DNA from: an uncultured Verrucomicrobiota bacterium
Lineage (GTDB): Bacteria > Verrucomicrobiota > Kiritimatiellia > CAIQIC01 > Lenti-01
NCBI GenBank assembly: GCA_937860055.1
Contig: CALMBO010000028.1
Span: 21,881 to 85,880 of the forward strand
Length of the DNA: 64,000 nt
Reading direction: 5' to 3'
Below, one piece after another: positions 1 through 64,000 of the stretch (position 1 is the first letter of the stretch; each line of letters starts with the position of its first letter). The notes below the pieces were generated by a model. It was not told the DNA's origin. It was given only the letters and a program-made list of their open reading frames with translations, and did not search any database. A program made the position numbers and the translations under genes.

Positions 1-353
1 AAGGCGAACAATCCTGTGGGGGTGATCGAGCACACCCCCATGAAAAGCGGGGAATGCGCCGCCGACGCGTCAAACAGCCGCCGGCACCACGCGCGTTCTT
101 CCGGCAGGCGCCGCCACCCCGCCGAATGTTGCGGAGGAATCGCCATCGCCTGCCATGTGACCCGGGAAACAAAGCGGGAATCGTGCCGTTCCAAAATCTG
201 CCTCACCCATTCGAGATGCCCCTCCTCCCCCAGGAAGATCACGGGCGACCGTGGATAGGCGCACAACACCGTGTCCAGAAAAGCCGCGTTGAACAGCGCA
301 TGCTCGAAGCCCCGGCATTGGGGCTCGCACAGGATGACGGGGCGGTCCGTCAC
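1..353 (-). CDS. partial ORF (N-terminal part; runs off window start); hypothetical protein
   Basis: Reverse-strand frame from ~353 (possible GTG start) to position 1 has no stop codon (translation ...DRPVILCEPQCRGFEHALFNAAFLDTVLCAYPRSPVIFLGEEGHLEWVRQIL...). Not in the ORF track because it has no in-window stop. Function unknown. Confidence 0.3.
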   Translation of the reverse strand, partial: MTDRPVILCEPQCRGFEHALFNAAFLDTVLCAYPRSPVIFLGEEGHLEWVRQILERHDSRFVSRVTWQAMAIPPQHSAGWRRLPEERAWCRRLFDASAAHSPLFMGVCSITPTGLFA

Positions 354-1462
354 GGCGATCGGCCCGTTCCTTCGCGCAGGCGTTCCAAGGCCTCCAGGTA
401 TGTCTCGGCCGCCTTGTCCCATTGGAAGCGGGCCGCCTGCCTCAATCCCCGCTCCTTCCGGTCGCGGCGGAGGCCATCGTCCTGTTCCAAGGCGACCAAT
501 GCGCGGGCGAAATCGCCGGAGTCGTCAGGGTCGACATAGACCGCGGCGTCGCCGCAGACTTCGGGAAGCGAGGTTCCGCGCGTGGTGATGACGGGACAGC
601 CCAGGGCCATGGCTTCCAGCGGAGGAAGACCGAACCCCTCGAATTTCGATGGATAGACCAGGGCCCGGGCCCCGGCCAGCAGGGTCGCCAGCATTTCGTC
701 GCTGACATATCCCCTCTCTTCCACGAGCCCTTCCGCCACCGCTTCCTCCACCTGTTTCCGGAAAGCGGCGGAGAAATACTCCCGGCTCCCCGTCAGGACA
801 AGCCGGCCGGAGAGTTTTCCGGCCCGGCGCAGGCCGGTGAAGACATCCAGCAGCCGGTCCACCCCCTTGCGGGGATGATAGCCTCCCACATAGAGGAAAT
901 AGGAATGATCCGAGGCGCCCGCTTCCGGCCCAACCCCTTGGGCCATCTGCAAGGTGGGCCCGGGATGCACAACCAGCGGTTCGGCGGCCAGCGAGAAGTT
1001 CTGCAAAATTCTTTTCTTGGAATACTCCGAGTCCGTTATCAGCAAATCCGTCCGGTCCAGGTCCCGCTGCTTCTGCCTCCGGTACGCCCTTTCCTCCCCT
1101 TCCCCCTGGAAGTATCCCGGGATCTCGAGCGGAAGGACATCATGCAGCGTGACGACCACGCGGATGCGCCCCAGCCCCCGGGGAACGCCGCCGTTCCACG
1201 GAAAATGGATCGCGTCCGGCCTCGCACGGGCCGCATAAAGCGGAAGGGCCCATTGCCGTCCAAAACGGGCGGGAAAACCGCGGGTTGCCCAAGGAACCGA
1301 ACGGAATCCCGCCGGCAGGCGGACCTGCAACGGCTGATGGTGGAGCATCTGGATGTCCAGCGACGGATCGCGCTTCCGGCACGCCTCGTACAGCCCCAGC
1401 GTCACCTTGGCGATCCCGGTCGGCGGGATCTGGAAAACCGAGGCGTCCAAGGCGATCTTCAT
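350..1462 (-). CDS. glycosyltransferase family 1 (GT4-type)
   Basis: C-terminal EGFGLPPLEAMALGCPVITT motif typical of GT-B/GT4 enzymes. Start set at internal MKIALDASV (ATG at 1462), which gives an ATGA overlap with the next gene; the annotated upstream extension would overlap the neighbour by 250 bp. Confidence 0.8.
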   Translation of the reverse strand: MKIALDASVFQIPPTGIAKVTLGLYEACRKRDPSLDIQMLHHQPLQVRLPAGFRSVPWATRGFPARFGRQWALPLYAARARPDAIHFPWNGGVPRGLGRIRVVVTLHDVLPLEIPGYFQGEGEERAYRRQKQRDLDRTDLLITDSEYSKKRILQNFSLAAEPLVVHPGPTLQMAQGVGPEAGASDHSYFLYVGGYHPRKGVDRLLDVFTGLRRAGKLSGRLVLTGSREYFSAAFRKQVEEAVAEGLVEERGYVSDEMLATLLAGARALVYPSKFEGFGLPPLEAMALGCPVITTRGTSLPEVCGDAAVYVDPDDSGDFARALVALEQDDGLRRDRKERGLRQAARFQWDKAAETYLEALERLREGTGRSP

Positions 1463-2184
1463 GCCGTCCGCCTCGTCGCCACCACGAAGTAGTTCCGCGG
1501 CAGCAGGCGCCCCCAGAAACCGGGGCCGGTCGCCATAAAGAATCTCCGGCTGCCCTCCAAAAGCCGGCTCATGATCCGCATTCGCCAGCCGCCGGACAGG
1601 ATGCGCCCCGTGGAGCCCTCGATCTTCATTCTCGTCCCGAACAGCCACGTGTGGGCCAGGAAGTAATGGGGCTGCGTCGGCAGGATCACCTCGGCCGCCA
1701 AGCCGCACCCGGACAGCAGCCGCTCCAGGTCCGCCCGGCTGAACTCGCGCACATGCCCATGCGGCTCATCCCTCATGTATGCCGGGTTCAGCCGCTTCAG
1801 CCAGCGCTCGGAGCATCGGGTGGGAACCGTGATGACCATCCGGCCGCCGGGAGACAGCTGGCGCGCCAAGGCCGCCAGAACGGCTTCGGCGTCCACCAGA
1901 TGTTCCAGCACTTCCTGGCACAGGATCACATCGTACGGGCCGGGCAGACGGTCGATCCCGCCGGCCGACAGCGGGAAGAGCTCCGTCGATGTCTGGACGC
2001 CGGTTTTTGCATTCTCCGCCTTTTGCCACTCCAGCACGGAGGTGTCGCAATCGACATAGGTGATCTCCCGTGCGCCGGTAGTGGCGGCGGCGGTCCGGCC
2101 GAACGACGAATATCCCGGCCCTACGTCGAGGATCCGCGCCGCGGAAAATCCCTTCAAATGCCAGGTGAGCAATCCGTCGATCAT
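1459..2184 (-). CDS. class I SAM-dependent methyltransferase
   Basis: ILDVGPGYSSF glycine-rich SAM motif, DVILCQEVLEHLVD motif II region, GGRMVITVP. Confidence 0.75.
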   Translation of the reverse strand: MIDGLLTWHLKGFSAARILDVGPGYSSFGRTAAATTGAREITYVDCDTSVLEWQKAENAKTGVQTSTELFPLSAGGIDRLPGPYDVILCQEVLEHLVDAEAVLAALARQLSPGGRMVITVPTRCSERWLKRLNPAYMRDEPHGHVREFSRADLERLLSGCGLAAEVILPTQPHYFLAHTWLFGTRMKIEGSTGRILSGGWRMRIMSRLLEGSRRFFMATGPGFWGRLLPRNYFVVATRRTA

Positions 2185-2187
2185 GGC

Positions 2188-2991
2188 TCACGGATTCCGG
2201 GTGAGATACGCGGCCGCCAGGCCCCCGGCTCCGCCGTTGCATTGATCGTAGTATCCGACATGTTCCAGTTCCACGGCCGGCGCCCCGGTCCACCCCTGCC
2301 CGAACGTATGGCGGAAAAAATGCTCATGGATCCGGCAATCCGCCCGGACATTGTCCAGAAGACGCGCCCAATCCTGCTGGCCGAAGTTGATGAACCAGCC
2401 ATGGTCCTCATGCTTGCCGAACGGAACCGTGACCAGGATGCTCCCTCCGCGCCGGACCACGCGGAACATCTCCCGCAGCGCCTTGGCCATCATTTCCTGC
2501 CCGACCTTGAATTCCTTGGTATAGGCGGAATTGTCCATCCCGATGTGCTCCAGCGCGGAGATGCACCACACGAGGTCGAAGCTCTCGTCGGCCAAGGGAC
2601 AGGCCGTCATGTCGCCCATGACGGAATTCCGGTAGTACGGCCGCGTGTCGTATGTCGGGGCGGCGATGTCCATCCCGGTGATGTTCCGGGGTTGTTCCAG
2701 GGAACGGACCATCTCCAGATGGCACCGCATGGCGTTGGCATGGCCGACGTCCAGGATCTCGGAGCCGGGACGGTACGAAGTCCTGGCCAAAAGCAGCTCG
2801 ACCGTCCGCTCCGGCAGCCCCTTCCCATAGTTTTCCCGCAAATGGAGTCGTTCGGGAAAATCCGGCTGCGCCAGGAGAGCGGCGCGCGCGAGCTCCCCCG
2901 ATATGCGTTCCTGCAGGGCATCCGCCGCGGAGGGGCGGAAAAACTTTTGCGCCCCCTGGATCCCGGCCTTCAGCTTGTTCATCACGGACAT
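2188..2991 (-). CDS. class I SAM-dependent methyltransferase
   Basis: ILDVGHANA...FDLVWCISALEHIG...GGSILVTVPFGK motifs. Start trimmed to internal MSVMNKL to avoid overlap with the upstream methyltransferase. Confidence 0.7.
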   Translation of the reverse strand: MSVMNKLKAGIQGAQKFFRPSAADALQERISGELARAALLAQPDFPERLHLRENYGKGLPERTVELLLARTSYRPGSEILDVGHANAMRCHLEMVRSLEQPRNITGMDIAAPTYDTRPYYRNSVMGDMTACPLADESFDLVWCISALEHIGMDNSAYTKEFKVGQEMMAKALREMFRVVRRGGSILVTVPFGKHEDHGWFINFGQQDWARLLDNVRADCRIHEHFFRHTFGQGWTGAPAVELEHVGYYDQCNGGAGGLAAAYLTRNP

Positions 2992-3061
2992 TCGACATCC
3001 CAGGTTTGTTCTGCCACGGGGGACTCCCGCCCGGCCAACGACGGACACGGGGCGGGCCCCT

Positions 3062-3817
3062 TCAATCTTTCGCCTTCTCGATGACAAGGACGGAAACCGC
3101 TCCCATCCAGCACCGCCGGCTATGCCGCTCCAGCGTTTCCAGCCGCAAGAGCTTCAACACCCTCCGGAGGGCCGGGATCCATCGCCATCCCAATATGGGA
3201 TTAAACGCATAGGTCACCGTCCTGTCCAGCCCGATATGTTCGCACATCCGCCGGAGGCGCCGGGGACTCATGTCATCCTCGAAGCCGTAGGGCCACGTCC
3301 CCCGCCATTTCTGCCAGGCCTGGACCCATTGGAACGGCCAGCACCATGCATTGGGAACCAGGATGACGACGACACCGCCGGGCTTGGCCATGCGCCACAT
3401 CTCCCGGATCAGCTTCCTCTTCCCGTCGTCGTCGAAGTGCTCGATCACGCCGCCGTTCCAGACGACATCGAACGCGCCGGACGGCACATGGTTGTCGAGG
3501 GCGTCCTCGTTGTAGCAACGGGGTTCGGCCAGGCCCGCCTGCGCAAAGGCCGCGCGGGCCACGTTCAGCGCTTCGCCCGAGATGTCCAGCAGGGCGCATT
3601 CGGCGCCGGTTTCGGCCAGCAGCACCGAGGTGAAGCCGCTCCCGCAGCCCACTTCGATGATCCGCTTGCCGCGGGGATCGCCCGAATGGGCCAGGATGAC
3701 CTCGAAATTGGCCCGGTTCTCGGGCCCGGCCCAGTAGTCGTCCCGCGTGTATCTCCGGGCAACGGCATCCCAGACGGAAACGACATCCTTGGCTTGGTGC
3801 GCATTGACTTCGCTCAT
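3062..3817 (-). CDS. class I SAM-dependent methyltransferase
   Basis: IIEVGCGSGFTS...FDVVWNGGVIEHFDD...GGVVVILVPN motifs. Start taken at MSEVNAHQ. Confidence 0.75.
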   Translation of the reverse strand: MSEVNAHQAKDVVSVWDAVARRYTRDDYWAGPENRANFEVILAHSGDPRGKRIIEVGCGSGFTSVLLAETGAECALLDISGEALNVARAAFAQAGLAEPRCYNEDALDNHVPSGAFDVVWNGGVIEHFDDDGKRKLIREMWRMAKPGGVVVILVPNAWCWPFQWVQAWQKWRGTWPYGFEDDMSPRRLRRMCEHIGLDRTVTYAFNPILGWRWIPALRRVLKLLRLETLERHSRRCWMGAVSVLVIEKAKD

Positions 3818-3830
3818 TCCGCGGATTTCC

Positions 3831-5186
3831 TCATTTTGCGGCGGACATTCTCCGCCAGATAATGGCCCCCACCACCATGAATCCGATCGCATCGTTGACG
3901 ATCAGGGCAAACGCGGACGCGGCGGGGCCGTGCCGGGGCAGGAGCCACACGTTCAGGGCGACCACGATCGCCAACTGCGCGAGATTGATCAGCCAATAGA
4001 TGCGGGCCAGGCCGAAGCTGTAGCCCACCACGCCGATCGGACAGATCAACAGCGAAAAACAATACCGCAGGCAGAGAAGCTGACCGATGAACACGCTGGC
4101 CTCGTACTGGGCCCCGAACAGCAGCGGGGCGAACAAGGGGACGAACAGCGCATAAAGCACGCCTCCGCAGGCCACCAGGAAGCTCAGCCGGAACGTCTTT
4201 TTCAGCAGGGCCCGCGCCGCCGGGAGGTTGTCGAGCGCCGACGCCCGGGGCCACAGCGCCATGTTCAGCGCGTTGAGCACGATGGACAGAGGCAGGGCGA
4301 AGCGGGTCGCCGCATTGTAGATCCCCACCTGGCTCTCATCCAGATAGGCGCCCATCAGCCAGATGTCCGCGCGGACGATGAGGATCACCAGGATCGAGGA
4401 CAGCAGCATGAAGAACGCGAACCGCCCCGGCTCGGTCGCATCCAGCGCATTGGACATGGCGCCATCCAGGCGGGGGCTCCTCCACAAGGCCTTTGCATCG
4501 CCCGGAAACATCCGCTTCAGCTCCGCGGCGGACCATAGCGCAGCCCGGGGAACCAGCAGCAGGGATGCCGCGGCGCAGATCCCGGAGGCGATCAGTCCCA
4601 CCACGACCACCGAAGCCACGGACCAGTGCTTCCAGAATGCCAGTCCGAGGATTCCTGCGAAGAAAATCAGCGCCTGGGCGGTCAGGAGGGAGGCATTGAT
4701 CCCGAACCGCTTGAGCGATTGGAAATAGATGGACGGAACGGAGGACAGGGCGATGAAGACGCCGCTCAGCAGCCCCAGGCGCAGGAAGGCCGTCAGGTCT
4801 TCGGCATGCCAGACCCGCCGGGCAAGCCACGGCGACAGGAAATAGAAAAGCACCGTGAAAACAAGCACCAGGATCACCCGCCGGCGGAACGCCCAGCGCG
4901 AAACCGCCATCTGGCCCTCGGAATCCCCCTGCGCGTCGGCCCGCGAAATATAGCGGATGGCCGTTTGGCCGATCCCCATGTCCGACAGTTGGGCGGAAGT
5001 TTCCGCGAGGCTTTGCACCAAGGCGACCTGCCCCAGGCCGGCGGGACCCAGCCCGCGCGCCATCAGCACGGAGGTAACGAAGCCCGTCGCCACCCGTATG
5101 CCTTGCGGGATCATCGAGACCACCACGTCCCGGATCCCCTTTTTCGACCCCGCCACGGTCGTTGCCAGCCACTTGAACGCGTTCAT
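3831..5186 (-). CDS. polysaccharide/O-unit flippase (Wzx-like, MOP superfamily) membrane protein
   Basis: ~450-aa polytopic membrane protein; N-terminal region matches Wzx/polysaccharide biosynthesis protein family; located in a glycan cluster next to wecB. Confidence 0.65.
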   Translation of the reverse strand: MNAFKWLATTVAGSKKGIRDVVVSMIPQGIRVATGFVTSVLMARGLGPAGLGQVALVQSLAETSAQLSDMGIGQTAIRYISRADAQGDSEGQMAVSRWAFRRRVILVLVFTVLFYFLSPWLARRVWHAEDLTAFLRLGLLSGVFIALSSVPSIYFQSLKRFGINASLLTAQALIFFAGILGLAFWKHWSVASVVVVGLIASGICAAASLLLVPRAALWSAAELKRMFPGDAKALWRSPRLDGAMSNALDATEPGRFAFFMLLSSILVILIVRADIWLMGAYLDESQVGIYNAATRFALPLSIVLNALNMALWPRASALDNLPAARALLKKTFRLSFLVACGGVLYALFVPLFAPLLFGAQYEASVFIGQLLCLRYCFSLLICPIGVVGYSFGLARIYWLINLAQLAIVVALNVWLLPRHGPAASAFALIVNDAIGFMVVGAIIWRRMSAAK

Positions 5187-5208
5187 GGATGAGGCGGTTT
5201 GCGGGACA

Positions 5209-6348
5209 TCACCGCGCGGCATTTCCGAGGATGGCCTGCCCGATCCTCGGGGCGGCATGCCCGTCGCCATAGGGATTCCGCGCGCGCGCCATCCGGGCGT
5301 ATGCGGCAGGATCGCCGGCGAGCTTCCGGATCCAGCGCAGGATCGCCTGCCCGTCCGTCCCCACCAGCCGAGCGTTCCCCGTGCGGATCCCCTCGGGACG
5401 TTCCGTCGTGTTTCGAGTCACCAGCACCGGAACGCCGAAGGTCGGCGCCTCCTCCTGGATGCCGCCGGAATCCGTCACGACCAGCCAGGCCCGCTTCAAC
5501 AAGGCCACCATCACCGGATAGTCCACCGGCGGCACCAGGAAAATCCCCGGATGTCCGCCCAGCAGGCGATGGACCGGCGCCTTCACGTTCGGATTCAGGT
5601 GCACCGGATAGACGAAATCCAGCTCCGGCAACGCCTCCGCCGCCGCCTTCAGGGCCAAACATATCTGCTCCAGGCCGCCACCGAAGTTCTCGCGGCGGTG
5701 CCCCGTCACCAGCACCAGCTTCCGGCCTCTGGCCGGTGGCGGAATCCCGGCCGGCATCTCCGGCGGATTCCGGCGGATCTTCCGGGCGGCCCACAGCAAG
5801 GCGTCGGTCACCGTGTTTCCGGTCCGGACGATGGCGCCCACGGGCACGCCTTCCCGGCGCAGGTTCCGGACGGCGAGATCGGTCGGCGCAAAATGGAGAT
5901 CGGCCAGCACGCCGACCAGCCGGCGGTTGATTTCCTCCGGGAATGGCGAGTACTTGTTGTTCGTCCGCAGGCCGGCCTCCACGTGCGCGACGCGGATCTT
6001 CCGGTAGTAGGCGGCCAGGCCGGCCGCCATGGCGGTGGTGGTGTCGCCCTGGACAACGACCCAGTCCGGCCGTTCAACCTCCAGCACCCGGTCCAGGCCG
6101 GACAGGATCCGGCCGGTCAACTCGCACAATTTCTGGTCCGGCCGCATGACATCCAGGTCATGCGCCGGAGAAAGGCCGAAGAACTCCAGCATCGGTTCCA
6201 GCATTTCCCGATGCTGGGAAGTGGTGACCAGCACGCAACGAAATTCCCGGTGGTGGTTCAGTTCCAGCACCACGGGAGCCAGCTTGATGGCCTCCGGCCG
6301 GGTGCCCATCACGACCAATACTTTTTGAGCCTGTTTCCTGGTTTTCAT
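5209..6348 (-). CDS. wecB: UDP-N-acetylglucosamine 2-epimerase (non-hydrolysing)
   Basis: MKTRKQAQKVLVVMGTRPEAIKLAPVV... N-terminus and overall length typical of WecB/MnaA epimerases. Confidence 0.85.
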   Translation of the reverse strand: MKTRKQAQKVLVVMGTRPEAIKLAPVVLELNHHREFRCVLVTTSQHREMLEPMLEFFGLSPAHDLDVMRPDQKLCELTGRILSGLDRVLEVERPDWVVVQGDTTTAMAAGLAAYYRKIRVAHVEAGLRTNNKYSPFPEEINRRLVGVLADLHFAPTDLAVRNLRREGVPVGAIVRTGNTVTDALLWAARKIRRNPPEMPAGIPPPARGRKLVLVTGHRRENFGGGLEQICLALKAAAEALPELDFVYPVHLNPNVKAPVHRLLGGHPGIFLVPPVDYPVMVALLKRAWLVVTDSGGIQEEAPTFGVPVLVTRNTTERPEGIRTGNARLVGTDGQAILRWIRKLAGDPAAYARMARARNPYGDGHAAPRIGQAILGNAAR

Positions 6349-7784
6349 CTTCCTGCCCGACTGGCTTCAATGTATCCGGCCCATCCCTTGGGAGCAAGCG
6401 CGGCCGGAAACGGAGGCTGGAAATCCGGAAAGGCGGGCGGCGCCCCGCCTACCCGCCAGCGCATGTCGTCGCCGGCATGCTGAAGCAGCGGGATCCGGGC
6501 GGGGTCGAACCCCAGCAGGCGCGCGCCCAGGAAATCGCCGACCACCGGATTGCGCACCGCGAAGACCGCGCCCGTGGCGAGCGGATCGGGAGCCAGCGGT
6601 CCTTCGCCCTGCCCGGCCACGACCGCATCCACGATGGAAATCTCCTCCCGCTGCGGCGCCTCCTGCATCCGTCCGCCCGTGTCCGCATAGAGCAGCGCGC
6701 GGTTCAGGTCGAGGCAGGTGCGCCAGATGGTGTCGTTGCCGTGCCAGCTCCCGTCGATCTGGACGGAGGGATCCTCCTTCGCCGCCACCGCCATCAGCCA
6801 CCACACCACGCGCTCGCAGAAACGGTAGAGGCGCGGAAACCCCCGGATCCGGTTGGCCCCGTCCAGCAGCGCCTCCCCCAGCGCCATCTGCCAGTGCGCA
6901 TGTTCGTAGTTGTCGCCCGCCCCGCCGTCGGCCCCGCCCTTGCGGTGGTGCGGCAGATATTCCTTGTTGCCGTTGATGCCGATCAGGTTCTTCAGGCAGC
7001 AGGTGATCCCCGCCTTCTTGTGAGCCTTGAGCTTGGGCACGTTCACCACCAGATCGGCCTCCAGAATCTCCCGCGCGACCAGATACCGGTGGCGGCCCGG
7101 GCGATGGTGCGCCCGCATCTTCCGGGGATCGTAGACCGTCACCCGGAACTTTTTCCAATCCCGTGAAATGGGTTCCAGCAGGCTGTCCGCCCCCAGATCC
7201 ACCTGTGCATATTCCGATTCCGGACGCAGCTCCTCGTCCACCCGCTTCAGCCCGCCCTCTTCCTTCATCACGGTGCGCCGGAAGTCCTTCACGGCCAGCG
7301 GCAGCCCCCGGGCCAGGAAACCGTCGACCACCGCGCGCAGCCCGCCGGAATCCAGCAGGCGTTCGAAATCGCATCCCTGGATGGGCGCATCGCCCAGCAC
7401 CACCTGCGCGGGTTTCGCCAGAAAGACGTATTCCAGCACGGCGCGCAGCACCGACGGGTGCGTGATCATGCAATCCATTCCGCCGCCGCCCATATTGGCA
7501 TGGAAGACCCAGTTGGGCTTCACCACGATCCTGCCGCCGGGCTTCACCAGGTCGCCCAGCGGATTCCATGCCGGCGTGCCGAAGCGCGAAGCATCGCGCC
7601 CCAGGTCCCGCAACGCTTCGCGAACCAGCCGGAAAACCGGGTTCGGCTCCGCGCCGACGGCCAGGGACGGGAATTCGGGAAGCGCCTCGTCCGGCGCATA
7701 GGGCGCGGCGGAACCCGGCGGATACTCCGCCGGGCCCCTCATGCGAGCCAACGCCCACGCCACAGATTGAACGATGCCGGACAA
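6345..7784 (-). CDS. DUF362 domain protein (glycan-cluster associated)
   Basis: RIVVKPNWVFHAN...ITHPSVLRAVLEYV signature of DUF362; 4-bp overlap with wecB start. Confidence 0.55.
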   Translation of the reverse strand: MSGIVQSVAWALARMRGPAEYPPGSAAPYAPDEALPEFPSLAVGAEPNPVFRLVREALRDLGRDASRFGTPAWNPLGDLVKPGGRIVVKPNWVFHANMGGGGMDCMITHPSVLRAVLEYVFLAKPAQVVLGDAPIQGCDFERLLDSGGLRAVVDGFLARGLPLAVKDFRRTVMKEEGGLKRVDEELRPESEYAQVDLGADSLLEPISRDWKKFRVTVYDPRKMRAHHRPGRHRYLVAREILEADLVVNVPKLKAHKKAGITCCLKNLIGINGNKEYLPHHRKGGADGGAGDNYEHAHWQMALGEALLDGANRIRGFPRLYRFCERVVWWLMAVAAKEDPSVQIDGSWHGNDTIWRTCLDLNRALLYADTGGRMQEAPQREEISIVDAVVAGQGEGPLAPDPLATGAVFAVRNPVVGDFLGARLLGFDPARIPLLQHAGDDMRWRVGGAPPAFPDFQPPFPAALAPKGWAGYIEASRAGR

Positions 7785-7794
7785 AGCCCGATCC

Positions 7795-8310
7795 TCAACC
7801 CAAGGCGGCCAGCGCCGCGGCGTAGTCGGGTTCGTGGGTCAGCTCGGACACGAGCTGGCTGTGCTTCACGACGCTGTTCTCGTCGAGAACGATCACCGCG
7901 CGGGCCTGCAACCCCATCAGCGCGTGCTCCACGATCAGCGTGCCGTAGTCCATCCCGAACTCCGGCGAGCGGAACGTGGAGAGGAACTTCCCGTTCGGCG
8001 CCTTCAGCGTCGAACAAAAGCGCGCCTGCGCAAACGGCAGGTCGGCCGAAACCGTCAGCACCACCACATCGGGGCGTTTCGCGACCTCCTCGTTGAATTT
8101 CCTGGCGGAAAGCTGGCAAACGGGCGTATCCAGCGAAGGCACGATGTTCAGGATCTTCTTCTTGCCGGGAAAATCCCCGAGGGCCCAATCCTTGAACTCC
8201 TGGTCGGCCAGATGCAGGGCGGGAGCCACGCTCCCGACGGCGGGCAACCGGTGGAAGGTATGCGCCGGCTTCCCGCGGATGGTGAAGGCCTGGGGTTCGA
8301 GTTCGCTCAT
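7795..8310 (-). CDS. tpx: thiol peroxidase (atypical 2-Cys peroxiredoxin)
   Basis: ILNIVPSLDTPVC peroxidatic Cys motif and a second Cys ~35 aa downstream; length ~170 aa. Confidence 0.8.
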   Translation of the reverse strand: MSELEPQAFTIRGKPAHTFHRLPAVGSVAPALHLADQEFKDWALGDFPGKKKILNIVPSLDTPVCQLSARKFNEEVAKRPDVVVLTVSADLPFAQARFCSTLKAPNGKFLSTFRSPEFGMDYGTLIVEHALMGLQARAVIVLDENSVVKHSQLVSELTHEPDYAAALAALG

Positions 8311-8326
8311 CTCCGGTTCCTTTCGG

Positions 8327-9064
8327 TCAGAGCCAAGCATACTGCAAGGAGGACAAAATGAAAAGCGCCGCCGTCTCGACGCGGAACACGATGGGCCCGA
8401 ACGTGACCGGCCGCACTCCGGCCGCCAGCAGCGCGGAAACCTCCGCGGCGCTGAAATCCCCCTCCGGCCCGATGAACATCGCGATCTGCGGGCAGTTCTC
8501 CTTGCGCAGCCGGCCGAAGAAATCCGGCAGCGGGACGGCGCCCTCCTGCAACGCGCCGAAGCAGGCGGCCCCCGGCCGCCCCGCCAGCGCGGACAACGCC
8601 TCCGGCAGTTTCCGCACCGGCTCGATCTTCGGCATCCAGGGGTTTCCGCTCTGCTTGCACGCGCCCAGCGCGATGGCCTGCCAGCGCGCCGCCTTCTTCT
8701 CCGCCTCTTCGGGCCGGATGCGCACCACGGCCTGGTCGGTCTGCAGCGGCCAGATTTCGTGCACGCCCAGTTCCACCGCCTTCTGGATCAGCCAGTCCAT
8801 CCTCTGCTCGCGCACCAGCGCCTGCGCCAGGATCCTCCGCGGCGCGAACGGCGCCACCGACGTCCGAGACAGGATGCGGAGCGACGTGCGCTTCTTGTGC
8901 GGCGCAACCACCTCCGCCTCTCCCAGACGCCCCTCCCCGTCCAGGATCCCGATGTGGTCGCCCGCCTGGGCGCGCATCACGGAAGCCAGATGCTTCGATT
9001 CCGATTCATCCAGCTCGGCCAGGTCGGCCGCCCATCGGCCGGCAGGCAAATAGCAACGGATCAT
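8327..9064 (-). CDS. rsmE: 16S rRNA (uracil1498-N3)-methyltransferase
   Basis: MIRCYLPAG...AEVVAPHKKRTSLRIL...FIGPEGDFSAAEV...GPIVFRVETAAL motifs of RsmE (245 aa). ATG confirmed at 9062-9064. Confidence 0.8.
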   Translation of the reverse strand: MIRCYLPAGRWAADLAELDESESKHLASVMRAQAGDHIGILDGEGRLGEAEVVAPHKKRTSLRILSRTSVAPFAPRRILAQALVREQRMDWLIQKAVELGVHEIWPLQTDQAVVRIRPEEAEKKAARWQAIALGACKQSGNPWMPKIEPVRKLPEALSALAGRPGAACFGALQEGAVPLPDFFGRLRKENCPQIAMFIGPEGDFSAAEVSALLAAGVRPVTFGPIVFRVETAALFILSSLQYAWL

Positions 9065-9153
9065 CGATGGACTCCTTCCGGAAAAAGCCGAAGGCACGTT
9101 CGCGGATGCGAACGTGCCTTGCGGATGACCAGCCTCATCGGCGGAGGATCGGC

Positions 9154-9795
9154 CTAGAAGAGGAATTTCGCGCCGAGGCGGACATAGCCGCCTTCGAATT
9201 CCGCATCGCGGACGGAACGGCCCGCATATTCCGTGTCGCCGCTCATGACATCCATCTGGTATCCGAGGCCGCCCAGCACATAGAGGTTCTCGGTCACCAT
9301 GTACTCGTATTCGGCGCCGATGTTCCACAGGATGGCCCCGTCGATATCCACGTCCTGGGTTTCCTGGGCCGTCTCCTCGTTGTTGTAGACGGTCACGCCG
9401 GAATCCACGAACACGTATTGCAGCCCCGTCTCGAGGATCAGGTTCCAGTTGTCCCAATCAATCATGTTGAAGTAGAGCGAAGCGCCGACGGGGATCAGCG
9501 TCGCATCGCCGTCGTAGTCGCTCAGCTTGTCGTACTTGAAGGCGTCCGAATCGTTGTCCACCTGCCACTGGGACACGCCGAGGCTGATGCCCGCGCCCCA
9601 CGGGAAGCTGAACCACTCGCGGTAGGAAACCAATGCGCCATAGCCGGCCTTGAACAGATCGCAATCGGCGGAATCGGGGAAGAAGAACTGGCCCGAAACC
9701 GTCAGCTCGCCCGGCTCTTCGCTGAGCATGCCGCCCATCGCCACACCCGCGCCCAGCAGGGCCGCGAACAGGAACAAAACCGCCTTTTTCATCAT
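9154..9795 (-). CDS. outer-membrane beta-barrel protein (OmpW/porin-like), secreted
   Basis: Signal peptide MMKKAVLFLFAALLGAGVA; alternating amphipathic strands; C-terminal aromatic residue (…GAKFLF). Confidence 0.55.
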   Translation of the reverse strand: MMKKAVLFLFAALLGAGVAMGGMLSEEPGELTVSGQFFFPDSADCDLFKAGYGALVSYREWFSFPWGAGISLGVSQWQVDNDSDAFKYDKLSDYDGDATLIPVGASLYFNMIDWDNWNLILETGLQYVFVDSGVTVYNNEETAQETQDVDIDGAILWNIGAEYEYMVTENLYVLGGLGYQMDVMSGDTEYAGRSVRDAEFEGGYVRLGAKFLF

Positions 9796-9944
9796 TTTCT
9801 GCCTCTTCCTTTTAAGATTGAAAACGTTCGGAATCTACCCCAACCCCCCGGGCTTTGTAAAGCGCGCGCAAGCTTTCCGGCGGGGAAACCGCCGGAGGCA
9901 TGCACCCCCGCCGCCCATCCATGCCGTGGAAAACCCGCCGGCCG

Positions 9945-10652
9945 TCACCGGCGGTCGATCCGGTAGGTAATCGGCACATCCACCTCGAAGCCGCCGGGCA
10001 GCGTGTTCGTCCCCAGGGGCTTCTCCGCCGCGCGGCGCAGGATGCCCCGGGCCCCCTCGGCCAGCAGCGCCGATCCGGTGTTCTCCAGGATCCGGACTTT
10101 CCCGATCTCGCCCGTGGACCGGATTTCCACCCGCAGCAGGACGGTGCCGGTTTCGCGGGAATAGCGCGCCGCACCGGGATAGAACTTGCTCTCCTCGATG
10201 CGCCTGCGCAACTGCGCCAGCCATTCGGCGCGGATGGCGTCCTCCCGGCCGGAATCCCCCTCCTCTTCGACTTCCGGTTGCGCCGCGATGGCGGGCGCCG
10301 ACTCGATCTCCGGAGGCGGAACTGCTTCCGGTTCGGGTTCGGGCTCCACCACGGGCTCCGGCAGGGGTTCCGGCTCGGGTTCCGGCGCCGGCTCTGGGAT
10401 GACTTCCGGCGGCGGCTTTTCCGCAGGCGCCGGCGGCGGCTCCTCCACCACCGGCATCGGGACGGGCGCCAGTTCCATCCTCATCTCCGGAAAGATCTGT
10501 GCGGCGCCGGAATCCGGCCACGCATCGAGATGCCGGCCGAAATAGGCGGCTCCCGCCCCCAGCGCCAGCACCAGCGCCCCGGCGGCAATCGCGCTCCACC
10601 GGTCGGCGGAGTCGCGCGCGGGCCTAGTCGGATGTGGCGCCGATGAGGACAT
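9945..10652 (-). CDS. tonB: energy transducer TonB
   Basis: N-terminal TM helix, Pro/Glu-rich spacer (EPEPEPLPEP), C-terminal TonB domain (GTVLLRVEIRSTGEIGKVRIL...). Sits directly downstream of exbB-exbD. The true start may be slightly downstream, because the annotated start overlaps exbD by 29 bp. Confidence 0.7.
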   Translation of the reverse strand: MSSSAPHPTRPARDSADRWSAIAAGALVLALGAGAAYFGRHLDAWPDSGAAQIFPEMRMELAPVPMPVVEEPPPAPAEKPPPEVIPEPAPEPEPEPLPEPVVEPEPEPEAVPPPEIESAPAIAAQPEVEEEGDSGREDAIRAEWLAQLRRRIEESKFYPGAARYSRETGTVLLRVEIRSTGEIGKVRILENTGSALLAEGARGILRRAAEKPLGTNTLPGGFEVDVPITYRIDRR

Positions 10653-11019
10653 TGCTTCTCCCGCAGGCGCGCAGCCGGTCCATCACGCCGACGAACGCGT
10701 CGAACGGCGCGGCGCGGTCCACGCGCAACTCCACCGCCCCCTCCGGGCGGGGGGGCAGCAGACCCTGGATTTCCTCCAGGGAAACCGGCGCGTCCCGATG
10801 GTAGAGCGTCCCGCCGGCATCGATGGACAGCACCAGCCGCGACGGATCTTCCTCCGCCCGCTCCGCCGTTTGGGCCGGGGGCAGCGCCACCTTCAGCACC
10901 GGCGCGCTGAACGTCGCCGCCAGGATGAAAAACAGGAGCAGCATGAAGACCACGTCGATCAGCGGCGTCAGGTCGATGTCCGCATCGAAATCGTCGTCGA
11001 GGAACCGGGCTTCTTCCAT
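10624..11019 (-). CDS. exbD: biopolymer transport protein ExbD/TolR
   Basis: MEEARFLDDDFDADIDLTPLIDVVFMLLLFFI... typical ExbD; ATG at 11017-11019. Confidence 0.8.
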   Translation of the reverse strand: MEEARFLDDDFDADIDLTPLIDVVFMLLLFFILAATFSAPVLKVALPPAQTAERAEEDPSRLVLSIDAGGTLYHRDAPVSLEEIQGLLPPRPEGAVELRVDRAAPFDAFVGVMDRLRACGRSNVLIGATSD

Positions 11020-11030
11020 GGTCCGGTCCT

Positions 11031-11627
11031 TCAGCGGTTCTTCGGAGGCGCGGAGAACCGACCGGCGTATTCCATCAGCTCCACCTGGAAGCCGCTGATC
11101 TGCATCCGGAAGAAATAGTAGAGGCACAGCACGGGGACGGTGATCGCCAGCCCCATGATCGTGGTGGTCAGCGCCTCCCAGATGCCGTTTGCCAGCAGGG
11201 CCGGGTTGGCCACGGCCTGCGACGCGATCACCCGGAAGACCTTGGAGATGCCCATCACCGTGCCCAGCAGGCCCAGCAGGGGCGAGATCACAGAGGCCAG
11301 CCGCAGCAGGGTCATCGCCCGGTTGACCTTCCGGAAGTTCTTGTGGAACAGGAATGCCAGCTCCGCGCGCAGGTCGTCGTGGCCCCGGCACGCTTCGCGC
11401 ACGGCTTCCGAGAAGATGCGGATCAAGGGATTTCCGGCGCGGGCGCCGGCCTCCGCATCCAGCCGCGAGGGATCGCGCACCAGGCCCGCGATATGGCGGC
11501 GGAAGGCCCAGCCGATCCAGGTGAGGTAGATGGCGTTCTTCGCGCACAGGTACGCCGCGACCGCGGCGACGGCGACCAGCGCCACGCCGGAGGCGCCGAT
11601 GTAGTCGTATATCCGTTGGCAGTCCAT
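11031..11627 (-). CDS. exbB: MotA/TolQ/ExbB proton-channel protein
   Basis: LGLLGTVMGISKVF...TTIMGLAITVPVL motifs of ExbB/TolQ. Confidence 0.8.
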   Translation of the reverse strand: MDCQRIYDYIGASGVALVAVAAVAAYLCAKNAIYLTWIGWAFRRHIAGLVRDPSRLDAEAGARAGNPLIRIFSEAVREACRGHDDLRAELAFLFHKNFRKVNRAMTLLRLASVISPLLGLLGTVMGISKVFRVIASQAVANPALLANGIWEALTTTIMGLAITVPVLCLYYFFRMQISGFQVELMEYAGRFSAPPKNR

Positions 11628-11649
11628 CGAAGAAGTCTCCTTTTCCTGT

Positions 11650-12684
11650 TTAATCGCCGGCCAGCGCCAAAACGATCAGTTCCACCAGAAATATTTTCCA
11701 GCGCCGGAACCCGCCGGCATCGCCGCTCCGCCGCCAGGCGGTGGCCGCCGCCCGCCGCAAGGCGGGGAATTGCTCCAGCGCGCGCGACACCTCCGCGCCA
11801 TAGGCGCCCTGTTCCCGGCGGCGGAACCGCCGGAACAGCGCCTGCCCCAGCGGCCGGACCGCCAGCATCCAGACCGCCAGCACGATCGTCGCGCGGACGA
11901 ATACGCGCAGGCCCCTCGCCCATCCCTCCTGCCCCGGATGGAGCAGCATCAGGACCGCCAGCAGCGCCGCGAGGACCGCGCCCGCCTTGAACGGCGTGCG
12001 CTGCCACCACCGCTTGCGCGAAGGCGCCGGCAGAACCAGTTCCGGCGCCTCCCCGGACACGGGAAGGGATCCGGGCCGGGCCGTCTTCAAGGCCCGCGCG
12101 ATCTCGTCCGGGATCGCGCCCGCCAGGCCGCCGGTGACGAGGCCGGCAACCGTGTAGTAGCCCAGATAGAAGAACAGGAACCAGGCGGTCGGCGAAAGAT
12201 CCCCTGGCCCGCTGCCCATCTTCCCCAGGATCCAGCGGCCCACCGCATCCACGGATTCCCACAGCGACTTTCCATACAGGATCGTCATCACCAGCAGCTT
12301 CTGCACCGCGCCCTGCCAGAGCGCCAGCAGGCCCAGCAGCAGCGCGCCGAGGCGGACCGACGGCAGAAAACCGAACAGCAGCGCGCCGGAAAGGCCCTGG
12401 AAGGCCACCGCCACGTAGGCCGGCAGCGGCGTGTGGGGGCTTGCCGCGGCCTTGACCAGCAGCACGATCACGGTGGCCTTGAGAATCGCCTTCGCCTTCC
12501 GTTCGGCGAAGAACGCGATCAGCGCGATCAGCACCACCGCCGTCGAACCCACCACGATCCCCGTGAACGGAACCCGCATGGCATGGATCAGTCCGCCCAG
12601 CCCCGCCTCGTTCAGGGCCCAGAGCGCCGTCAGCCTCTCCACGGCCCGGTTCCGGTCCAGGTCGCCCAGGTCCTCCGTCCTCAT
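11650..12684 (-). CDS. polytopic membrane protein, function unknown
   Basis: Start at MRTEDLGDL (ATGA overlap with the upstream methyltransferase); multiple hydrophobic helices; no recognisable catalytic motif. Confidence 0.4.
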   Translation of the reverse strand: MRTEDLGDLDRNRAVERLTALWALNEAGLGGLIHAMRVPFTGIVVGSTAVVLIALIAFFAERKAKAILKATVIVLLVKAAASPHTPLPAYVAVAFQGLSGALLFGFLPSVRLGALLLGLLALWQGAVQKLLVMTILYGKSLWESVDAVGRWILGKMGSGPGDLSPTAWFLFFYLGYYTVAGLVTGGLAGAIPDEIARALKTARPGSLPVSGEAPELVLPAPSRKRWWQRTPFKAGAVLAALLAVLMLLHPGQEGWARGLRVFVRATIVLAVWMLAVRPLGQALFRRFRRREQGAYGAEVSRALEQFPALRRAAATAWRRSGDAGGFRRWKIFLVELIVLALAGD

Positions 12685-13496
12685 CGCGGCGCCTTTTCCC
12701 ACGACAGCATCGCCCACTCGAAATCGTGCCGATAGCGCGCCGTTCCGTCCGCCCCGCGCGGCAGGCCGCGGTAGAACCTCCGCAGCCGCGCCACTTCCCT
12801 CTCCGTCAGTTCCCCCACCCGCCATCGCACGGCCCCGATGAAATCCTCCGCCGAGGCATAGCCCATCCCGCCCCGCGAACGCAGGAAATCCACGCGGACC
12901 TTCACGCCCATCTGGTAGAGGATGTTCACCGCGTAGATGTAGTCCGGCCGCGGCTCCATCTCCCGGTCGAGCAGGGCCAGGACATCCGGCCCGAGATAGC
13001 TCCCGCCGGCGTGCAGCGTCACATAGCACCGCAGGCGCGCCTTCCGGTCCATCTTCTCCAGCGCGCCCCGCAGGTCCTCCACGCCGAGGGCCCGGGAACA
13101 GATCGCGATATCCACCTTCGGCACCTTTGCCCAGGAATCGGTCCACGACAGCCGGTGCACGACGAGGTTGTCCACGCCGGCGCGCTTCCGGTGAGTCTCC
13201 AGGAACCGCAGCATCTCGGGGGAGAAATCCAGCGCATGGACCTTCCGGAGGCGCTTCGCCAGCGGAATGGCCAGGTTCCCCGTGCCGCATCCGATGTCCA
13301 GCGCCGTCTTCGCGCCCGCCAGGTCCATCCGCGCCAGGAAGGCGCGGCTGTAGTCGCTGTCGCCTTCGCCCCGGCTCCGCCGCTCCGCGCGCCGGTCCCA
13401 ATCCGCGCTCGTCCGCGAGCCGAACGACGACCGCCGGCACTGCTCCCGGTAGAGCGCGCCGAAGTCGATGTCCTGGATCAGGTCCTTGCCGAGCAT
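12681..13496 (-). CDS. class I SAM-dependent methyltransferase
   Basis: ALDIGCGTGNLAIPLA SAM-binding motif. Confidence 0.7.
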   Translation of the reverse strand: MLGKDLIQDIDFGALYREQCRRSSFGSRTSADWDRRAERRSRGEGDSDYSRAFLARMDLAGAKTALDIGCGTGNLAIPLAKRLRKVHALDFSPEMLRFLETHRKRAGVDNLVVHRLSWTDSWAKVPKVDIAICSRALGVEDLRGALEKMDRKARLRCYVTLHAGGSYLGPDVLALLDREMEPRPDYIYAVNILYQMGVKVRVDFLRSRGGMGYASAEDFIGAVRWRVGELTEREVARLRRFYRGLPRGADGTARYRHDFEWAMLSWEKAPR

Positions 13497-13509
13497 GCCC
13501 TGGGTTTCC

Positions 13510-15486
13510 CTAGAAACGGTACTGGACGCTCACGTAGCAGCTGCGCCCTTCTTCCGGATAACCTTCGTTCAGTTCGTAGTTTTCGTCAAAGATATTCCGG
13601 ATGCCCGCGTTCAGGCCGAATCCGCGCGGCAGCGCGACCTGCGCATCGAGGTGGCCCAGCCAGAACCCGTCCACCTTCGTGCCGGTCGACGAGGAATAGC
13701 GCGACGAACTGTACTCCACGTTCGGGACCAGCGTCAGGCGGGAACAGGCCTCCCATTCCACGAACAGCCTCAGGCTGTGCTCCGGCGTGTCCGTCAGCTT
13801 GATTTCGGGGTGCGAGAGGTTTTCGCGATGCAGGTACATGTAGTCGAAGCCCGTCTTCAGTTCCGGCACGACGGTCCAGGACAGCCCCGCCTCCGCGCCG
13901 CCGGCTTCGGTTTCGCCCACGTTCCGGAGCTGGTACAGCCAGGCCCCCTCCTCGTCCTGCGCGACGCGGTCCACCTGCTGGATCGTGTCGTCCAGGCGGC
14001 TGTAGAATCCGCACAGGCGCCCGTCGAGGTTCTCCACGAGGCGCCCCTCGTATCCGATTTCATAGTGCATCGCCACTTCGGGGTCCAGGTCCGGATTCGC
14101 CAGCGCCTTCCCCAGCCGGTAGGAGTACCGGTCCTTCAGCGTCGGGAAACGCGTCTTGCGCGCGACCGTGGCGCGGAACACCCCGCCCGTCACGTCGTAG
14201 AACAGGCCGGCCTGCGGGTTGAACGCCTGGTTGTCGTTGTCCTCGAAATCTTCGCCGCTGTTCGGATCCTCCGCCTCCAGGCTGTTCCGCACCGCGTATT
14301 CGGCGCCCGCCGCCAGCGCCAGCCTTTCGGTCAGCGCGATGCGGTCCTCCGCTCCCGCCGCCAGGGTTTCGTCCTTGTAGGCCGCGGTCGGGCCGCCCGC
14401 GTTGTGCTCGCGGTGCACGTCCTGCTTGTAGTGCGCCGCGCCGCGCAGCTGGTGCCTTTCGCCCGCGGCCGCGCCGCCCTCGACCGACCCGCCGAACGTG
14501 TAGTCGTCGTAGATGCTCGTCCACGACGACTTCTTCGTCTGCGTCGTGTACGTCGCGTCGTCGTACGCCTTCAGCGTGTTTTCGTAGGTGTCGTAGTAGA
14601 AACGCGGCTTTACGTAGCCTGTCCGGCCGACCGCGATGTTCCCGACGGCATAGGCGCTGTTCTTCACCCATTCCGTGTAGCGCCAGTAGCGCGGAACCGT
14701 GTTCGTGTCCGTCCCCGCATAGGCCGGCACGCCCTTCTCGCTGTCCTGCCGCACGAAGCCGACGGCCAGTTCGTCGCCTTCGTCGCCCGGCGTCCATGCC
14801 ACCTTTGCGCTGACCTGCAGGTCGCGCGTGTCCGAGTTTTCCCGCCGCCCGCCGTCCTCCGTCGCCGCCGGCTCGAAATCGTCCGAGACGCGGAAATGGT
14901 CGCGTTCGCGGTACGACGCCCCCGCCTGCGCGTACCCGTCGTCCCGCAGCAGGCCGCCGCGCAAGGCGCCTTCGTATCCCTCCCCGCTGAAGACACCCGC
15001 CCGCGCCATGAACTCCTCCGGCTGCGTCGGCCGCAGGCTCACCACGTTGATCGCCCCGCCCAGCGTGTTCGGGCCGTAGACCACCGGGCTGTAGCCCTTG
15101 GAGATGGACAGCTCGGCCATGTCGGACACGTCGAACCGTCCCATGTCCACGTTGCCGTCGTAGGGCACGTAGACCGGAATGCCGTCGATGAACAGCGGCA
15201 CCTGCCGGGTGTCGAAGCCGCGCACATAGGCCGCCGCCTCGTTGCGGCCGCCGATCCGCGTCAGCGTCACGCCCGGCGCCAGCGCCGCCGCGTCCGCCAC
15301 GTTGCCCCGCCCCCGCTGGGCCGCCTGTTCCCCCGTCACCCGCGTCGCCGCCCCGTCCCCCGCCGCGTCCTCCGCCCCCACCACCAGCACTTCGCCCAGC
15401 GCAAACACCGGCGAAGGCGCCTCCTGCGCCGCGGCCGGGAGAGTCCACGCCAGGGCCGCCGCCAACATCCAATTCGTCTTCTTCAT
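13510..15486 (-). CDS. TonB-dependent outer-membrane receptor
   Basis: Signal peptide MKKTNWMLAAALAWTLPAAA; TonB-box-like VFALGEVLVVG; plug and barrel motifs; C-terminal ...YVSVQYRF. ATG at 15484-15486. The longer annotated ORF upstream is non-coding repeat region. Confidence 0.8.
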   Translation of the reverse strand: MKKTNWMLAAALAWTLPAAAQEAPSPVFALGEVLVVGAEDAAGDGAATRVTGEQAAQRGRGNVADAAALAPGVTLTRIGGRNEAAAYVRGFDTRQVPLFIDGIPVYVPYDGNVDMGRFDVSDMAELSISKGYSPVVYGPNTLGGAINVVSLRPTQPEEFMARAGVFSGEGYEGALRGGLLRDDGYAQAGASYRERDHFRVSDDFEPAATEDGGRRENSDTRDLQVSAKVAWTPGDEGDELAVGFVRQDSEKGVPAYAGTDTNTVPRYWRYTEWVKNSAYAVGNIAVGRTGYVKPRFYYDTYENTLKAYDDATYTTQTKKSSWTSIYDDYTFGGSVEGGAAAGERHQLRGAAHYKQDVHREHNAGGPTAAYKDETLAAGAEDRIALTERLALAAGAEYAVRNSLEAEDPNSGEDFEDNDNQAFNPQAGLFYDVTGGVFRATVARKTRFPTLKDRYSYRLGKALANPDLDPEVAMHYEIGYEGRLVENLDGRLCGFYSRLDDTIQQVDRVAQDEEGAWLYQLRNVGETEAGGAEAGLSWTVVPELKTGFDYMYLHRENLSHPEIKLTDTPEHSLRLFVEWEACSRLTLVPNVEYSSSRYSSSTGTKVDGFWLGHLDAQVALPRGFGLNAGIRNIFDENYELNEGYPEEGRSCYVSVQYRF

Positions 15487-15836
15487 TTCGTCTTCCTTCC
15501 GTATTCCTTTTGAAATCCCTTGAATGCCGCATCCGCCGCCCTCCGCACCTTCCGGCGCAGATCCGAAAAATCGCGGATGAACCGCCGGGCGAACGGCGTC
15601 AGCTCCGTATGCCCCCTCGCCGCCCCTCCCTTGTGGCGGACCAGCAGCGTCTCCCCCAGCTCCCGTTCCAGCCGGTTCAGAATCTTCAGCGCCTTCACGT
15701 AGGACAGATCCATGTCCCGCGCCGCCTGCTGGATCGACCCGTGCGACCCGATCCCCTCCAGCAGCTGCAGCAGCCCCGCGCCGCAGAACTCCTCGTCCGC
15801 CTCGCTCGCCAACGCCAGTTTCACATGCAGTCTCAT
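15483..15836 (-). CDS. ModE-N-terminal-like winged-helix transcriptional regulator
   Basis: MRLHVKLALAS...GAGLLQLLEGIGSHGSIQQAARDMDLSYVKALKILNRLERELGETLLVRHKGG resembles the ModE/Mop HTH domain; 4-bp overlap with the receptor gene start. Confidence 0.5.
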   Translation of the reverse strand: MRLHVKLALASEADEEFCGAGLLQLLEGIGSHGSIQQAARDMDLSYVKALKILNRLERELGETLLVRHKGGAARGHTELTPFARRFIRDFSDLRRKVRRAADAAFKGFQKEYGRKTK

Positions 15837-15926
15837 GCCGATATATATATGCATGTATATCGGAAGGCGCAAGCGGAAATATCCGGCCCCGCGCGCGGGA
15901 AGGCGCCGCACGGGCCCCGCCGCCCT

Positions 15927-16010
15927 GTTTTTCCACGCAATGGAAAGACTTTCGGCGGATTTTCCACGCAATGGAAAAACTTTTGCGGATTTTTCCACGC
16001 TGTGGAAAAA
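15927..16010. promoter_or_regulatory. tandem (~2.5x, ~32-bp period) palindromic repeats TTTCCAC-N3-5-TGGAAA upstream of regulator-receptor operon; putative operator
   Basis: Read directly: tttttccacgcaatggaaagactttcggcggat / tttccacgcaatggaaaaacttttgcggat / ttttccacgctgtggaaaaa; each unit is an inverted repeat. Confidence 0.45.
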
Positions 16011-16049
16011 CGCCGGACCGCGATTCCCCGCACCGGGGGCGGGCGTCGT

Positions 16050-16565
16050 TCAGGCCCGGAATAGCGCGGCGATCTTCGCCGGCAGCGCGTCGCGCGTCGC
16101 CGCATCGACCTCCAGCAGGCGGTCGATGTTTTCCCGCGCGAAAATTCCCGTCCACGGCTCCAGCGCGCGCCGCTGGACCACCGCCAGCACCGGCGCGGAC
16201 CCGCGGAACAGCTTCGCGACCGCTTCGGCGAAGCGGGGCTCCCCGAGCTCGATCACCCCGAGCTCGTCAATGACGACGGGCCGCCCTGGCGCGGCCTCCG
16301 ACAGGCTTTCGACGGCGGCCTCCGTGAAATTCGCCCGGTCCAGTTCGTAGGCCAGGCCGCCGGGAACCGCGGGCGCGGCGATCCGCCTCGCCATGGGCCG
16401 GCGCCGCCCGGACCAGGTCTCGAAGTAGAGCACCTCCGCCCCGCGCCCCGCGTCCGCCCAATGCGTGAAGAACCCCGCAGGCCTGTCCCACCCCAGCCGC
16501 TCCATCGCGGCGCGGACCACCGTGCTCTTGCCGGAATCGATCTCCCCGACCAGGACGATCTTCAC
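16050..16565 (-). CDS. P-loop NTPase (THEP1/AAA-like)
   Basis: Walker A VLVGEIDSGKST; probable GTG start overlapping murJ stop (GTGA). Confidence 0.5.
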   Translation of the reverse strand: MKIVLVGEIDSGKSTVVRAAMERLGWDRPAGFFTHWADAGRGAEVLYFETWSGRRRPMARRIAAPAVPGGLAYELDRANFTEAAVESLSEAAPGRPVVIDELGVIELGEPRFAEAVAKLFRGSAPVLAVVQRRALEPWTGIFARENIDRLLEVDAATRDALPAKIAALFRA

Positions 16566-18169
16566 GGCCCGGGCTCCGCCGCCTTCTTCTGCCTCTTGGC
16601 GCGCAGGGCCTCGATCACGAACCCCAGCTCGGGGAAGCGGAAGGCGCGCGCCAGGCCGAAGTAGACCGCCCCGCCCAGCGCGATGGCCGCCGGGACGCCG
16701 ATGATCTGGGACGCCTTGCGAGGCAGATGCAGGCCGAGATACAGCCAATCCGTGAGGAAATACTCCGTGGCCACGGCCACGGCGGCCATGGCGGCGGAGG
16801 CGCCGAGCGCGCGGCCCAGCCCCTGGAGGATGCCGCGGAGGCCGAACGGCCCCAGCTCCCGCCGCAGAAAGTAGGCCAGGGCCAGTCCGTTGAATCCTTC
16901 GGCGATGACCGTCGAGAAGGCCATGCCCGCATGCCGCCAATAGAGCGGCAGCGTCACCGCGCAGGCCACGTTCAGCGTGAAGTTCAGCATCACCCCGCAC
17001 AGGCCGATCTTGACCGGCGTGCGGGTGTCCTGCAGCGCATAGAACGCCGGCACGAAGACCTTGGCGAGGCAGAAGACCATCAGCCCCGGCGCATAGAAGG
17101 AGAGCGCCCGCGCCGTCAGCATCGTGCTCTCCGGCCCGAACGACCCGTGCTCCAGCAGCATCCGGACGATCGGCGACGCCAGCGCGAAAAGCCCCACCGC
17201 CGCCGGCGTCATCACGAACAGCAGCGTGCGCAGGCCATGGTGGATGGCTTCGCGCATCTCGCGGTGCTTCTTCTGCGCCGCGAAATCCGACAGCACCGGC
17301 AGCAGGACCGTCCCCAGCGAGGTCGCGAGGATGCCCTGCGGGAAATAGATCAGGCGCTCGGCGTAGAACAGCGCCGACGGCGCCCACGCCCCCACCCACA
17401 GCGCCAGCATGCTGTTGACCATCACGTTGACCTGGTTCACCGCCAGCCCCAGCGCGGACGGCCCCATCAGCAGGAACACCTTCCTCACGCGCGGGTCGCG
17501 CCAATCCGCATCCACGCCGGGCCGCCACCCCACGCGCAGCAGCGAGGGGATCTGGTAGGCCAGCTGCACCGCGCCCGCCGCGAACACCGTCCACGCCAGC
17601 GCCTGGATCTGCCGCGCGGGCCCGCCCCGCACCACGGGGACGAGAAGCAGGATCGACAGGATCCACGTGATGTTCAGCAGCGCCGGCGTGAAGGCCGAGA
17701 CCGAGAACTTCCGGTAGGAATTGAGCACGGCCATCGCCAGCGCGGCCATGCAGATGAAGAAGACATAGGGCAGCATGATCCGCGCGAGGGGCAGCACGGC
17801 GGCGGCCTTGGCGTTGAGCTCCGGCCACAGCAAGGCGACGCTCATCGCCGCGATCCCGGCGGCCACGATCCCCAGCAGCACCGCGCCGACCAGGGTCGAC
17901 ACCCGCCGCGCCAGCCGCCACGCCTCGTCCTCCCCCTCTTCCCGCCGCGAGGCCATGAACACCGGCACGAACGCCGAGGAAAGCGCCCCCTCGCCGAACA
18001 GCGCGCGGAACAGGTTCGGGATGCGGAAGGCCACCACGAACGACGACATCGCCAGCGAGGTGCCGAACACCCCCGCCGTCAGCACGTCGCGCACCATGCC
18101 CAGGAAGCGGCTGAGCATCGTGAAGCCGCCGACCGTGAACGCGAACCGGATGACGTTGCGGTTTTCCAT
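16562..18169 (-). CDS. murJ: lipid II flippase MurJ (MviN)
   Basis: MENRNVIRFAFTVGGFTMLSRFLGMVRDVLTAGVFGTS...AFRIPNLFRALFGEGALSSAFVPVF, the MurJ signature; 14 TM. Confidence 0.85.
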   Translation of the reverse strand: MENRNVIRFAFTVGGFTMLSRFLGMVRDVLTAGVFGTSLAMSSFVVAFRIPNLFRALFGEGALSSAFVPVFMASRREEGEDEAWRLARRVSTLVGAVLLGIVAAGIAAMSVALLWPELNAKAAAVLPLARIMLPYVFFICMAALAMAVLNSYRKFSVSAFTPALLNITWILSILLLVPVVRGGPARQIQALAWTVFAAGAVQLAYQIPSLLRVGWRPGVDADWRDPRVRKVFLLMGPSALGLAVNQVNVMVNSMLALWVGAWAPSALFYAERLIYFPQGILATSLGTVLLPVLSDFAAQKKHREMREAIHHGLRTLLFVMTPAAVGLFALASPIVRMLLEHGSFGPESTMLTARALSFYAPGLMVFCLAKVFVPAFYALQDTRTPVKIGLCGVMLNFTLNVACAVTLPLYWRHAGMAFSTVIAEGFNGLALAYFLRRELGPFGLRGILQGLGRALGASAAMAAVAVATEYFLTDWLYLGLHLPRKASQIIGVPAAIALGGAVYFGLARAFRFPELGFVIEALRAKRQKKAAEPGP

Positions 18170-18173
18170 GGGC

Positions 18174-18842
18174 CTACTTCGGCGGAACTCCGCCCGTCCC
18201 GGACGCGGGGCACCAGGTCCGGACCGGGCATGCCGCGCACTCCGGCCGGCGGGCAAAGCAGCAGCGGCGGCCATGGAACACCATCGCGTGCGACCAGTCC
18301 GTCCAGTCCGCCTCGGGGATGATCTTCTGCATCGTCCGCTCGATCTTCGCGGCGTCCGTCTCGTTCTTCACGAAGCCGAGGCGGTTCGAAAGCCGGATGA
18401 AATGCGTATCCACCACGAGGCCCGGCTTCCCGAACACCGTCGCCACCAGCAGGTTCGCCGTCTTGCGGCCGATGCCCGGCAGCGAGACCAGCGTGTCGAA
18501 ATCGCCCGGCAGTTCGCCGCCGAATTCCGCGTCCAGCCGCGCCATCAGCGCGCGGACGTTCTTCGCCTTGTTGCGGAAGAACCCCGTCGAATGGAATTCC
18601 CTTTCCAGCGTCTCCTGCGGCGCCGCCGCCCAGTCCCGGGCGGAACGGTACTTCCGGAACAGCGCGGGGGTGGTCAGGTTCACGCGTTTGTCGGTGCATT
18701 GCGCCGAGAGGATGGTCGCGACGGCCAGCTCCAGCGGCGTGCCCCAGTCCAGTTCGCATTTCGCGTCCGGATAGGCCTTCCGCAGGCGGCGCAGGATGGC
18801 CTTCGCGCGCGCCTGCCGTTGCTGGAGGGTTTCCCGGGCCAT
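18174..18842 (-). CDS. nth: endonuclease III (DNA glycosylase/AP lyase)
   Basis: HhH-GPD fold with LPGIGRKTANLL and C-terminal 4Fe-4S cluster loop CFARRPECAACPVRTWC. Confidence 0.85.
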   Translation of the reverse strand: MARETLQQRQARAKAILRRLRKAYPDAKCELDWGTPLELAVATILSAQCTDKRVNLTTPALFRKYRSARDWAAAPQETLEREFHSTGFFRNKAKNVRALMARLDAEFGGELPGDFDTLVSLPGIGRKTANLLVATVFGKPGLVVDTHFIRLSNRLGFVKNETDAAKIERTMQKIIPEADWTDWSHAMVFHGRRCCFARRPECAACPVRTWCPASGTGGVPPK

Positions 18843-18848
18843 GGCCCC

Positions 18849-19541
18849 CTATGGCTCCGCCAGGTCCTGCAGATAGCGGAGCCGCCCGCTCAGGTAGGGC
18901 CCCGGGAACTGCTCTTCCAGCAGCGCGAGCTGGTCGCCGGAATCAAACAGGTTCACCAAGGCCTCGTAGTCGGCCCGCGCGAAGTTCAGCACGGACTCCA
19001 GCTTGCGGGTGGCCCGGTCCTGGACCACGAAGCAGAGCTGGTCGTCGGTCGAATCCTGCGCATCGAACAGCAGGTTCTTCTTCTCCGCCGGCAGCTTGCC
19101 GGCGTTCTGCTGGTACATCATGTACTTGATGTGCTCGACGAGGCGGGCATCGAGCCCCTCCTCCAGCAGGAAGATGCGCTCGACCAGCTCGCTCCATTCC
19201 ACCACGAGGTGCGCCTCGGGCGGCGGCACGTCCTTGGGCAGCAGCCGGTCCAGCTCGGCCATCGCCTCGCGGAAGGACTTCTCGGCTTCCGCCAGCGTGC
19301 GACCGCCCACGAGCGGATCGAAATGCACGAAGATGTCCTGCTCCCGGTCCCGGTAGATCAGCGGCTTGTCGACGCGGAAGCTTTTCCTGCAGCCCTCGCA
19401 TTCCACGCGGTTGACGCGGTTGAGCAGCAGCGCCTCGCGCAGCTCCGGCTCCGAGTCCACGTTGATGGAATCCCACAGCTCCACCCGCTGCTCCCGGCCG
19501 CACAGCGGGCAGGCGATCTCATGTTTTCGCTTCTGTGACAT
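18849..19541 (-). CDS. CpXC domain zinc-ribbon protein
   Basis: N-terminal CPLCGRE...CEGCRKSF pair of CxxC; CpXC family architecture. Confidence 0.5.
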   Translation of the reverse strand: MSQKRKHEIACPLCGREQRVELWDSINVDSEPELREALLLNRVNRVECEGCRKSFRVDKPLIYRDREQDIFVHFDPLVGGRTLAEAEKSFREAMAELDRLLPKDVPPPEAHLVVEWSELVERIFLLEEGLDARLVEHIKYMMYQQNAGKLPAEKKNLLFDAQDSTDDQLCFVVQDRATRKLESVLNFARADYEALVNLFDSGDQLALLEEQFPGPYLSGRLRYLQDLAEP

Positions 19542-19590
19542 GGAGCCGCATCATGCCAAGCCCGGGCGGGGAAGACAACCAGAACCCGCG

Positions 19591-20301
19591 TCAAGGCGAG
19601 GGCGCCGGAGGCGGCGGGACGGGCGCGGACAGGATGCGTCCGGGCTCGTAGGTCTGCATGAGGCGCAGGAAGACCGGCTCGTATTCATCGTAGAGGGCCG
19701 GGGGCGCGCTGAACTGCACATGGTGCGCCAGGTCGCCAGTCAGGAAATCCAGCAGGAGCAGCCGGCTCTTGAAGAGCTGCACGGAGCGCTTCACGGCGCG
19801 ATGGGGCCCCACATAGGCGAAGTCCATGTGCGTGTCGGCGGCCAGGCTGCGCTCCACCCGCCGCAGGTTCTCGACCAGCCGGTCGAAGGTCAGGCCGTTG
19901 GTCGCCACCACCTGGATGCCCATGTCCATGCCGTAAGGCCCCTGGAACACCACGTTGAAGAATTCGTCGACGGGCTTCTCCACCCTCATCCAGTGGCGCG
20001 GCGGCACCAGGCTGAACAGGCCCGACGGGTCCACGTAGCGGTCTCCCGACAATCCGCCGGCGATGTCCGCCGCGTCGCCCTTGCGCGCGACCGCTCCCGG
20101 CCGCGTCCGTTCCGCCATGCGCCGTGAAATGTGGCGCAGGTCGGCGATCAACGCGACCAGCAGGATGGAGGCGAAGATCCAAATGACCCAGCGGATGCGG
20201 TTCTTGGACTGTTCCTGCCGCGCCTTCTCGTCCCGCTCCCGCCGCCGCTGGCGGGCGAGGGATTCCTTCAGGAAATCGCCGCTGGGCGGGCGCGGCTCCA
20301 T
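19591..20301 (-). CDS. hypothetical membrane-anchored protein
   Basis: Start MEPRPPSGDF; single TM (IRWVIWIFASILLVALIA); ATG/TGA overlap with the upstream gene. Confidence 0.4.
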   Translation of the reverse strand: MEPRPPSGDFLKESLARQRRRERDEKARQEQSKNRIRWVIWIFASILLVALIADLRHISRRMAERTRPGAVARKGDAADIAGGLSGDRYVDPSGLFSLVPPRHWMRVEKPVDEFFNVVFQGPYGMDMGIQVVATNGLTFDRLVENLRRVERSLAADTHMDFAYVGPHRAVKRSVQLFKSRLLLLDFLTGDLAHHVQFSAPPALYDEYEPVFLRLMQTYEPGRILSAPVPPPPAPSP

Positions 20302-21239
20302 CAATTGCTCCGCGCAAAGCGGGTCACGCAGGCCGGCAGCCAGTTCCAATAGGCGTAGTATTCGTCCGGCAGCTCGGTCACGATCCGCTCGGAGGCGGTG
20401 ATGTCCTGCCGCAGCGGGTCTTCCTTGCTGGGCAGCGCCCGCTCGTCGCGGACGAAAAGCTGGACATCGCCGGAGACGGCGTCCGTCACCTCTTCGAACT
20501 CGAGCGTGCGGTCCGCTTCCCCGAAATACTCGAAGCGCTCGTCGAGCCCTTCCTCGGCCACCTGGAGGAAGCGGTCGAACCGCGCCGCGCCCAGGGTCTT
20601 CTTCAGCTCGCCATAGAGCTCTTCGCGCACCATCTGCCCTTCTTCCGCATAGGGCGGGATGTTCAGGACCACCTGGTTCTCGGCGGGCTGGTCCACCGAG
20701 ATGTTCTCGGTCTCCAGCTCCTGCAGGACGGCGCGCGTGCCGAGAAAGGCCGTGTCCAGCCGGTCCACCTCCTCGTCGTTCAGCCGGAGAAGCTGGGCGA
20801 GGTCGGCGCTGACCTCCAGGTTCGTGTCCACCGGCGCCAGCCGCAGGTTGGCCATCTGGTTCTCCGGCAGGGGAAAGGTGCCGCGCACGTTGTCGAGGAT
20901 CCAATTGAGCATGTCGTCCAGCCGGCCGCGCAGGCGGGCGTTTTCCATCTCGAGCTGGAACGCCTTCCGCTCCAGCTGGCTCCGTTCCAACGCCGCCAGG
21001 GGAGCGGCCGGAGACGCCTTCGGCGGGACCGGTTTCGCGGAAGCCCTGGAGGGCGGAGAAATCGCCGGGACGGCGGAAGCCGGCGGTTTCACGGAAGAAG
21101 AAGCCGGCGCATGGCCTTTGGATGCCGCCGGCGCCCCTGGAGCCGACATCCACCAGGAGGCGAACACGGAGGCGCAGACCAAAAAAGCAACGCCCATCAG
21201 CGCTGCCATGCATTTCCTGGCCATGTCGGTTTCCAGCAT
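20301..21239 (-). CDS. hypothetical secreted/periplasmic coiled-coil protein
   Basis: TM/signal (MARKCMAALMGVAFLVCASVFA), Pro/Ala/Ser-rich linker, coiled-coil (LERKAFQLEMENARLRGRLDDML). Start uncertain (21224 or 21239). Confidence 0.4.
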   Translation of the reverse strand: MLETDMARKCMAALMGVAFLVCASVFASWWMSAPGAPAASKGHAPASSSVKPPASAVPAISPPSRASAKPVPPKASPAAPLAALERSQLERKAFQLEMENARLRGRLDDMLNWILDNVRGTFPLPENQMANLRLAPVDTNLEVSADLAQLLRLNDEEVDRLDTAFLGTRAVLQELETENISVDQPAENQVVLNIPPYAEEGQMVREELYGELKKTLGAARFDRFLQVAEEGLDERFEYFGEADRTLEFEEVTDAVSGDVQLFVRDERALPSKEDPLRQDITASERIVTELPDEYYAYWNWLPACVTRFARSN

Positions 21240-21262
21240 GCCCCGAGCCCGGGCCGGACCGG

Positions 21263-21634
21263 TCACGAGACCGATGCCGCCTGCATGGCCTCCTCGACGG
21301 TGGAATACAGCTTGACCAGTTTGCTCATGCCGAGCAGTTCGATGGTCTTGGTAATCCGCCGGTTCAGCGCCGCAATCCCCAGGAACGACAGGTTCTGGAG
21401 GGAGACCCGCTGGTAGCGGCCCAGCAGGGCGAGCCCCTTGCTGTTCACATAGGACAGATGCTCGCAATCCAGCACGATGCGGATATGGGGTTGGCTGACC
21501 ATGGGATCCAGCAGATCCTTGAACCGGTCGTGGGTCATGGAGTCCAACGGACCCGACACATGGACCAGTTGGATGCCATTGCGGTTCTCGATCTGGGTCG
21601 TCAAGACAGCGTCCGCCATGTCTTTTTTCTCCAA
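21263..21634 (-). CDS. STAS-domain anti-sigma-factor antagonist (SpoIIAA-like)
   Basis: ...LVHVSGPLDSMTHDRFKDLLDPM...IVLDCEHLSYVNSKGLALL... STAS fold with phosphorylatable Ser. Confidence 0.75.
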   Translation of the reverse strand: MEKKDMADAVLTTQIENRNGIQLVHVSGPLDSMTHDRFKDLLDPMVSQPHIRIVLDCEHLSYVNSKGLALLGRYQRVSLQNLSFLGIAALNRRITKTIELLGMSKLVKLYSTVEEAMQAASVS

Positions 21635-21870
21635 TCACTCCTGCCGGAGACCTTGGTGGTCCCTCAACGTCCGCACTCTAAATCAAATTCCCGCCGTTTG
21701 TCAGCCCTAAAATCCGCCCGAACGCAACATTTTTCCCGGCAAACGGCAAGACCGGCGCGCACCAGCCGGGCCAAGGCGCCCCATGAGGCCTCACCCACGA
21801 AATACAGCAGCGTGAACACCCCTGCCGCGCCGGTTCACGCTTCACCTCCCCTGCCCGGCGGGATTCCCGA

Positions 21871-22227
21871 TCAAACGGCGGCCGCCGTCTGCACGGCCTC
21901 CTCGAGCGTGGGGTACCATTTCACGGACTTGTCCAGTCCCAGCAGCACAATGCTTTTGAGAATGTTCGGGCGAAGCCCGGCGATTCCGAAAAACGAGAAG
22001 CCCAGCTTGGCGGTCTTCTGGTAGTGCATCATCAACGTCAGCCCCCGGCTGTTCACATAGCTGAGATTCCGGCAGTCCAGCACGATTCGGGCGTGGGATT
22101 GGCTGATCATGGGATCCAGGAATTTCTTGAACTGGTCGTAGGTCGCGGAATCCAACGGCCCAGACACGTGGATCAAACGGACGCCATTGCTGTCTTCAAT
22201 TTCAAAATTCAATGTCGACTCTGCCAT
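21871..22227 (-). CDS. STAS-domain anti-sigma-factor antagonist (paralog)
   Basis: ...LIHVSGPLDSATYDQFKKFLDPM...IVLDCRNLSYVNSRGLTLM...; ~60% identical to the neighbouring STAS protein. Confidence 0.75.
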   Translation of the reverse strand: MAESTLNFEIEDSNGVRLIHVSGPLDSATYDQFKKFLDPMISQSHARIVLDCRNLSYVNSRGLTLMMHYQKTAKLGFSFFGIAGLRPNILKSIVLLGLDKSVKWYPTLEEAVQTAAAV

Positions 22228-22352
22228 GATCTTCTACTCCCGGAATCCGCGGAATCACAGGATTCCTCTATTTGCACATTAACCTAATTATCTTTTAATG
22301 CTATCCTAACATTCTGGTTGGTGCAAGCGAGAAACCGGGTTTTAAGGGATCT

Positions 22353-24593
22353 TCAAGGCACGACGATCTTCTTCCGATAAACAACAAAGGAGGCCTGCCC
22401 CGGCCATTCCATGGGGGGACGGATGCCGAGGGCTTTGGATTGCATATCGAGGAAGGGATCCGGCTCCACCCAGATGAACGGTTCCTCGGGGGGGCCTTTC
22501 ACGCCTGGGGCCGCCAATTCCGGCCAGGCGGAATCATCGAAATCCATGGTCTTCCAGTCTCCTCCCGGATGGAAGGCGAATTTCCACGTCGCGTCCGTCC
22601 CGGCAAACCAATCTTTTCCCCGGATGGCCAGCTGGACCCAATCCGGATACCGCTGGCGGGGGGCCTGGATGGCCAGCACGTGCGGCCCCGGAGGCAGTTC
22701 GAACGAGATGGAGGCCGGCCGTTCCGGATGGCCGGCCTGCACCACTTCGTTCCCGTCCACGAACAGCTTGGCCGGCATGTTGGCGTAGAGGACCGCCAAG
22801 GCCGCCTCGCCCGCCCGTTGCCGCCGGATCATCGTCGCCGCCGTGGCCACCGCTTCGTTGGTATCCGCCAGGAACACCGGCAGCGCGGGAGGACCGCCCA
22901 GCTGCTCGTCCAGCAGCGCCCGCCGGAATTCCAGCATCCGCCGCGTTGTCGCGGGCAGCTGCGCGCCAAAGCGCCGGAGGCGGGCGGACAGCTCGTCGCG
23001 CTCGCCCTGCGCATCGCCGAAGCGTTCGTGGTTCCACATCGCCGTCATGAGCCCGCCCATGTCCAGCTGCGGATCCTGCGGCATGCCGCGGTTCTCCGGG
23101 CGCAGGCGGACCGTGTCCGCCGGTTGCGGCCGGTCCAGATAGCACCAGGCCACGCTCTCGTAGAATGCCCGGCTTTTCTGGTCGGGCCCCCGCTCGAACG
23201 CCATGTCCAGCGATTTTCCGAACCGCGCGGGATCCATCGCATGAACGCGGTATTGAACCGTGCGGAACGGCTCCTTCACGAACAACCCGTGCGTCGGCCC
23301 CGCCATCACGTTCTGGTAGTACCACCCGCCGTTGAAATAGTCCTCCAGCCCCGTTCCCAGCCAGCCCGGCTTCTTCTCGCCGTCCCTCCGGATGCTCTCG
23401 TCGCCCTCCAGCGCCCAATACGATCCGTCCAGCGTGCAGACCGAGAGCAGGCAGCCCACGTACTTTCCGTTCCCCTGGATGCGCAGGACCGGATGGGGCC
23501 GCCCGGCTTCGTTCGGCGTCGTCCGCCACCATCCCGCATGGAAATAGCCCAGCGCGCCGGCGGGCGGTTCCGCTTGCTTCCCGACCCACGCGCGGATCTT
23601 CACCGGCACCGCGGCGATCCGCCCCGCCTCCAGGCGGATCTCCGCCGCCTTCGCGAACGGCATCGGGAACGCGCAGAAAAGGGAGTCCTTCTCCATGCCG
23701 AAGAAAAGCGATTGTGCCCGGATCCGCCTCCACGGCATGCCACACAGGTCGCCCAGCGGCACCCGCACGCTTTCGTTCGTGCTCCCGTCGTAGCGGATCG
23801 ACACCACCCAGTCGCGCAGCACCGCATCGCGCGATTCCTCGGGGATCTTCGCCCACTCCGGCTCGAACTCCAAGCGGCGGATCACCGCAGGACCTTCGAT
23901 CGAGACGCCTTCCTTCCAATCGGAGAGCACGGTTTCCCGCCGCTCGCCCGCCTCGGGCAGCTTCTTTGCCGCCCAAAGGGCGCGGAGATTCTCCAGCGCG
24001 ACGACGTCGCGTTCCGGCAGCGGCCATGCGAACGTTTCCACCGGCGTCCCGCGCGGCAGGGCCGATTCCGAGACCTGGAAGTACGGCTTCGCGCCGGCAG
24101 GCCCCGTTTCGCACTCGATCCGCAGACTCTTCGCGTAGGGCATCGGAACGAATGAATACCAGCAGTAGTTGTTGTATTCCGCCAGCGGAGCCAGGAACGG
24201 CGCCTTCTTCCCGCCGAACAGTTCCTTGATGTCCCCTTCCAGCCGGGGCGTCTCCTCGCCGTCGAAATAGAACCGGAAACGATGCGGATAGCCATCCTTC
24301 GCGCCCGTGAACCACACCCGCGAGACATATCCCGGGCCCTTCAGGTCCACCAGCACCCGCCAGCCCGGCTCCCGGCTGTCGCGCAGGAAGGTGCCGAAGT
24401 CGTCGTTGCCGCCCGTGCGGTCGTAGGAAGTGTGCATCCTCGTGTCCGGCCGGTCCAGCCGCGCCAGCTCCAGCGGATCGGCCAGCCGGGCCGCCAGCGA
24501 GGCCACCGTCGCCGCCTCCCCTGACGGCCGCCCGCCGCATCCCGCCGCCCCCAGCAGGGCCGCCGCCCCCAGAATCCGCCAAATTTGCTTCAT
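22353..24593 (-). CDS. DUF2961 (GH172-like) lipoprotein
   Basis: Lipoprotein signal MKQIWRILGAAALLGAAGCGG (ATG at 24591-24593), followed by a ~720-aa domain with a GTGLEDYFNGGWYY-type motif characteristic of DUF2961/GH172. The upstream part of the annotated 1092-aa ORF is non-coding. Confidence 0.5.
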   Translation of the reverse strand: MKQIWRILGAAALLGAAGCGGRPSGEAATVASLAARLADPLELARLDRPDTRMHTSYDRTGGNDDFGTFLRDSREPGWRVLVDLKGPGYVSRVWFTGAKDGYPHRFRFYFDGEETPRLEGDIKELFGGKKAPFLAPLAEYNNYCWYSFVPMPYAKSLRIECETGPAGAKPYFQVSESALPRGTPVETFAWPLPERDVVALENLRALWAAKKLPEAGERRETVLSDWKEGVSIEGPAVIRRLEFEPEWAKIPEESRDAVLRDWVVSIRYDGSTNESVRVPLGDLCGMPWRRIRAQSLFFGMEKDSLFCAFPMPFAKAAEIRLEAGRIAAVPVKIRAWVGKQAEPPAGALGYFHAGWWRTTPNEAGRPHPVLRIQGNGKYVGCLLSVCTLDGSYWALEGDESIRRDGEKKPGWLGTGLEDYFNGGWYYQNVMAGPTHGLFVKEPFRTVQYRVHAMDPARFGKSLDMAFERGPDQKSRAFYESVAWCYLDRPQPADTVRLRPENRGMPQDPQLDMGGLMTAMWNHERFGDAQGERDELSARLRRFGAQLPATTRRMLEFRRALLDEQLGGPPALPVFLADTNEAVATAATMIRRQRAGEAALAVLYANMPAKLFVDGNEVVQAGHPERPASISFELPPGPHVLAIQAPRQRYPDWVQLAIRGKDWFAGTDATWKFAFHPGGDWKTMDFDDSAWPELAAPGVKGPPEEPFIWVEPDPFLDMQSKALGIRPPMEWPGQASFVVYRKKIVVP

Positions 24594-24680
24594 TTTCACC
24601 TCACCTGCCCGTACTATGATGAATTGCGTCGGACAAATGAACCTTTTTTCGAACCAGATTTTGAAAGCGCAGGCGCGGGC

Positions 24681-25685
24681 ATGATCATCTCGCGCACGCC
24701 CTACCGCGTTTCCTTCTTCGGAGGCGGCACCGACTATCCCGCGTGGTACCGCGAAAACGGCGGCGCCGTGCTCGCCGCCGCCATCGCGCGCTACTGCTAC
24801 CTCACCTGCCGCTGGCTCCCGCCCTTCTTCGAGCACAAGTCCCGCGTCGTCTATTCCATCATCGAGGATGTCCAGCGCGTCGAGGACATCAAGCATCCTG
24901 CCGTCCGGGAATGCCTCCTCGAACTCGGCATCCGCGACGGCATCGAGATCCACCACGACGGCGACCTGCCCAAGATGACGGGCCTCGGCACCAGTTCCTC
25001 GTTCACCGTCGGCCTCCTCCATTCCCTCCACGCCCTGCGGGGCGAAACCCGCACCAAGATGCAGCTCGCCACCGAGGCCATCCACATCGAGCGCGACCGC
25101 TGCGGCGACCGCGTCGGTTCGCAGGACCAGGTCAGCGCGGCCTACGGCGGCCTCAACCGCATCCGCTTCGCCCCGGATGATTCCATCTCCGTCGATTCCG
25201 TCCCCCTCCCTCCCCGGCGCATGGGGGAATTCCAGGATTCGCTCCTCCTGTTCTTCACCGGCTTCTCCCGCTACTCCTCCGAAGTCGTCGCCGAACAGCT
25301 TCAGAACGTCCCGAAGAAGAACCGGGAGCTCTCCGAAATGGCCACGATGGTGGACCAGGGACTCCGCATCCTGACCGGCGGGGGCGACCTCGCCGATTTC
25401 GGACGCCTCCTCCACGAAAGCTGGATGCTCAAGCGCTCGCTCAGCAGCCGCGTCAGCACGCCCGAGATCGATGCCATGTACGAAACCGCCCGCAGGGCCG
25501 GCGCCATCGGCGGCAAGATCACCGGCGCGGGCGGCGGCGGCTTCCTCCTCCTCTACGTTGAGCCCGACCGCCAGCCGTCCGTCCGCAAGGCCCTCTCCCA
25601 CCTCCTCCACGTCCCCTTCGACCTCGACCACACCGGCTCCCAGATCATCTTTTCCAACCCCACCCCCCTGGAAACCGCCCCATGA
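24681..25685 (+). CDS. GHMP-family sugar kinase (HddA/heptose-7-phosphate kinase-like)
   Basis: GHMP ATP motif PKMTGLGTSSSFTVGLL; C-terminal GGKITGAGGGGFLLL; start at MIISRTPYRVSFFGGGTDYP. Confidence 0.75.
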   Translation: MIISRTPYRVSFFGGGTDYPAWYRENGGAVLAAAIARYCYLTCRWLPPFFEHKSRVVYSIIEDVQRVEDIKHPAVRECLLELGIRDGIEIHHDGDLPKMTGLGTSSSFTVGLLHSLHALRGETRTKMQLATEAIHIERDRCGDRVGSQDQVSAAYGGLNRIRFAPDDSISVDSVPLPPRRMGEFQDSLLLFFTGFSRYSSEVVAEQLQNVPKKNRELSEMATMVDQGLRILTGGGDLADFGRLLHESWMLKRSLSSRVSTPEIDAMYETARRAGAIGGKITGAGGGGFLLLYVEPDRQPSVRKALSHLLHVPFDLDHTGSQIIFSNPTPLETAP

Positions 25686-26860
25686 ACTTCAAGCTTCCCC
25701 TGATGGAGAACAACATCGTGGCCGAGGACCGCGAGGCGGTCATCGAGTTCCTGAAGGGCGACCCGATCCTGACGCAGTCCGCGAACGTCCGGGCGTTCGA
25801 GGAGGAGTGGTCGCGATGGCTCGGGGTGCGCCGCAGCGTGTTCGTCAATTCGGGCTGTTCCGCGAACTTCATCACGATGGCGGCCCTGCGGCATCTCCAC
25901 GGCCCTGGCGAGGTCGTCGTCCCCACCCTCACGTGGGTGTCGGACATCTCCTCCGTCCTCGCCGCCGGGCACACGCCCGTCTTCGTGGACGTGGACCCGC
26001 GCACGCTCGCCATGGATCCCCGGCAGGTCGTCCGCGCCTTGAACCGGAACACCCGGGCCGTTTTCCTGACCCATTGCCAGGGGTTCGACGGGATCGACGA
26101 CGGCATGCTCGCGGAACTGCGGGAGCGCAGGATCCCGCTCATCGAGGACGTCTGCGAATCCCACGGCGCGACCCACGGCGGGAAGAAGGCCGGAACCTTC
26201 GGCCTAGCCTCCAACTTCTCCTTCTACTTCGCGCACCACATGAGCACGATCGAGGGGGGCATGGTCTGCACCGACGACGAGGATTTCTACCAGGCCTGCC
26301 GCATGCTCCGCAGCCACGGCATGGTGAGGGAGTCCGACAGCCCCCCCTTCCGGAAGAAGTGGGAGGACGCCAGCCCCGACCTCAACCCCAAGTTCATCTT
26401 CGCGTGGCCCACCGGCAACTTCCGCAGCACGGAGATCAACGCGGTGATCGGCCGCTCCCAGCTCAAGCGCCTCGACGCCAACAACCGGCGCCGCACGGAG
26501 AACTTCAAGCTCTTCCTCTCGCTCCTGGACCCGAAGCTCTACTGGACCGGCTTCCTCGTCGAAGGCTCCGTCAACTACGCCTTCCCGCTGGTGATGAACA
26601 CGGCCGACGACGTCCTCCGCGACCGCCTCATGGCCGTCATGGATGTCAACGGCATCGAGCACCGGCGCGGCAACGCCGGCGGCGGCAACCAGCTCCGCCA
26701 GCCCTACCTCGCCGGCATCGCGCCGCCCAAGGCCGACATCCCCCGCCTCTTCCCCGTCATCGACCACATCCATTTCTACGGCTTCTACATCGGCAACTAC
26801 CCCACCCTCGACGCCGACCGCATCCGCTGGCTCTGCGGCATCCTCAATTCCGTCCGCTAG
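25682..26860 (+). CDS. DegT/DnrJ/EryC1/StrS-family PLP/PMP enzyme with active-site Lys replaced by His (ColD/E1-like sugar 3-dehydratase candidate)
   Basis: Fold motifs ...ASNFSFYFAHHMSTIEGG.... At the position of the Schiff-base Lys (SFxxxK in ArnB-type aminotransferases) this protein has His (YFAH), as in GDP-4-keto-6-deoxymannose-3-dehydratase ColD and CDP-hexose E1 dehydrase. Confidence 0.7.
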   Translation: MNFKLPLMENNIVAEDREAVIEFLKGDPILTQSANVRAFEEEWSRWLGVRRSVFVNSGCSANFITMAALRHLHGPGEVVVPTLTWVSDISSVLAAGHTPVFVDVDPRTLAMDPRQVVRALNRNTRAVFLTHCQGFDGIDDGMLAELRERRIPLIEDVCESHGATHGGKKAGTFGLASNFSFYFAHHMSTIEGGMVCTDDEDFYQACRMLRSHGMVRESDSPPFRKKWEDASPDLNPKFIFAWPTGNFRSTEINAVIGRSQLKRLDANNRRRTENFKLFLSLLDPKLYWTGFLVEGSVNYAFPLVMNTADDVLRDRLMAVMDVNGIEHRRGNAGGGNQLRQPYLAGIAPPKADIPRLFPVIDHIHFYGFYIGNYPTLDADRIRWLCGILNSVR

Positions 26861-27707
26861 CCCCGGCCTTCCCTGCCGCGGCAGCCTGCCGGCCGATCTT
26901 GTCCTGCAGAAGTTCCATCCGGAACACCAGCCATTCCGGCGGCTCCGCGAGGGCATTGGTCGGTAGCCGGCCCATCATCTTCTCTCCAAGTTCAGACAAC
27001 TTTTGCAAGGCCTCCTCATTCCGGCCGGCGCTTTCCAGGGAGTCGGCCTCCTCTTTCAGGAGCATGCCGTCGTCCGGATTCGCGGCGCGGGCGGCCTGCA
27101 CGGCCTCCAGGTATTCGCGGGTCTTTCCCTGCAGCAGAAGCAGGCGGCGCTCGCAGCGCGCAGCCAGGCGCGGGTCGCAGGAATGGGGCGTGATGGTTAG
27201 CAACGCCGGACGGAGATGAAGGGATATGTTCGTGGGGATCAGCGCGGAAGAATCCAGTTCCACGCGATACTCGCCCGGCGGCAACGGCGCCGTCAGCCGC
27301 CACAGCAGGCCCGCTCCCGTCCGCGGCGGCAGACTTCCCGCTTCCTCTGTCAGGAATTCCCACGTCGGCGCAGCCCCGTCCGGACCGCCCGCCAGCCGGG
27401 GAAACACTTCTTTTCCGGAGGCCAGCGGGAGATCGGCATCGTCTTGCGGATTCGAAATCCGGCACCCCACGAACACCGGACAACCCGCCCCGATCTCCGC
27501 ATAGGGGGATTCGTTGACCATGAGCACAGCCGTCGGCTGGTTCGATGGCGCCCATGCCACGGAATCCTCCGGAACCGCCGTCGCCCCGGCCGCAACGGGT
27601 TCCGCCGCCTTGTTTCCGGCGGCAGGCCCCGGATCCGGTCCGCGGCCGCACCCCGCCAGCAATCCCGCCAGGGCCGCAACCAACAGAATGAACGTATGTA
27701 TTTTCAT
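26844..27707 (-). CDS. hypothetical lipoprotein
   Basis: Signal MKIHTFILLVAALAGLLAGC (ATG 27705-27707); no known domain recognised. Confidence 0.4.
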   Translation of the reverse strand: MKIHTFILLVAALAGLLAGCGRGPDPGPAAGNKAAEPVAAGATAVPEDSVAWAPSNQPTAVLMVNESPYAEIGAGCPVFVGCRISNPQDDADLPLASGKEVFPRLAGGPDGAAPTWEFLTEEAGSLPPRTGAGLLWRLTAPLPPGEYRVELDSSALIPTNISLHLRPALLTITPHSCDPRLAARCERRLLLLQGKTREYLEAVQAARAANPDDGMLLKEEADSLESAGRNEEALQKLSELGEKMMGRLPTNALAEPPEWLVFRMELLQDKIGRQAAAAGKAGASGRN

Positions 27708-30151
27708 CAGTAGCTCTTCACCCGGATGTGGCTCAGGCAGTTCCCGCAACCCGCCGCCGCGCCGCCGCAGGCGGACGCGCCCTGCGGCGTATCGCAGAAA
27801 TGAGACCGGGCGCACTTGGCCTCGAAAGGGTGCAGTTGGCCGGGCAGCAGCCAGTCCGGCGAAAGCGTGTGCGGCACCGGATTCCGGTCGTAAAAATAGG
27901 TGGCGATGTTGTAGCGCATGAAACAGTCGTCTGCGCCGCTGTGCTGGCCCGCCGGACAAGCCACCCAGGACCGGACGCCCTCGATCGTGCGCATATCCTC
28001 CCCCTCCCCGTGATGGGGCACGTTGATGTTGTGGCCGATCTCGTGCGCCAGGAGGCCCGCCTTCCTGTCCAGGTCCTCCGGCTCCCAGTCGAGGCTTCCC
28101 TTGCTCGCATAGACCATGGCGCTCCATTCGTTCATGTCGGTCACGATGGTGTTGTATTCGCGGCAGGGCGGACTCACCGCCGCCGCCCGCCCGAGCGTTT
28201 CGGTCATATCCAGCCCCGGCACCTGGCCCATGGTCATCACGACCAGCAGATACTGGTCCCCGCGCTTGTAGGGGCCGTCGAGGTAGTTGACGGTTTCGTG
28301 CTTGAATTCGTCGCCCCGCAGAATCTGCAGGTGCAGCTTGTGCGGCCGGTAGCGCTCCCGGACCTCGGCCAGCGCCGGGCCATACGCCCCCGAATAATCA
28401 TGCACGAACACGTCCTTCTCCCCGGGGTTGAGCCGCCGCAGCTGGCCCTGCGATACCACTCCGCGGTATTCGTCGAAATTGCACAGGCCGTCGCCCGGCC
28501 CCGTTCCCGCCGGCCGGTTGTCCTCGTCCGGCTCGGGTTCGGAAATCCCCATCAGGGATTCCCACTCGTCGTGGATCCCGTCGCGGTCCTTGTCGAGCGG
28601 CAGCATCAGGGCGGTTTCGGTCTCGTCGGCGGTGAGGCCGCGGGCCGTCGCGGGATACCAGACCCCCGCGATCCGGACCTCCGCCGCCAGCCGCGAGGCC
28701 GCCGCCGAATCCATGACCCGCACGTGGATCCGGACCTCCTTGTCCGGCTTTCCTTCGCGCGTGATCTGCTGGCCAATGGTATAGGCCAGTCCTTCGCGGA
28801 CAGCCCCCTCCCCGAACTCCCATTCTTCCGGATTGTCTTCGCTGCAGAAGAACAGGTCCGGCAGCGCGTCGAGCGCGCAGTCGTTGTAGTGCGTGTAGCG
28901 GCGCTTCACCGGCAGATCCTCGCCGCCGGTGGTCATGAAGGTTTCCCACGGCCAGGCCTCGGGCTGCTTGCCTGCCGTGCAGTCGGGGCAACGGTCGTGC
29001 AGCAGATGGTTGCCGGCATTGACCGCCACGCCCGGGAACTGGGACGTGTCCTGCAGGGTGAAGCGCACCGCCTCGATGTCCTCGGGACCGGGATCCTCCA
29101 GCGTCAGCTTGAAGGTGCGCACCTGGCCCGGCTGGGGTGTCCACAGGCGCTCCTGAGGGTCCACCGGCTCCAGGAAGACGTCCAGCTTCTTCGTCGGCCC
29201 GATGCGCAGGCTGGCGCTCATGCGGTATCGGGTGTCGCTGAGCAGGGTGCCGTATCCCGGCTGGCCGGAATGTTCGACGCCCAGGGTTTGTTCGGCGTAC
29301 AGGCGCAGGTCCTGCCAGTCGACCGTGTTCTCCAGTTGGAAGGCCGGCGCCAGATACCGGATCAGCGGCCAGGACCGGGTGTGGATTTCGCCCCGCGTTT
29401 GCGGCGAGTGGTCATTGGCGGTGAACTGGAAACTGTAGGAACCTTCGGAAGTCCAATGCCGGGGGCTGACGGCGTTCGGCAGCGTCGTCACATGGATCGT
29501 CTCGATGGGGCTGCGCAGGCCCAGGTTCAACCGCCCGGTGAGCCAGGCCGGGCCGTCGATCGCCCCCTGGTCGTACAACTGCAGTTCCAGCTGCCACTGG
29601 GGATCGTCGCGGGTCTGCGTCCGCTGGCACTCGCCGTACCAGTTGAGCAGGTCGATGATGGGCCGGACCCCTTCGGGCGGCGGCGCCGTCTGCCGCGCCA
29701 GGTTGTAGCTGAGCAGGTGCGGCGTCGTGCTCCGGAACAGATAGCCCTTTTCATAGAACTGGTGGCCGTACCGGCCGCGAACGTCCGCGGTGATCTTGAT
29801 GTTCTGCGGCATGATGGAATACATGTCCGCCAGTCCAGTCCAGTTCTTCGTCCCCGTGCGCTGCACCATTTTCGTCAGCGCCAGCTGCGGCACGACCCAG
29901 AAGCCTTTGAAATCCATCCGCACGACAAACCGCGAGCCGCGATTGCCCTGCGCCCGGAACTCCATGTAGCCCTCGGCATCGTCGTAGGCCATCACCTGCC
30001 CCTGGAAATCCCCCGCCGCGGCGGGCGACAGCGGAATGGAACCGCCCTGCACCGGGCCGGCGACCGACATGGCCGCGCCAAGCAGGGCGGCCTGGAAAAG
30101 CCCCCGAAGCGAACAAGGGGAAACCGCCGATTGTACGCAACCCGCTCTCAC
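27707..30151 (-). CDS. large secreted zinc metalloprotease (HEIGHNxxxxH; M66/StcE-like) with Asp-rich Ca-binding repeats
   Basis: C-terminal HEIGHNINVPHHGEGED zinc motif (HExxHNxxxxH as in M66); Asp-rich repeats (DKDRDGIHDEWE, DEDNRPAGTGPGDG). Start uncertain; putative GTG at 30149-30151 gives signal-like RAGCVQSAVSPCSLRGLFQAALLGAAMSVAGP. Confidence 0.5.
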   Translation of the reverse strand: MRAGCVQSAVSPCSLRGLFQAALLGAAMSVAGPVQGGSIPLSPAAAGDFQGQVMAYDDAEGYMEFRAQGNRGSRFVVRMDFKGFWVVPQLALTKMVQRTGTKNWTGLADMYSIMPQNIKITADVRGRYGHQFYEKGYLFRSTTPHLLSYNLARQTAPPPEGVRPIIDLLNWYGECQRTQTRDDPQWQLELQLYDQGAIDGPAWLTGRLNLGLRSPIETIHVTTLPNAVSPRHWTSEGSYSFQFTANDHSPQTRGEIHTRSWPLIRYLAPAFQLENTVDWQDLRLYAEQTLGVEHSGQPGYGTLLSDTRYRMSASLRIGPTKKLDVFLEPVDPQERLWTPQPGQVRTFKLTLEDPGPEDIEAVRFTLQDTSQFPGVAVNAGNHLLHDRCPDCTAGKQPEAWPWETFMTTGGEDLPVKRRYTHYNDCALDALPDLFFCSEDNPEEWEFGEGAVREGLAYTIGQQITREGKPDKEVRIHVRVMDSAAASRLAAEVRIAGVWYPATARGLTADETETALMLPLDKDRDGIHDEWESLMGISEPEPDEDNRPAGTGPGDGLCNFDEYRGVVSQGQLRRLNPGEKDVFVHDYSGAYGPALAEVRERYRPHKLHLQILRGDEFKHETVNYLDGPYKRGDQYLLVVMTMGQVPGLDMTETLGRAAAVSPPCREYNTIVTDMNEWSAMVYASKGSLDWEPEDLDRKAGLLAHEIGHNINVPHHGEGEDMRTIEGVRSWVACPAGQHSGADDCFMRYNIATYFYDRNPVPHTLSPDWLLPGQLHPFEAKCARSHFCDTPQGASACGGAAAGCGNCLSHIRVKSY

Positions 30152-30240
30152 GGCGGAAATCCTGCCATGGCGATTGCTCCCTGGCAAGTCCGGCAAGCGC
30201 CCCGGGCCCGAATCGCCGCGCGCCGGAAAACCAGGAAGGT

Positions 30241-31437
30241 TCAGACCATCGAGTCGACCAGCGCGCGGTGGGCCAGCGCAGAGCTCTTCGGATTGAAGCA
30301 TTCCGCCGCGCGCGCCATCCCCGCGCGGCCAATGCGAGCGGCGGCGGCCGGATCCGCCGCCACGCGCTCCAGCGCGGCGATGAACGAACCCCCGTCGTCG
30401 GGTGCGAACAGGAACCCGTCCACGCCGTCGCGCACGATCTCGGCAATGCCGGGCAGCCCCGTCGCCACCACCGGCCGCCCGGTCGAAAGTCCGTTGTAAA
30501 GCGCGCTGGGAATGATGCCCTGGTTGTCCGGCGAATTGCGCCGGTGCGCCAAAAGCGCATCCATGGCGTTCAGCCAGCGGTTCACGTCCTGCTTGGTCGG
30601 TAGCCACCCGGTCATGTGCACGGCCTGCTCCAGCCCGCGCTTCGCGATCTCCTGGCGGCACCAGGCTTCGCCGCCGGCCCCGCCGATGATCACCAGCCGC
30701 CAGTCGGCATGCTTCGCCACCGCCAGCTTCCACCAGTCCAGCAGCTGGTCGTAGCCCTTCCCCCCCCGGATGATCCCGAAGATCGCGAAATGCTTGAGGG
30801 CGGGATCAAGTCCGAGTTCCGCCTTCGCCGGCGCGGGATCCAGCGGACGGAACACGCCCGGGTTCTGCGGCGCATTGATCACGGCGACGCGCGATTCGTC
30901 GAGACCCCTCGCCGCCAGCAGCCGCCCCTCCGCCTTCGTGCTGACCGTGGCCTTCACATTCGGCCGGTTCCAGCTCCGCACCTCGCGGGCCTCCATCCAA
31001 TCCGCCAGTTTCCGCCCCCAGCCGAAATGCCCCAGCAAAATCGACCACCACCAGTCGCTCGTCTCGATGATCGTCGGGATCCCCAGCTTCGCCACGCGCC
31101 CCGGGATGAGCGGCAGCGTCTCCTTGCAGATGATCAGCGCAGGATCCATTTCCCGGATGCGCCTCAGCAGGCCGCCCAGATGCCGGTACCACCGCAGGGT
31201 CTTGAGCCACTTGTCCCGTCCGTTCGTCTGGTCCACCGAAAACGGAAGCTCGACCACGCGCATTTTCCGGCGCAGCTCGGCGTCGCGCGTCCCGTCCGCG
31301 GGTCCCATGCAGGCATAAACCAGCTCGTAGGCCGGAGCCAGCGCATCGGCCAGTTCCCGCAGCGCCGGCCACTGGAACGCCTCGATCTCCGGCGGGTACC
31401 GGTGCAGATAGACCACGATGGGTTTCCCTTTGCTCAT
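30241..31437 (-). CDS. glycosyltransferase family 1
   Basis: MSKGKPIVVYLHRYPPE start (ATG 31435-31437); C-terminal GT-B motifs (GRPVVATGLPGIAEIVRDGVDGFLF). Confidence 0.75.
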   Translation of the reverse strand: MSKGKPIVVYLHRYPPEIEAFQWPALRELADALAPAYELVYACMGPADGTRDAELRRKMRVVELPFSVDQTNGRDKWLKTLRWYRHLGGLLRRIREMDPALIICKETLPLIPGRVAKLGIPTIIETSDWWWSILLGHFGWGRKLADWMEAREVRSWNRPNVKATVSTKAEGRLLAARGLDESRVAVINAPQNPGVFRPLDPAPAKAELGLDPALKHFAIFGIIRGGKGYDQLLDWWKLAVAKHADWRLVIIGGAGGEAWCRQEIAKRGLEQAVHMTGWLPTKQDVNRWLNAMDALLAHRRNSPDNQGIIPSALYNGLSTGRPVVATGLPGIAEIVRDGVDGFLFAPDDGGSFIAALERVAADPAAAARIGRAGMARAAECFNPKSSALAHRALVDSMV

Positions 31438-31464
31438 TTGCGGGGCCAATGCTACCCTTCCCCC

Positions 31465-32400
31465 ATGAATTTGACCAGCGCCCGGATTCTGATTGCCGGC
31501 GGTGAAACCCTCGCCGGAGCCGCCCTCGTCGCCGAGGCCAAGCGCCGCCGGCTCGCCGCCACCACGCTCTCCGCCGCCGAAACCGCCAACTGGGCCAATG
31601 CGACGGCCATCGAAAAGGCCATCGGCGCGGCCCGCCCCGACGTCGTCTTCGTGGCCGCCGGCGAATCGGGGGGCATCGGTCTCAACCGCGCCCATCCGGC
31701 GCGCCTGATGGAATCCAACCTGCGCGTCGCGCTGAACATCCTCGGCGCGGCCGCCCATCTGCGCGTGCCCCACCTGCTCTATCTCGCCAGCTCCTGCTGC
31801 TATCCCCGCGACGCCGCCCAGCCTCTCCGCATCGAAAGCCTCCTGACCGGCCCCTTCGAACCGACCAACGCGGCTTATTCGGCCGCGAAGCTTGCCGGGC
31901 TCGTCCATTGCGAGGCCATCCGCCAGGAACACGGCCTGGCCTATTTCGCGGCGATCCCCTCCACCCTCTACGGCCCCGAAGACCACTTCGATCCCGACCA
32001 CGCCCACGTCGCCTCCGGCCTGATGGTCCGCATGCACGAGGCCAGGGAGAAGAACATCCCCTCGATTTCCGTCTGGGGGACCGGCAAGCCCCGCCGCGAT
32101 TTCCTGTTCTCGCGCGACCTCGCCGACGCCTGCTTCTTCCTCGCCGAGAGATACGAGGCGCCTTCGGGTCCCATCAACATCGGTCCCGACGCGGACCTCT
32201 CCATCGCCGAGGTCGCCGAAACCGTGAAGCAGGTGGTCGGCTACGAAGGCAGCCTGGAATTCGACGCCTCGAAGCCCGATGGCGCGCCCCTCAAGCGCCT
32301 CGACGCCTCCCCCCTGCGCGCCATGGGCTGGCAGCCCAAGACGGATTTTGCCGCCGGCCTGCGCGAAACCTACGCCGCGTTCCTCAAGCTCAAGCGTTGA
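31465..32400 (+). CDS. fcl: GDP-L-fucose synthase-like NAD(P)-dependent 3,5-epimerase/4-reductase (Fcl/ColC family)
   Basis: SDR extended fold: ILIAGGETLAGAAL, YxxxK (NAAYSAAKLAG), length 311 aa, Fcl-like C-terminus. Confidence 0.75.
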   Translation: MNLTSARILIAGGETLAGAALVAEAKRRRLAATTLSAAETANWANATAIEKAIGAARPDVVFVAAGESGGIGLNRAHPARLMESNLRVALNILGAAAHLRVPHLLYLASSCCYPRDAAQPLRIESLLTGPFEPTNAAYSAAKLAGLVHCEAIRQEHGLAYFAAIPSTLYGPEDHFDPDHAHVASGLMVRMHEAREKNIPSISVWGTGKPRRDFLFSRDLADACFFLAERYEAPSGPINIGPDADLSIAEVAETVKQVVGYEGSLEFDASKPDGAPLKRLDASPLRAMGWQPKTDFAAGLRETYAAFLKLKR

Positions 32401-33352
32401 TCAGGTCGATCACGCGCTCCGCCAGCGCGGAGCGCGAGAGCCCGTTGGCCGCGAGCAGCTCGTCGCGCGGGCCGATTTCGAAACTGTAATGGGGCGCGAG
32501 CCCCGCATGCGCCCATTTCGCCTTCGGCAGGCGAGGCGCGAGCTGGGCCGCCAGCAGGCCATCCATGCCGCCGCGGCCGATGAAGCCCTCCTCCATCGTC
32601 AGGATCGCGCGGCAGGGCGAAAGCGCCGCCTCCAGCGCGGCGATGTCGGGCGAGGACAGGTTCATCAGGTCCACCGTGCGCACGGGAATGCCGCCGGCTT
32701 CCAGTTCGTCGCGCACCGCGGCGGCCAGATGGCTCATGTAGCCTGTCGAAACAATCGCCGCCGCCGCGCCCCGGCTCCCGCCGAGGCGGAATCCGCGGCG
32801 CAGTTCGTCCGCCGTCGGGGCATTCCCGACGTCGGGCAGCGGATGGCTGTCGAGTCGCATGTAGCGCACGCCGGGCTCGTCCAGCGCCTGCCGCGCCATG
32901 GCGGCGGCCGTGGCGGCGTCCGCCGGCGACCATACGCCCACGTTCGGCAGGGCGCGCATCAGGGCGATGTCCTCCAGCGCCTGGTGCGTCGGGCCCGAGA
33001 CCTCGTAGCTGTAGCCCGCGCCCACGCCGACGAGCGTCACGTTCATCGGCCGGACCTGCGACAGGATCGCGAGATTGATGCGGATCTGCTCGAGGCAGCG
33101 CATGGTGATGAACGGCGCGATGGCATAGGCCACCACGCGGAACCCCTCCAGCGCGAGGCCCGTCGCCACGTTCACCGTGTTCTGCTCGGAAATCCCCATG
33201 TTCACGAAGCGGTCCGGAAAATCCTTCCGCACGCCGTCCAGCACCGGCGAACCGAAATCCGCCGTCAGGAAGAAAATGTCCTTCTCCGCAGCCATCCGCT
33301 CCTTCATCGCCTGAAGGAACGAATCCCGCATCCGCATCTTCGGTCCGCTCAT
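32390..33352 (-). CDS. transketolase C-terminal-section subunit (split transketolase)
   Basis: Pyrimidine-binding and C-terminal domains (FVNMGISEQNTVNVATGLALEGF...); ATG 33350-33352. Confidence 0.8.
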   Translation of the reverse strand: MSGPKMRMRDSFLQAMKERMAAEKDIFFLTADFGSPVLDGVRKDFPDRFVNMGISEQNTVNVATGLALEGFRVVAYAIAPFITMRCLEQIRINLAILSQVRPMNVTLVGVGAGYSYEVSGPTHQALEDIALMRALPNVGVWSPADAATAAAMARQALDEPGVRYMRLDSHPLPDVGNAPTADELRRGFRLGGSRGAAAAIVSTGYMSHLAAAVRDELEAGGIPVRTVDLMNLSSPDIAALEAALSPCRAILTMEEGFIGRGGMDGLLAAQLAPRLPKAKWAHAGLAPHYSFEIGPRDELLAANGLSRSALAERVIDLINA

Positions 33353-34179
33353 GGCGCACCTCCCGTCAGTTCCTCCACCTCCGCCGGTGAAAGCGTGCGG
33401 ATGTGGCAGAGGGGATCCCCTTCCAGCGAAGGCGCCCCCTTGCCTTTCACCGTATGCGCGATCACCGCGCGCGGACCGGGGAAATCCGACGACATCGCGC
33501 GGCCGAGGGCCTCGCACAGCGCGCCGACATCGTGCCCGTCCACCTCGTCCGCGGACCAGCCGAAGGCGCGGAACTTGTCCGCCAGCGGCGCGAGGCATAC
33601 CACGCGCGACGTGTTGTCCATCATGCACCGCTCGTTGTCGTCCACGATCAGGACCAGGTTGTCCAGCCGGTGCTGCGCGGCGAACAGGAACGCCTCCCAG
33701 ACGGCGCCTTCGTGCAGCTCGCCGTCGCCCGTCACCACCACCACGCGGCGGTCGGAACCCTGCCGCTTCAGCGCCAGCGCCATGCCCGAGCCCACGCCGG
33801 GGCCGTGCCCCAGCGAACCGTTCACCGTCTCATAGCCGGGGATGACGGGATCGGGGATGCCGCCCAGGAACGAACCCGGCCGGCATACCCGCGCCAGCTC
33901 CTCCTTCGGGAAGAATCCCCGGTCCGCCAGGATGGGATAGAGGCTGATGGAGCCGTGCCCCTTGCTGACGATCAGCCGGTCGCGCGCGGGATCGCGCGGG
34001 TCGGCGGGATTGTGCCGCAGCAGCCCGCCGTAGAACAGGCAGGTGTAGATTTCCACGGCCGACAGCGACGACGCCACGCGCGTCTCCGGCGCCGCCGCGT
34101 GGATCCGCAGGGTGTCCGCGCGGAACTTCGCCGCCAGCGCCCGCAGCTCGTCGGGATTCCTCTTCTTCTCTCCGCTCAT
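33349..34179 (-). CDS. transketolase N-terminal-section subunit (TPP-binding)
   Basis: GHGSISLYPILADRGFF...GSLGHGPGVGSGMALA...VVTGDGELHEGAVWEA TPP-binding motifs; 4-bp overlaps on both sides. Confidence 0.8.
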   Translation of the reverse strand: MSGEKKRNPDELRALAAKFRADTLRIHAAAPETRVASSLSAVEIYTCLFYGGLLRHNPADPRDPARDRLIVSKGHGSISLYPILADRGFFPKEELARVCRPGSFLGGIPDPVIPGYETVNGSLGHGPGVGSGMALALKRQGSDRRVVVVTGDGELHEGAVWEAFLFAAQHRLDNLVLIVDDNERCMMDNTSRVVCLAPLADKFRAFGWSADEVDGHDVGALCEALGRAMSSDFPGPRAVIAHTVKGKGAPSLEGDPLCHIRTLSPAEVEELTGGAP

Positions 34180-35651
34180 GTGAAGTCCCTTTGGATGGGG
34201 TGTTCCAGGATCCGCCGCACGAACGCCGCCGCCGCCGGGCCGAAGCGCTTGGCGACCATGGCCTGGTAGGCCGGATCCTCGTAGTATTCCTTGAACGCCG
34301 CGTCGCGGAAGCGCACGACATCCTTCCAATCCACGTACTTGGTCGAGAGCGGCCGGGAGTTCCGGCTGTAGTGCCCGTAGGCCGACCATTCCTTCGGCAT
34401 CTGCACGCCTTGCGCCACGAGCTCGTCGTAGAGCCGCGTGCCGGGAAAGGCCATCGCGCAGTAGAAGTTCGCCCATTCGAACCGGAACTTCTTCGCCATG
34501 TCGAACGACTCCTGCATGCTGGCCATGTCGTCTTCCGGCAGGCCGAAGATGAAGTTGCCGACGATGGAGATGTCCGCTTCGCGCGTCCAGCCGATCACCT
34601 TGTCCGTCACGTCCTCGGAGGTCTTCTTGTTGACGGATCCGCGGACGCGCGCGTTGGCCGATTCGAAACCGTAGGCCAGCCAGCGCACGCCGGCCTTCCG
34701 CAGCTTCTTCAGCATGTCCAGGCTGCGGATCGACGACACGTGGGCATAGGCCCAGAAATTCAGATCCCACCCCTTGGCGATGATGCGGTCGCAGATTTCC
34801 TCGACGCGCTCCATGTGCGCGGTGAACACGTTGTCGAGGATGCGCACGTTGCGCACGCCGTACTTTTCCACCAGCGTCTCCAGCTCGCCGACGACGCGGT
34901 CCGCCGAGCGCAGGCGCAGGTTCGAACGGCCCGCCACCACGTTGACGCTGCAGTAGGAGCAGTTGTAGGGGCATCCATGGTTCGTGTAGATCGCGCCGTA
35001 CGGGCTGCGGTCGTCCAGGCGGTCGAAGCAATGCCAGTGGTGGGCCCGGTAGCGCGAAGGGGGCATCAGATCCCACGCCGCGTCCGGCAGCTGGTCCACA
35101 TCCGCGAACATCGGCGCGCGGCCGCCGTCGGCCACTTCGTCGCCCGTGCGCGACCAGATCCCGGGGATCTCCCCCGCCGCCGGCCGGCGCCCCCTCCCGT
35201 GCGCCTTGAGCCACTTCGCCAAGGCCGTCACCGGGACATACGATTCGCCGCGGCAAACGAAGTCCGCCTCCTCCTCGCGCAGGATCCGTTCGGGATAGGC
35301 CGACGGCACCACGCCATCCAGAAGGACGGGGATCCCCGGCGCCAGACGGTGGATCGCGCGGACGGTCTCGCCCGCCGCCTGCATCTTGGTCACATCGCCC
35401 GAATTGACGTGGTCGGTGCCCACGCACACCAGCCCCGGCGACAGCTGCCGCACCCGCTCCGCCACCTCGTCCGGCAGCAGCCCCTCCGCGTCCGCGTCCA
35501 GCAAGGCCACGGAAAGCCCGTCGGCCCGCCCATAGGCGGCCAGGAGCCCGAGCTGGACCGGCGGCGTCACCGCCGCGATTTCCGCGCCCAGCGAGCCATA
35601 CGCCTTCGCGCGGTTGTTCGGGAACAGGGCTAGCAAATCCACGGAATTCAT
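34176..35651 (-). CDS. B12-binding-domain radical SAM enzyme
   Basis: N-terminal cobalamin-binding domain followed by radical SAM CxxxCxxC (TNHGCPYNCSYCSVN). Confidence 0.75.
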   Translation of the reverse strand: MNSVDLLALFPNNRAKAYGSLGAEIAAVTPPVQLGLLAAYGRADGLSVALLDADAEGLLPDEVAERVRQLSPGLVCVGTDHVNSGDVTKMQAAGETVRAIHRLAPGIPVLLDGVVPSAYPERILREEEADFVCRGESYVPVTALAKWLKAHGRGRRPAAGEIPGIWSRTGDEVADGGRAPMFADVDQLPDAAWDLMPPSRYRAHHWHCFDRLDDRSPYGAIYTNHGCPYNCSYCSVNVVAGRSNLRLRSADRVVGELETLVEKYGVRNVRILDNVFTAHMERVEEICDRIIAKGWDLNFWAYAHVSSIRSLDMLKKLRKAGVRWLAYGFESANARVRGSVNKKTSEDVTDKVIGWTREADISIVGNFIFGLPEDDMASMQESFDMAKKFRFEWANFYCAMAFPGTRLYDELVAQGVQMPKEWSAYGHYSRNSRPLSTKYVDWKDVVRFRDAAFKEYYEDPAYQAMVAKRFGPAAAAFVRRILEHPIQRDFT

Positions 35652-35766
35652 CCCGCGACGATACCACCCCCCCCACCGTTTGACAACCGCCCGATTGGCC
35701 CGTCAAAGGATATCCCGTGACATTCCGGATGTTTCGTCTTATGCTGGTTTTGTGTTTCGAAGCAAC

Positions 35767-37251
35767 ATGCATGAATTGAACACGTTTGCCGCCATCCTGA
35801 TTCTCTCCCTGCTTCTCCCCGCCTGCGCAAATCTCCGGCCTTGTGCGGAGCCAGCCGGCCCGCTTGTTTTGCACTACGATTTCAAAAAGTGCACCGGAGC
35901 TTCCGTCTTTGATTCCAGCGGCTACGGGAACCACGGTATCCTCTATGGCAAGCCGCTGCTCGTCCGCGGTCTTTCCGGCCGCGCCCTGCGGTTCGACGGC
36001 GTGGATGACTACATCCGCATCCCGCGGAACCGTTCGCTGGAACCCGGGGAACTCACAGCCGCCGCGTGGGTCAAGGTAAACAAATTCCATCCCCGTTTCG
36101 GCTTGCTGATCCACAAGCGGAACCCCTCGTTCCACAACAACGAGGCCTATGACCTGCAGTTCTGGAACAATGGCACCGTCCGCATGGTCGTGGCCAACGG
36201 AGATCAGTCGCGTCTGGACTCATCTGCCCGCATTGACACGGGGACGTGGCATCACGTGGCCATGGTGTTTTCGGAACCGGAAATGAAACTCTACCTCGAT
36301 GGAAAATTGGCCGGGACAAAAAAACATCCCCGTCCCCTCTCGCACAACCCCCAAAGCGACCTGCTCATTGGCGCCACCGACCATGCTCAATATCCCATGG
36401 ACCTGTTCATGGCCTGCGATCTCGACGATCTGAGGATCTTCTCGTCTGCGCTTTCGGGATCCGACGTGGCAAACCTGTACGCGGAAAACGCCGACCGGAT
36501 ACCAAGGAAGCCCAGGCCAATCCCCGACAGCGAGGAGGTCGATCGAAAATTCCCTCCCTGGCAGGCGCCTTCCTGTATCGCACCCCCGAAATCCGACCCC
36601 GCAGACAGCCTGCGGGCCGAGATGGAACGCCTGTATCGGCAAGGATTGCGCGACAAGGCCGCGAGCCCCGAATTTCTCGACGCCATGGGATCCATCCTGA
36701 CCCGATATCGTTCCGGACGTCTCCCCTTCTCCGAAAATTTCGACGGAATAACCATGCCTCCCGGCTGGGAGGCTCTGCAGAACGTCTGGATTTTCGAGAA
36801 GGGACGTGCCATCCAGACCAGGTCCTGGGCCGACACGCGCTTCATCCTCTCTTATTCCCCCGGACACGATTGGCAGAACTACTCGTTCACATTTACGGCT
36901 GGCTCCGACGGTTGGTTCACTCCCCCCGCCCGCAGTTCCTTGCGCATCTACTTCCGCTACCAGGATCGCGACAACGGCTATTATCTCGACCTCGTCAACA
37001 CCGGCGAAATCACCTTGAGCATCCGGGAGAACGGGAAAGAGCGCATCCTCCGCTCCGCCAAGACCGATTACGAGCGCGTACGCAACGGACTCCCGTGGCA
37101 GATCACCGCCAACGGAAACACGCTCATGGTTTTCCAACAAGGCAAGATGATCGTGCAGGCCAGCGATTCCACCTTCCCCTCCGGAACCATCGGGCTGGAA
37201 ACCATCCATTCCCCCGGTTATTTCAGCGATCTCGCCGTGGACCCCCTATGA
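35767..37251 (+). CDS. secreted LamG/concanavalin-A-like lectin domain protein
   Basis: Signal MHELNTFAAILILSLLLPACA; LamG_3-like core (GRALRFDGVDDYIRIP...TWHHVAMVF...LYLDGKL). Confidence 0.55.
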   Translation: MHELNTFAAILILSLLLPACANLRPCAEPAGPLVLHYDFKKCTGASVFDSSGYGNHGILYGKPLLVRGLSGRALRFDGVDDYIRIPRNRSLEPGELTAAAWVKVNKFHPRFGLLIHKRNPSFHNNEAYDLQFWNNGTVRMVVANGDQSRLDSSARIDTGTWHHVAMVFSEPEMKLYLDGKLAGTKKHPRPLSHNPQSDLLIGATDHAQYPMDLFMACDLDDLRIFSSALSGSDVANLYAENADRIPRKPRPIPDSEEVDRKFPPWQAPSCIAPPKSDPADSLRAEMERLYRQGLRDKAASPEFLDAMGSILTRYRSGRLPFSENFDGITMPPGWEALQNVWIFEKGRAIQTRSWADTRFILSYSPGHDWQNYSFTFTAGSDGWFTPPARSSLRIYFRYQDRDNGYYLDLVNTGEITLSIRENGKERILRSAKTDYERVRNGLPWQITANGNTLMVFQQGKMIVQASDSTFPSGTIGLETIHSPGYFSDLAVDPL

Positions 37252-37958
37252 CTCCGCAAGCCGTCATCTTGGTCGGGGGGCTGGGAACGCGCCTGGCCGA
37301 GGAGTTCCCCGACATCCCCAAGGGGCTCGTGCCCGTCAATGGCCGGCCTTTCCTCGAATGGCAGCTGGAGTGGCTCCGGCGCGGAGGCATCACGCGGATC
37401 CTCCTCGCGGCCGGGCACAAGGCCGAGGTGTTCGAGCGCTACCTCATGCACCGCCCGAGCGACGGCATGGTCATCGTCCTTTCCCGCGAACCCGGGCCCC
37501 TCGGCACCGGCGGCGCGCTCCGGTACGCCCACGCCCAGGACCTCCTCGCCAACGATCCCGTCCTGATCCTCAACGGCGACACGCTGATCCCGAACTTCGA
37601 CCTCTCTACGGTTTTCCACGGTGTGGAAAAAAGGTTTCCACCGTGTGGAAAAATCTTCGTCGCCCCCATCGAGAACGCCGGGCGCTACGGGACGGTGGAG
37701 TTCGGCGCGGACGGCATCGTGGCCGCTTTCCGGGAAAAGGCGAAGCGCGACGCCGGCTTCGTGAATGCGGGCATCTACCTGCTTCCGCTCGACCTCATCG
37801 CCTCCATCCCGCCGGGCCAGGCGGTCTCGATCGAGAAGGAGATCTTCCCGGAACTGGTCCGGCAGCGCCGGCTGGTGGCGGTCCCCGTTTCGCCGCCGCT
37901 GCTCGACATGGGCACGCTCGACGGCCTCGCCAAGATGGAAGCGTTCCTGCAGGCGTGA
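37248..37958 (+). CDS. sugar-1-phosphate nucleotidyltransferase (NTP_transferase family)
   Basis: MTPQAVILVGGLGTRL...GKGLVPVNGRPFLEWQL...LNGDTL motifs. Contains the in-frame palindromic repeat at 37612-37653. Confidence 0.75.
   Translation: MTPQAVILVGGLGTRLAEEFPDIPKGLVPVNGRPFLEWQLEWLRRGGITRILLAAGHKAEVFERYLMHRPSDGMVIVLSREPGPLGTGGALRYAHAQDLLANDPVLILNGDTLIPNFDLSTVFHGVEKRFPPCGKIFVAPIENAGRYGTVEFGADGIVAAFREKAKRDAGFVNAGIYLLPLDLIASIPPGQAVSIEKEIFPELVRQRRLVAVPVSPPLLDMGTLDGLAKMEAFLQA
37612..37653. repeat. two tandem copies of palindrome TTTCCAC-N4-GTGGAAAAA inside the nucleotidyltransferase CDS
   Basis: ttttccacggtgtggaaaaaagg tttccaccgtgtggaaaaa. Same core as the repeats at 15927-16010. Translated in frame as ...TVFHGVEKRFPPCGKIF.... 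Confidence 0.5.
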
Positions 37959-37986
37959 GCCGCGTTCCCCCGCGCCGGAAAACCGC

Positions 37987-40611
<2,625 letters not shown>

Positions 40612-40781
40612 GGCATCCCGAATCCTTTCCGACGCCCAAGAATAGCGCAAGCCGGCGGGGATTTCAAATGCCGTCCGGAGGCGAAATCCCGAAATGGGCA
40701 GTTGCGGCGGAAACGCTCGGCGGCTATGCTGTAGGCAATCGGCATCCCCTACATGCCGGAGACAGGTTTCAAGGAAAACGA

Positions 40782-43700
40782 ATGAAGGCTCGAATGCTGC
40801 AGGAAGCAAAGCCTCAGCACGCGTTGGGCGTGATCGTGGGCGCCGCCGCATTGATGGTGCTGACCGCGATCTTCGCCGGCTGGGCCTTCTGGCGGCAGGA
40901 CCGCCTGATGCGCGAGGATCTGCTGCACCAGACCCGCCTGCTGGTGCAGACCCTCAACCCGAACAACCTGAAGAAGCTCGACGGGAACATCTCCGACGAG
41001 AACAAGCCGGAATACCGCCGCCTCAAGGCCCAGCTCATGGCGGCGCAGCAGATCGATCCCGACTGGCAGTGGATCTATCTGATGGGCCGCACGACCAACC
41101 GCACCGTCTTCTTCCAGATGGATTCCGAGGCCTACGACGCTCCCGACCCTTCTCCTCCGGGCCAGACCTACGAGGAAGCCACTGACACTCTCCACGGCGT
41201 GTTTGATGCCGGCCGGTCAACCGTCGAGGGGCCGGTGCCGGACCGCTGGGGCGTCTGGGTCAGCGCCTTCGTTCCGGTGAAGGATCCGCGGACCGGACGA
41301 TTGCTGTCCGTGGCGGGCATCGACATCGAGGCGAGCCGCTGGAACCGGATGCGGATGTGCGCCATGTGGATCCCGCTGGCCTCCGGACTGGCCCTGCTCG
41401 CCCTTTGGCTGGGGGGAAACTATCTGCTGGCCCTCCGGGCGCGGCTGGAGACCGGCCGGACCCGGATGTTCCGCTACCTGGAATCCTTCCTGGCCGCGGC
41501 CACCGGCCTGGTCCTGACCGCCACCATCGCCTGGCTGATCCACCAGATCGAAGTGCGCAACCAGCAGATCGCCTTCCGCCGGCTGGCCGACATCGAAGCC
41601 AATCCGATCTTCAGCATCGCCGAGGACCTCCGGAACCTGGAAATGAACGGGTTCGCCTCCTTCTTTGAAAGCAGCGACGAGGTGACCGACGAGGAATTCC
41701 GCCAGTACGCCGCGCATCTGTCCAGCATCTCGGAGGTGGTGTTCTGGGGATGGGCCGACACGGTGGAGGCGAAGGACCGGCCCGGGTTCGAGGCCGCCGC
41801 CGCCGCCAGAACAGACAAGCCGGACTACCACATCTGGGAACTGGACGCGACCGGCTCGTCTCAAACGGCGGCCGCCCGGGACCGGTACTATCCGATCGTC
41901 CACATGGCCCCGAGGGAAGAATACGATTTTGCCCTCGGCTATGACATCGGCTCGGCCACTCCGCAAGGCACCCTGGCGCTGGGATTCGCCCTCCAGACCC
42001 GCCTGCCCACCGCCATCGAACCGATCCCCATCCTGCAATCCCAATACCGCGGCAAAGTGCTGTGCCTGGTCCGCCGGGCCTCCCGGCCGGGCCATCCCAA
42101 GCGCCTCAACGGCCTCGTCGTGGCCGGCCTGAACATCCAGCGCTGGCTGAATGCCAGCCTGAACATGAATCCCGACCGCCGGCCCATGGCGACCCTCGAC
42201 CTGCTGGAAATGCGCCACGGGCTGTCCCCGGTCTGGCTCGGCACGACCGCGCAACGGGCGGGAAAAGAACCCCTGCTGGACCTGCAGCCCCTTCCCTCCG
42301 GAGCCATTGTCCGTCCCCTCCTCACCTTCGGGAAAACCTATGCGGTCGTGGCCCGGCCGACGGCGGCCTTCATCCGCCTCCAGAAATCGACGGTCTGGCT
42401 GGTGGCCCTGGTTGGCCTGATCCTCACCGGCACCAGCGCCTGGCTGCTCGGGTTTTTTGCCAACCGCCGAGAGAACCTGGCGCGCCTGGTGAACGAGCAG
42501 AGCCGCGACCTGGCCGCCAGCATGCACCACTACGGCTTGCTGGCAAAGCAGAGCCGGGTCATCACCTGGGAGCTCGACATCGACGGGTATTACGTCGACA
42601 TCAGCGACATGGCCGAGCTCATCCTCGGATACCGGCCGGACGAAATCATCGGCAAGCTGCATTTCTACGACCTGTGCCCGGACGAATACCGCGAGGAATT
42701 CAAGCGGGAGGGCTTGAAGCTCTTCCACGCCGGCCAGCCCGTCACGGACATGGTCAACGCCATGGTGGCCAAGTCGGGCAAGATCGTCTGGGTCTCCAGC
42801 AGCGCCATCCCCATCCGGGACGCGCAGGGCAACCTGACGGGATACTGGGGAACCGACACGGACATCACCGACCGGAAGCTCGCCGAAGAAGCCATGGAGC
42901 GGCTGGCCCGGGAAAAGCAGGAGGCGGCCGATCGCTACGCCGCCCTCATCAAGGCTTCGAACACCGGCGCCTGGGAATACGACGACTCGACCCGGCGGAT
43001 GTGGTGCAGTCCGGAATACTTCACCATGCTGGGCTACGACCCCCGCGAGTTCGACCTGCCCCCGGAACGGCAGACGGTCCAGTCCTTCTGGCTGGATCTG
43101 ATCCATCCCGGCGACCGGGAAGCCGCCGCCGGCTATCTGGCCAGCTATCTGGCCAACCCCGGACGGCCCTACGACTGTCGATTCCGCATGCAACGCAAGA
43201 ATGGCCAGTGGGCCTGGATCTGGTCGCGCGGCCAGATGCTGTCCGACAAGAACGGGAACCCCACCTCCCGGATCGTGGGCACCCACATCGACATCACCGA
43301 CAGCATGCACGCCGAGGAGGCGGTGCGCGAAAGCGAGCAGAAATACCGCATGCTGACGGAAAGCATGAAGGATGTGGTCTGGATCCTGGATGCCGAAACC
43401 CTGCGCTTCCTCTACGTGAGCCCGTCGGTCGAACGGCTGCGGGGATTCACCCCCGCCGAGGTCATGGCCGGCACCGTGGAGGCAACTCTGGCCCCGGGCC
43501 AGATCGGGAAGCTGCAGGAAATGCTCCGCGTGCATGCCGAAGAGTTCCGGCGAGGAAAAATCCAGTCCGATTCCTTCTTCGTCATCGAACTGCTCCAGCC
43601 CCGCAAGGACGGCACCATTGTCACCACCGAGGCGGTTGTCCGCTTCTGGCTGAACCGGCAGACCGGCCGCCTCGAACTCCACGGCGTCACCCGCGACATC

Positions 43701-46391
43701 ACCGACCGCAAACTCGCCGAGAAGGCCCTGGCGGACGCCGTGGAGCGCTACGACCTCCTGGCGAAGCAGAACCGCATCGTCACGTGGGCGATCGACCTCC
43801 AGGGACTCTATACCAGCCTGGGCCCCGAAACCCCCGCCGTCGCCGACTATTCCGCGGAAACCCTCGTCGGCAAGACCCATTTCTACGAGCTGCATCCGGA
43901 GGAGGGGCGCGAGGACTTCAAGGCGAAGGTGCTGGGATTCGTCAAACGGGGCGAACCCTTCCGGAACCTCGTCCATCCCGTGGTGACGGGCTCCGGCGGC
44001 ATCGTCTGGGTTTCCAGCAATGGAATCCCCATGCGCGACAGCCAGGGGAACATCGCGGGATCCTGGGGCACCAGCACCGACATCACCGACCTCCGCCGTG
44101 CCGAACAGGACTATCGCACGCTCTTCCAGAACATGATCGAGGGGTTCGCCCTCCACGAAATCGTCTGCGACGTCCGGGGCCGCCCCGTCGACTACCGCTT
44201 CCTGGCGGTCAACCCCGCCTTCGAACGGCTCACGGGATTGAAGGCCGCGGACATCATCGGCAAGACCGCTCGGGAAGTGCTGCCCAACCTCGAAGAAAGT
44301 TGGATCGAAACCTTCGGCAACGTGGTCCAGACCGGCCTGCCGGCGTTTTTCGACAACCACTCCACGCCGCTGGGCCGCCAGTTCGAGGTGACCGCCTTCC
44401 GGTCGGGGGCCGGCCAGTTCGCCTCCATTTTCAACGACATCACCGAACGAAACCTCATCGAAACCGAGCTGCGGGAAAGCCGCCGGCGCTATGCCGCGCT
44501 GCTGGCCAGCCTGCCCGGCATGGCCTACCGCTGCCGGAACGACCAGGACTGGACCATGGAATTTGCCAGCCAGGGTTCGCTGGAGCTGACCGGCTATGCC
44601 CCCGCCGACCTGGTCCAGAACAAGGTCATCTCCTTCAACAAGCTGATCCGCGCCCCCTATCGGGAACAGGTGTGGAACGATTGGCAGCAGGCCATCCGCG
44701 AACACCGCCGGTACGAGGGGGAATATGAAATCTCCACCCGCGACGGGGAAACCAAATGGGCATGGGAGCAGGGCGAGGCCATCTACGACGAGCAGGACCG
44801 CGTCGTCGCCCTGGAAGGCTTCATCTCCGACATCACCGCCCGCAAGCGCGCCGAAACCGAACGCGAGCAGCTGATCCGCGCCATCGAGCAGTCCGGGGAG
44901 ACGATCCTCATCACCGATCCCGATGGCACCATCCTCTATGTGAACCCCGCCTTCACCCGGATCACCGGCTACACCCGCGAGGAAGCCATCGGCCAGACCC
45001 CCCGCCTCCTGTCCAGCGGCAAGCACGACAAGGAATTCTACCGCGAGATGTGGAAAACCCTGGAGGCCGGCCAGACCTGGGAAGGCCAGCTCATCAACAA
45101 GCGCAAGGATGGCACGCTCTATACCGAACAGGCATCCATCTCGCCCGTGCGCGACATCGCCGGACGCATCGTCAACTTCGTCGCCGTCAAGCGCGACATC
45201 TCCCAGCAGCTCCGGGACCAGGAGGAAAAGGAAGCCTTGGAATCCCAGCTCGTGCATGCGCAGAAGCTGGAATCCGTGGGCCGCCTCGCGGGCGGCGTGG
45301 CCCACGACTTCAACAACATGCTCCAAGCCATCCTCGGCTACACCGAGATCGCCATCGAACAGGTGCCGGTGGGCCAGCCCCTCCATGCCGATCTCCTCGA
45401 GATCCAGAAGGCCGCCCAGCGTTCCACCTCCCTGACCCGCCAGCTCCAGACATTCGCGCGGAAACAGGTTTCCTCCCCCCGCGTGCTGAACATCAACGAG
45501 GCCGTCGAAGGCATGTCCGCCATGTTGCGGCGCCTGATCGGCGAAGGGGTCCAGCTGGTCTGGAAGCCCGGCAAGGATCTCGGCACCGTCAAGATCGACC
45601 CCAGCCAGCTCGACCAGATCGTGGCCAACCTCTGCATCAACGCCCGCGATGCCATCGGCAAGGAAGGCCATATCACCCTCGAAACCGGCAACGCGGAGAT
45701 CCCCGATGCCGGAGGGCGCCCCCATGGCGACATTGCCCCCGGCTCCTACACCCTGCTCACCGTCCGCGACGACGGCTGCGGCATGAGACCGGATGTGCTC
45801 GAACATATTTTCGAACCGTTCTTCACCACCAAGCCGATCGGCAAGGGCACCGGCCTTGGCCTCTCCACCGTCTACGGCATCGTCAAGCAGAACCACGGCG
45901 CCATCCTCGTGGACAGCGCGGAGGGAAAGGGTTCCACCTTCCGGATCTACCTCCCCCGATACACGGGAGAGGAGGAAACCCCCGCCGGACCGGCCGAAAA
46001 GGAGACCCTGGCCTCCTCCCGGCACGAAGTCATCCTGCTCGTCGAGGACGAGGAAACCATCCTCCGCACCACCCGCCGGATCCTCGAATCCCTCGGCTAC
46101 AAGGTACTGGCAACCCCTTCCCCCAAAGAGGCCATCCAGCTCTTCGAAAGCCACAAGGGGCGGATCGACCTGCTGCTCACCGATGTGATCATGCCCGGCA
46201 TGAACGGCCCGGAACTGGTCCGGCACCTGCTGGAGAAGCACCCCCGGCTCAAGTACCTGTTCATGTCGGGCTACACCGCCAACCTGCTGGCGGAACAGGG
46301 GGTCAAGGAAAACAACGCGGACTTCATCCAGAAGCCGTTTTCCAGGAAAATGCTCGCGGAAAAGGTGAAGTCCGCCATCGGGCGGAGATAG
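40782..46391 (+). CDS. multi-PAS hybrid sensor histidine kinase/response regulator (1869 aa)
   Basis: N-terminal TM plus periplasmic-like domain and a second TM region. At least 8 PAS/PAC modules (recurring ...ITDRKLAEE..., WEYD, TGYW motifs). HisKA ([20 protein letters not shown]), HATPase ([13 protein letters not shown]), C-terminal receiver domain ([12 protein letters not shown]). Start at MKARMLQ preceded by AAGGA. Confidence 0.85.
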
Positions 46392-46404
46392 CCCCGCCGG
46401 GACT

Positions 46405-47190
46405 TCACACCCCCGGAACCGGCGGGAGATGGACCGCCACGCCCTGGCCGGAAAGGTAGGCCTTGACCTGGCGCACGGTGAAGATCCCGAAATGGAAAAC
46501 GCTGGCGGCCAGCAAGGTGCTGGCATGGCCTTCCTTCACCGCTTCCAGGAAATGGATCAGCTTGCCCGCCCCCCCGCTGGCCACCGTGGGCAAACGGGTC
46601 GCATCGGCGATGCCGCGGATGAGATCCAGGTCGTAGCCGCGCTTGGAGCCGTCGCCCAGCTTGCTGGTCGGGAGCATCGTCCCCGCGCCCAGGTCCGCCA
46701 TCTTCTTCGCGAATTCCACCGCATCCGCCCCGGTCGGCGTGCGGCCGCCATCGATATACACCTCCCGCTTCGAGGGAAGCTTTGCATTGCGGTCCGCATC
46801 GATCGCCACCACGATGGCCTTGCCCCCGAACCGCTTCACGGCCTCGGCCACGAAAGCCGGATCGCGGAAAGCCGCCGAGGAAATGCTCACCTTCTTCGCT
46901 CCGGCCTCCAGCGCCGATTCCACATCGGCCAGCGACCGGATCCCCCCCCCGACCGTCACCGGGATCTTCACGGCGGAGGTCACGCGCCGAAGCACGTCGA
47001 ACATCGTGCGGCGCTTCTCGACCGTGGCGGTGATGTCGAGGAACCCAAGCTCGTCCGCCCCGTCGGCTTCATAGGCCGTGGCGCAGGCCACCGGATCGCC
47101 GGCATCGACCAGATCCACGAAATGGATCCCCTTGACCACCCGGCCCTCTCGCATGTCCAGGCACGGCATGATGCTGACGGTTCGCTTCAT
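46405..47190 (-). CDS. hisF: imidazole glycerol phosphate synthase cyclase subunit
   Basis: MPCLDMREGRVVKG...TVGGGIRSL...DADR motifs of HisF, 261 aa. Confidence 0.85.
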   Translation of the reverse strand: MKRTVSIMPCLDMREGRVVKGIHFVDLVDAGDPVACATAYEADGADELGFLDITATVEKRRTMFDVLRRVTSAVKIPVTVGGGIRSLADVESALEAGAKKVSISSAAFRDPAFVAEAVKRFGGKAIVVAIDADRNAKLPSKREVYIDGGRTPTGADAVEFAKKMADLGAGTMLPTSKLGDGSKRGYDLDLIRGIADATRLPTVASGGAGKLIHFLEAVKEGHASTLLAASVFHFGIFTVRQVKAYLSGQGVAVHLPPVPGV

Positions 47191-47258
47191 CTTTCCACCC
47201 CTTTGCGGTCATTCCCAGACCTGACGGGGGGAAACATACTCCTCTTTCCCTTCCCGGG

Positions 47259-47292
47259 CAAAGAAAAACGCCGCAGGGAAAACCCTGCGGCG
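47259..47292 (-). terminator. intrinsic terminator (GC hairpin plus T-run) downstream of DUF2934 gene
   Basis: Minus strand: CGCCGCAGGG-TTTT-CCCTGCGGCG followed by TTTTTCTTTG. Confidence 0.5.
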
Positions 47293-47323
47293 GTCTCGAT
47301 CCCTCTTCGGGAAAGGGAGTGGA

Positions 47324-47575
47324 TCAGTTCAACTTGGTGTTGATTTCGGCCTCGGCCAAAGACCAGAAATAGGCGCTGTCGCCATTGAAACCATGGCGCT
47401 CGGCGATGTAGTACGCCGCTTCCTCGATCATCTTGTAGCGCTGTTCCGGGTTGACCGGCTTGCTCTGGACGGCGGCCTTGGGAGCCACCTTCACAACCGG
47501 CTTTTTGCCCGAAGCGGCCTTGGGCGCCGCTTTCGGAGCCACCTTCTTGGCGGACGATTTCTTGATTTCCTTCAT
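47324..47575 (-). CDS. small basic protein, Lys/Ala-rich N-terminus plus DUF2934
   Basis: KKVAPKAAPKAASGKKPVVKVAPKAA histone-H1-like tail; C-terminal PEQRYKMIEEAAYYIAERHGF (DUF2934). Confidence 0.55.
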   Translation of the reverse strand: MKEIKKSSAKKVAPKAAPKAASGKKPVVKVAPKAAVQSKPVNPEQRYKMIEEAAYYIAERHGFNGDSAYFWSLAEAEINTKLN

Positions 47576-47944
47576 CTTCTACTCCTTGCTCCGGGGCGGA
47601 TCCGAAGCGTTGCGGGTTCACTTTTCCTGCCCCCCACAGCGGGGTGCAAATCTGCGCGAACTCTATTTCACATGGGGGGGATTGCAAGTCCTTTTTCTCC
47701 CTCCGCCATCGGAAGAAACCCGTTGGGAAACCTATCCATTACGCGCATCTTTCGAATGGACAGGCAGATAGGGAAATCTAAAAGATAAATCGTTTTACCC
47801 TGAATATTTTTGATTCGTGCGCTGGATTTTTTAATCCAAATGGCGGAAATCGATAAAAACCGGGCTTTGACAATTTTCCCAAGGCCATCCCTTTTATTCC
47901 AAAAATGAGAGGAATCCGGCCGTCCAAAGCGCTGGTTCGCCGTT

Positions 47945-48664
47945 CTAAGGCCGTTCCCGGGAATCCAACCCGTCCAACGCGCACCGGGCGGCATTCATCT
48001 CCGCCTCGCGCTTGCTGGCGCCCTCTCCCTCCCCCATCCGGTCTTCTCCCCAAAAGACCGCCGCCTTGAAGTGGCGGGCATGGGAGGGCCCGCTTTCCTC
48101 GACCAGCTCGTAGCGGGGGCTTTCCTTCCTCTCCCGCTGCATCCGCTCCTGCAGCTCCCCCTTGGGATTGTCGTCTCCCCCGGCCTCGACCGCCTCGGCG
48201 ATCTCGGCGGCAAACCACGTTGCAAACACTTCGCGCACCGGACCGGCCCCCCCATCGAGCCAAAGCGCGCCCAGCACCGCTTCGAGCGCATCGGCCAGCA
48301 GCGCACCCTTGTCCCTCCCCCCGCTTTGTTCCTCTCCCCGCCCCAGCCGCAGGAAATCCCCCAGCTCCAGCTTGCGCGCCACCCGCGCCAGCGCGGCGGC
48401 GTTCGTCAGGCGGCTGCGCACCTTGGTCAACGTGCCCTCCCGCCAGTCGCTCCGGTGCGCCACGAGCCACTCGGCCGAAACCGCTCCCAGCACCGCATCG
48501 CCCAGGAATTCCAGCCGCTGGCTCTCCGCCAGCTCCGGCCGTCCCGTCTCCGCCGAATGCGAACGGTGGGTCAGCGCCGCCTCCAGGAGCTCCGGCCGCT
48601 GGAACACATGCCCCAGGCGCATTTCCAGCTCCTGCTGTTCGGGTCCGGAAGAGTCCATGCTCAT
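47945..48664 (-). CDS. rnc: ribonuclease III
   Basis: RNase III signature ERLEFLGDAVLG and C-terminal dsRBD. Confidence 0.85.
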   Translation of the reverse strand: MSMDSSGPEQQELEMRLGHVFQRPELLEAALTHRSHSAETGRPELAESQRLEFLGDAVLGAVSAEWLVAHRSDWREGTLTKVRSRLTNAAALARVARKLELGDFLRLGRGEEQSGGRDKGALLADALEAVLGALWLDGGAGPVREVFATWFAAEIAEAVEAGGDDNPKGELQERMQRERKESPRYELVEESGPSHARHFKAAVFWGEDRMGEGEGASKREAEMNAARCALDGLDSRERP

Positions 48665-49554
48665 GCCCTCGGATGGTATTGGTGGTGGACCGACTGCAAC
48701 CGGCCCTGGTCCACATGCGTATAGATCTGCGTCGTCGAGATGTCCGCGTGCCCGAGCATCTCCTGGATCACCCGCAGCGAGGCCCCGTTGGCCAGGAGGT
48801 GCGAGGCGAAGGAATGCCGCAGCGTGTGCGGCGAGATTTCCTTGCGGATGCCCGCGCGCCGCGCATAGGTCCGGATGTGCCGCCACAGCGTGATGCGCGT
48901 CAGGGGCTTTCCCTGCCGCGACAGGAACACCGCGCGGCTGGCGCCTCCGCCTTTCGCGGCGTAGGCGGGCCGGCCGCGCTCCAGCCACGCCTGCACCGCG
49001 GACATCGCCCGCCCCCCGATGGGCACCACGCGCTCCTTGTCGCCCTTGCCCACGCACCGGATGTATTCCGCGTCGAAATGCAGCGATTCCAGCGCCAGCC
49101 CCGCCAGTTCGCTCACCCGCAGGCCCGTCGCATAGAAGGTTTCCAGGATCGCCCGGTCGCGCAAGCCGCGCGGCGTGGAAACATCGGGCGCGGCGAGCAG
49201 GCGATCCACCTCGTCCACCGTCAGCGTCGGCGGCAGGATCTTCCACAGCCGCGGCGAATCCATCGCGTCGGCCACGTTCGTCGCCAGCAGTCCCTCGCGC
49301 GAAAGATGCCGGAAAAAGACCTTGATGGCGACCAGGCGCCTCGCGAGGCTCGGGGCCGCCAGCCCCTTCTGCTTGCCCTCCATCAGGAAATCGAGGATGT
49401 CGCGCCGTTCCACCTCCTGGATGCCGGCGCGGCCCTTCCGCGACAGGAACGCCAGGAATTCGGACAGGTCGTGCCCATAGCCCAGCCGCGTGTTCGGACT
49501 CAGCCCGCGCTCCAGCGCCAGGTAGTCCATGAACTGGTCGAGCAGGAAGCGCAT
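48661..49554 (-). CDS. tyrosine recombinase XerC/XerD
   Basis: R...HxxR...Y catalytic residues (TLRHSFASHLL, LGHADISTTQIYTHV), 297 aa; housekeeping context (rnc, pepA). Confidence 0.8.
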   Translation of the reverse strand: MRFLLDQFMDYLALERGLSPNTRLGYGHDLSEFLAFLSRKGRAGIQEVERRDILDFLMEGKQKGLAAPSLARRLVAIKVFFRHLSREGLLATNVADAMDSPRLWKILPPTLTVDEVDRLLAAPDVSTPRGLRDRAILETFYATGLRVSELAGLALESLHFDAEYIRCVGKGDKERVVPIGGRAMSAVQAWLERGRPAYAAKGGGASRAVFLSRQGKPLTRITLWRHIRTYARRAGIRKEISPHTLRHSFASHLLANGASLRVIQEMLGHADISTTQIYTHVDQGRLQSVHHQYHPRA

Positions 49555-49565
49555 CGAACCGGGTT

Positions 49566-51047
49566 TCAGGAATCCAGGTGCGAACGCCGGGCCCAGTCCG
49601 CCAGCAAACGCGCGCAGGCCAGCGTCGCGCCGGGCGCGCCGTAGGGCTTCGCCGATTCCAGATAGGCCGTTCCCGCGATGTCCAGATGCGCCCACGGAAC
49701 GGCTTCCGGCACGAAGTGCTTCAGGAACGCCCCCCCGGCGATGGTGCCGGCGGATCCGTCGCCCATGTTCTTCAGGTCCGCGAACTGCCCCTTGAGCATC
49801 TCGTCGTACTCGGGCCAAAGCGGCAGCTGCCAGAGGCGCTCGCCCGTGGCCTCGCCCGACAGCATCAGGTCCAGCACCAGCCGGTCGTCGTTGCCCATCA
49901 CCGCCGTGACCTCGTGCCCCAGGGCGATCACCGCCGCGCCCGTCAGGGTCGCGATGTCCACGATCGCCGCCGGCTTCTCCTCCGCCGCGAACGACAGCGC
50001 GTCGGCCAGGATCAGCCGCCCCTCCGCGTCGGTGTTCAGGATCTCGATCGTCTTCCCGTTGCGCGCCTTCACGATGTCTCCCGGCCGCGTTGCGCCGCCG
50101 CCCGGCATGTTCTCGACCGCCGGGATATACGCGACCACGGGGCGCGGCAACTTCAGGCGCGCCGCCAGCAGCACCGTCGCAAGCGCGGCCATGCCGCCGC
50201 TCTTGTCGTACTTCATCCACTCCATGTTCTTGCCCGGCTTGAGGCTGATGCCGCCCGAATCGAACATCACCGCCTTGCCCACCACCACCAGCGGCTTCAG
50301 GCCGCGCCGCCCCGCGTGGGCCAGGCGGATCAGGCACCCCGGCCGCCGGCTTCCCTGCGCCACCGCCAGCAGCGCGCCGCATTTTTCCCTGGCCAGCGCG
50401 GCCATGTCCCAGACACGGCACGAAATCCCGGCGCTCCGCGCCAGCTTCTTCGCCCGCGCCGCCAGATCCATCGGCCCCAGCTCGTTCGCCGGCAGGTTCG
50501 CCAAGTCGCGAACCTCCCGCAACGTCCCGCCCGCGATCTCCGCGCGGCGCACCGCCTCGCGCACGGCCTTCCCGGAAAGCGCCGCGCCGGCGAATTCGAA
50601 AACAAAGGAATGCTCTTTCCGGCTGGCCCGGAACGCCTCGAACACATACTCGCCCGACAGCAACCCCGCCGCCGCCAGTTCCGCCAGCTCCGCCGCATCC
50701 ATCGGGAACGCCGCGGCCGCCGGCCATTCGAACGAAGCCCGCCGCACGATCGCCGCCTTCTCCAGCGCGCGCCCCGCCGCCGCCCACGCGCGCAGCCAGC
50801 GCGCCGCGTGGAAATCCTTCTTCTTCCCGATGCCGACCAGCAGCGTCGGCAAGGACACTCCCTGCGGCCATGCCGTGGCCGCCGCCTTCCCCCTGAATTT
50901 CGCCGCCCCGATCCACGCTTCCAGCGCGCGCCGGTCCGCCGCCGGCAACGAAGACGGCGCCAGCAGCTTCCCGTCCTGCACCAGCACCGTCCGGGCGTCC
51001 GCCGCCGACGGCCGCAATCCCCACTGGAACCCGATCGACGGTCTCAT
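49566..51047 (-). CDS. pepA: leucyl aminopeptidase (M17)
   Basis: NTDAEGRLILADAL M17 signature, VGKAVMFDSGGISLKP. Start at MRPSIGF (ATG 51045-51047); the longer annotated N-terminus is low-complexity. Confidence 0.8.
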   Translation of the reverse strand: MRPSIGFQWGLRPSAADARTVLVQDGKLLAPSSLPAADRRALEAWIGAAKFRGKAAATAWPQGVSLPTLLVGIGKKKDFHAARWLRAWAAAGRALEKAAIVRRASFEWPAAAAFPMDAAELAELAAAGLLSGEYVFEAFRASRKEHSFVFEFAGAALSGKAVREAVRRAEIAGGTLREVRDLANLPANELGPMDLAARAKKLARSAGISCRVWDMAALAREKCGALLAVAQGSRRPGCLIRLAHAGRRGLKPLVVVGKAVMFDSGGISLKPGKNMEWMKYDKSGGMAALATVLLAARLKLPRPVVAYIPAVENMPGGGATRPGDIVKARNGKTIEILNTDAEGRLILADALSFAAEEKPAAIVDIATLTGAAVIALGHEVTAVMGNDDRLVLDLMLSGEATGERLWQLPLWPEYDEMLKGQFADLKNMGDGSAGTIAGGAFLKHFVPEAVPWAHLDIAGTAYLESAKPYGAPGATLACARLLADWARRSHLDS

Positions 51048-51382
51048 TGGCACTCCGGCGGCAGCTTGGCGCGCGCCGCGTCGTCGGCCGACAGATCGTT
51101 CACGGCGAAACCGGCATGGCGCACGACCACCTCGATGTTCCGGCGCCCCAGGCGCACATTGTCGTAGTCCACCCATGCCTTCCGCGCCGCCAGATCGATG
51201 CGGATGTCCCGGATGGCCCCTTCGCCCAGGCGGGCGATGGCGTCCCTCACCGTCTCCGCGCAGGCCTCGGTCTTCATCGCGGGGATGTCGAGTTCGATCG
51301 TCGAGACCGTGTTGCGGAAGCACCCCGCCCCCAGCGCCAGCAGCGCCACCACTCCGATCCAACCAGCTGTCGTCCTGTTCAT
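51044..51382 (-). CDS. small lipoprotein with HMA-like fold (single Cys)
   Basis: Lipoprotein signal ...LLALGAGC; IELDIPAMKTEACAETV resembles a heavy-metal-associated motif but lacks the second Cys. Confidence 0.35.
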   Translation of the reverse strand: MNRTTAGWIGVVALLALGAGCFRNTVSTIELDIPAMKTEACAETVRDAIARLGEGAIRDIRIDLAARKAWVDYDNVRLGRRNIEVVVRHAGFAVNDLSADDAARAKLPPECQ

Positions 51383-51468
51383 GTTCGCCTCTCCAGAAGA
51401 TTGGGCAAACTATTCCACCCCGCCGCCCCCCTGTCAACGCTCCCCGCCGGGATTCCGGCAACCGTCCC

Positions 51469-52938
51469 TTATTCCCGGTCCAGCGCGACCTGCCGGCCGA
51501 TCAGTTCCGCCGCCAGCCGCGCGCGGGCCGCCAACTCCGGATGCGCCGAAGCCGCCGGATCCTCCGCGAAGGCGCGGTACAGCTCCAGCGCCTCCTCGCG
51601 GCGCCCCTGTTTCCACACCGCCAGCGCCAGGTTCAGCCGCGTGTTCGGCGTGCCGGGTTCCCGCGCCAGGATTTCCCGGTAGGCGGCCTCTGCATCCGCA
51701 AACCGCTCCAGATGCATCCATTCTCCCGCCTGCCGATAGCGGAAATAGGTGGCGTCCCCGCGACGGAGGGCCTGGCCATACACCGCCGCCGCCCGGGCAT
51801 GCTCTCCCTCTTCGCACGCCAGGCGCGCCTTTCGCTCCAGCTCGGCGCCATCTCCCGCACCCGGCATTTCCCGGTGGAAGAACGCCCATCCCAGCAGCGA
51901 AATCAGCAGCAGTCCGCCGCAGACGAGCGATCCCCGGACGATGGCCCTTCCATGCGCATCCAGCCAGCGCACGGCCGGCGGGATCCCCTCCGCATACGGC
52001 GAACGGACCGCCTCGGCCCCCAGGGTCAGCACGGTCCAGGCGGCCTGTTCCACCGCCGTCGCGCCCGCCGGCAGGCCGGCCCGGTGCATCCGGGCCACCA
52101 CGCTGTTGTGAGGCGTGCGAAGCAGCAACGCGAAAAACAGCGCCCACGTCCGCGCCGGCCAGGCCAGGGGAGCCATCTCCGCCGCGCGCGACCGCAACCC
52201 CTCGGACATCGTCTCCGTCCGCCCTTCCCATATCAGGGGGAAAAATCCGCACGGCGAGGGATCCGGCACGTTCTCCCCTCCCGCATCGTAGCGGTGGAAT
52301 GCGGAGGCTTCCTCGTTCCAGAAGCTGTCCTTCAGCCAGTTGTCCAGTTCGCGCTGCTCGCTTTCGGCCGCGTCCAGCGCCCGGCCGAACCGGTCATTCC
52401 CCTTCGCCAGCCGGTCCAGCGCCGAAGCTTCGTTCGACAACAGCACCGCCAGATCCACCGTGAAGCGGCCGGGCGCGAATTCCGCGGGGAAAAGGGCCTC
52501 CGCCGCCGATCCCCAGAGCGGCAAGCCCGTCCCCCTCGCATCGTAGCGGTCGAGTTCGCGCTCCACGCACCGCGCCAACACCGGCAGGATGCGTTCCACA
52601 AATACCTCGGGCTCCGGGTGCGTTTCCGCCACCTGTTCCGCCAGCTGGCAGACCACCGGACAGGACGGCGAGAGATTGCCCTCCCCGTCCGCCGTCGCCA
52701 GCCACGCCTCGATCAGGCGACCCGCCATCTCGGGATCCGCCAAGGCCCATGCCGCGATCGCCAGCGGGAGCTCCGCCGCCGCCGAAGCCGCGTCCACCGG
52801 CAACGCCGCCAGCGCGGAGGCCGCGTTTCGTTTCGCCTTCGCGGGCAAGGTCTCCAGCCAGGTCCGGCCTTTCGGACCTTCCGGCGGCGCTTGTTCGGCA
52901 TTCGGATTCATCGCGGCCAGTATATCCATCCGCCACAT
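51469..52938 (-). CDS. TPR-repeat protein with N-terminal uncharacterised domain and one TM
   Basis: C-terminal TPR repeats (AAVYGQALRRGDATYFRYRQAGEWMHLERFADAEAAYREILAREPG...). Start uncertain (52938, 52929 or 52911). Confidence 0.45.
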   Translation of the reverse strand: MWRMDILAAMNPNAEQAPPEGPKGRTWLETLPAKAKRNAASALAALPVDAASAAAELPLAIAAWALADPEMAGRLIEAWLATADGEGNLSPSCPVVCQLAEQVAETHPEPEVFVERILPVLARCVERELDRYDARGTGLPLWGSAAEALFPAEFAPGRFTVDLAVLLSNEASALDRLAKGNDRFGRALDAAESEQRELDNWLKDSFWNEEASAFHRYDAGGENVPDPSPCGFFPLIWEGRTETMSEGLRSRAAEMAPLAWPARTWALFFALLLRTPHNSVVARMHRAGLPAGATAVEQAAWTVLTLGAEAVRSPYAEGIPPAVRWLDAHGRAIVRGSLVCGGLLLISLLGWAFFHREMPGAGDGAELERKARLACEEGEHARAAAVYGQALRRGDATYFRYRQAGEWMHLERFADAEAAYREILAREPGTPNTRLNLALAVWKQGRREEALELYRAFAEDPAASAHPELAARARLAAELIGRQVALDRE

Positions 52939-52948
52939 CTTCCACCAA

Positions 52949-54271
52949 ATGAAAAAGTTGCTTCCCCCTCTCGCCGCCGCTACACTTCCGCCCATGAAAA
53001 TTTCCTCTTCCACGGGCACGGTCCTGCTCGCGCTGATCGCGATGGCGACTTCCTCCGCCACCGCCGAAACGCGGATGCAGGTCGCCGCCGCTTCCACCCC
53101 CATCTATGCGCAGGCCTCCGCCGGCGCGCAGCAGGTCGGCTCCGCCTCCTCCGGCGAAATCCTCTTCGTCTCGCGCACGGAAGGCGATTGGGCCGCCATC
53201 TCGCCACCCGACCGCCTCGATCTCTGGCTCAACAAGGATTTCATCGAGGGCAACCGCGTCGTCGCCAGGAGCATCCAGGTCCGCTCCGGCCCCGGCATCG
53301 AATATGAAATCGTCGGAACCCTCGAGCGCGGCGCCGCCGTCATGCCCCGCGGCGAAGAAGGCGACTGGTGCAAGATCGCCCCTCCCTCCTCCACCACCCT
53401 GTGGGTCAAGAAGGGCGATCTTTCCGAAGTCCGCACGCACACCACGCCCATCCAGGAAGTCGCCCCGGTTCCGGAGCCGCCCAAACCGGCGCCGGCGCCG
53501 GCACCGGCCGCCGCCCCGGCGCCCCAGCCCGCCCCTCCGGCCATCGAACCGCTTCCCCCGCCGGAGGTCAAACCTTCACCGGCCGCCTCCGTTCCTGAAC
53601 CTCAACCCCCCCCGGTGGCCGAGCCCCCCCCTCCGGCTCCCGCCCCCAAGGTCGCTCCCTCCACGCCAAAGGCCCCCTCCGCCAAACCGGTCGCAGAGCC
53701 GAAGCCGGCTCCGGCGGCTTCCGTTCCCTCCACGCCCGCCAGGCCTGTCCCTCCCCGCACCGTCGCGCCTGCCGCGCCGGCGCTGAAGCCCGCCACGGCC
53801 CTCCCCGCCCCGGCGCCCCGTCCTTCTTCGACGAACGCCATCGCACCCGCCAAGCGCCCTGCCGCCAAGCCGTCCGTTTCCACCTCCATCCCCACCACGC
53901 CCAGCGCCGTCATCTCGCAGAAGTCCAGGAACGTCGAGGTCAAGGTCAACCAGGCCTATGTCGACGATCTCGACTTGCTGGACCAGCCCAACCAAGGCAA
54001 GGCCGTCCAGGTCGAAGGAGAACTCCGCAACGCCCCCTTCATGGCCGCCTCCCCGTCCCGCTACCGCCTGCAAACCCAGGACGAAAACGGCATCCTCGAA
54101 ATGATCTGCCACATCCATGGCGATTCCGAAGCACTCCGCCCATACGTCGGACGGACCGTCTCCATCCGCGGGCGCGAATACTGGGTGGAGAACAGCGACA
54201 TGCCCGTCGTCGTCGTCGGCCAGATCGTGCCTCTCGCCCCCGCCGACGAAGACGAACCGGTGCTGTTCTGA
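52949..54271 (+). CDS. secreted tandem SH3b-domain protein with Pro/Ala-rich linker
   Basis: Signal peptide; two SH3_3-like segments (EGDWAAISPPDRLDLWLNKDFIEG; EGDWCKIAPPSSTTLWVKKGDL); ~200-aa PAPAP/PEPP low-complexity linker. Confidence 0.5.
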   Translation: MKKLLPPLAAATLPPMKISSSTGTVLLALIAMATSSATAETRMQVAAASTPIYAQASAGAQQVGSASSGEILFVSRTEGDWAAISPPDRLDLWLNKDFIEGNRVVARSIQVRSGPGIEYEIVGTLERGAAVMPRGEEGDWCKIAPPSSTTLWVKKGDLSEVRTHTTPIQEVAPVPEPPKPAPAPAPAAAPAPQPAPPAIEPLPPPEVKPSPAASVPEPQPPPVAEPPPPAPAPKVAPSTPKAPSAKPVAEPKPAPAASVPSTPARPVPPRTVAPAAPALKPATALPAPAPRPSSTNAIAPAKRPAAKPSVSTSIPTTPSAVISQKSRNVEVKVNQAYVDDLDLLDQPNQGKAVQVEGELRNAPFMAASPSRYRLQTQDENGILEMICHIHGDSEALRPYVGRTVSIRGREYWVENSDMPVVVVGQIVPLAPADEDEPVLF

Positions 54272-54897
54272 TGCCGCCTCCCGCCCCCTCCCCCGGACAT
54301 CCTCGCGCCATCGGACTGCTGGGCGGCACCTTCAATCCCGTCCACGACGGCCATCTGTCCATCGCCGGCGAAGCCCTGCGCCTCTTCGGCCTCGATGCCG
54401 TCTGGTTCATCCCCTGCGCCGTGCCGCCCCACAAGCCCGCCTGCCACCTCGCGTCCAACGAAGACCGCCTCGCCATGGTCCGCCTGGCCATCGCCGGCGA
54501 GCCCCGCTTTAGCGCCCTCCCCATCGAATTCGAACGCCCCGGGAAGTCCTACACCGTCGACACCATCCGCGCCCTCCAGTCCCTCCATCCCGGCGCGGGC
54601 TTCGTCTTCATCATCGGCGCCGACACCCTCCCCGAGCTCCACACCTGGCACAAGCCCCTCGAACTTCTTTCCGCCGTCCGCATCGTCACCCTCGCCCGGC
54701 CCGGCTTCGTCCCCGATCCCGGCGCCCTGCACCTCCCGCCCCCCTGGCCCGGAAAGCTCCTTTCCGACCTCCGCACCGGCAACCCCCTCGATGTCTCCTC
54801 CCGCGACATCCGCGCAAAAATCGCCGCCGGCCAGCCCGTTTCCCTTGTCCCCGAACCCGTCCTCCGCTACATTCAGGAACATAAATTATACCGATGA
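54271..54897 (+). CDS. nadD: nicotinate-nucleotide adenylyltransferase
   Basis: GLLGGTFNPVHDGH (HxGH nucleotidyltransferase motif), ~208 aa. Confidence 0.85.
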   Translation: MPPPAPSPGHPRAIGLLGGTFNPVHDGHLSIAGEALRLFGLDAVWFIPCAVPPHKPACHLASNEDRLAMVRLAIAGEPRFSALPIEFERPGKSYTVDTIRALQSLHPGAGFVFIIGADTLPELHTWHKPLELLSAVRIVTLARPGFVPDPGALHLPPPWPGKLLSDLRTGNPLDVSSRDIRAKIAAGQPVSLVPEPVLRYIQEHKLYR

Positions 54898-55364
54898 AAA
54901 ACTCCAAATCCCCCGCCCCCAGGTCCGCCGCAAAGAAATCCGCGTCCCGGAAATCCCCCGCGAAAAAGGCCGTGTCCAGGAAAACGCCGGCCAAAAAGCC
55001 CGCGCGCGCTCCGCACTCCGCCGACGCCCTCCGGACCCGCGTGGAGAAGATCCGCGCCATCCTCGAATCCAAGAAGGGCGAGAACATCGTCGTCATGCAT
55101 GTGGCCAAGGTTTCCAGCGTCACCGACTACATGATCCTCTGCACCGGCCTGAACAACCCCCACCTGCGCGCCCTGGCCGACGAAGTCGCCAAGCAGCTCC
55201 GGCTGGAAACCCCTCCCGTCGCCGCCCATCGCCGCGCCGGCTCCGTCGAAAGCGAATGGCTCGTTCTCGACTACTTCGATTTCGTCGTCCATCTCTTCAC
55301 CCCCCAGATGCGCGCCTACTACGCCCTCGAACAGCTCTGGAAGGATGCCCCCATCGTCCAGTAG
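54894..55364 (+). CDS. rsfS: ribosome silencing factor RsfS (Iojap) with Lys/Ala-rich N-terminal extension
   Basis: ...ENIVVMHVAKVSSVTDYMILCTGLNNPHLRALADEV...WLVLDYFDFVVHLFTPQMRAYYALEQLW. Conserved nadD-rsfS gene order. Confidence 0.8.
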   Translation: MKNSKSPAPRSAAKKSASRKSPAKKAVSRKTPAKKPARAPHSADALRTRVEKIRAILESKKGENIVVMHVAKVSSVTDYMILCTGLNNPHLRALADEVAKQLRLETPPVAAHRRAGSVESEWLVLDYFDFVVHLFTPQMRAYYALEQLWKDAPIVQ

Positions 55365-55424
55365 CCGCTCCGCGGCCCCCTCTGCGGGAGGGCGCCGCAT
55401 GAACCACGGCCGCGAAAGGCCCGC

Positions 55425-56387
55425 ATGAACAGGATCTCGCTGGACGAAAACCGGATCGACGCCTTCGCCCGGCATCTGCGCGGCGCCGGAAACGCCAGGC
55501 CGTTCGACTTCTGCTCCCCCAGCGAAGGGTTCATCTATCCGGAACGCGGCCGCCCCGGCGTCCTCGAAACCTTCTTCTTCGCCTGCGCCCACCAGTTCGG
55601 CTTCTGGACCCTCGATGGCAACCGCTGGGCCCGGCCCATGGTCGCCCGCCTCGACGGACGCGACCTCAAGGGATCCGACTTCCTCTTCCGCGCCACCACC
55701 CGCGCGGGGCAGAAGGATCCGCACGTCTTCTCCCCGGCTTCGCTGGCGGCCATGCCGGATGCCGGACTCGACGCCCTGTTCCACGACGATGCCGGCCGGA
55801 ACCCCCTGCCCATGTGGACCGAACATCTCGAGCTCATCCGCGGCTATGCCCGGTGGTTCACCTCCCGGGACCTCGCCCCCGCCGATCTTCTCCGCCGCGC
55901 CGCCGCCGAACCCAAGCCGCTGTACGCGCTGCTCTCGGCCCTCGCCGGAATCCCCGGCTACGCGGAAGACCCGCTCCAGAAAAAGGCCATGCTGCTCGCC
56001 ATCGTGCTGGAAAACCGCCCCGAGCATTTCCTCGAAGTCTCCGATCCGGATTCGGCCGTCCCCATCATCGACTACCACCTCCAGCGCAGCGCCCTCCGCA
56101 CCGGCCTCATCCGCATCGAGGAGGCCTCCCTCCGGAAAAAGATCGAGGCCCGCACGCTCCTCGGCGCCCCGGAGGAGGCCGCCATACGCGCCGCCACCTA
56201 TCGCGCCATCGAAAAGCTCATCGCGCGTTCCGGGCTCTCCGCCGCCGCCGTGGACTGGTTCTTCTTCCAGAACCGGACCCGGTGCCCCGAAACGGCCGAG
56301 CCCGATTGCCCCGCCTGCCCCGTGCAGGCCCTCTGCGCCCGCCAAACCCGCCTCTTCCAGCCCGTCTACCGCACCACCGCCTATTGA
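55425..56387 (+). CDS. hypothetical protein (possible queuosine-salvage DUF2419-like; Cys-rich C-terminus)
   Basis: 320 aa; ...FFFQNRTRCPETAEPDCPACPVQALC; family assignment tentative. Confidence 0.35.
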   Translation: MNRISLDENRIDAFARHLRGAGNARPFDFCSPSEGFIYPERGRPGVLETFFFACAHQFGFWTLDGNRWARPMVARLDGRDLKGSDFLFRATTRAGQKDPHVFSPASLAAMPDAGLDALFHDDAGRNPLPMWTEHLELIRGYARWFTSRDLAPADLLRRAAAEPKPLYALLSALAGIPGYAEDPLQKKAMLLAIVLENRPEHFLEVSDPDSAVPIIDYHLQRSALRTGLIRIEEASLRKKIEARTLLGAPEEAAIRAATYRAIEKLIARSGLSAAAVDWFFFQNRTRCPETAEPDCPACPVQALCARQTRLFQPVYRTTAY

Positions 56388-56404
56388 TCCGCGGAAAGCC
56401 CGCC

Positions 56405-58015
56405 TCAGCGCGCGAGGCTGATCCAGACGACGCGGAATCCCTCGAGGATCTGGCGGGCCTCCTCGAGATAGAGCCGCGCCACCTCCCGGTTGTTCACCAC
56501 CACCATCAGGTCGTGCGAGAGGACAGAGGTGTTGTACCAGTTGAAGGAACCATCGAGGACGATCTGCTCGTCGATGACGCACTGCTTGGAATGGATGGGC
56601 GAATACGGCACGGCGCGGTCGTGGACGCCATAGACGAGCGCAACGGACAGCCCCGCGTCGCGGAGGCGCCGCACGGCCGGCAGCATCGTCCGCTGCAGCT
56701 CGTCGGACATGCTGCGCTCCTTTGCCGGGTCGCCCTCCCATGCGAGATGGCCGTTCAGGATCACGCGCACGTAGACGCCCCGGTTCTTCGCCTGGATCAG
56801 CGCATCGATCACGCTGTCGCCATGCTCCCCCCTCAGCTCGTTGACCAGGAACAGGCACAGGTGGATCGAATGCCGCGCCCGCGAGATCTCCCCGAGGATC
56901 GCCTGGTGCGGACGGTAGTAGCGGCCGTTCAACATCGCGGTGCGGCCGAAGGTGTACAGCAGGTTGAACGGCGCGAACGGATCGATCCCGTAGCGCTGGA
57001 TCACCCCGCCGCGGCAGGACTGGAAGATGTTGTCCAGCAGCCGGCACATGCCGTGGGAGCGGAACGTCATGCCCGATTCCCAGTTGCTGCCCCACCGGTC
57101 GAACGTGATGTTGAAGGAACCCACGATGGCATCCTCGTCGCCGAAGACAATGAATTTGTTGTGCATGTCCGTCGCCACCTCGGCCAGGGGGTCGCGCGTC
57201 GTGCAGACCTCGCCCAGCAGCTCGATCCCCGACCGCTTCAGGTCGAGGTAGTTGGAACTGTTGGTCAGCGTCATCTTCCGCCAGTCCACGATGACCTGCA
57301 CCGGCACCCCGCGGCGGTGCGCGTGGACCAGGTGCCGGATGAAATCCCCGTCGTCCACGCAATCCACGCAGACCTTGATGGCGTGGGGGCGCGCCGGATC
57401 CGCCTGGCGGCGCCAGATCATCGTGTCGATCATGTCGTGGATGTAGCGCTTGGGATGGTAGGGATGCCACGCCTGCCCCTTCGTGAACTTGGGGGTCAGG
57501 CCCAGCGATTCGAAATGGTGGTTCATCCAGTCCACGTCGCGCTGGAGCTGCCCGGCGTCCACCTCGTGCGTGCGGTACGGGTTCGGCGTGGCCCACTGCT
57601 CCGTGACGTGCCGCCGCACCTCCCCCTCGTTCCGGAATTCAGGCCCGTCCATGAAGATGTACTCGAAGCGCGACGGGATGGAGCGGAACTGGTGGTGCAG
57701 GATGTAGGAGAACTTCACGCACGTCACGCGGCCCTGGTGCATCGACTGGGGATGGATGAAGAAATCGCGCGTCTCGCGGTGGTGCCGGTCCCAGTCCCCG
57801 CCGCACGGATCCGTATGCGCCAGGTATTGCTCGAAGGTGCCGTCCTCGTGGAACACCTTGAGGACGACCTTGATGTTCATCTCCGCGCCCCAGTCCACCC
57901 GGAAGCGGATGCGCCCCCAGCGCAGGTAGAACAGCTCCTTGAACTCGTTCCGGCGCGGATAGAGCGGCCCCATCCAGGCGTCGGTCGGCGCGGCGTATTG
58001 TTCGGCAAACTCCAT
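56405..58015 (-). CDS. phospholipase D-family protein (two HxK(x)4D motifs)
   Basis: MHNKFIVFGDEDAIVGSFN and IHSKQCVIDEQIVLDGSFNW. Confidence 0.7.
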   Translation of the reverse strand: MEFAEQYAAPTDAWMGPLYPRRNEFKELFYLRWGRIRFRVDWGAEMNIKVVLKVFHEDGTFEQYLAHTDPCGGDWDRHHRETRDFFIHPQSMHQGRVTCVKFSYILHHQFRSIPSRFEYIFMDGPEFRNEGEVRRHVTEQWATPNPYRTHEVDAGQLQRDVDWMNHHFESLGLTPKFTKGQAWHPYHPKRYIHDMIDTMIWRRQADPARPHAIKVCVDCVDDGDFIRHLVHAHRRGVPVQVIVDWRKMTLTNSSNYLDLKRSGIELLGEVCTTRDPLAEVATDMHNKFIVFGDEDAIVGSFNITFDRWGSNWESGMTFRSHGMCRLLDNIFQSCRGGVIQRYGIDPFAPFNLLYTFGRTAMLNGRYYRPHQAILGEISRARHSIHLCLFLVNELRGEHGDSVIDALIQAKNRGVYVRVILNGHLAWEGDPAKERSMSDELQRTMLPAVRRLRDAGLSVALVYGVHDRAVPYSPIHSKQCVIDEQIVLDGSFNWYNTSVLSHDLMVVVNNREVARLYLEEARQILEGFRVVWISLAR

Positions 58016-58024
58016 CGCGCCCCC

Positions 58025-59536
58025 CTACCGCAGCTCGAATTCCACCAGATAGCCCGTGTGGTCGGACACGCGCCCGTAGCGGTTCGCCGTGAACAGCTCC
58101 TCCGCCCAGATCGCCCGCAGCCGGCTGCCCCGCTTGAGCCACAGGTAGTCGATGCGCCCGTCCTGCGCCAGCAGCCGCATCGCGTCGCCCTGCCGTTCGC
58201 GGAACACCTTCTGGAACGTGCGCGGCGAAACGATCTTCAGATACTGGTCCTCGAATCCGCCCGCGTCCACGATGTGCCGGTAGGCCTCGCTGCCCGCCGC
58301 GACGTTGAAATCGCCGCACACCAGCGTGGCGGTCGCCTCGTCCGTGTGCTTTTCGTCCGCCCACCGCTCCAGGCGCTCGAACTGCGGATAGAACCCGTCG
58401 CTCGGCCAGCTCAGGTGCGCGCTGAACACGTTCACCAGCCCGATGTACGGCACGCGCACCTGCGCCATCACGATCTTGCGCGAGTGGATGTCGTAGGGGT
58501 CCCGGCTGTCGGACACGTAGCCCGAATCGACATAGGCGAAAGGATGCCGGCTCAGGATCGCGACGCCTTCGCGGTAGCGGTCGAAGCCGAGGTGCGACCA
58601 GTCCGTGTGCAGATGGTACGGCACCGACAGATGGCCCTGGATGATGCGCGCGGCGTTCGATGCCCAGTCGCCCGCCCCGCCGTTCCAGTTCTCTCCCACT
58701 TCCTGCAGGCAGACGAGATCGATGTTCTGCTCCCGGATCGCCCGCGCCACCTGCTCGAACTTCCGGTGCGGATCCTCCTCCTGGTAGGTGTGCAGGTTCA
58801 GCGTCAGCGCCTTCAGCGTGCCGCGGCGCAGGCGGTAGTTTCGCCCGCCGTGGTTGTCCCAGAAGACCCCCCGCTTCGTCCGGCATTCGACCGCGTACTC
58901 CAGCCGGTAGGCGTGCGGAATCGGGATGCGCCCCGCCCACACCCCCCACCCGTAGCGGTTGGGATTCCGCGCGTTGCTCCCCACGCTCAGGTCCCAGTGG
59001 TTGTGCCGGAAATAGGCGTGCGCCGCATGCGACGTGACCCACCCGTCCTCCGTCCAGTGGATCGCGACGGCCTCCGGCTCCAGCTCCTGCCGCACCGCCA
59101 CCTCCACGGGCAGCGAGACCATCCCCGCCGGCAGCCCCGGATCGCACCCGATCGCCTGCACCGCCGCCGGATCGAAAACAATCACGCCGGAATCCGCATC
59201 CGAACGGTAGTTGCCGCCGAAGCGGCTGTCCCAGTGCTTCTCCCCTTCCCGCTCCATGCACGCCGCGAATTCGATGTTTCCCGGAATCGCCGACTCCATC
59301 GTCAACGGCACGGAAACCTCCGCCGTCCACAGCTCCAGACCCTCCCCCGCCTCGCAGCGGAATTCCGCCGGCGCCGCCCGCCATTCGCGGTCCTCCCCGC
59401 ACCAATGAACCGAAACCCGCTTGCCGAAGCCGATGTTGCGGACGCGCGCCGCGAACGAAATCTCCTGGAAGGTTCCGTTCACCGTCCGGGAAATGATGTT
59501 TTTCACGTAGATCAGCTGGATCGCCGGCATCGCCAT
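58025..59536 (-). CDS. carbohydrate-binding module (CBM20/21-like) fused to endonuclease/exonuclease/phosphatase (EEP) domain
   Basis: N-terminal starch-binding-like beta-sandwich (VSVHWCGEDREW...HWDSRFGGNYR...AIHWTEDGW); C-terminal EEP motifs (LTLNLHTYQE...VCLQEV...LVCGDFN...SDHTGY). Confidence 0.55.
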   Translation of the reverse strand: MAMPAIQLIYVKNIISRTVNGTFQEISFAARVRNIGFGKRVSVHWCGEDREWRAAPAEFRCEAGEGLELWTAEVSVPLTMESAIPGNIEFAACMEREGEKHWDSRFGGNYRSDADSGVIVFDPAAVQAIGCDPGLPAGMVSLPVEVAVRQELEPEAVAIHWTEDGWVTSHAAHAYFRHNHWDLSVGSNARNPNRYGWGVWAGRIPIPHAYRLEYAVECRTKRGVFWDNHGGRNYRLRRGTLKALTLNLHTYQEEDPHRKFEQVARAIREQNIDLVCLQEVGENWNGGAGDWASNAARIIQGHLSVPYHLHTDWSHLGFDRYREGVAILSRHPFAYVDSGYVSDSRDPYDIHSRKIVMAQVRVPYIGLVNVFSAHLSWPSDGFYPQFERLERWADEKHTDEATATLVCGDFNVAAGSEAYRHIVDAGGFEDQYLKIVSPRTFQKVFRERQGDAMRLLAQDGRIDYLWLKRGSRLRAIWAEELFTANRYGRVSDHTGYLVEFELR

Positions 59537-59639
59537 ACGGGGGGAGACCTTAACTGAAAAACCCGGCGCGCGCGAAAGTTTTTTCCCGCGGAAGCGAAAA
59601 TCCGCTATCTTCTCCTGCCATATCGAACGGAGGACCTCC

Positions 59640-60542
59640 ATGAAGAATCCGATCCTGATCCGCCTCGGCCTCCTGGCCGCGCTCCTGGCGCTCGCTTCCG
59701 GCTGCGCCACCACGGACTTCGTCACCGGCCAGCCCGTCCAGAACATCTACAGCCTCGACGAGGATGTCCAGCTCGGCCAGGATTTCTACAAGGAAACCAT
59801 CGCCGAACTGAAGAAGGAAAAGGCGCCCATCGACCAGGATCCCGTCCGCGTCGCCCTCGTGAAGGACGTGACCGCCCACATCGCGGCCGTCGCCAACATC
59901 ACCAACCTCCCCTACCAGGTCACCTATGTAGGCGATCCCGGGATGGTCAACGCCTTCGCCTTCCCCGGCGGAAACATCATGGTCTTCGAAGGCCTCTGGG
60001 ACCCGAAGGAGGGCCTCGTCCAGACCGTGGACGAACTGGCCGCCGTCGTCGCCCACGAGATCGCCCACGTCAACTGCCGCCATTCCACCGAGGCCATGAC
60101 GCGCGAGATGCTGCCCAACCTCATCCTCGCCGGCGGCATGGTCTATGCGTCGATCGAGGAGGACGAGGATCTCCAGCTCCTGTTCGGCGGCCTCATGCTC
60201 GTGCACGACGGCCTCATCGTCACCAAGTATTCCCGCGTGGACGAGCTGGAAGCCGACCGCGTCGGCATGATGTACATGGCCAGGGCCGGCTACGATCCCG
60301 CCGCCGCCCCCCGCGTCTGGGAGCGCCTGGCCGGCGCCAGCGACAACCAGGTCGAAAAGGTCCTCAGCATCTTCTCCACCCACCCGCGCGACTTCAAGCG
60401 CACGCAGGAGCTGCGCAAGCACCTCCCCGAAGCCCAGGCCCTCTACGAAGCCGCCCCCGTCAAGCGCAACGGCTCCAAAAAGCTTTCCGACCTCCCCCCC
60501 CTCCAGAAATCAAAACCCGCCGCCGACGCAGCCAAAAAGTAA
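59640..60542 (+). CDS. M48-family zinc metallopeptidase lipoprotein
   Basis: Lipoprotein signal LLALASGCATT; HEIAHVNCRH zinc motif; stop TAA at 60540-60542 abuts the first (degenerate) CRISPR repeat. Confidence 0.75.
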   Translation: MKNPILIRLGLLAALLALASGCATTDFVTGQPVQNIYSLDEDVQLGQDFYKETIAELKKEKAPIDQDPVRVALVKDVTAHIAAVANITNLPYQVTYVGDPGMVNAFAFPGGNIMVFEGLWDPKEGLVQTVDELAAVVAHEIAHVNCRHSTEAMTREMLPNLILAGGMVYASIEEDEDLQLLFGGLMLVHDGLIVTKYSRVDELEADRVGMMYMARAGYDPAAAPRVWERLAGASDNQVEKVLSIFSTHPRDFKRTQELRKHLPEAQALYEAAPVKRNGSKKLSDLPPLQKSKPAADAAKK

Positions 60543-61835
60543 GTCCCCGGAGATTTGGAATCCAGCGAGTGGAACTGCCCCGCAGCATTCTCGCAGGCGC
60601 TGGATCATCGCCGCCTCAACATGGTTTGAAATCCAGCGAGTGGAACACCTGGTGGGCGGCGCGACTCCCGCACCTGGCTCCGCCTCAACATGGTTTGAAA
60701 TCCAGCGAGTGGAACCCGTTCCGGTGGCGTGCTGGCCCTTGGAGGTGCTCCGCCTCAACATGGTTTGAAATCCAGCGAGTGGAACTTCTCCACGCCGGCC
60801 GCCTTGAAGATCCGCAGAACCGCCTCAACATGGTTTGAAATCCAGCGAGTGGAACAGGCATGGAGGAGGGCGAGGGTGCCAGGATGGAGCCGCCTCAACA
60901 TGGTTTGAAATCCAGCGAGTGGAACACCCAACCCCAGCGGAGGGGCACTTATCAAACTGCCGCCTCAACATGGTTTGAAATCCAGCGAGTGGAACTTTCG
61001 TGCGGAGTCTGTACGAAGATGATTCCTGCCCGCCTCAACATGGTTTGAAATCCAGCGAGTGGAACAAGGTGGTCGCCCCGGCCGCCGAATTGCTGTAGAT
61101 CCGCCTCAACATGGTTTGAAATCCAGCGAGTGGAACCTGGATGGCTTGCTGGGCAACAAACCATGCCGCCCGCCTCAACATGGTTTGAAATCCAGCGAGT
61201 GGAACCTGCACCCTGGGAAGTCTGCGACTTCCTACACGCCCGCCTCAACATGGTTTGAAATCCAGCGAGTGGAACCGCTTGCAGGCCGGGCCTTCGTAGG
61301 TCCCGGAATACCGCCTCAACATGGTTTGAAATCCAGCGAGTGGAACCCAGGGGCCCAAGACGACCGAGACCGAGGGGAACCGCCTCAACATGGTTTGAAA
61401 TCCAGCGAGTGGAACATCATTCGACGGGGAGATGGGGGAATGGTTCGACCGCCTCAACATGGTTTGAAATCCAGCGAGTGGAACACCGGTGAAGCTCCAG
61501 GCCGTCCGGACCTATCTGCCGCCTCAACATGGTTTGAAATCCAGCGAGTGGAACCGTTCACCGTGTCCTTCGCCTTAATTGCTTCCATCCGCCTCAACAT
61601 GGTTTGAAATCCAGCGAGTGGAACCAGCTTTCCCTTGACGCGAAGGATTGCATCTGGACCGCCTCAACATGGTTTGAAATCCAGCGAGTGGAACCACCCT
61701 CATCGCCCGTGCGTCGGGGTCCTTTTGCCCGCCTCAACATGGTTTGAAATCCAGCGAGTGGAACGGGCTCGGTGTGCTTCAAGTGCAGTCGAAGGCAGGC
61801 CGCCTCAACATGGTTTGAAATCCAGCGAGTGGAAC
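60540..61835. CRISPR. CRISPR array: 19 repeats (36 bp, CCGCCTCAACATGGTTTGAAATCCAGCGAGTGGAAC on + strand), 18 spacers of 33-35 bp
   Basis: Repeats start at 60611, 60680, 60750, 60820, 60890, 60960, 61030, 61101, 61170, 61240, 61311, 61380, 61449, 61519, 61589, 61659, 61729 and 61800, all identical. One degenerate terminal copy at 60540-60575 (5' half diverged). No other repeats beyond 61835. Confidence 0.95.
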
Positions 61836-61999
61836 TGTCACAAACAAAACCCAAGTCTGCTCAATTAGTTAAAGATGCGCCTGCGAGCGCGCCAGACAAA
61901 CTGCGTTTCGGCATGGTCGGGCAAACCCCATTTAGCTGCGCAGTCGCCTTGGATTCATTATACTGCGAGAGCCCCTCAGCGAATCCCGAGGCAATGCCG
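61836..61999. promoter_or_regulatory. putative CRISPR leader (AT-richer segment adjacent to the intact-repeat end of the array)
   Basis: tgtcacaaacaaaacccaagtctgctcaattagttaaagatgcgcc... immediately flanks the last perfect repeat. The opposite array end has a degenerate repeat directly abutting a gene stop codon, so this side is the likely leader. Confidence 0.4.
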
Positions 62000-62043
62000 C
62001 ACTCGCTGGATTTCAAACAGCTGCTTTTCCAATGGCGGAGGAA
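62000..62043. ncRNA. candidate tracrRNA element: 19-nt anti-repeat plus adjacent 7-bp hairpin
   Basis: 62000-62018 CACTCGCTGGATTTCAAAC is the exact reverse complement of repeat segment GTTTGAAATCCAGCGAGTG. With G-U pairs the duplex extends to ~23 bp, reaching repeat nt 1 in minus-strand sense. Followed by hairpin CTTTTCC-aatggcgga-GGAAAAG (62021-62043). Transcript ends and strand not determinable from sequence. Confidence 0.5.
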
Positions 62044-62100
62044 AAGTGGTCATGGCCCTATAGGCGAGAGCATTGGAACAAAATGTGCCGCAAAAGTAAA

Positions 62101-62391
62101 TCAGATTATGGTGACCCGCGCGTGTTGGGCATAAGGGATGCCGAGGGCTTCGATGGACAAGCTGCCGTCTGCATCCTTCGCGCCGAGGGTGATGAATAGC
62201 ACCTGGTCTTCGGTGTGGTGGATGATTCCGTCCATGGCCGATCTCATTTCCTGCAGCCGCAGCGGGTCCAGCAGGCACTCAAAAACCGAGAATTGAAGGC
62301 GATAGCCAAATCCTTCGGCAATGCGGGCCACACCCCGGAGCCGCTTGGGATCAGCGATGTCGTAACTGACGATATAGCGCCGCTGGTTCAT
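62101..62391 (-). CDS. cas2: CRISPR-associated endoribonuclease Cas2
   Basis: MNQRRYIVSYDIADPKRLRGVARIAEGFGYRLQFSVFECLLDP..., the canonical Cas2 N-terminus. ATGA overlap with the cas4-cas1 stop (62388-62391). Confidence 0.85.
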   Translation of the reverse strand: MNQRRYIVSYDIADPKRLRGVARIAEGFGYRLQFSVFECLLDPLRLQEMRSAMDGIIHHTEDQVLFITLGAKDADGSLSIEALGIPYAQHARVTII

Positions 62392-64000
62392 CGGGTCGTG
62401 AAGCCGTAGTACCGGCCGGCCTCCCCGCGCAAAACGCGCCATAACTGCCGGACCTGCACCTCAAGCATGCGCCGATAGGTCATCTTGTATTTGAACTGCG
62501 GGTGGGAAACCTCCGTGTCCATCCGCCGAAAATAGGCCTCCCAGAAAGCCCGCCGCCCGGTCTCATCCAAGAAAACGCCTTTGGAACTGAATACGAAATC
62601 CTTTTCGTCCAATTCGTGCCGGTTGAGCAAGCTGATGGCCACACTGTCCGCGATCAGCGGGCGAAACTCCTCCATTAGATCCAATGCCAACGCTGGGCGG
62701 CCATAACGCGGCTGGTGGAAGAATCCGAGGAACGGATCCAGCCCGACGGCATGGCAGATGCCGGCCAATTCCTTGGCCAACATGCTGTAGCCCAGCGAAA
62801 GCAAGGCATTCACCGGATCGCGCGGGGGGCGACGATTGCGGGCCGAAAAATCGAAAGCGTGGCCGGCCGCCTTCAGCATGCCCGCGAAATTGCCGAAATA
62901 GGTGGCGGCCGCGCTCCCTTCCAAACCTCGGACCTCATCCAGCGATGTCGCATGCTCCGTCTGGTCGCGCAACCGCTTCAGTTCCTCGGCGTCCGCCGTT
63001 TCCGGATTCCCGTTCCGCATCAACATGACCCGTTGGTTGTGGATTTTCGCGCGAATGATTTCCCGCGTTAGCTCCAGCCGGATGTCTTCGCGCTCGAACA
63101 GGCGATATTGCCCGCGGCGCGCTTCCGTTCCGGAAGCTCCAAGCCCTTGCAATAGGCCCAGAAATCTCCCCGCTGGCGAGAAGTAGGCCACTGGAATGTC
63201 CGCTTCCAACAGCTGTTGCACGGCCTGTTCCGAAATCTGCACGGCACCGTACAAGTACACTTGTTTCAGTTGGCCCAGTGCCAGGTTGCCCACTCTTTCA
63301 TCCTTCAGCCACACTTCCACGTTGCCGCCGCGAATTCCGATCCGGGCACCCGGCTTCTGAACCACCAGCACTTCCCCTTCGTCGTTGTCGGGCCGGGGCG
63401 GGCGCTCGATTTCCGGCGGACGTTCGCCAGTTGTTTTCCAATAGGTCGACTCTTCAGGGAGACAGACCGGATATAGCGAGCAATACAGGCATCGCGGATC
63501 GCCCACCAACGGTTCAGGAATGCTCGTTCCAGCCGCCACGCGACGCGCCTCCGCCAGAACGGTCCGGCACCGATCCAGCAATTCCGCAGCCAAAGGTACT
63601 TCCACGCGCCGTTTGTCCGCCCCGTAATAGATCCAGCCGCGAGCCGCCACGCGCCCCTGTTCGGCCAGCAAAAGAGCCTGCGCAGCGATTTGGATGGCAT
63701 CCGCCTCCTTGGCCATCCGCTCGCCGGCATCGTTTCGGGCGGCCGACCCCTTTTTGTAGTCTACCAGTTCCACTCCCTGCCCGGTGGCTTCCGCCAAATC
63801 CACCACGCCGACCAACCCCAGCGCCTCGCTGGAAAGTTCCAAGCTTTTCAGGGTAATACCCGCCTCCAAGACATCGGGCATGTTCTCTTTGATCTGGCTG
63901 GGCACGTCCACGTTGCGATGCATGGCGGAGCCGGCGACCGTGTCCGCGTTCTCCACGAAAACGTTTTCCACCCATTGGAAGTAGAACAAGCGCGGACAAT
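62388..64000 (-). CDS. cas4-cas1: Cas4-Cas1 fusion protein (partial; N-terminus beyond window end)
   Basis: N-terminal RecB-type nuclease motifs (GVVDLAE...VELVDYKKG, QIAAQALL) and C-terminal Cas4 Cys cluster CLYCSLYPVC. Then a Cas1 domain (GNVEVWLKDERV..., RNRRPPRDPVNALLSLGYSML, DPFLGFFHQPRYGRPALALDLMEEFRPLIAD). The frame remains open to position 64000 (upstream residues ...CPRL), so the gene is truncated by the window. Confidence 0.85.
   Translation of the reverse strand, partial: CPRLFYFQWVENVFVENADTVAGSAMHRNVDVPSQIKENMPDVLEAGITLKSLELSSEALGLVGVVDLAEATGQGVELVDYKKGSAARNDAGERMAKEADAIQIAAQALLLAEQGRVAARGWIYYGADKRRVEVPLAAELLDRCRTVLAEARRVAAGTSIPEPLVGDPRCLYCSLYPVCLPEESTYWKTTGERPPEIERPPRPDNDEGEVLVVQKPGARIGIRGGNVEVWLKDERVGNLALGQLKQVYLYGAVQISEQAVQQLLEADIPVAYFSPAGRFLGLLQGLGASGTEARRGQYRLFEREDIRLELTREIIRAKIHNQRVMLMRNGNPETADAEELKRLRDQTEHATSLDEVRGLEGSAAATYFGNFAGMLKAAGHAFDFSARNRRPPRDPVNALLSLGYSMLAKELAGICHAVGLDPFLGFFHQPRYGRPALALDLMEEFRPLIADSVAISLLNRHELDEKDFVFSSKGVFLDETGRRAFWEAYFRRMDTEVSHPQFKYKMTYRRMLEVQVRQLWRVLRGEAGRYYGFTTR

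Follow-up and report, generated by a model that had tools for sequence, protein, structure and literature searches.

A tracrRNA candidate and a large Cas12b in a probable complete type V-B CRISPR-Cas locus of an uncultured Verrucomicrobiota bacterium

The window analysed here, a 64,000-nucleotide stretch of DNA, very probably holds at its right-hand end, and continues beyond it, a complete type V-B CRISPR-Cas locus on the minus strand, made up of cas12b, cas4-cas1, cas2, a tracrRNA, a leader and an 18-spacer array (Table 1). An earlier note on this DNA had proposed a class 2, tracrRNA-dependent locus, and both the Cas12b and a conserved, covarying tracrRNA support that proposal. Its suggestion that the combination may be undescribed is unsupported because the layout is the canonical one: Cas12b together with a Cas4/1 fusion, Cas2 and a tracrRNA is the standard, textbook V-B arrangement (PMC9419969, PMC6546382).

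Table 1. Features of the locus, in window coordinates unless stated otherwise
Feature	Position	Strand	Basis or remark
Degenerate terminal (leader-distal) repeat	60540..60575	-	23/36 match; first 17 nt in crRNA sense identical
CRISPR array, 18 perfect 36-nt repeats and 18 spacers	60576..61835	-	Strand from tracrRNA analysis
Leader	61836..61964	-	52% G+C; carries invariant motif and TATAAT
tracrRNA candidate	61965..62069	-	Covariance model, covariation, RNAduplex; transcript ends putative
tracrRNA closing hairpin arms	62006-62000 and 61971-61965	-	
Anti-repeat core, 19 nt	62000..62018	-	Exact complement of repeat positions 5-23, crRNA sense
tracrRNA stem 2	62046-62040, pairing with 62030-24	-	
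tracrRNA hairpin loop UCCGCCAUU	62039-62031	-	9 nt
tracrRNA small 5' hairpin	62065-62055	-	
cas2, 96 aa	62101..62391	-	Pfam PF09827, 4.9e-18; TIGR01573
cas4-cas1 fusion, cut by window edge	62388..64000	-	Cas_Cas4, PDDEXK_1 and Cas_Cas1 domains
cas12b, 1358 aa	Extended 64076-68152 (L087:14437-18513), outside window	-	NCBIfam and Pfam

Effector and adaptation genes

The effector gene lies past the window edge, and we reached it through a public 558-kb contig (L087) whose positions 1-14361 match window positions 49640-64000 with 0 mismatches. On this contig cas12b begins 76 bases beyond the edge, three bases upstream of cas4-cas1, which bears out the earlier expectation of a Cas12b directly upstream of the fusion gene beyond 64000. 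In the profile searches that the note had proposed for the extended contig, the 1358-aa product matched the NCBIfam Cas12b equivalog model NF033949 at 716.9 bits (cut-off 150) over model positions 1-1179 of 1253, and Pfam C2c1_RuvC-like matches it as well. Similarity to solved Cas12b proteins by phmmer is mainly in the RuvC region, and a homologue that is 42% identical has already been named Cas12b by NCBI. The three RuvC motifs (VD752LGQR, LE1101DLS and QAD1231LNAA) can be aligned to the catalytic regions of the Bth and Ch Cas12b proteins, and by this alignment D752, E1101 and D1231 are intact. No HNH domain appears in the Pfam record of the extended contig or in the NCBIfam search. Nor is there a cas9 near the locus, as a type II system would have; the only large gene is the one for Cas12b.

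The adaptation module that the note had described, cas2 plus a Cas4-Cas1 fusion, is confirmed by Pfam and NCBIfam domains. Cas4 (PD-(D/E)XK) and Cas1 domains share one frame in the open reading frame that runs from 62388 to the window end, and the complete gene, which starts at extended coordinate 64073, encodes 561 aa. For cas2, an open reading frame of 113 aa gave no match in an exact look-up; the real start is at 62391, and the 96-aa product read from there has been recorded, in exact form, from 15 contigs. A Cas4/1 fusion together with Cas2 is the adaptation module of type V-B, and both components of that definition are present here (PMC9419969). As the note also stated, no effector gene separates the adaptation genes from the array, which an M48 peptidase gene flanks on the left.

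Array and leader

The 36-nt repeat CCGCCTCAACATGGTTTGAAATCCAGCGAGTGGAAC occurs in 18 mismatch-free copies between 60611 and 61835, where shuffled sequences give an expectation of 0. The array is thus real, but what had been called a perfect 19-repeat array (60540-61835) consists of 18 perfect copies and one degenerate copy, which agrees with the repeat at 23 of 36 bases, including 17 identical bases at its 5' end in the crRNA sense. This degenerate copy sits at the end of the array opposite cas2, where the stop codon of the M48 peptidase gene adjoins it. Read in the crRNA (minus) sense, the array has a perfect repeat ahead of each spacer, and the 18 spacers are 33-35 nt long.

Between the array and the tracrRNA candidate lies a leader that is poorer in G+C than the window as a whole (66%). 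At 61890-61882 (-) it carries the motif GCGCTCGCA and, at 61962-61957 (-), a TATAAT. The CTCGC core of the motif is the same in all 38 of the related leaders compared and might be a new integration signal. A scan for consensus promoters and terminators scored no consensus sigma-70 promoter in the leader or elsewhere in 60300-62500, and it found one terminator-like site in that interval, fewer than shuffling would lead one to expect.

A conserved tracrRNA candidate

As the earlier note had reported, the repeat core recurs between the array and cas2 as an exact inverted copy of 19 nt. Outside the array there is no other such copy. An equivalent anti-repeat is present in the cas2-array spacer region of related loci, and across 52 of them this region carries a conserved putative tracrRNA on the cas-gene strand, in which a covarying hairpin with a CCGCC loop is followed by the long anti-repeat. 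Some related loci also hold scattered, low-scoring alternative anti-repeat matches, which are due to chance.

Compensatory changes affect six of the seven pairs of the hairpin, and RNAalifold recovers the hairpins independently. A covariance model trained on 47 distant relatives, from which the window, L001 and L002 were excluded, has its best match at 62069-61995 (-), with 49.5 bits and E=3.2e-10; the runner-up stands at E=0.15. The loop CCGCC at 62038-62034 is complementary to GGCGG, the last five bases at the 3' end of the repeat. Only two loci (L040 and L072) have repeats ending in GACGG, and in both the loop reads CCGTC instead. With both hybrid regions included, RNAduplex gives -45.6 kcal/mol for the tracrRNA with the repeat; in the window the anti-repeat extends no further than repeat position 23, and 8 nt lie between it and the GGCGG duplex. 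The tracrRNA belonging to a type V-B system is thus identified here as a candidate, by sequence and covariation, with putative ends at 61965 and 62069. Rfam gave no match at gathering score over the whole window and nothing relevant at E<=10 in 60400-62500.

Alternative readings

The genes of a V-B locus might have been kept while acquisition or interference was lost, but we consider such a decaying or silent locus unlikely. Spacer content is the same in every sample recovered, and no spacer found a match, and no PAM emerged, in any sequence set searched: protospacers of the window array among phages and plasmids stayed at chance level (best E about 0.3), six window spacers had no protospacer in IMG/VR, and searches were likewise empty or at chance level for one spacer plus the repeat against JGI metagenomes, for the arrays of two relatives from the Akkermansiaceae against phages, and for 564 family spacers against all fetched loci. 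However, the samples appear to be a single strain, and viruses of this uncultured lineage are barely sampled. With all arrays identical, and with the array collapsed to one repeat in Logan contigs, the array comparison was uninformative on the spacer-acquiring end. Against decay stand three intact cas open reading frames with catalytic motifs, 18 repeats that are all perfect, and a tracrRNA candidate whose whole length fits the family model.

Because known Cas12b repeats have ...CAC at their end, we weighed seriously the possibility that the same V-B system makes its guides from the plus strand, with a repeat ending in ...GAGUGGAAC and an array read from the M48 side towards cas2. A G-G-A-A-C repeat end would loosely resemble GGCAC in Aac and GACAC in Ch (PMC12204704), read-through is conceivable from the plus-strand M48 gene, which stops about 10 nt before the array, and one recurrent mismatch of the long duplex in relatives becomes G:U on that strand (75 cells). 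The conserved hairpin decides the matter. On the cas-sense strand it holds 27 G:U cells and 0 A:C cells; on the plus strand those 27 become A:C mismatches, with none in the reverse direction, and the proportion of paired hairpin cells falls from 98.1% to 85.7%. The third helix shows the same G:U bias towards the cas-sense strand, and in the long duplex the wobble asymmetry is only moderate (138 versus 75). Topology also argues against plus-strand guides: the CCGCC/GGCGG contact would involve the spacer-distal end of the repeat, unlike in every solved Cas12b guide, and the degenerate repeat would become promoter-proximal. The far flank of the array is not conserved among relatives and so offers no conserved promoter there. 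We therefore rejected this arrangement, on G:U asymmetry and topology, as very improbable. Because of the 27-to-0 asymmetry we infer that tracrRNA and crRNA are both encoded on the minus (cas-gene) strand, and the crRNA-sense repeat is therefore GTTCCACTCGCTGGATTTCAAACCATGTTGAGGCGG (GTTCC...GAGGCGG) rather than one ending in ...GTGGAAC. The earlier note, in likening a (+)-sense end ...GTGGAAC to Cas12b repeats, had argued from the wrong strand, as covariation and the G:U asymmetry indicate.

A type I-G system in which the anti-repeat is a coincidence can be practically dismissed on gene content: NCBIfam does place the full Cas4-Cas1 fusion under cas4g_cas1g (639 bits, above cut-off), but there is no cas3, cas8, cas7 or cas5/6 either in the 10 kb upstream (cas12b, then Zincin_1-family, queuosine-synthesis, peptidase S11/beta-lactamase and SAM synthetase genes) or in the roughly 12 kb on the other side (housekeeping genes), the multi-subunit Cascade/cas3 operon that the earlier note had named as evidence against its own reading was looked for upstream and not found, and in relatives the anti-repeat shows both conservation and covariation. 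The Cas4 domain of V-B systems is closest to that of type I-G (PMC9419969), and the NCBIfam name 'Cas4g/Cas1g' alone does not indicate type I-G.

Proposed mechanism

In the minus-strand V-B locus that we favor, Cas4/1-Cas2 would insert new spacers of about 34 nt at the cas2-proximal end of the array, whose transcription would proceed from the leader and share the orientation of the cas genes. Each repeat is predicted to hybridize with the tracrRNA at two separate places: positions ~5-23 (up to 3-30 in relatives) would pair with the 3' anti-repeat, and GGCGG, adjoining the spacer, with CCGCC in the hairpin loop. Processing of the long duplex would probably yield a crRNA of the form 5'-repeat tag-spacer-3', and Cas12b, guided by the dual RNA, would use its single RuvC site to cut double-stranded invader DNA next to a PAM.

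Relatives and outlook

A cas12b neighbor accompanies 70 of the 80 closest Cas4-Cas1 loci, mostly from Verrucomicrobiota, and one is also found in the two nearest relatives, whose Cas4-Cas1 is 83% and 76% identical. It is possible, if somewhat doubtful, that the Cas12b proteins of about 1350-1500 aa from Verrucomicrobiota and their neighbors, the present one included, form an uncharacterized V-B subclade with a distinct and more compact guide. In such a subclade, the spacer-proximal end of the repeat would dock in the 9-nt hairpin loop UCCGCCAUU and the anti-repeat would have an unusual length of 19-28 bp; PAM and working temperature, too, might differ from those of the thermophilic Cas12b enzymes in use.

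For basic biology the locus matters little, being one more Cas12b system of canonical layout. What it offers is a testable guide-RNA design, consisting of a tracrRNA scaffold and a repeat tag, for a large, apparently mesophilic and uncharacterized Cas12b clade. In addition, the tracrRNA covariance model could be used to annotate such loci, which fall outside the coverage of Rfam.

Comparison with known systems

The prototype of type V-B is AacCas12b (C2c1) of Alicyclobacillus acidoterrestris, whose system shares with the present one cas12b, the cas4/1 fusion, cas2, a tracrRNA, a 36-nt repeat and spacers of about 34-35 nt. The modal spacer length stated in PMC9419969 is 35. The effector here is some 230 aa longer than AacCas12b (1358 versus 1130 aa), and phmmer similarity between them is confined to the surroundings of RuvC (E about 1e-10). 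At 19 bp exact, and as many as 28 bp in relatives, the anti-repeat far exceeds that of the prototype, and the repeat ends in GGCGG rather than GGCAC. The hosts differ too, a thermophilic Firmicute in the one case and a high-G+C uncultured bacterium of the Verrucomicrobiota/Lentisphaerota group in the other.

The adaptation module is also like that of type I-G (formerly I-U), for example Cas4/1 of Geobacter sulfurreducens, in that the fusion passes the Cas4g/Cas1g cut-off. It differs in that type I effector genes are absent and that, in 70 of 80 genomes, this clade of fusions goes with cas12b.

Among solved structures the best match is ChCas12b from Candidatus Hydrogenedentes (PDB 9KLN; E=2e-18; PMC12204704), which is also large (1496 aa) and lies, like the Cas12b described here, outside the Bacillus/Alicyclobacillus clade. 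A 5' T-rich PAM (TTN) characterizes type V-B, and that of ChCas12b has been measured as TTN. In its guide, R:AR duplex 2, formed by the last 5 nt of the repeat, sits within a tracrRNA stem and the anti-repeat follows directly (PMC12204704), which is the topology that we predict here, although the repeat and tracrRNA sequences are unrelated. The enclosing stem in ChCas12b holds an extra hairpin (stem 3) and linkers, whereas here there would be a plain 9-nt hairpin loop, and the two duplexes, contiguous in solved Cas12b guides, would be separated by 8 nt. Overall, the guide that we predict would be a more compact version of the two-duplex architecture known from the structures of AacCas12b and ChCas12b.

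A type V-B locus across the window edge

The window ends in a canonical type V-B locus from an uncultured high-G+C bacterium of the Verrucomicrobiota/Lentisphaerota group. All parts of the class 2-like locus that the earlier note described in the last 3.5 kb are present: array, anti-repeat, cas2, Cas4-Cas1 fusion and M48 flank. Looking up the exact Cas2 and M48 peptidase sequences recovered a 558-kb ENA contig (L081, L087), on which L087 positions 1-14361 align to window 49640-64000 without a mismatch or a gap. Extending past 64000 along this contig and searching the next ORF with profiles, as the note had proposed, bore out its prediction of a Cas12b effector just past the edge. The 1358-aa product scores 716.9 bits on the NCBIfam Cas12b equivalog model (cut-off 150; model positions 1-1179 of 1253) and also matches Pfam C2c1_RuvC-like. 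Its top solved-structure matches are all Cas12b (ChCas12b 9KLN, 2e-18; BthCas12b 5WTI, 4e-15; AacCas12b, ~1e-10 to 1e-11), and all three RuvC motifs are intact (VD752LGQR, LE1101DLS, QAD1231LNAA). Clustered at 90% identity, the exact protein stands alone, and its record carries no name.

Features of the locus and of the wider window (extended coordinates continue the window numbering past 64000 on L087)
Feature	Position	Strand	Remarks
Palindromic motif TTTTCCACGCAATGGAAAA	15928-16011		three tandem copies, 31-nt period
M48 peptidase gene			left flank of array
Terminator-like hairpin and T-run	60519-60532	minus	just beyond the array's distal end
Degenerate 19th repeat	60540-60575		23/36 bases match
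Perfect repeats, 36-nt unit CCGCCTCAACATGGTTTGAAATCCAGCGAGTGGAAC	60611-61835		n=18, 0 mismatches
Leader motif GCGCTCGCA	61890-61882	minus	~47 nt upstream of first repeat
Covariance-model match (putative tracrRNA)	62069-61995	minus	49.5 bits, E=3.2e-10
Anti-repeat, 19-nt core GTTTGAAATCCAGCGAGTG	62000-62018		inverted, one extra copy
cas2	62101-62391	minus
Cas4-Cas1 fusion ORF	62388-window edge	minus	Cas4 and Cas1 domains in a single polypeptide; full gene 561 aa (L087:12749-14434)
cas12b	64076-68152 (extended)	minus	1358 aa; 3 bases upstream of cas4-cas1 on L087

The adaptation module by itself would point to another subtype, as the fusion scores 639 bits on NCBIfam 'Cas4g/Cas1g' (type I-G), clearing the curated cut-off of 560. 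Because the V-B and I-G fusions are close kin (PMC9419969), this name reflects the shared ancestry of the module, not the system type, and automatic annotation would mislabel the subtype. Among the genes flanking the locus on either side, in the window and the 558-kb contig, there is no cas3, Cascade or cas9; the upstream Cascade/cas3 operon that the note had named as counting against its reading is thus absent, and housekeeping genes lie further upstream of cas12b and likewise on the far side of the array.

Scanning the Cas4-Cas1 fusion against one genome per species yielded 80 loci, mainly from Verrucomicrobiota metagenome-assembled genomes. In the two nearest (Cas4-Cas1 83% and 76% identical), an NCBIfam Cas12b of 1355-1357 aa lies directly upstream, and when the window's Cas12b is used as a tblastn query, 70 of the 80 loci show a homologue beside cas4-cas1; most of the remaining loci have too little sequence on that side. 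Searching at the protein level brought up at least 456 homologues 1350-1500 aa long, and NCBI gives one of these, 42% identical along its entire length, the name 'type V CRISPR-associated protein Cas12b [Verrucomicrobiota bacterium]'. The suggestion that the combination might be undescribed is therefore not supported; only mildly new is the family-wide tracrRNA model, described below, for this large Verrucomicrobial Cas12b clade.

Array and leader

The array is real, with one correction to the 19 perfect repeats first reported: exact matching, for which chance predicts none, counts 18, and the 19th is degenerate. Together they enclose 18 spacers of 33-35 nt, in agreement with a period of ~70 nt from Tandem Repeats Finder. 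Read in crRNA sense, a perfect repeat precedes each spacer and the decayed repeat marks the leader-distal end. Array content is the same in all samples of the window's strain. Seven contigs of this strain from Logan assemblies (SRR5468104-8; L083, L084, L086, L089-L092) carry a single repeat between cas2 and the M48 gene, which is assembler collapse of the 18-repeat array and no genuine deletion. Searches of the array against GenBank phages and PLSDB plasmids, of six of its spacers against IMG/VR and of one against JGI metagenomes gave no protospacer.

The leader motif GCGCTCGCA, whose CTCGC core is invariant, recurs at the equivalent position in every related leader (38 loci) and is also the 3' arm of a conserved hairpin directly after the anti-repeat; possible roles are an integration anchor or a processing or promoter element. 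The terminator-like hairpin, within the 3' end of the M48 gene, could terminate the pre-crRNA, although sites of this kind are no commoner than in shuffles. A consensus promoter and terminator scan returned nothing informative. Elsewhere in the window, the tandem TTTTCCACGCAATGGAAAA copies, apparently between convergent ORFs, resemble a triple operator or a group of hairpins.

A conserved candidate tracrRNA and its predicted strand

Nearly all related array-bearing loci can be aligned across the 250-300 nt that separate cas2 from the array, and a diagnostic loop motif occurs in 52 of the related loci. In cas sense, the conserved elements begin with a small G+C hairpin and continue with ACCGACCAC, a 7-bp stem with loop UCCGCCAUU and its other arm, then CA, an anti-repeat to the cognate repeat and a hairpin closed by GCGAG.../...CUCGC. 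Compensatory changes occur at 6 of the 7 stem pairs. Where the repeat ends in GGCGG, the loop sequence CCGCC complements those last five bases; the only two loci with GACGG at the repeat end (L040, L072) have CCGTC in the loop instead. Anti-repeat pairing spans repeat positions 3-30 at its fullest and 5-23 in the window. For two Akkermansiaceae loci, the aligned region was taken from upstream of the array. In two distant relatives from this family (metagenome-assembled genomes; L073:1232-4136, L075:2872-5486), array and predicted tracrRNA are found upstream of cas12b, not downstream of cas2; their repeats end in AUGGCGG and the loop motif is retained.

A covariance model built from 47 relatives, excluding the window and two related loci (L001, L002), finds a single significant match in the 64-kb window (runner-up E=0.15), and RNAduplex pairs the window's predicted tracrRNA with the repeat at -45.6 kcal/mol, engaging the 19-bp duplex as well as the CCGCC:GGCGG contact. 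No Rfam family matches.

Base-pairing patterns indicate the strand. Stem cells pair in 98.1% of cases on the cas-sense strand versus 85.7% when scored on the opposite strand, and distinct stem sequences hold 27 G:U and 0 A:C pairs in cas sense, a bias from which the tracrRNA is predicted to be made from the cas-gene strand, the window's minus. A third helix, recovered independently by RNAalifold, shows a matching bias, and wobble pairs in the long anti-repeat duplex favour the same strand (138 versus 75). The anti-repeat copies the repeat in inverted orientation, so crRNA and tracrRNA would come from one strand, both encoded on minus, and the crRNA-sense repeat would therefore be GTTCCACTCGCTGGATTTCAAACCATGTTGAGGCGG. 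The note likened the plus-strand end of the repeat to that of Cas12b repeats, but the resemblance of GGAAC to GGCAC and GACAC would be coincidental, resting on the wrong strand.

Mechanism and comparison with solved guides

Gene set, intact catalytic motifs, conserved covarying tracrRNA and array polarity are read from the sequence. By analogy with the family, Cas4/1-Cas2 would acquire spacers at the cas2-proximal repeat, transcription would be co-directional, guide RNA processing would depend on the duplex, and RuvC would cut DNA in a PAM-dependent manner.

In ChCas12b, stem 2 of the tracrRNA encloses the segment that pairs with the repeat's final five bases, and the stem's 3' arm continues directly into the anti-repeat (PMC12204704); the AacCas12b guide is organised alike (PMC6546382). 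The window's predicted RNA shares this topology but would be simpler, with the partner segment forming the loop of a plain hairpin, and its two hybrid regions on the repeat lie 8 nt apart, against near-contiguity in many relatives.

Follow-up and report, generated by a model that had tools for sequence, protein, structure and literature searches.

A predicted type V-B (Cas12b) tracrRNA between cas2 and the CRISPR array of an uncultured Verrucomicrobiota bacterium

A tracrRNA candidate in the cas2-array intergenic region

The minus strand of the region between cas2 and the CRISPR array, at positions 61996-62066, very probably encodes the tracrRNA of a type V-B (Cas12b) CRISPR-Cas system. Positions refer to the window, that is, the whole 64,000-nt stretch of DNA that was analysed. 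The predicted tracrRNA core comprises stem-loop 1, a linker, stem 2 with a short anti-repeat, and a long anti-repeat. A first-pass annotation of the window had already placed a tracrRNA candidate between cas2 and the array, and this proposal was supported by the conservation of the element in related loci, by covariation, and by an adjacent Cas12b gene. Judged from its sequence and its relatives, the intergenic RNA is a known kind of RNA, predicted here for a large, uncharacterised, and mainly verrucomicrobial clade of Cas12b.

Gene order and effector of the locus

The cas2 gene (96 aa; Pfam PF09827 and TIGR01573) was located at 62101-62391 and the cas4/cas1 fusion gene at 62388-64000, both on the minus strand; the latter is cut by the end of the window. 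On the source contig, a gene for a 1358-aa Cas12b lies immediately beyond this edge, directly upstream of cas4/cas1-cas2 (locus L001: cas12b, 4240-8316; cas4/1, 8319-10004; cas2, 10001-10291). The order on the minus strand of the source contig is cas12b, cas4/cas1, cas2, the tracrRNA element, the leader, and the array. This 558-kb contig carries an identical Cas2 protein, and its intergenic sequence is the same as that of the window.

The effector scored 716.9 bits against the NCBIfam Cas12b equivalog (cut-off, 150) and also matched C2c1_RuvC-like of Pfam. Its residues D752, E1101, and D1231, which are read as the RuvC triad, were unchanged across 37 homologues. Since Cas12b adjoins cas4/cas1-cas2 outside the window, the locus is assigned to canonical type V-B, and it is a complete and apparently functional system. 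Type I-G was considered because NCBIfam labels the Cas4/Cas1 fusion as Cas4g/Cas1g; it was rejected, as Cas12b is encoded next door and Cascade genes are absent from the contig.

The CRISPR array and the long anti-repeat

The CRISPR array (60540-61835, minus strand) contains 18 spacers of 33-35 nt, and its repeat reads GUUCCACUCGCUGGAUUUCAAACCAUGUUGAGGCGG in the crRNA sense. Eighteen perfect 36-nt repeats occupy 60611-61835, and a degenerate copy was found at about 60540-60575, at the cas2-distal end, which agrees with the earlier placement of a degenerate repeat at the far end. Protospacers were sought for a PAM and a separate test of orientation: the whole array, compared with GenBank phages, gave only one 28-nt match (E=0.4), and IMG/VR contained no exact copy of the first 22 nt of spacer 1, 3, or 4.

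The sequence at 62000-62018 had been described as a perfect complement of 19 nt of the repeat, and this was confirmed. CACTCGCTGGATTTCAAAC is present there as a single plus-strand copy and is complementary to every repeat at 19 of 19 positions. A search with CACTCGCTGGATTTCAAAC returned 19 minus-strand matches, which belong to the array, and one plus-strand match, for which the chance expectation was 0.01. Outside the 19-mer, the resemblance to the repeat is lost for 4 nt on one flank and for 13 nt on the other. With flanks that stop matching so sharply, the 19-mer is no uniformly decayed copy of a repeat.

On the minus strand, this segment would give the long anti-repeat GUUUGAAAUCCAGCGAGUG (62000-62018), which pairs with nt 5-23 of the repeat. 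The adjoining 61996-61999 can extend the duplex to repeat nt 1 by a C·C mismatch followed by G·U, G·U, and C-G pairs. This is the minus-sense duplex that the first-pass annotation had counted from the repeat's first nucleotide as G-C, U-G, U-G, one mismatch, and 19 pairs. In about 40 loci, the anti-repeat was found 155-210 nt upstream of the array, and in most of them its pairing reaches repeat nt 30, adjoining AGGCGG. In the window and in L007, L087, and L089, the long duplex ends at repeat nt 23, and seven repeat bases (24-30) together with a 5-nt spacer of the tracrRNA are unpaired. In L087, a close relative, the change of repeat A6 to G is matched by a change of U to C in the tracrRNA, by which an A-U pair becomes a G-C pair. 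The duplex energies averaged −34.1 kcal/mol for cognate and −22.6 kcal/mol for non-cognate combinations. Known V-B tracrRNAs carry two discontinuous anti-repeat segments in their 3' part and act with a crRNA of the repeat-spacer order (PMC6546382); likewise, read on the minus strand, the long anti-repeat of the window comes after the conserved hairpins, towards the 3' end.

Conservation and covariation of the tracrRNA core

More than 80 related Cas12b loci were collected for comparison. The tracrRNA element was present in 61 of 83 loci, whose Cas12b proteins share 30-90% identity. For a covariance model (R1), 37 relatives with Cas12b identities of up to about 55% were used, and neither this locus nor its two nearest relatives contributed. 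The model matched 61998-62066 on the minus strand only, with 53.1 bits (E=1.6e-10), whereas the second-best match in the 64 kb had 18 bits. Weak matches at 47346-47401 and 47695-47717 were put down to chance after inspection. An Rfam scan of 60400-62400 with E values of up to 10 returned only RAGATH-25, a chance match, and no tracrRNA family.

The 5' hairpin of the predicted tracrRNA, stem-loop 1 (GCCU AUA GGGC), folds from 62055-62065 of the minus strand. In alignment A2, this helix was paired in 86.7% of cells, with two-sided changes at two of its three pairs. It is followed by a 7-nt linker, AUGACCA (62047-62053, minus strand), which fits the conserved motif ACCGACCA of the relatives; the linker columns were nearly invariant in alignments A2 and A3.

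Stem 2 was located at 62024-62046 of the minus strand, with arms at 62040-62046 and 62024-62030. The 7-bp CTTTTCC/GGAAAAG hairpin of the first-pass annotation is therefore real, but it had been placed 3 nt off, at 62021-62043. It had also been said to follow the anti-repeat; on the predicted transcribed strand it comes first, and it encloses a second anti-repeat, CCGCC, in its 9-nt loop UCCGCCAUU (62031-62039, minus strand). Across 40 loci, 98.6% of stem 2 cells were paired, and changes on both sides were seen at six of the seven pairs. When the partner strand was slid by 1-3 columns, pairing fell to 37-56%. The covariation score was 0.646 against 0.210 and was reached by none of 500 shuffles, although the shuffle and Wilcoxon statistics overstate independence owing to kinship among the loci. 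Stem 2 abuts the long anti-repeat in most relatives, and the two are 5 nt apart in the window.

These observations bear on the reading that the 19-mer is a functionless remnant of an inverted and decayed repeat and that the hairpin is incidental. Repeat-like remnants are known near arrays (PMC10120712), and the first-pass annotation had named a degenerate remnant as the finding that would speak against its candidate. However, the 19-nt match is perfect and its flanks are sharp, the element and its position are kept in the 61 loci over the whole range of Cas12b identity, the stem covaries, and the anti-repeat co-evolves with its cognate repeat. A remnant is thus extremely unlikely.

The short anti-repeat CCGCC (62034-62038, minus strand) is the complement of the last five nucleotides of the repeat (GGCGG), next to the guide. 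Within the loop, CCGCC was invariant in alignment A2. In L023, the repeat ends in GACGG and the loop reads CCGUC, a compensatory change, and the same double change (CCGUC/GACGG) was found in cis in L011. Because CCGCC and GGCGG are almost invariant, the covariation that supports the short duplex comes from these two lineages. We infer a pseudoknot between the loop CCGCC and the repeat end. AGGCGG has a further possible partner in UCGCCU at 62059-62064 (minus strand), which was rejected as the short anti-repeat because it lies within stem-loop 1 and is not conserved, whereas the loop CCGCC is invariant. An inner hairpin corresponding to stem 3 was not found, as the loop measures just 9-11 nt in all 40 aligned loci. 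Stem 3 is a feature of the solved guides of Alicyclobacillus acidoterrestris (Aac) and Candidatus Hydrogenedentes (Ch) Cas12b (PMC12204704) and lies outside the published definition of the family (PMC6546382).

Candidate promoter, 3' module, and leader

A candidate promoter for the tracrRNA was found at 62072-62100 of the minus strand, with a −35-like TTTACT (62095-62100) and a −10-like TCCAAT (62072-62077) separated by 17 nt. It starts right behind the cas2 stop codon and ends 5 nt before the start of the model match. In most of the 61 loci, a sequence of the form TTGnnn-16/17-(TTGAAT, TCCAAT or TATAnT) ends 4-6 nt upstream of the element. Its hexamers are near consensus in AT-rich relatives, as in L081 (TTGACT-17-TATTAT). 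Promoter and terminator prediction across 61836-62100 had been put forward in the first-pass annotation as a check. A consensus scan of 61700-62400 called neither a sigma-70 promoter nor an intrinsic terminator on either strand, the candidate being below the threshold. In four AT-rich relatives, the scan called no terminators and one good promoter, that of L081. The ends of the tracrRNA are therefore predictions.

A 3' module of about 42 nt with the pattern GCGAG(Y)GC ... GCUCGC, at 61965-62006 of the minus strand, is conserved in relatives. Its length was constant and its arms were invariant in 33-37 loci, and its 5' arm overlaps the long anti-repeat in the lineage of the window. RNAalifold gave seven pairs for the module, none of them changed on both sides, and the one-sided changes left 15 G·U cells against 2 A·C cells. 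In the absence of two-sided changes, the module was not accepted as a covarying RNA helix, a sequence motif being equally possible. It may represent a 3' domain, a terminator, or a processing element. T-runs were noticed by eye after the module in some AT-rich relatives.

TATAAT at 61957-61962 (minus strand) was read in the sequence as a speculative −10 candidate for pre-crRNA transcription, and L087 and L089 have CATAAT at the same place. TATAAT is not accompanied by an acceptable −35 and is not called by the consensus scan. A leader motif, (G)CGCUCGC, was found at 61883-61887 of the minus strand, 52 nt upstream of the first repeat; in 35 of 40 loci, the distance of this motif from the first repeat is 51-53 nt. 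The leader-like region had been described as AT-richer. This is so, but only mildly: the GC content of the cas2-array intergenic region is 0.53-0.54, compared with 0.58-0.65 in its flanks.

The same RNA elements could be carried by one long minus-strand transcript, possibly a continuation of that of cas2, which would span the tracrRNA, the 3' module, the leader, and the array and would later be processed; the tracrRNA would then have no separate gene. Both in the window and in the four relatives, no terminator was called on the stretch from the anti-repeat to the array, and in the window a convincing promoter for the array itself is lacking; both findings fit a single transcript. Nevertheless, the promoter-like element stands at a fixed spacing upstream of the tracrRNA in many loci, although it is still compatible with read-through. 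The T-runs seen by eye after the module, and TATAAT or CATAAT after the module in this lineage, also speak against a single transcript. We regard the single transcript as a minor possibility beside a tracrRNA gene of its own.

Strand of the predicted RNA and polarity of the crRNA

The first-pass annotation had favoured transcription from the minus strand, on which the cas genes and the array are also read, and the comparison of loci lends support to this preference. The closing pair of stem 2 was U·G in 23 of the 40 loci and C-G in 11. In both helices together, 27 cells were G·U in the cas sense, compared with 7 A·C cells. The repeat:anti-repeat duplex was compared in both orientations, as the annotation had also suggested, and was more stable in the cas sense in 31 of 40 loci (p=1e-4, for loci that are related). 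In L087 and L089, G·U pairs occur only in the cas sense. The G·U wobbles, the promoter-like element at fixed spacing, the compensatory changes, and model R1 place the predicted RNA on the minus strand.

In the cas-gene sense, the repeats of 44 of 50 related arrays end in GAGGCGG, while the opposite end varies. With this conserved end next to the spacer and the degenerate repeat distal to cas2, the sequence points to a crRNA polarity of 5'-repeat-spacer-3' in this locus. In L022, the array is inverted, and the tracrRNA element is inverted along with it.

These features also bear on a plus-strand tracrRNA acting with a plus-strand array, in which the anti-repeat would pair with the 3' part of the repeat and leave a 4-nt GAAC tail before the spacer. 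Watson-Crick complementarity is equal on both strands. In addition, the repeat would then end in GUGGAAC, which resembles the end of the Alicyclobacillus Cas12b repeat, GUGGCAC. On the other hand, the GGAAC end varies among relatives, whereas the opposite end is nearly invariant, and there is no conserved short anti-repeat of the GUUC type upstream. The 23 U·G closing pairs and the wobbles of the repeat duplex would turn into A·C mismatches, and the degenerate repeat would fall at the leader end. The conserved promoter geometry is likewise that of the minus strand, and the covariance model has no plus-strand match at the locus. A plus-strand RNA is therefore very unlikely. The first-pass annotation had attached the Cas12b/Cas12e geometry, with its GAAC tail, to the plus strand; the V-B family was correct, but the strand was not, as it is the GAGGCGG end and not the GAAC end that is conserved.

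Proposed guide architecture and comparison with known systems

In the proposed mechanism, transcription of the tracrRNA would start probably near 62066, from the weak promoter just after the cas2 stop codon. The RNA would consist, from 5' to 3', of stem-loop 1, the 7-nt linker, a 7-bp stem with CCGCC in a 9-nt loop, a 5-nt spacer, and GUUUGAAAUCCAGCGAGUG. The array would likewise be transcribed from the minus strand. In the repeat, GUUC-CACUCGCUGGAUUUCAAAC-CAUGUUGA-GGCGG, nt 5-23 (1-23 with wobbles) would pair with the long anti-repeat and the last five bases with the loop CCGCC. The long duplex would presumably be processed by a host RNase. The two duplexes would form a pseudoknotted scaffold bound by Cas12b, and the downstream spacer would serve as the guide for DNA cleavage. 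A V-B guide contains a long duplex and a short duplex of 5-7 bp between the long duplex and the guide, in a pseudoknot (PMC11246509), and the predicted pair of long and short repeat:anti-repeat duplexes, the second beside the guide, is this Cas12b dual-RNA geometry.

The first-pass annotation had seen in this locus an unusual mix of a type II-like RNA arrangement and a V-B-like Cas4-Cas1 fusion. Such a reading would require a dual RNA in which the 5' part of the repeat is paired, the crRNA has the spacer before the repeat, and hairpins lie 3' of the anti-repeat, in combination with a V-B-type adaptation module. The long duplex of this lineage, which spans repeat nt 1-23 and not 24-30, would by itself resemble type II pairing. 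However, pairing reaches nt 30 in most relatives, and nt 32-36, beside the downstream spacer, are paired with the loop. The covarying hairpin is 5', not 3', of the anti-repeat on the predicted transcribed strand, with no terminator hairpins after the anti-repeat. cas9 is absent and the neighbouring effector is Cas12b, there is no Rfam match to a tracrRNA or another RNA family, and type V pre-crRNAs have the order 5'-repeat-spacer-3' (PMC6546382). The mix is thus scarcely credible; the effector is a bona fide Cas12b and the geometry is that published for V-B. The predicted RNA shares with type II (Cas9) tracrRNAs that it is trans-encoded and that its anti-repeat pairs with every pre-crRNA repeat. 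It differs from them in the effector, the crRNA polarity, the second short duplex, the position of the anti-repeat (5' in type II, 3' here), and the lack of a nexus or terminator hairpin 3' of the anti-repeat and of an Rfam tracrRNA match. A type V-E (Cas12e/CasX) tracrRNA, which would form a single long duplex and a triple helix, was also rejected, as the effector scores as Cas12b and not as Cas12e, and a 5-bp duplex that shows compensatory changes makes the second contact.

The tracrRNA genes of characterised type V-B systems lie between cas genes and array (PMC6342934). The predicted RNA shares this position with the systems of Alicyclobacillus acidoterrestris, Bacillus thermoamylovorans (Bth), and B. 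hisashii, as well as the 3' anti-repeat split into a long and a short segment and the repeat-then-spacer crRNA. The Cas12b of this locus matches those of Aac and Bth only over the RuvC region (E values of 1e-10 to 4e-15). The locus also differs from characterised V-B systems in that the repeat ends in GAGGCGG, the short anti-repeat stands alone in a 9-nt hairpin loop and not in a larger junction, a 7-nt repeat stretch between the duplexes is unpaired in this lineage, and a conserved module (about 42 nt) comes after the long anti-repeat.

The closest likeness in element order is to ChCas12b (PDB 9kln), the best PDB match. Its guide consists of stem 1, a 7-nt linker (L2), a 6-bp stem 2 around a 5-nt anti-repeat, and a long anti-repeat (PMC12204704). 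The two RNAs share the succession of stem 1, 7-nt linker, 6-7-bp stem 2 with a 5-nt anti-repeat for the last five repeat nucleotides, and, directly behind stem 2, long anti-repeat; the comparison covers the order of the elements. ChCas12b is likewise long (1496 aa, compared with 1358 aa here), although the protein similarity covers only about 260 residues (E=2e-18). Where the loop of stem 2 has only 9-11 nt here, that of the ChCas12b guide contains a further stem 3 and linkers.

Implications for Cas12b guides

The comparison settles the annotation of the window: the intergenic RNA is best described as a predicted V-B tracrRNA on the minus strand, and the locus is no chimera of type II and type V. 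It also yields a consensus tracrRNA and a covariation-supported covariance model for a large clade of Cas12b, of which the four Cas12b proteins of solved structure are no more than distant relatives. A survey in 2018 had too few known V-B loci to derive guide rules (PMC6546382). The model, the invariant GAGGCGG end, and the pairing rules of both duplexes are what the design of a single-guide RNA needs. Natural single-guide-like RNAs occur among the relatives; for L063 and L070, a 9-nt seed match and the cas12b promoters raise the possibility of autoregulation.

A wider reading joins three features: a mostly verrucomicrobial clade with a distinct minimal V-B scaffold, a switch formed by the 42-nt module, and a link through CGCUCGC. 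Taken together, we consider this reading conceivable but rather unlikely. The minimal scaffold may present its short anti-repeat in the 9-nt hairpin loop; without stem 3, it would be a loop-to-strand pseudoknot. As module and long anti-repeat have the module's 5' arm in common in the lineage of the window, a switch of the tracrRNA between a self-folded and a crRNA-bound state would be possible. If this reading is true, the recurrence of CGCUCGC 51-53 nt before the first repeat could link the tracrRNA, transcription of the array, and spacer integration.

Type of the CRISPR locus and its effector

In the window, cas2 (62101-62391) and a gene for a Cas4-Cas1 fusion (62388 to beyond the window end, i.e. 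62388-64000; L001:8319-10004 on the source-strain contig that carries cas12b) lie on the minus strand. The identical Cas2 protein was found on 15 public contigs, and the longest of these (558 kb) has the same intergenic sequence as the window. On this contig, a 1358-aa C2c1/Cas12b gene is located directly upstream of cas4/cas1. Its product scored 716.9 bits against the NCBI Cas12b equivalog model (cut-off, 150) and also matched Pfam C2c1_RuvC-like. D752, E1101, and D1231 were invariant in 37 Cas12b homologues, from which we infer that they form the RuvC triad. The solved ChCas12b, BthCas12b, and AacCas12b are only distant relatives of this protein and match it in the RuvC region alone (E values of 2e-18 to 1e-10).

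The fusion protein passes the NCBIfam type I-G model Cas4g/Cas1g (639 bits over the full length; cut-off, 560), so that an automatic annotation confined to the window would point to type I-G. Because no Cascade genes are present at the locus, this match is a mere family resemblance, and type I-G was rejected. Since Cas12b adjoins cas4/cas1 outside the window, the order cas12b-cas4/1-cas2-[tracr element]-array is the canonical type V-B arrangement. The first-pass annotation, which had proposed an unusual mix of a type II-like RNA arrangement and a V-B-like fusion, does not hold in this respect.

A predicted tracrRNA between cas2 and the array

The CRISPR array (60540-61835) contains 18 perfect 36-nt repeats, reading CCGCCTCAACATGGTTTGAAATCCAGCGAGTGGAAC on the plus strand, and spacers of 33-35 nt, with a degenerate repeat copy at its far end (approximately 60540-60575). 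The sequence CACTCGCTGGATTTCAAAC occurs as a single plus-strand copy at 62000-62018 in the window; as first annotated, it is a perfect complement to 19 nt of all the repeats, with a chance expectation of 0.01. The match has sharp edges, and its flanks are unlike the repeat. A 7-bp hairpin is present beside it (arms, 62024-62030 and 62040-62046; loop, 62031-62039); its existence had been recognized earlier, whereas the coordinates then assigned to it were off by 3 nt. No Rfam family matched the element.

The tracrRNA predicted on the minus strand (62066 to 61996) would read 5'-CGCCUAUAGGGCC-AUGACCA-CUUUUCC-U[CCGCC]AUU-GGAAAAG-CAGCU-[GUUUGAAAUCCAGCGAGUG]CGGC-3', and the repeat, in crRNA sense, GUUC-[CACUCGCUGGAUUUCAAAC]-CAUGUUGA-[GGCGG], after which comes the spacer. 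Repeat nt 5-23 would pair with the long anti-repeat, and repeat nt 32-36, adjoining the guide, with the loop CCGCC. Transcription, the RNA ends, processing by RNase, and binding to Cas12b are putative steps of this scheme.

In V-B systems, repeat and anti-repeat form two duplexes, one long and one short, and the short duplex separates its long counterpart from the guide (PMC11246509); the anti-repeat is split into two discontinuous segments, both located in the tracrRNA 3' part (PMC6546382). The predicted element resembles these published examples in having two duplexes and a split 3' anti-repeat. Its order of elements is also that of the ChCas12b guide, namely, stem 1, a 7-nt linker, a 6-bp stem 2 enclosing the 5-nt anti-repeat, and the long anti-repeat (PMC12204704). 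Judged from its sequence, the element has each testable defining feature of a V-B tracrRNA. On the other hand, unlike ChCas12b and published V-B systems, it has no inner stem 3, repeat nt 24-30 are unpaired in the window's lineage, and a conserved GCGAG...CUCGC module of approximately 42 nt comes after the long anti-repeat. A type II tracrRNA was rejected: the locus lacks cas9, the hairpins flank the anti-repeat on the side opposite to that in type II, and a terminator is lacking. The limited set of literature searched contained no account of a tracrRNA from this clade. The element is biologically ordinary; its use lies in annotation and in the rule that it provides for designing sgRNAs.

Conservation of the element in related loci

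An alignment of the 37 Cas12b homologues was used to retrieve 80 loci, mostly of Verrucomicrobiota, from species-representative genomes; each was oriented with cas12b on the plus strand, and three closer metagenomic relatives were added. Of the 80 loci, 50 had a detected array. The repeats of 44 of these arrays end in (U)GAGGCGG in the sense of the cas genes (cas sense), and the opposite repeat end is variable. All type V pre-crRNAs are 5'-repeat-spacer-3' (PMC6546382), and the conserved spacer-adjacent end looks like a type V 5' handle.

About 40 loci have an anti-repeat upstream of the array, at a distance of 155-210 nt; in most of them, the pairing reaches repeat nt 30, adjoining AGGCGG. 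When the sequences were anchored on the anti-repeat, a shared architecture was seen, in which a small hairpin, GGCYAnnGGCC, is followed by the motif ACCGACCA, then by a 6-7-bp stem whose loop reads UYCCGCCAUUG, and finally by the long anti-repeat. R1, a covariance model of the element trained on 37 relatives with the window's lineage left out, detected it in 61 of the 83 related loci, on the cas12b strand in 60 of the 61 and downstream of cas2 wherever adaptation genes were present. In one relative without adaptation genes (L091:10099-10600; Cas12b 55% identical), approximately 150 nt separate cas12b from the element downstream of it, and the mini-array that comes next comprises a single full repeat, a single spacer, and a degenerate repeat.

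In the 40-locus alignment, the 7-bp stem was paired in 98.6% of the cells, and both-sided changes were found in six of its seven pairs. The stem covariation score was 0.646, compared with 0.210±0.019 for shuffles (0 of 500 reached 0.646), and pairing fell to 37-56% when the 3' partner was slid by 1-3 columns. The loop CCGCC was invariant and complements the invariant GGCGG at the repeat 3' end. This invariance was broken in two lineages, with compensation in both: L023 has the loop CCGUC and a repeat ending in GACGG, and an sgRNA-like element of L011 has CCGUC and GACGG within one molecule. By these patterns, the predicted hairpin is a helix conserved at the RNA level, and the loop is a second anti-repeat. 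In L087 (88% Cas12b identity), a tracr U to C change compensates repeat A6 to G. The mean tracr:repeat duplex energies were -34.1 kcal/mol for cognate and -22.6 kcal/mol for non-cognate pairs. By these comparisons, the two sides of the predicted long duplex co-evolve.

Strand of the element

Watson-Crick pairing is alike for both strands and does not discriminate between them. An orientation check based on the PAM was ruled out because no spacer matched any phage (array against GenBank phages; spacers 1, 3, and 4 against IMG/VR). The stem is closed by a U·G pair in 23 loci and by C-G in 11, and both helices together contain 27 G·U cells versus 7 A·C cells in cas sense. In 31 of 40 loci, stability of the repeat:anti-repeat duplex favoured cas sense (p=1e-4 by a Wilcoxon test on non-independent loci). 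The close relatives L087 and L089 contain G·U pairs; read from the opposite strand, these would be A·C mismatches. The window's three extra pairs (G·U, G·U, and C-G to repeat nt 1), described at first pass as a minus-sense extension of the duplex, were confirmed and form in minus sense only.

R1 matched the window at 61998-62066 on the minus strand (53.1 bits, E=1.6e-10; next in the window, 18 bits) and gave no scoring match on the plus strand at the locus. Weak matches at 47346-47401 and 47695-47717 (+) (18 and 15 bits), the latter an intergenic hairpin with the loop CUCCGCCAUC, were judged to be due to chance because neither an anti-repeat nor GAGGCGG comes after the hairpin.

A -35/-10-like pair ends 4-6 nt ahead of the element in most of the 61 loci and is near consensus in AT-rich genomes (e.g. 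TTGACT-17-TATTAT in L081). The corresponding pair in the window, TTTACT-17-TCCAAT, begins directly past the cas2 stop codon. Consensus scans found neither a promoter nor a terminator in the window and no terminators in four AT-rich relatives. At L022:15-805, the element and array are upstream of cas12b and inverted relative to it, and they remain mutually co-oriented. All the lines that discriminate between the strands point to a tracr element encoded on the cas strand, i.e. the window minus strand.

The 3' module and a leader motif

Nearly all loci have a constant-length module of approximately 42 nt, GCGAG(Y)GC...GCGCUCGC, after the long anti-repeat. The window's module (61965-62006, minus strand) overlaps the long anti-repeat; in this lineage, its 5' arm (GCGAG) is inside the anti-repeat, and CUCGC is present in the repeat itself, so that self-pairing of the module and pairing with the repeat would compete. 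The arms were invariant, with no both-sided changes; the one-sided changes comprised 15 G·U cells versus 2 A·C cells. Since the arms never change on both sides, the module need not be a helix and may instead be a sequence motif.

In addition, 35 of 40 loci (L007-L085) have (G)CGCTCGC (RNA, CGCUCGC) ahead of the first repeat, at a distance of 51-53 nt; in the window, CUCGC is at 61883-61887 on the minus strand, 52 nt from the first repeat. Since its distance from the leader-repeat junction is fixed, the motif may be a leader element that acts in spacer integration or in transcription of the array.

Single-guide-like copies in relatives

In six relatives, the tracr scaffold is present in an additional copy upstream of cas12b, located on the plus strand at L028:6329-6420, L063:6522-6700, L070:6530-6700, and L033:3053-3180, and on the minus strand at L054:6600-6795 and L011:2200-2423. 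The window's own locus has no such copy. In place of the long anti-repeat, these copies have a hairpin leading into the repeat 3' end, ...UUGAGGCGG, and a spacer-like tail. With the hairpin joining the scaffold to the repeat end and tail, they have the appearance of natural single-guide RNAs. In four of the six (L063, L070, L028, and L033), the tail begins with 7-11 nt matching a TTC- or ATC-flanked site close by. In L063 and L070, this site is approximately 10 nt downstream of a near-consensus promoter ahead of cas12b (TTGACA-16-TACAAT and TTGACG-16-TATATT, respectively). This arrangement resembles the autoregulation of cas9 by tracr-L (summarised in PMC10120712) and, by analogy, suggests that Cas12b may repress its own expression in a similar manner; no V-B report of this kind was found in the literature searched.

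Genomic context

The same genes flank the CRISPR locus in the window and in L089 (76% Cas12b identity): on the array side, an M48 peptidase gene (59640-60542, plus strand) and a gene for a CBM21 and endonuclease/exonuclease/phosphatase protein (58025-59746, minus strand), and upstream of cas12b, Zincin_1, common to both lineages. Because of these shared flanks, the locus appears to be chromosomal and vertically inherited in the window's lineage. In three Logan assemblies of the same strain (L003, L004, and L006), the array is reduced to one spacer, the oldest, flanked by the first repeat and by the degenerate terminal one; this reduction is most likely repeat collapse from short-read assembly and no biological difference.
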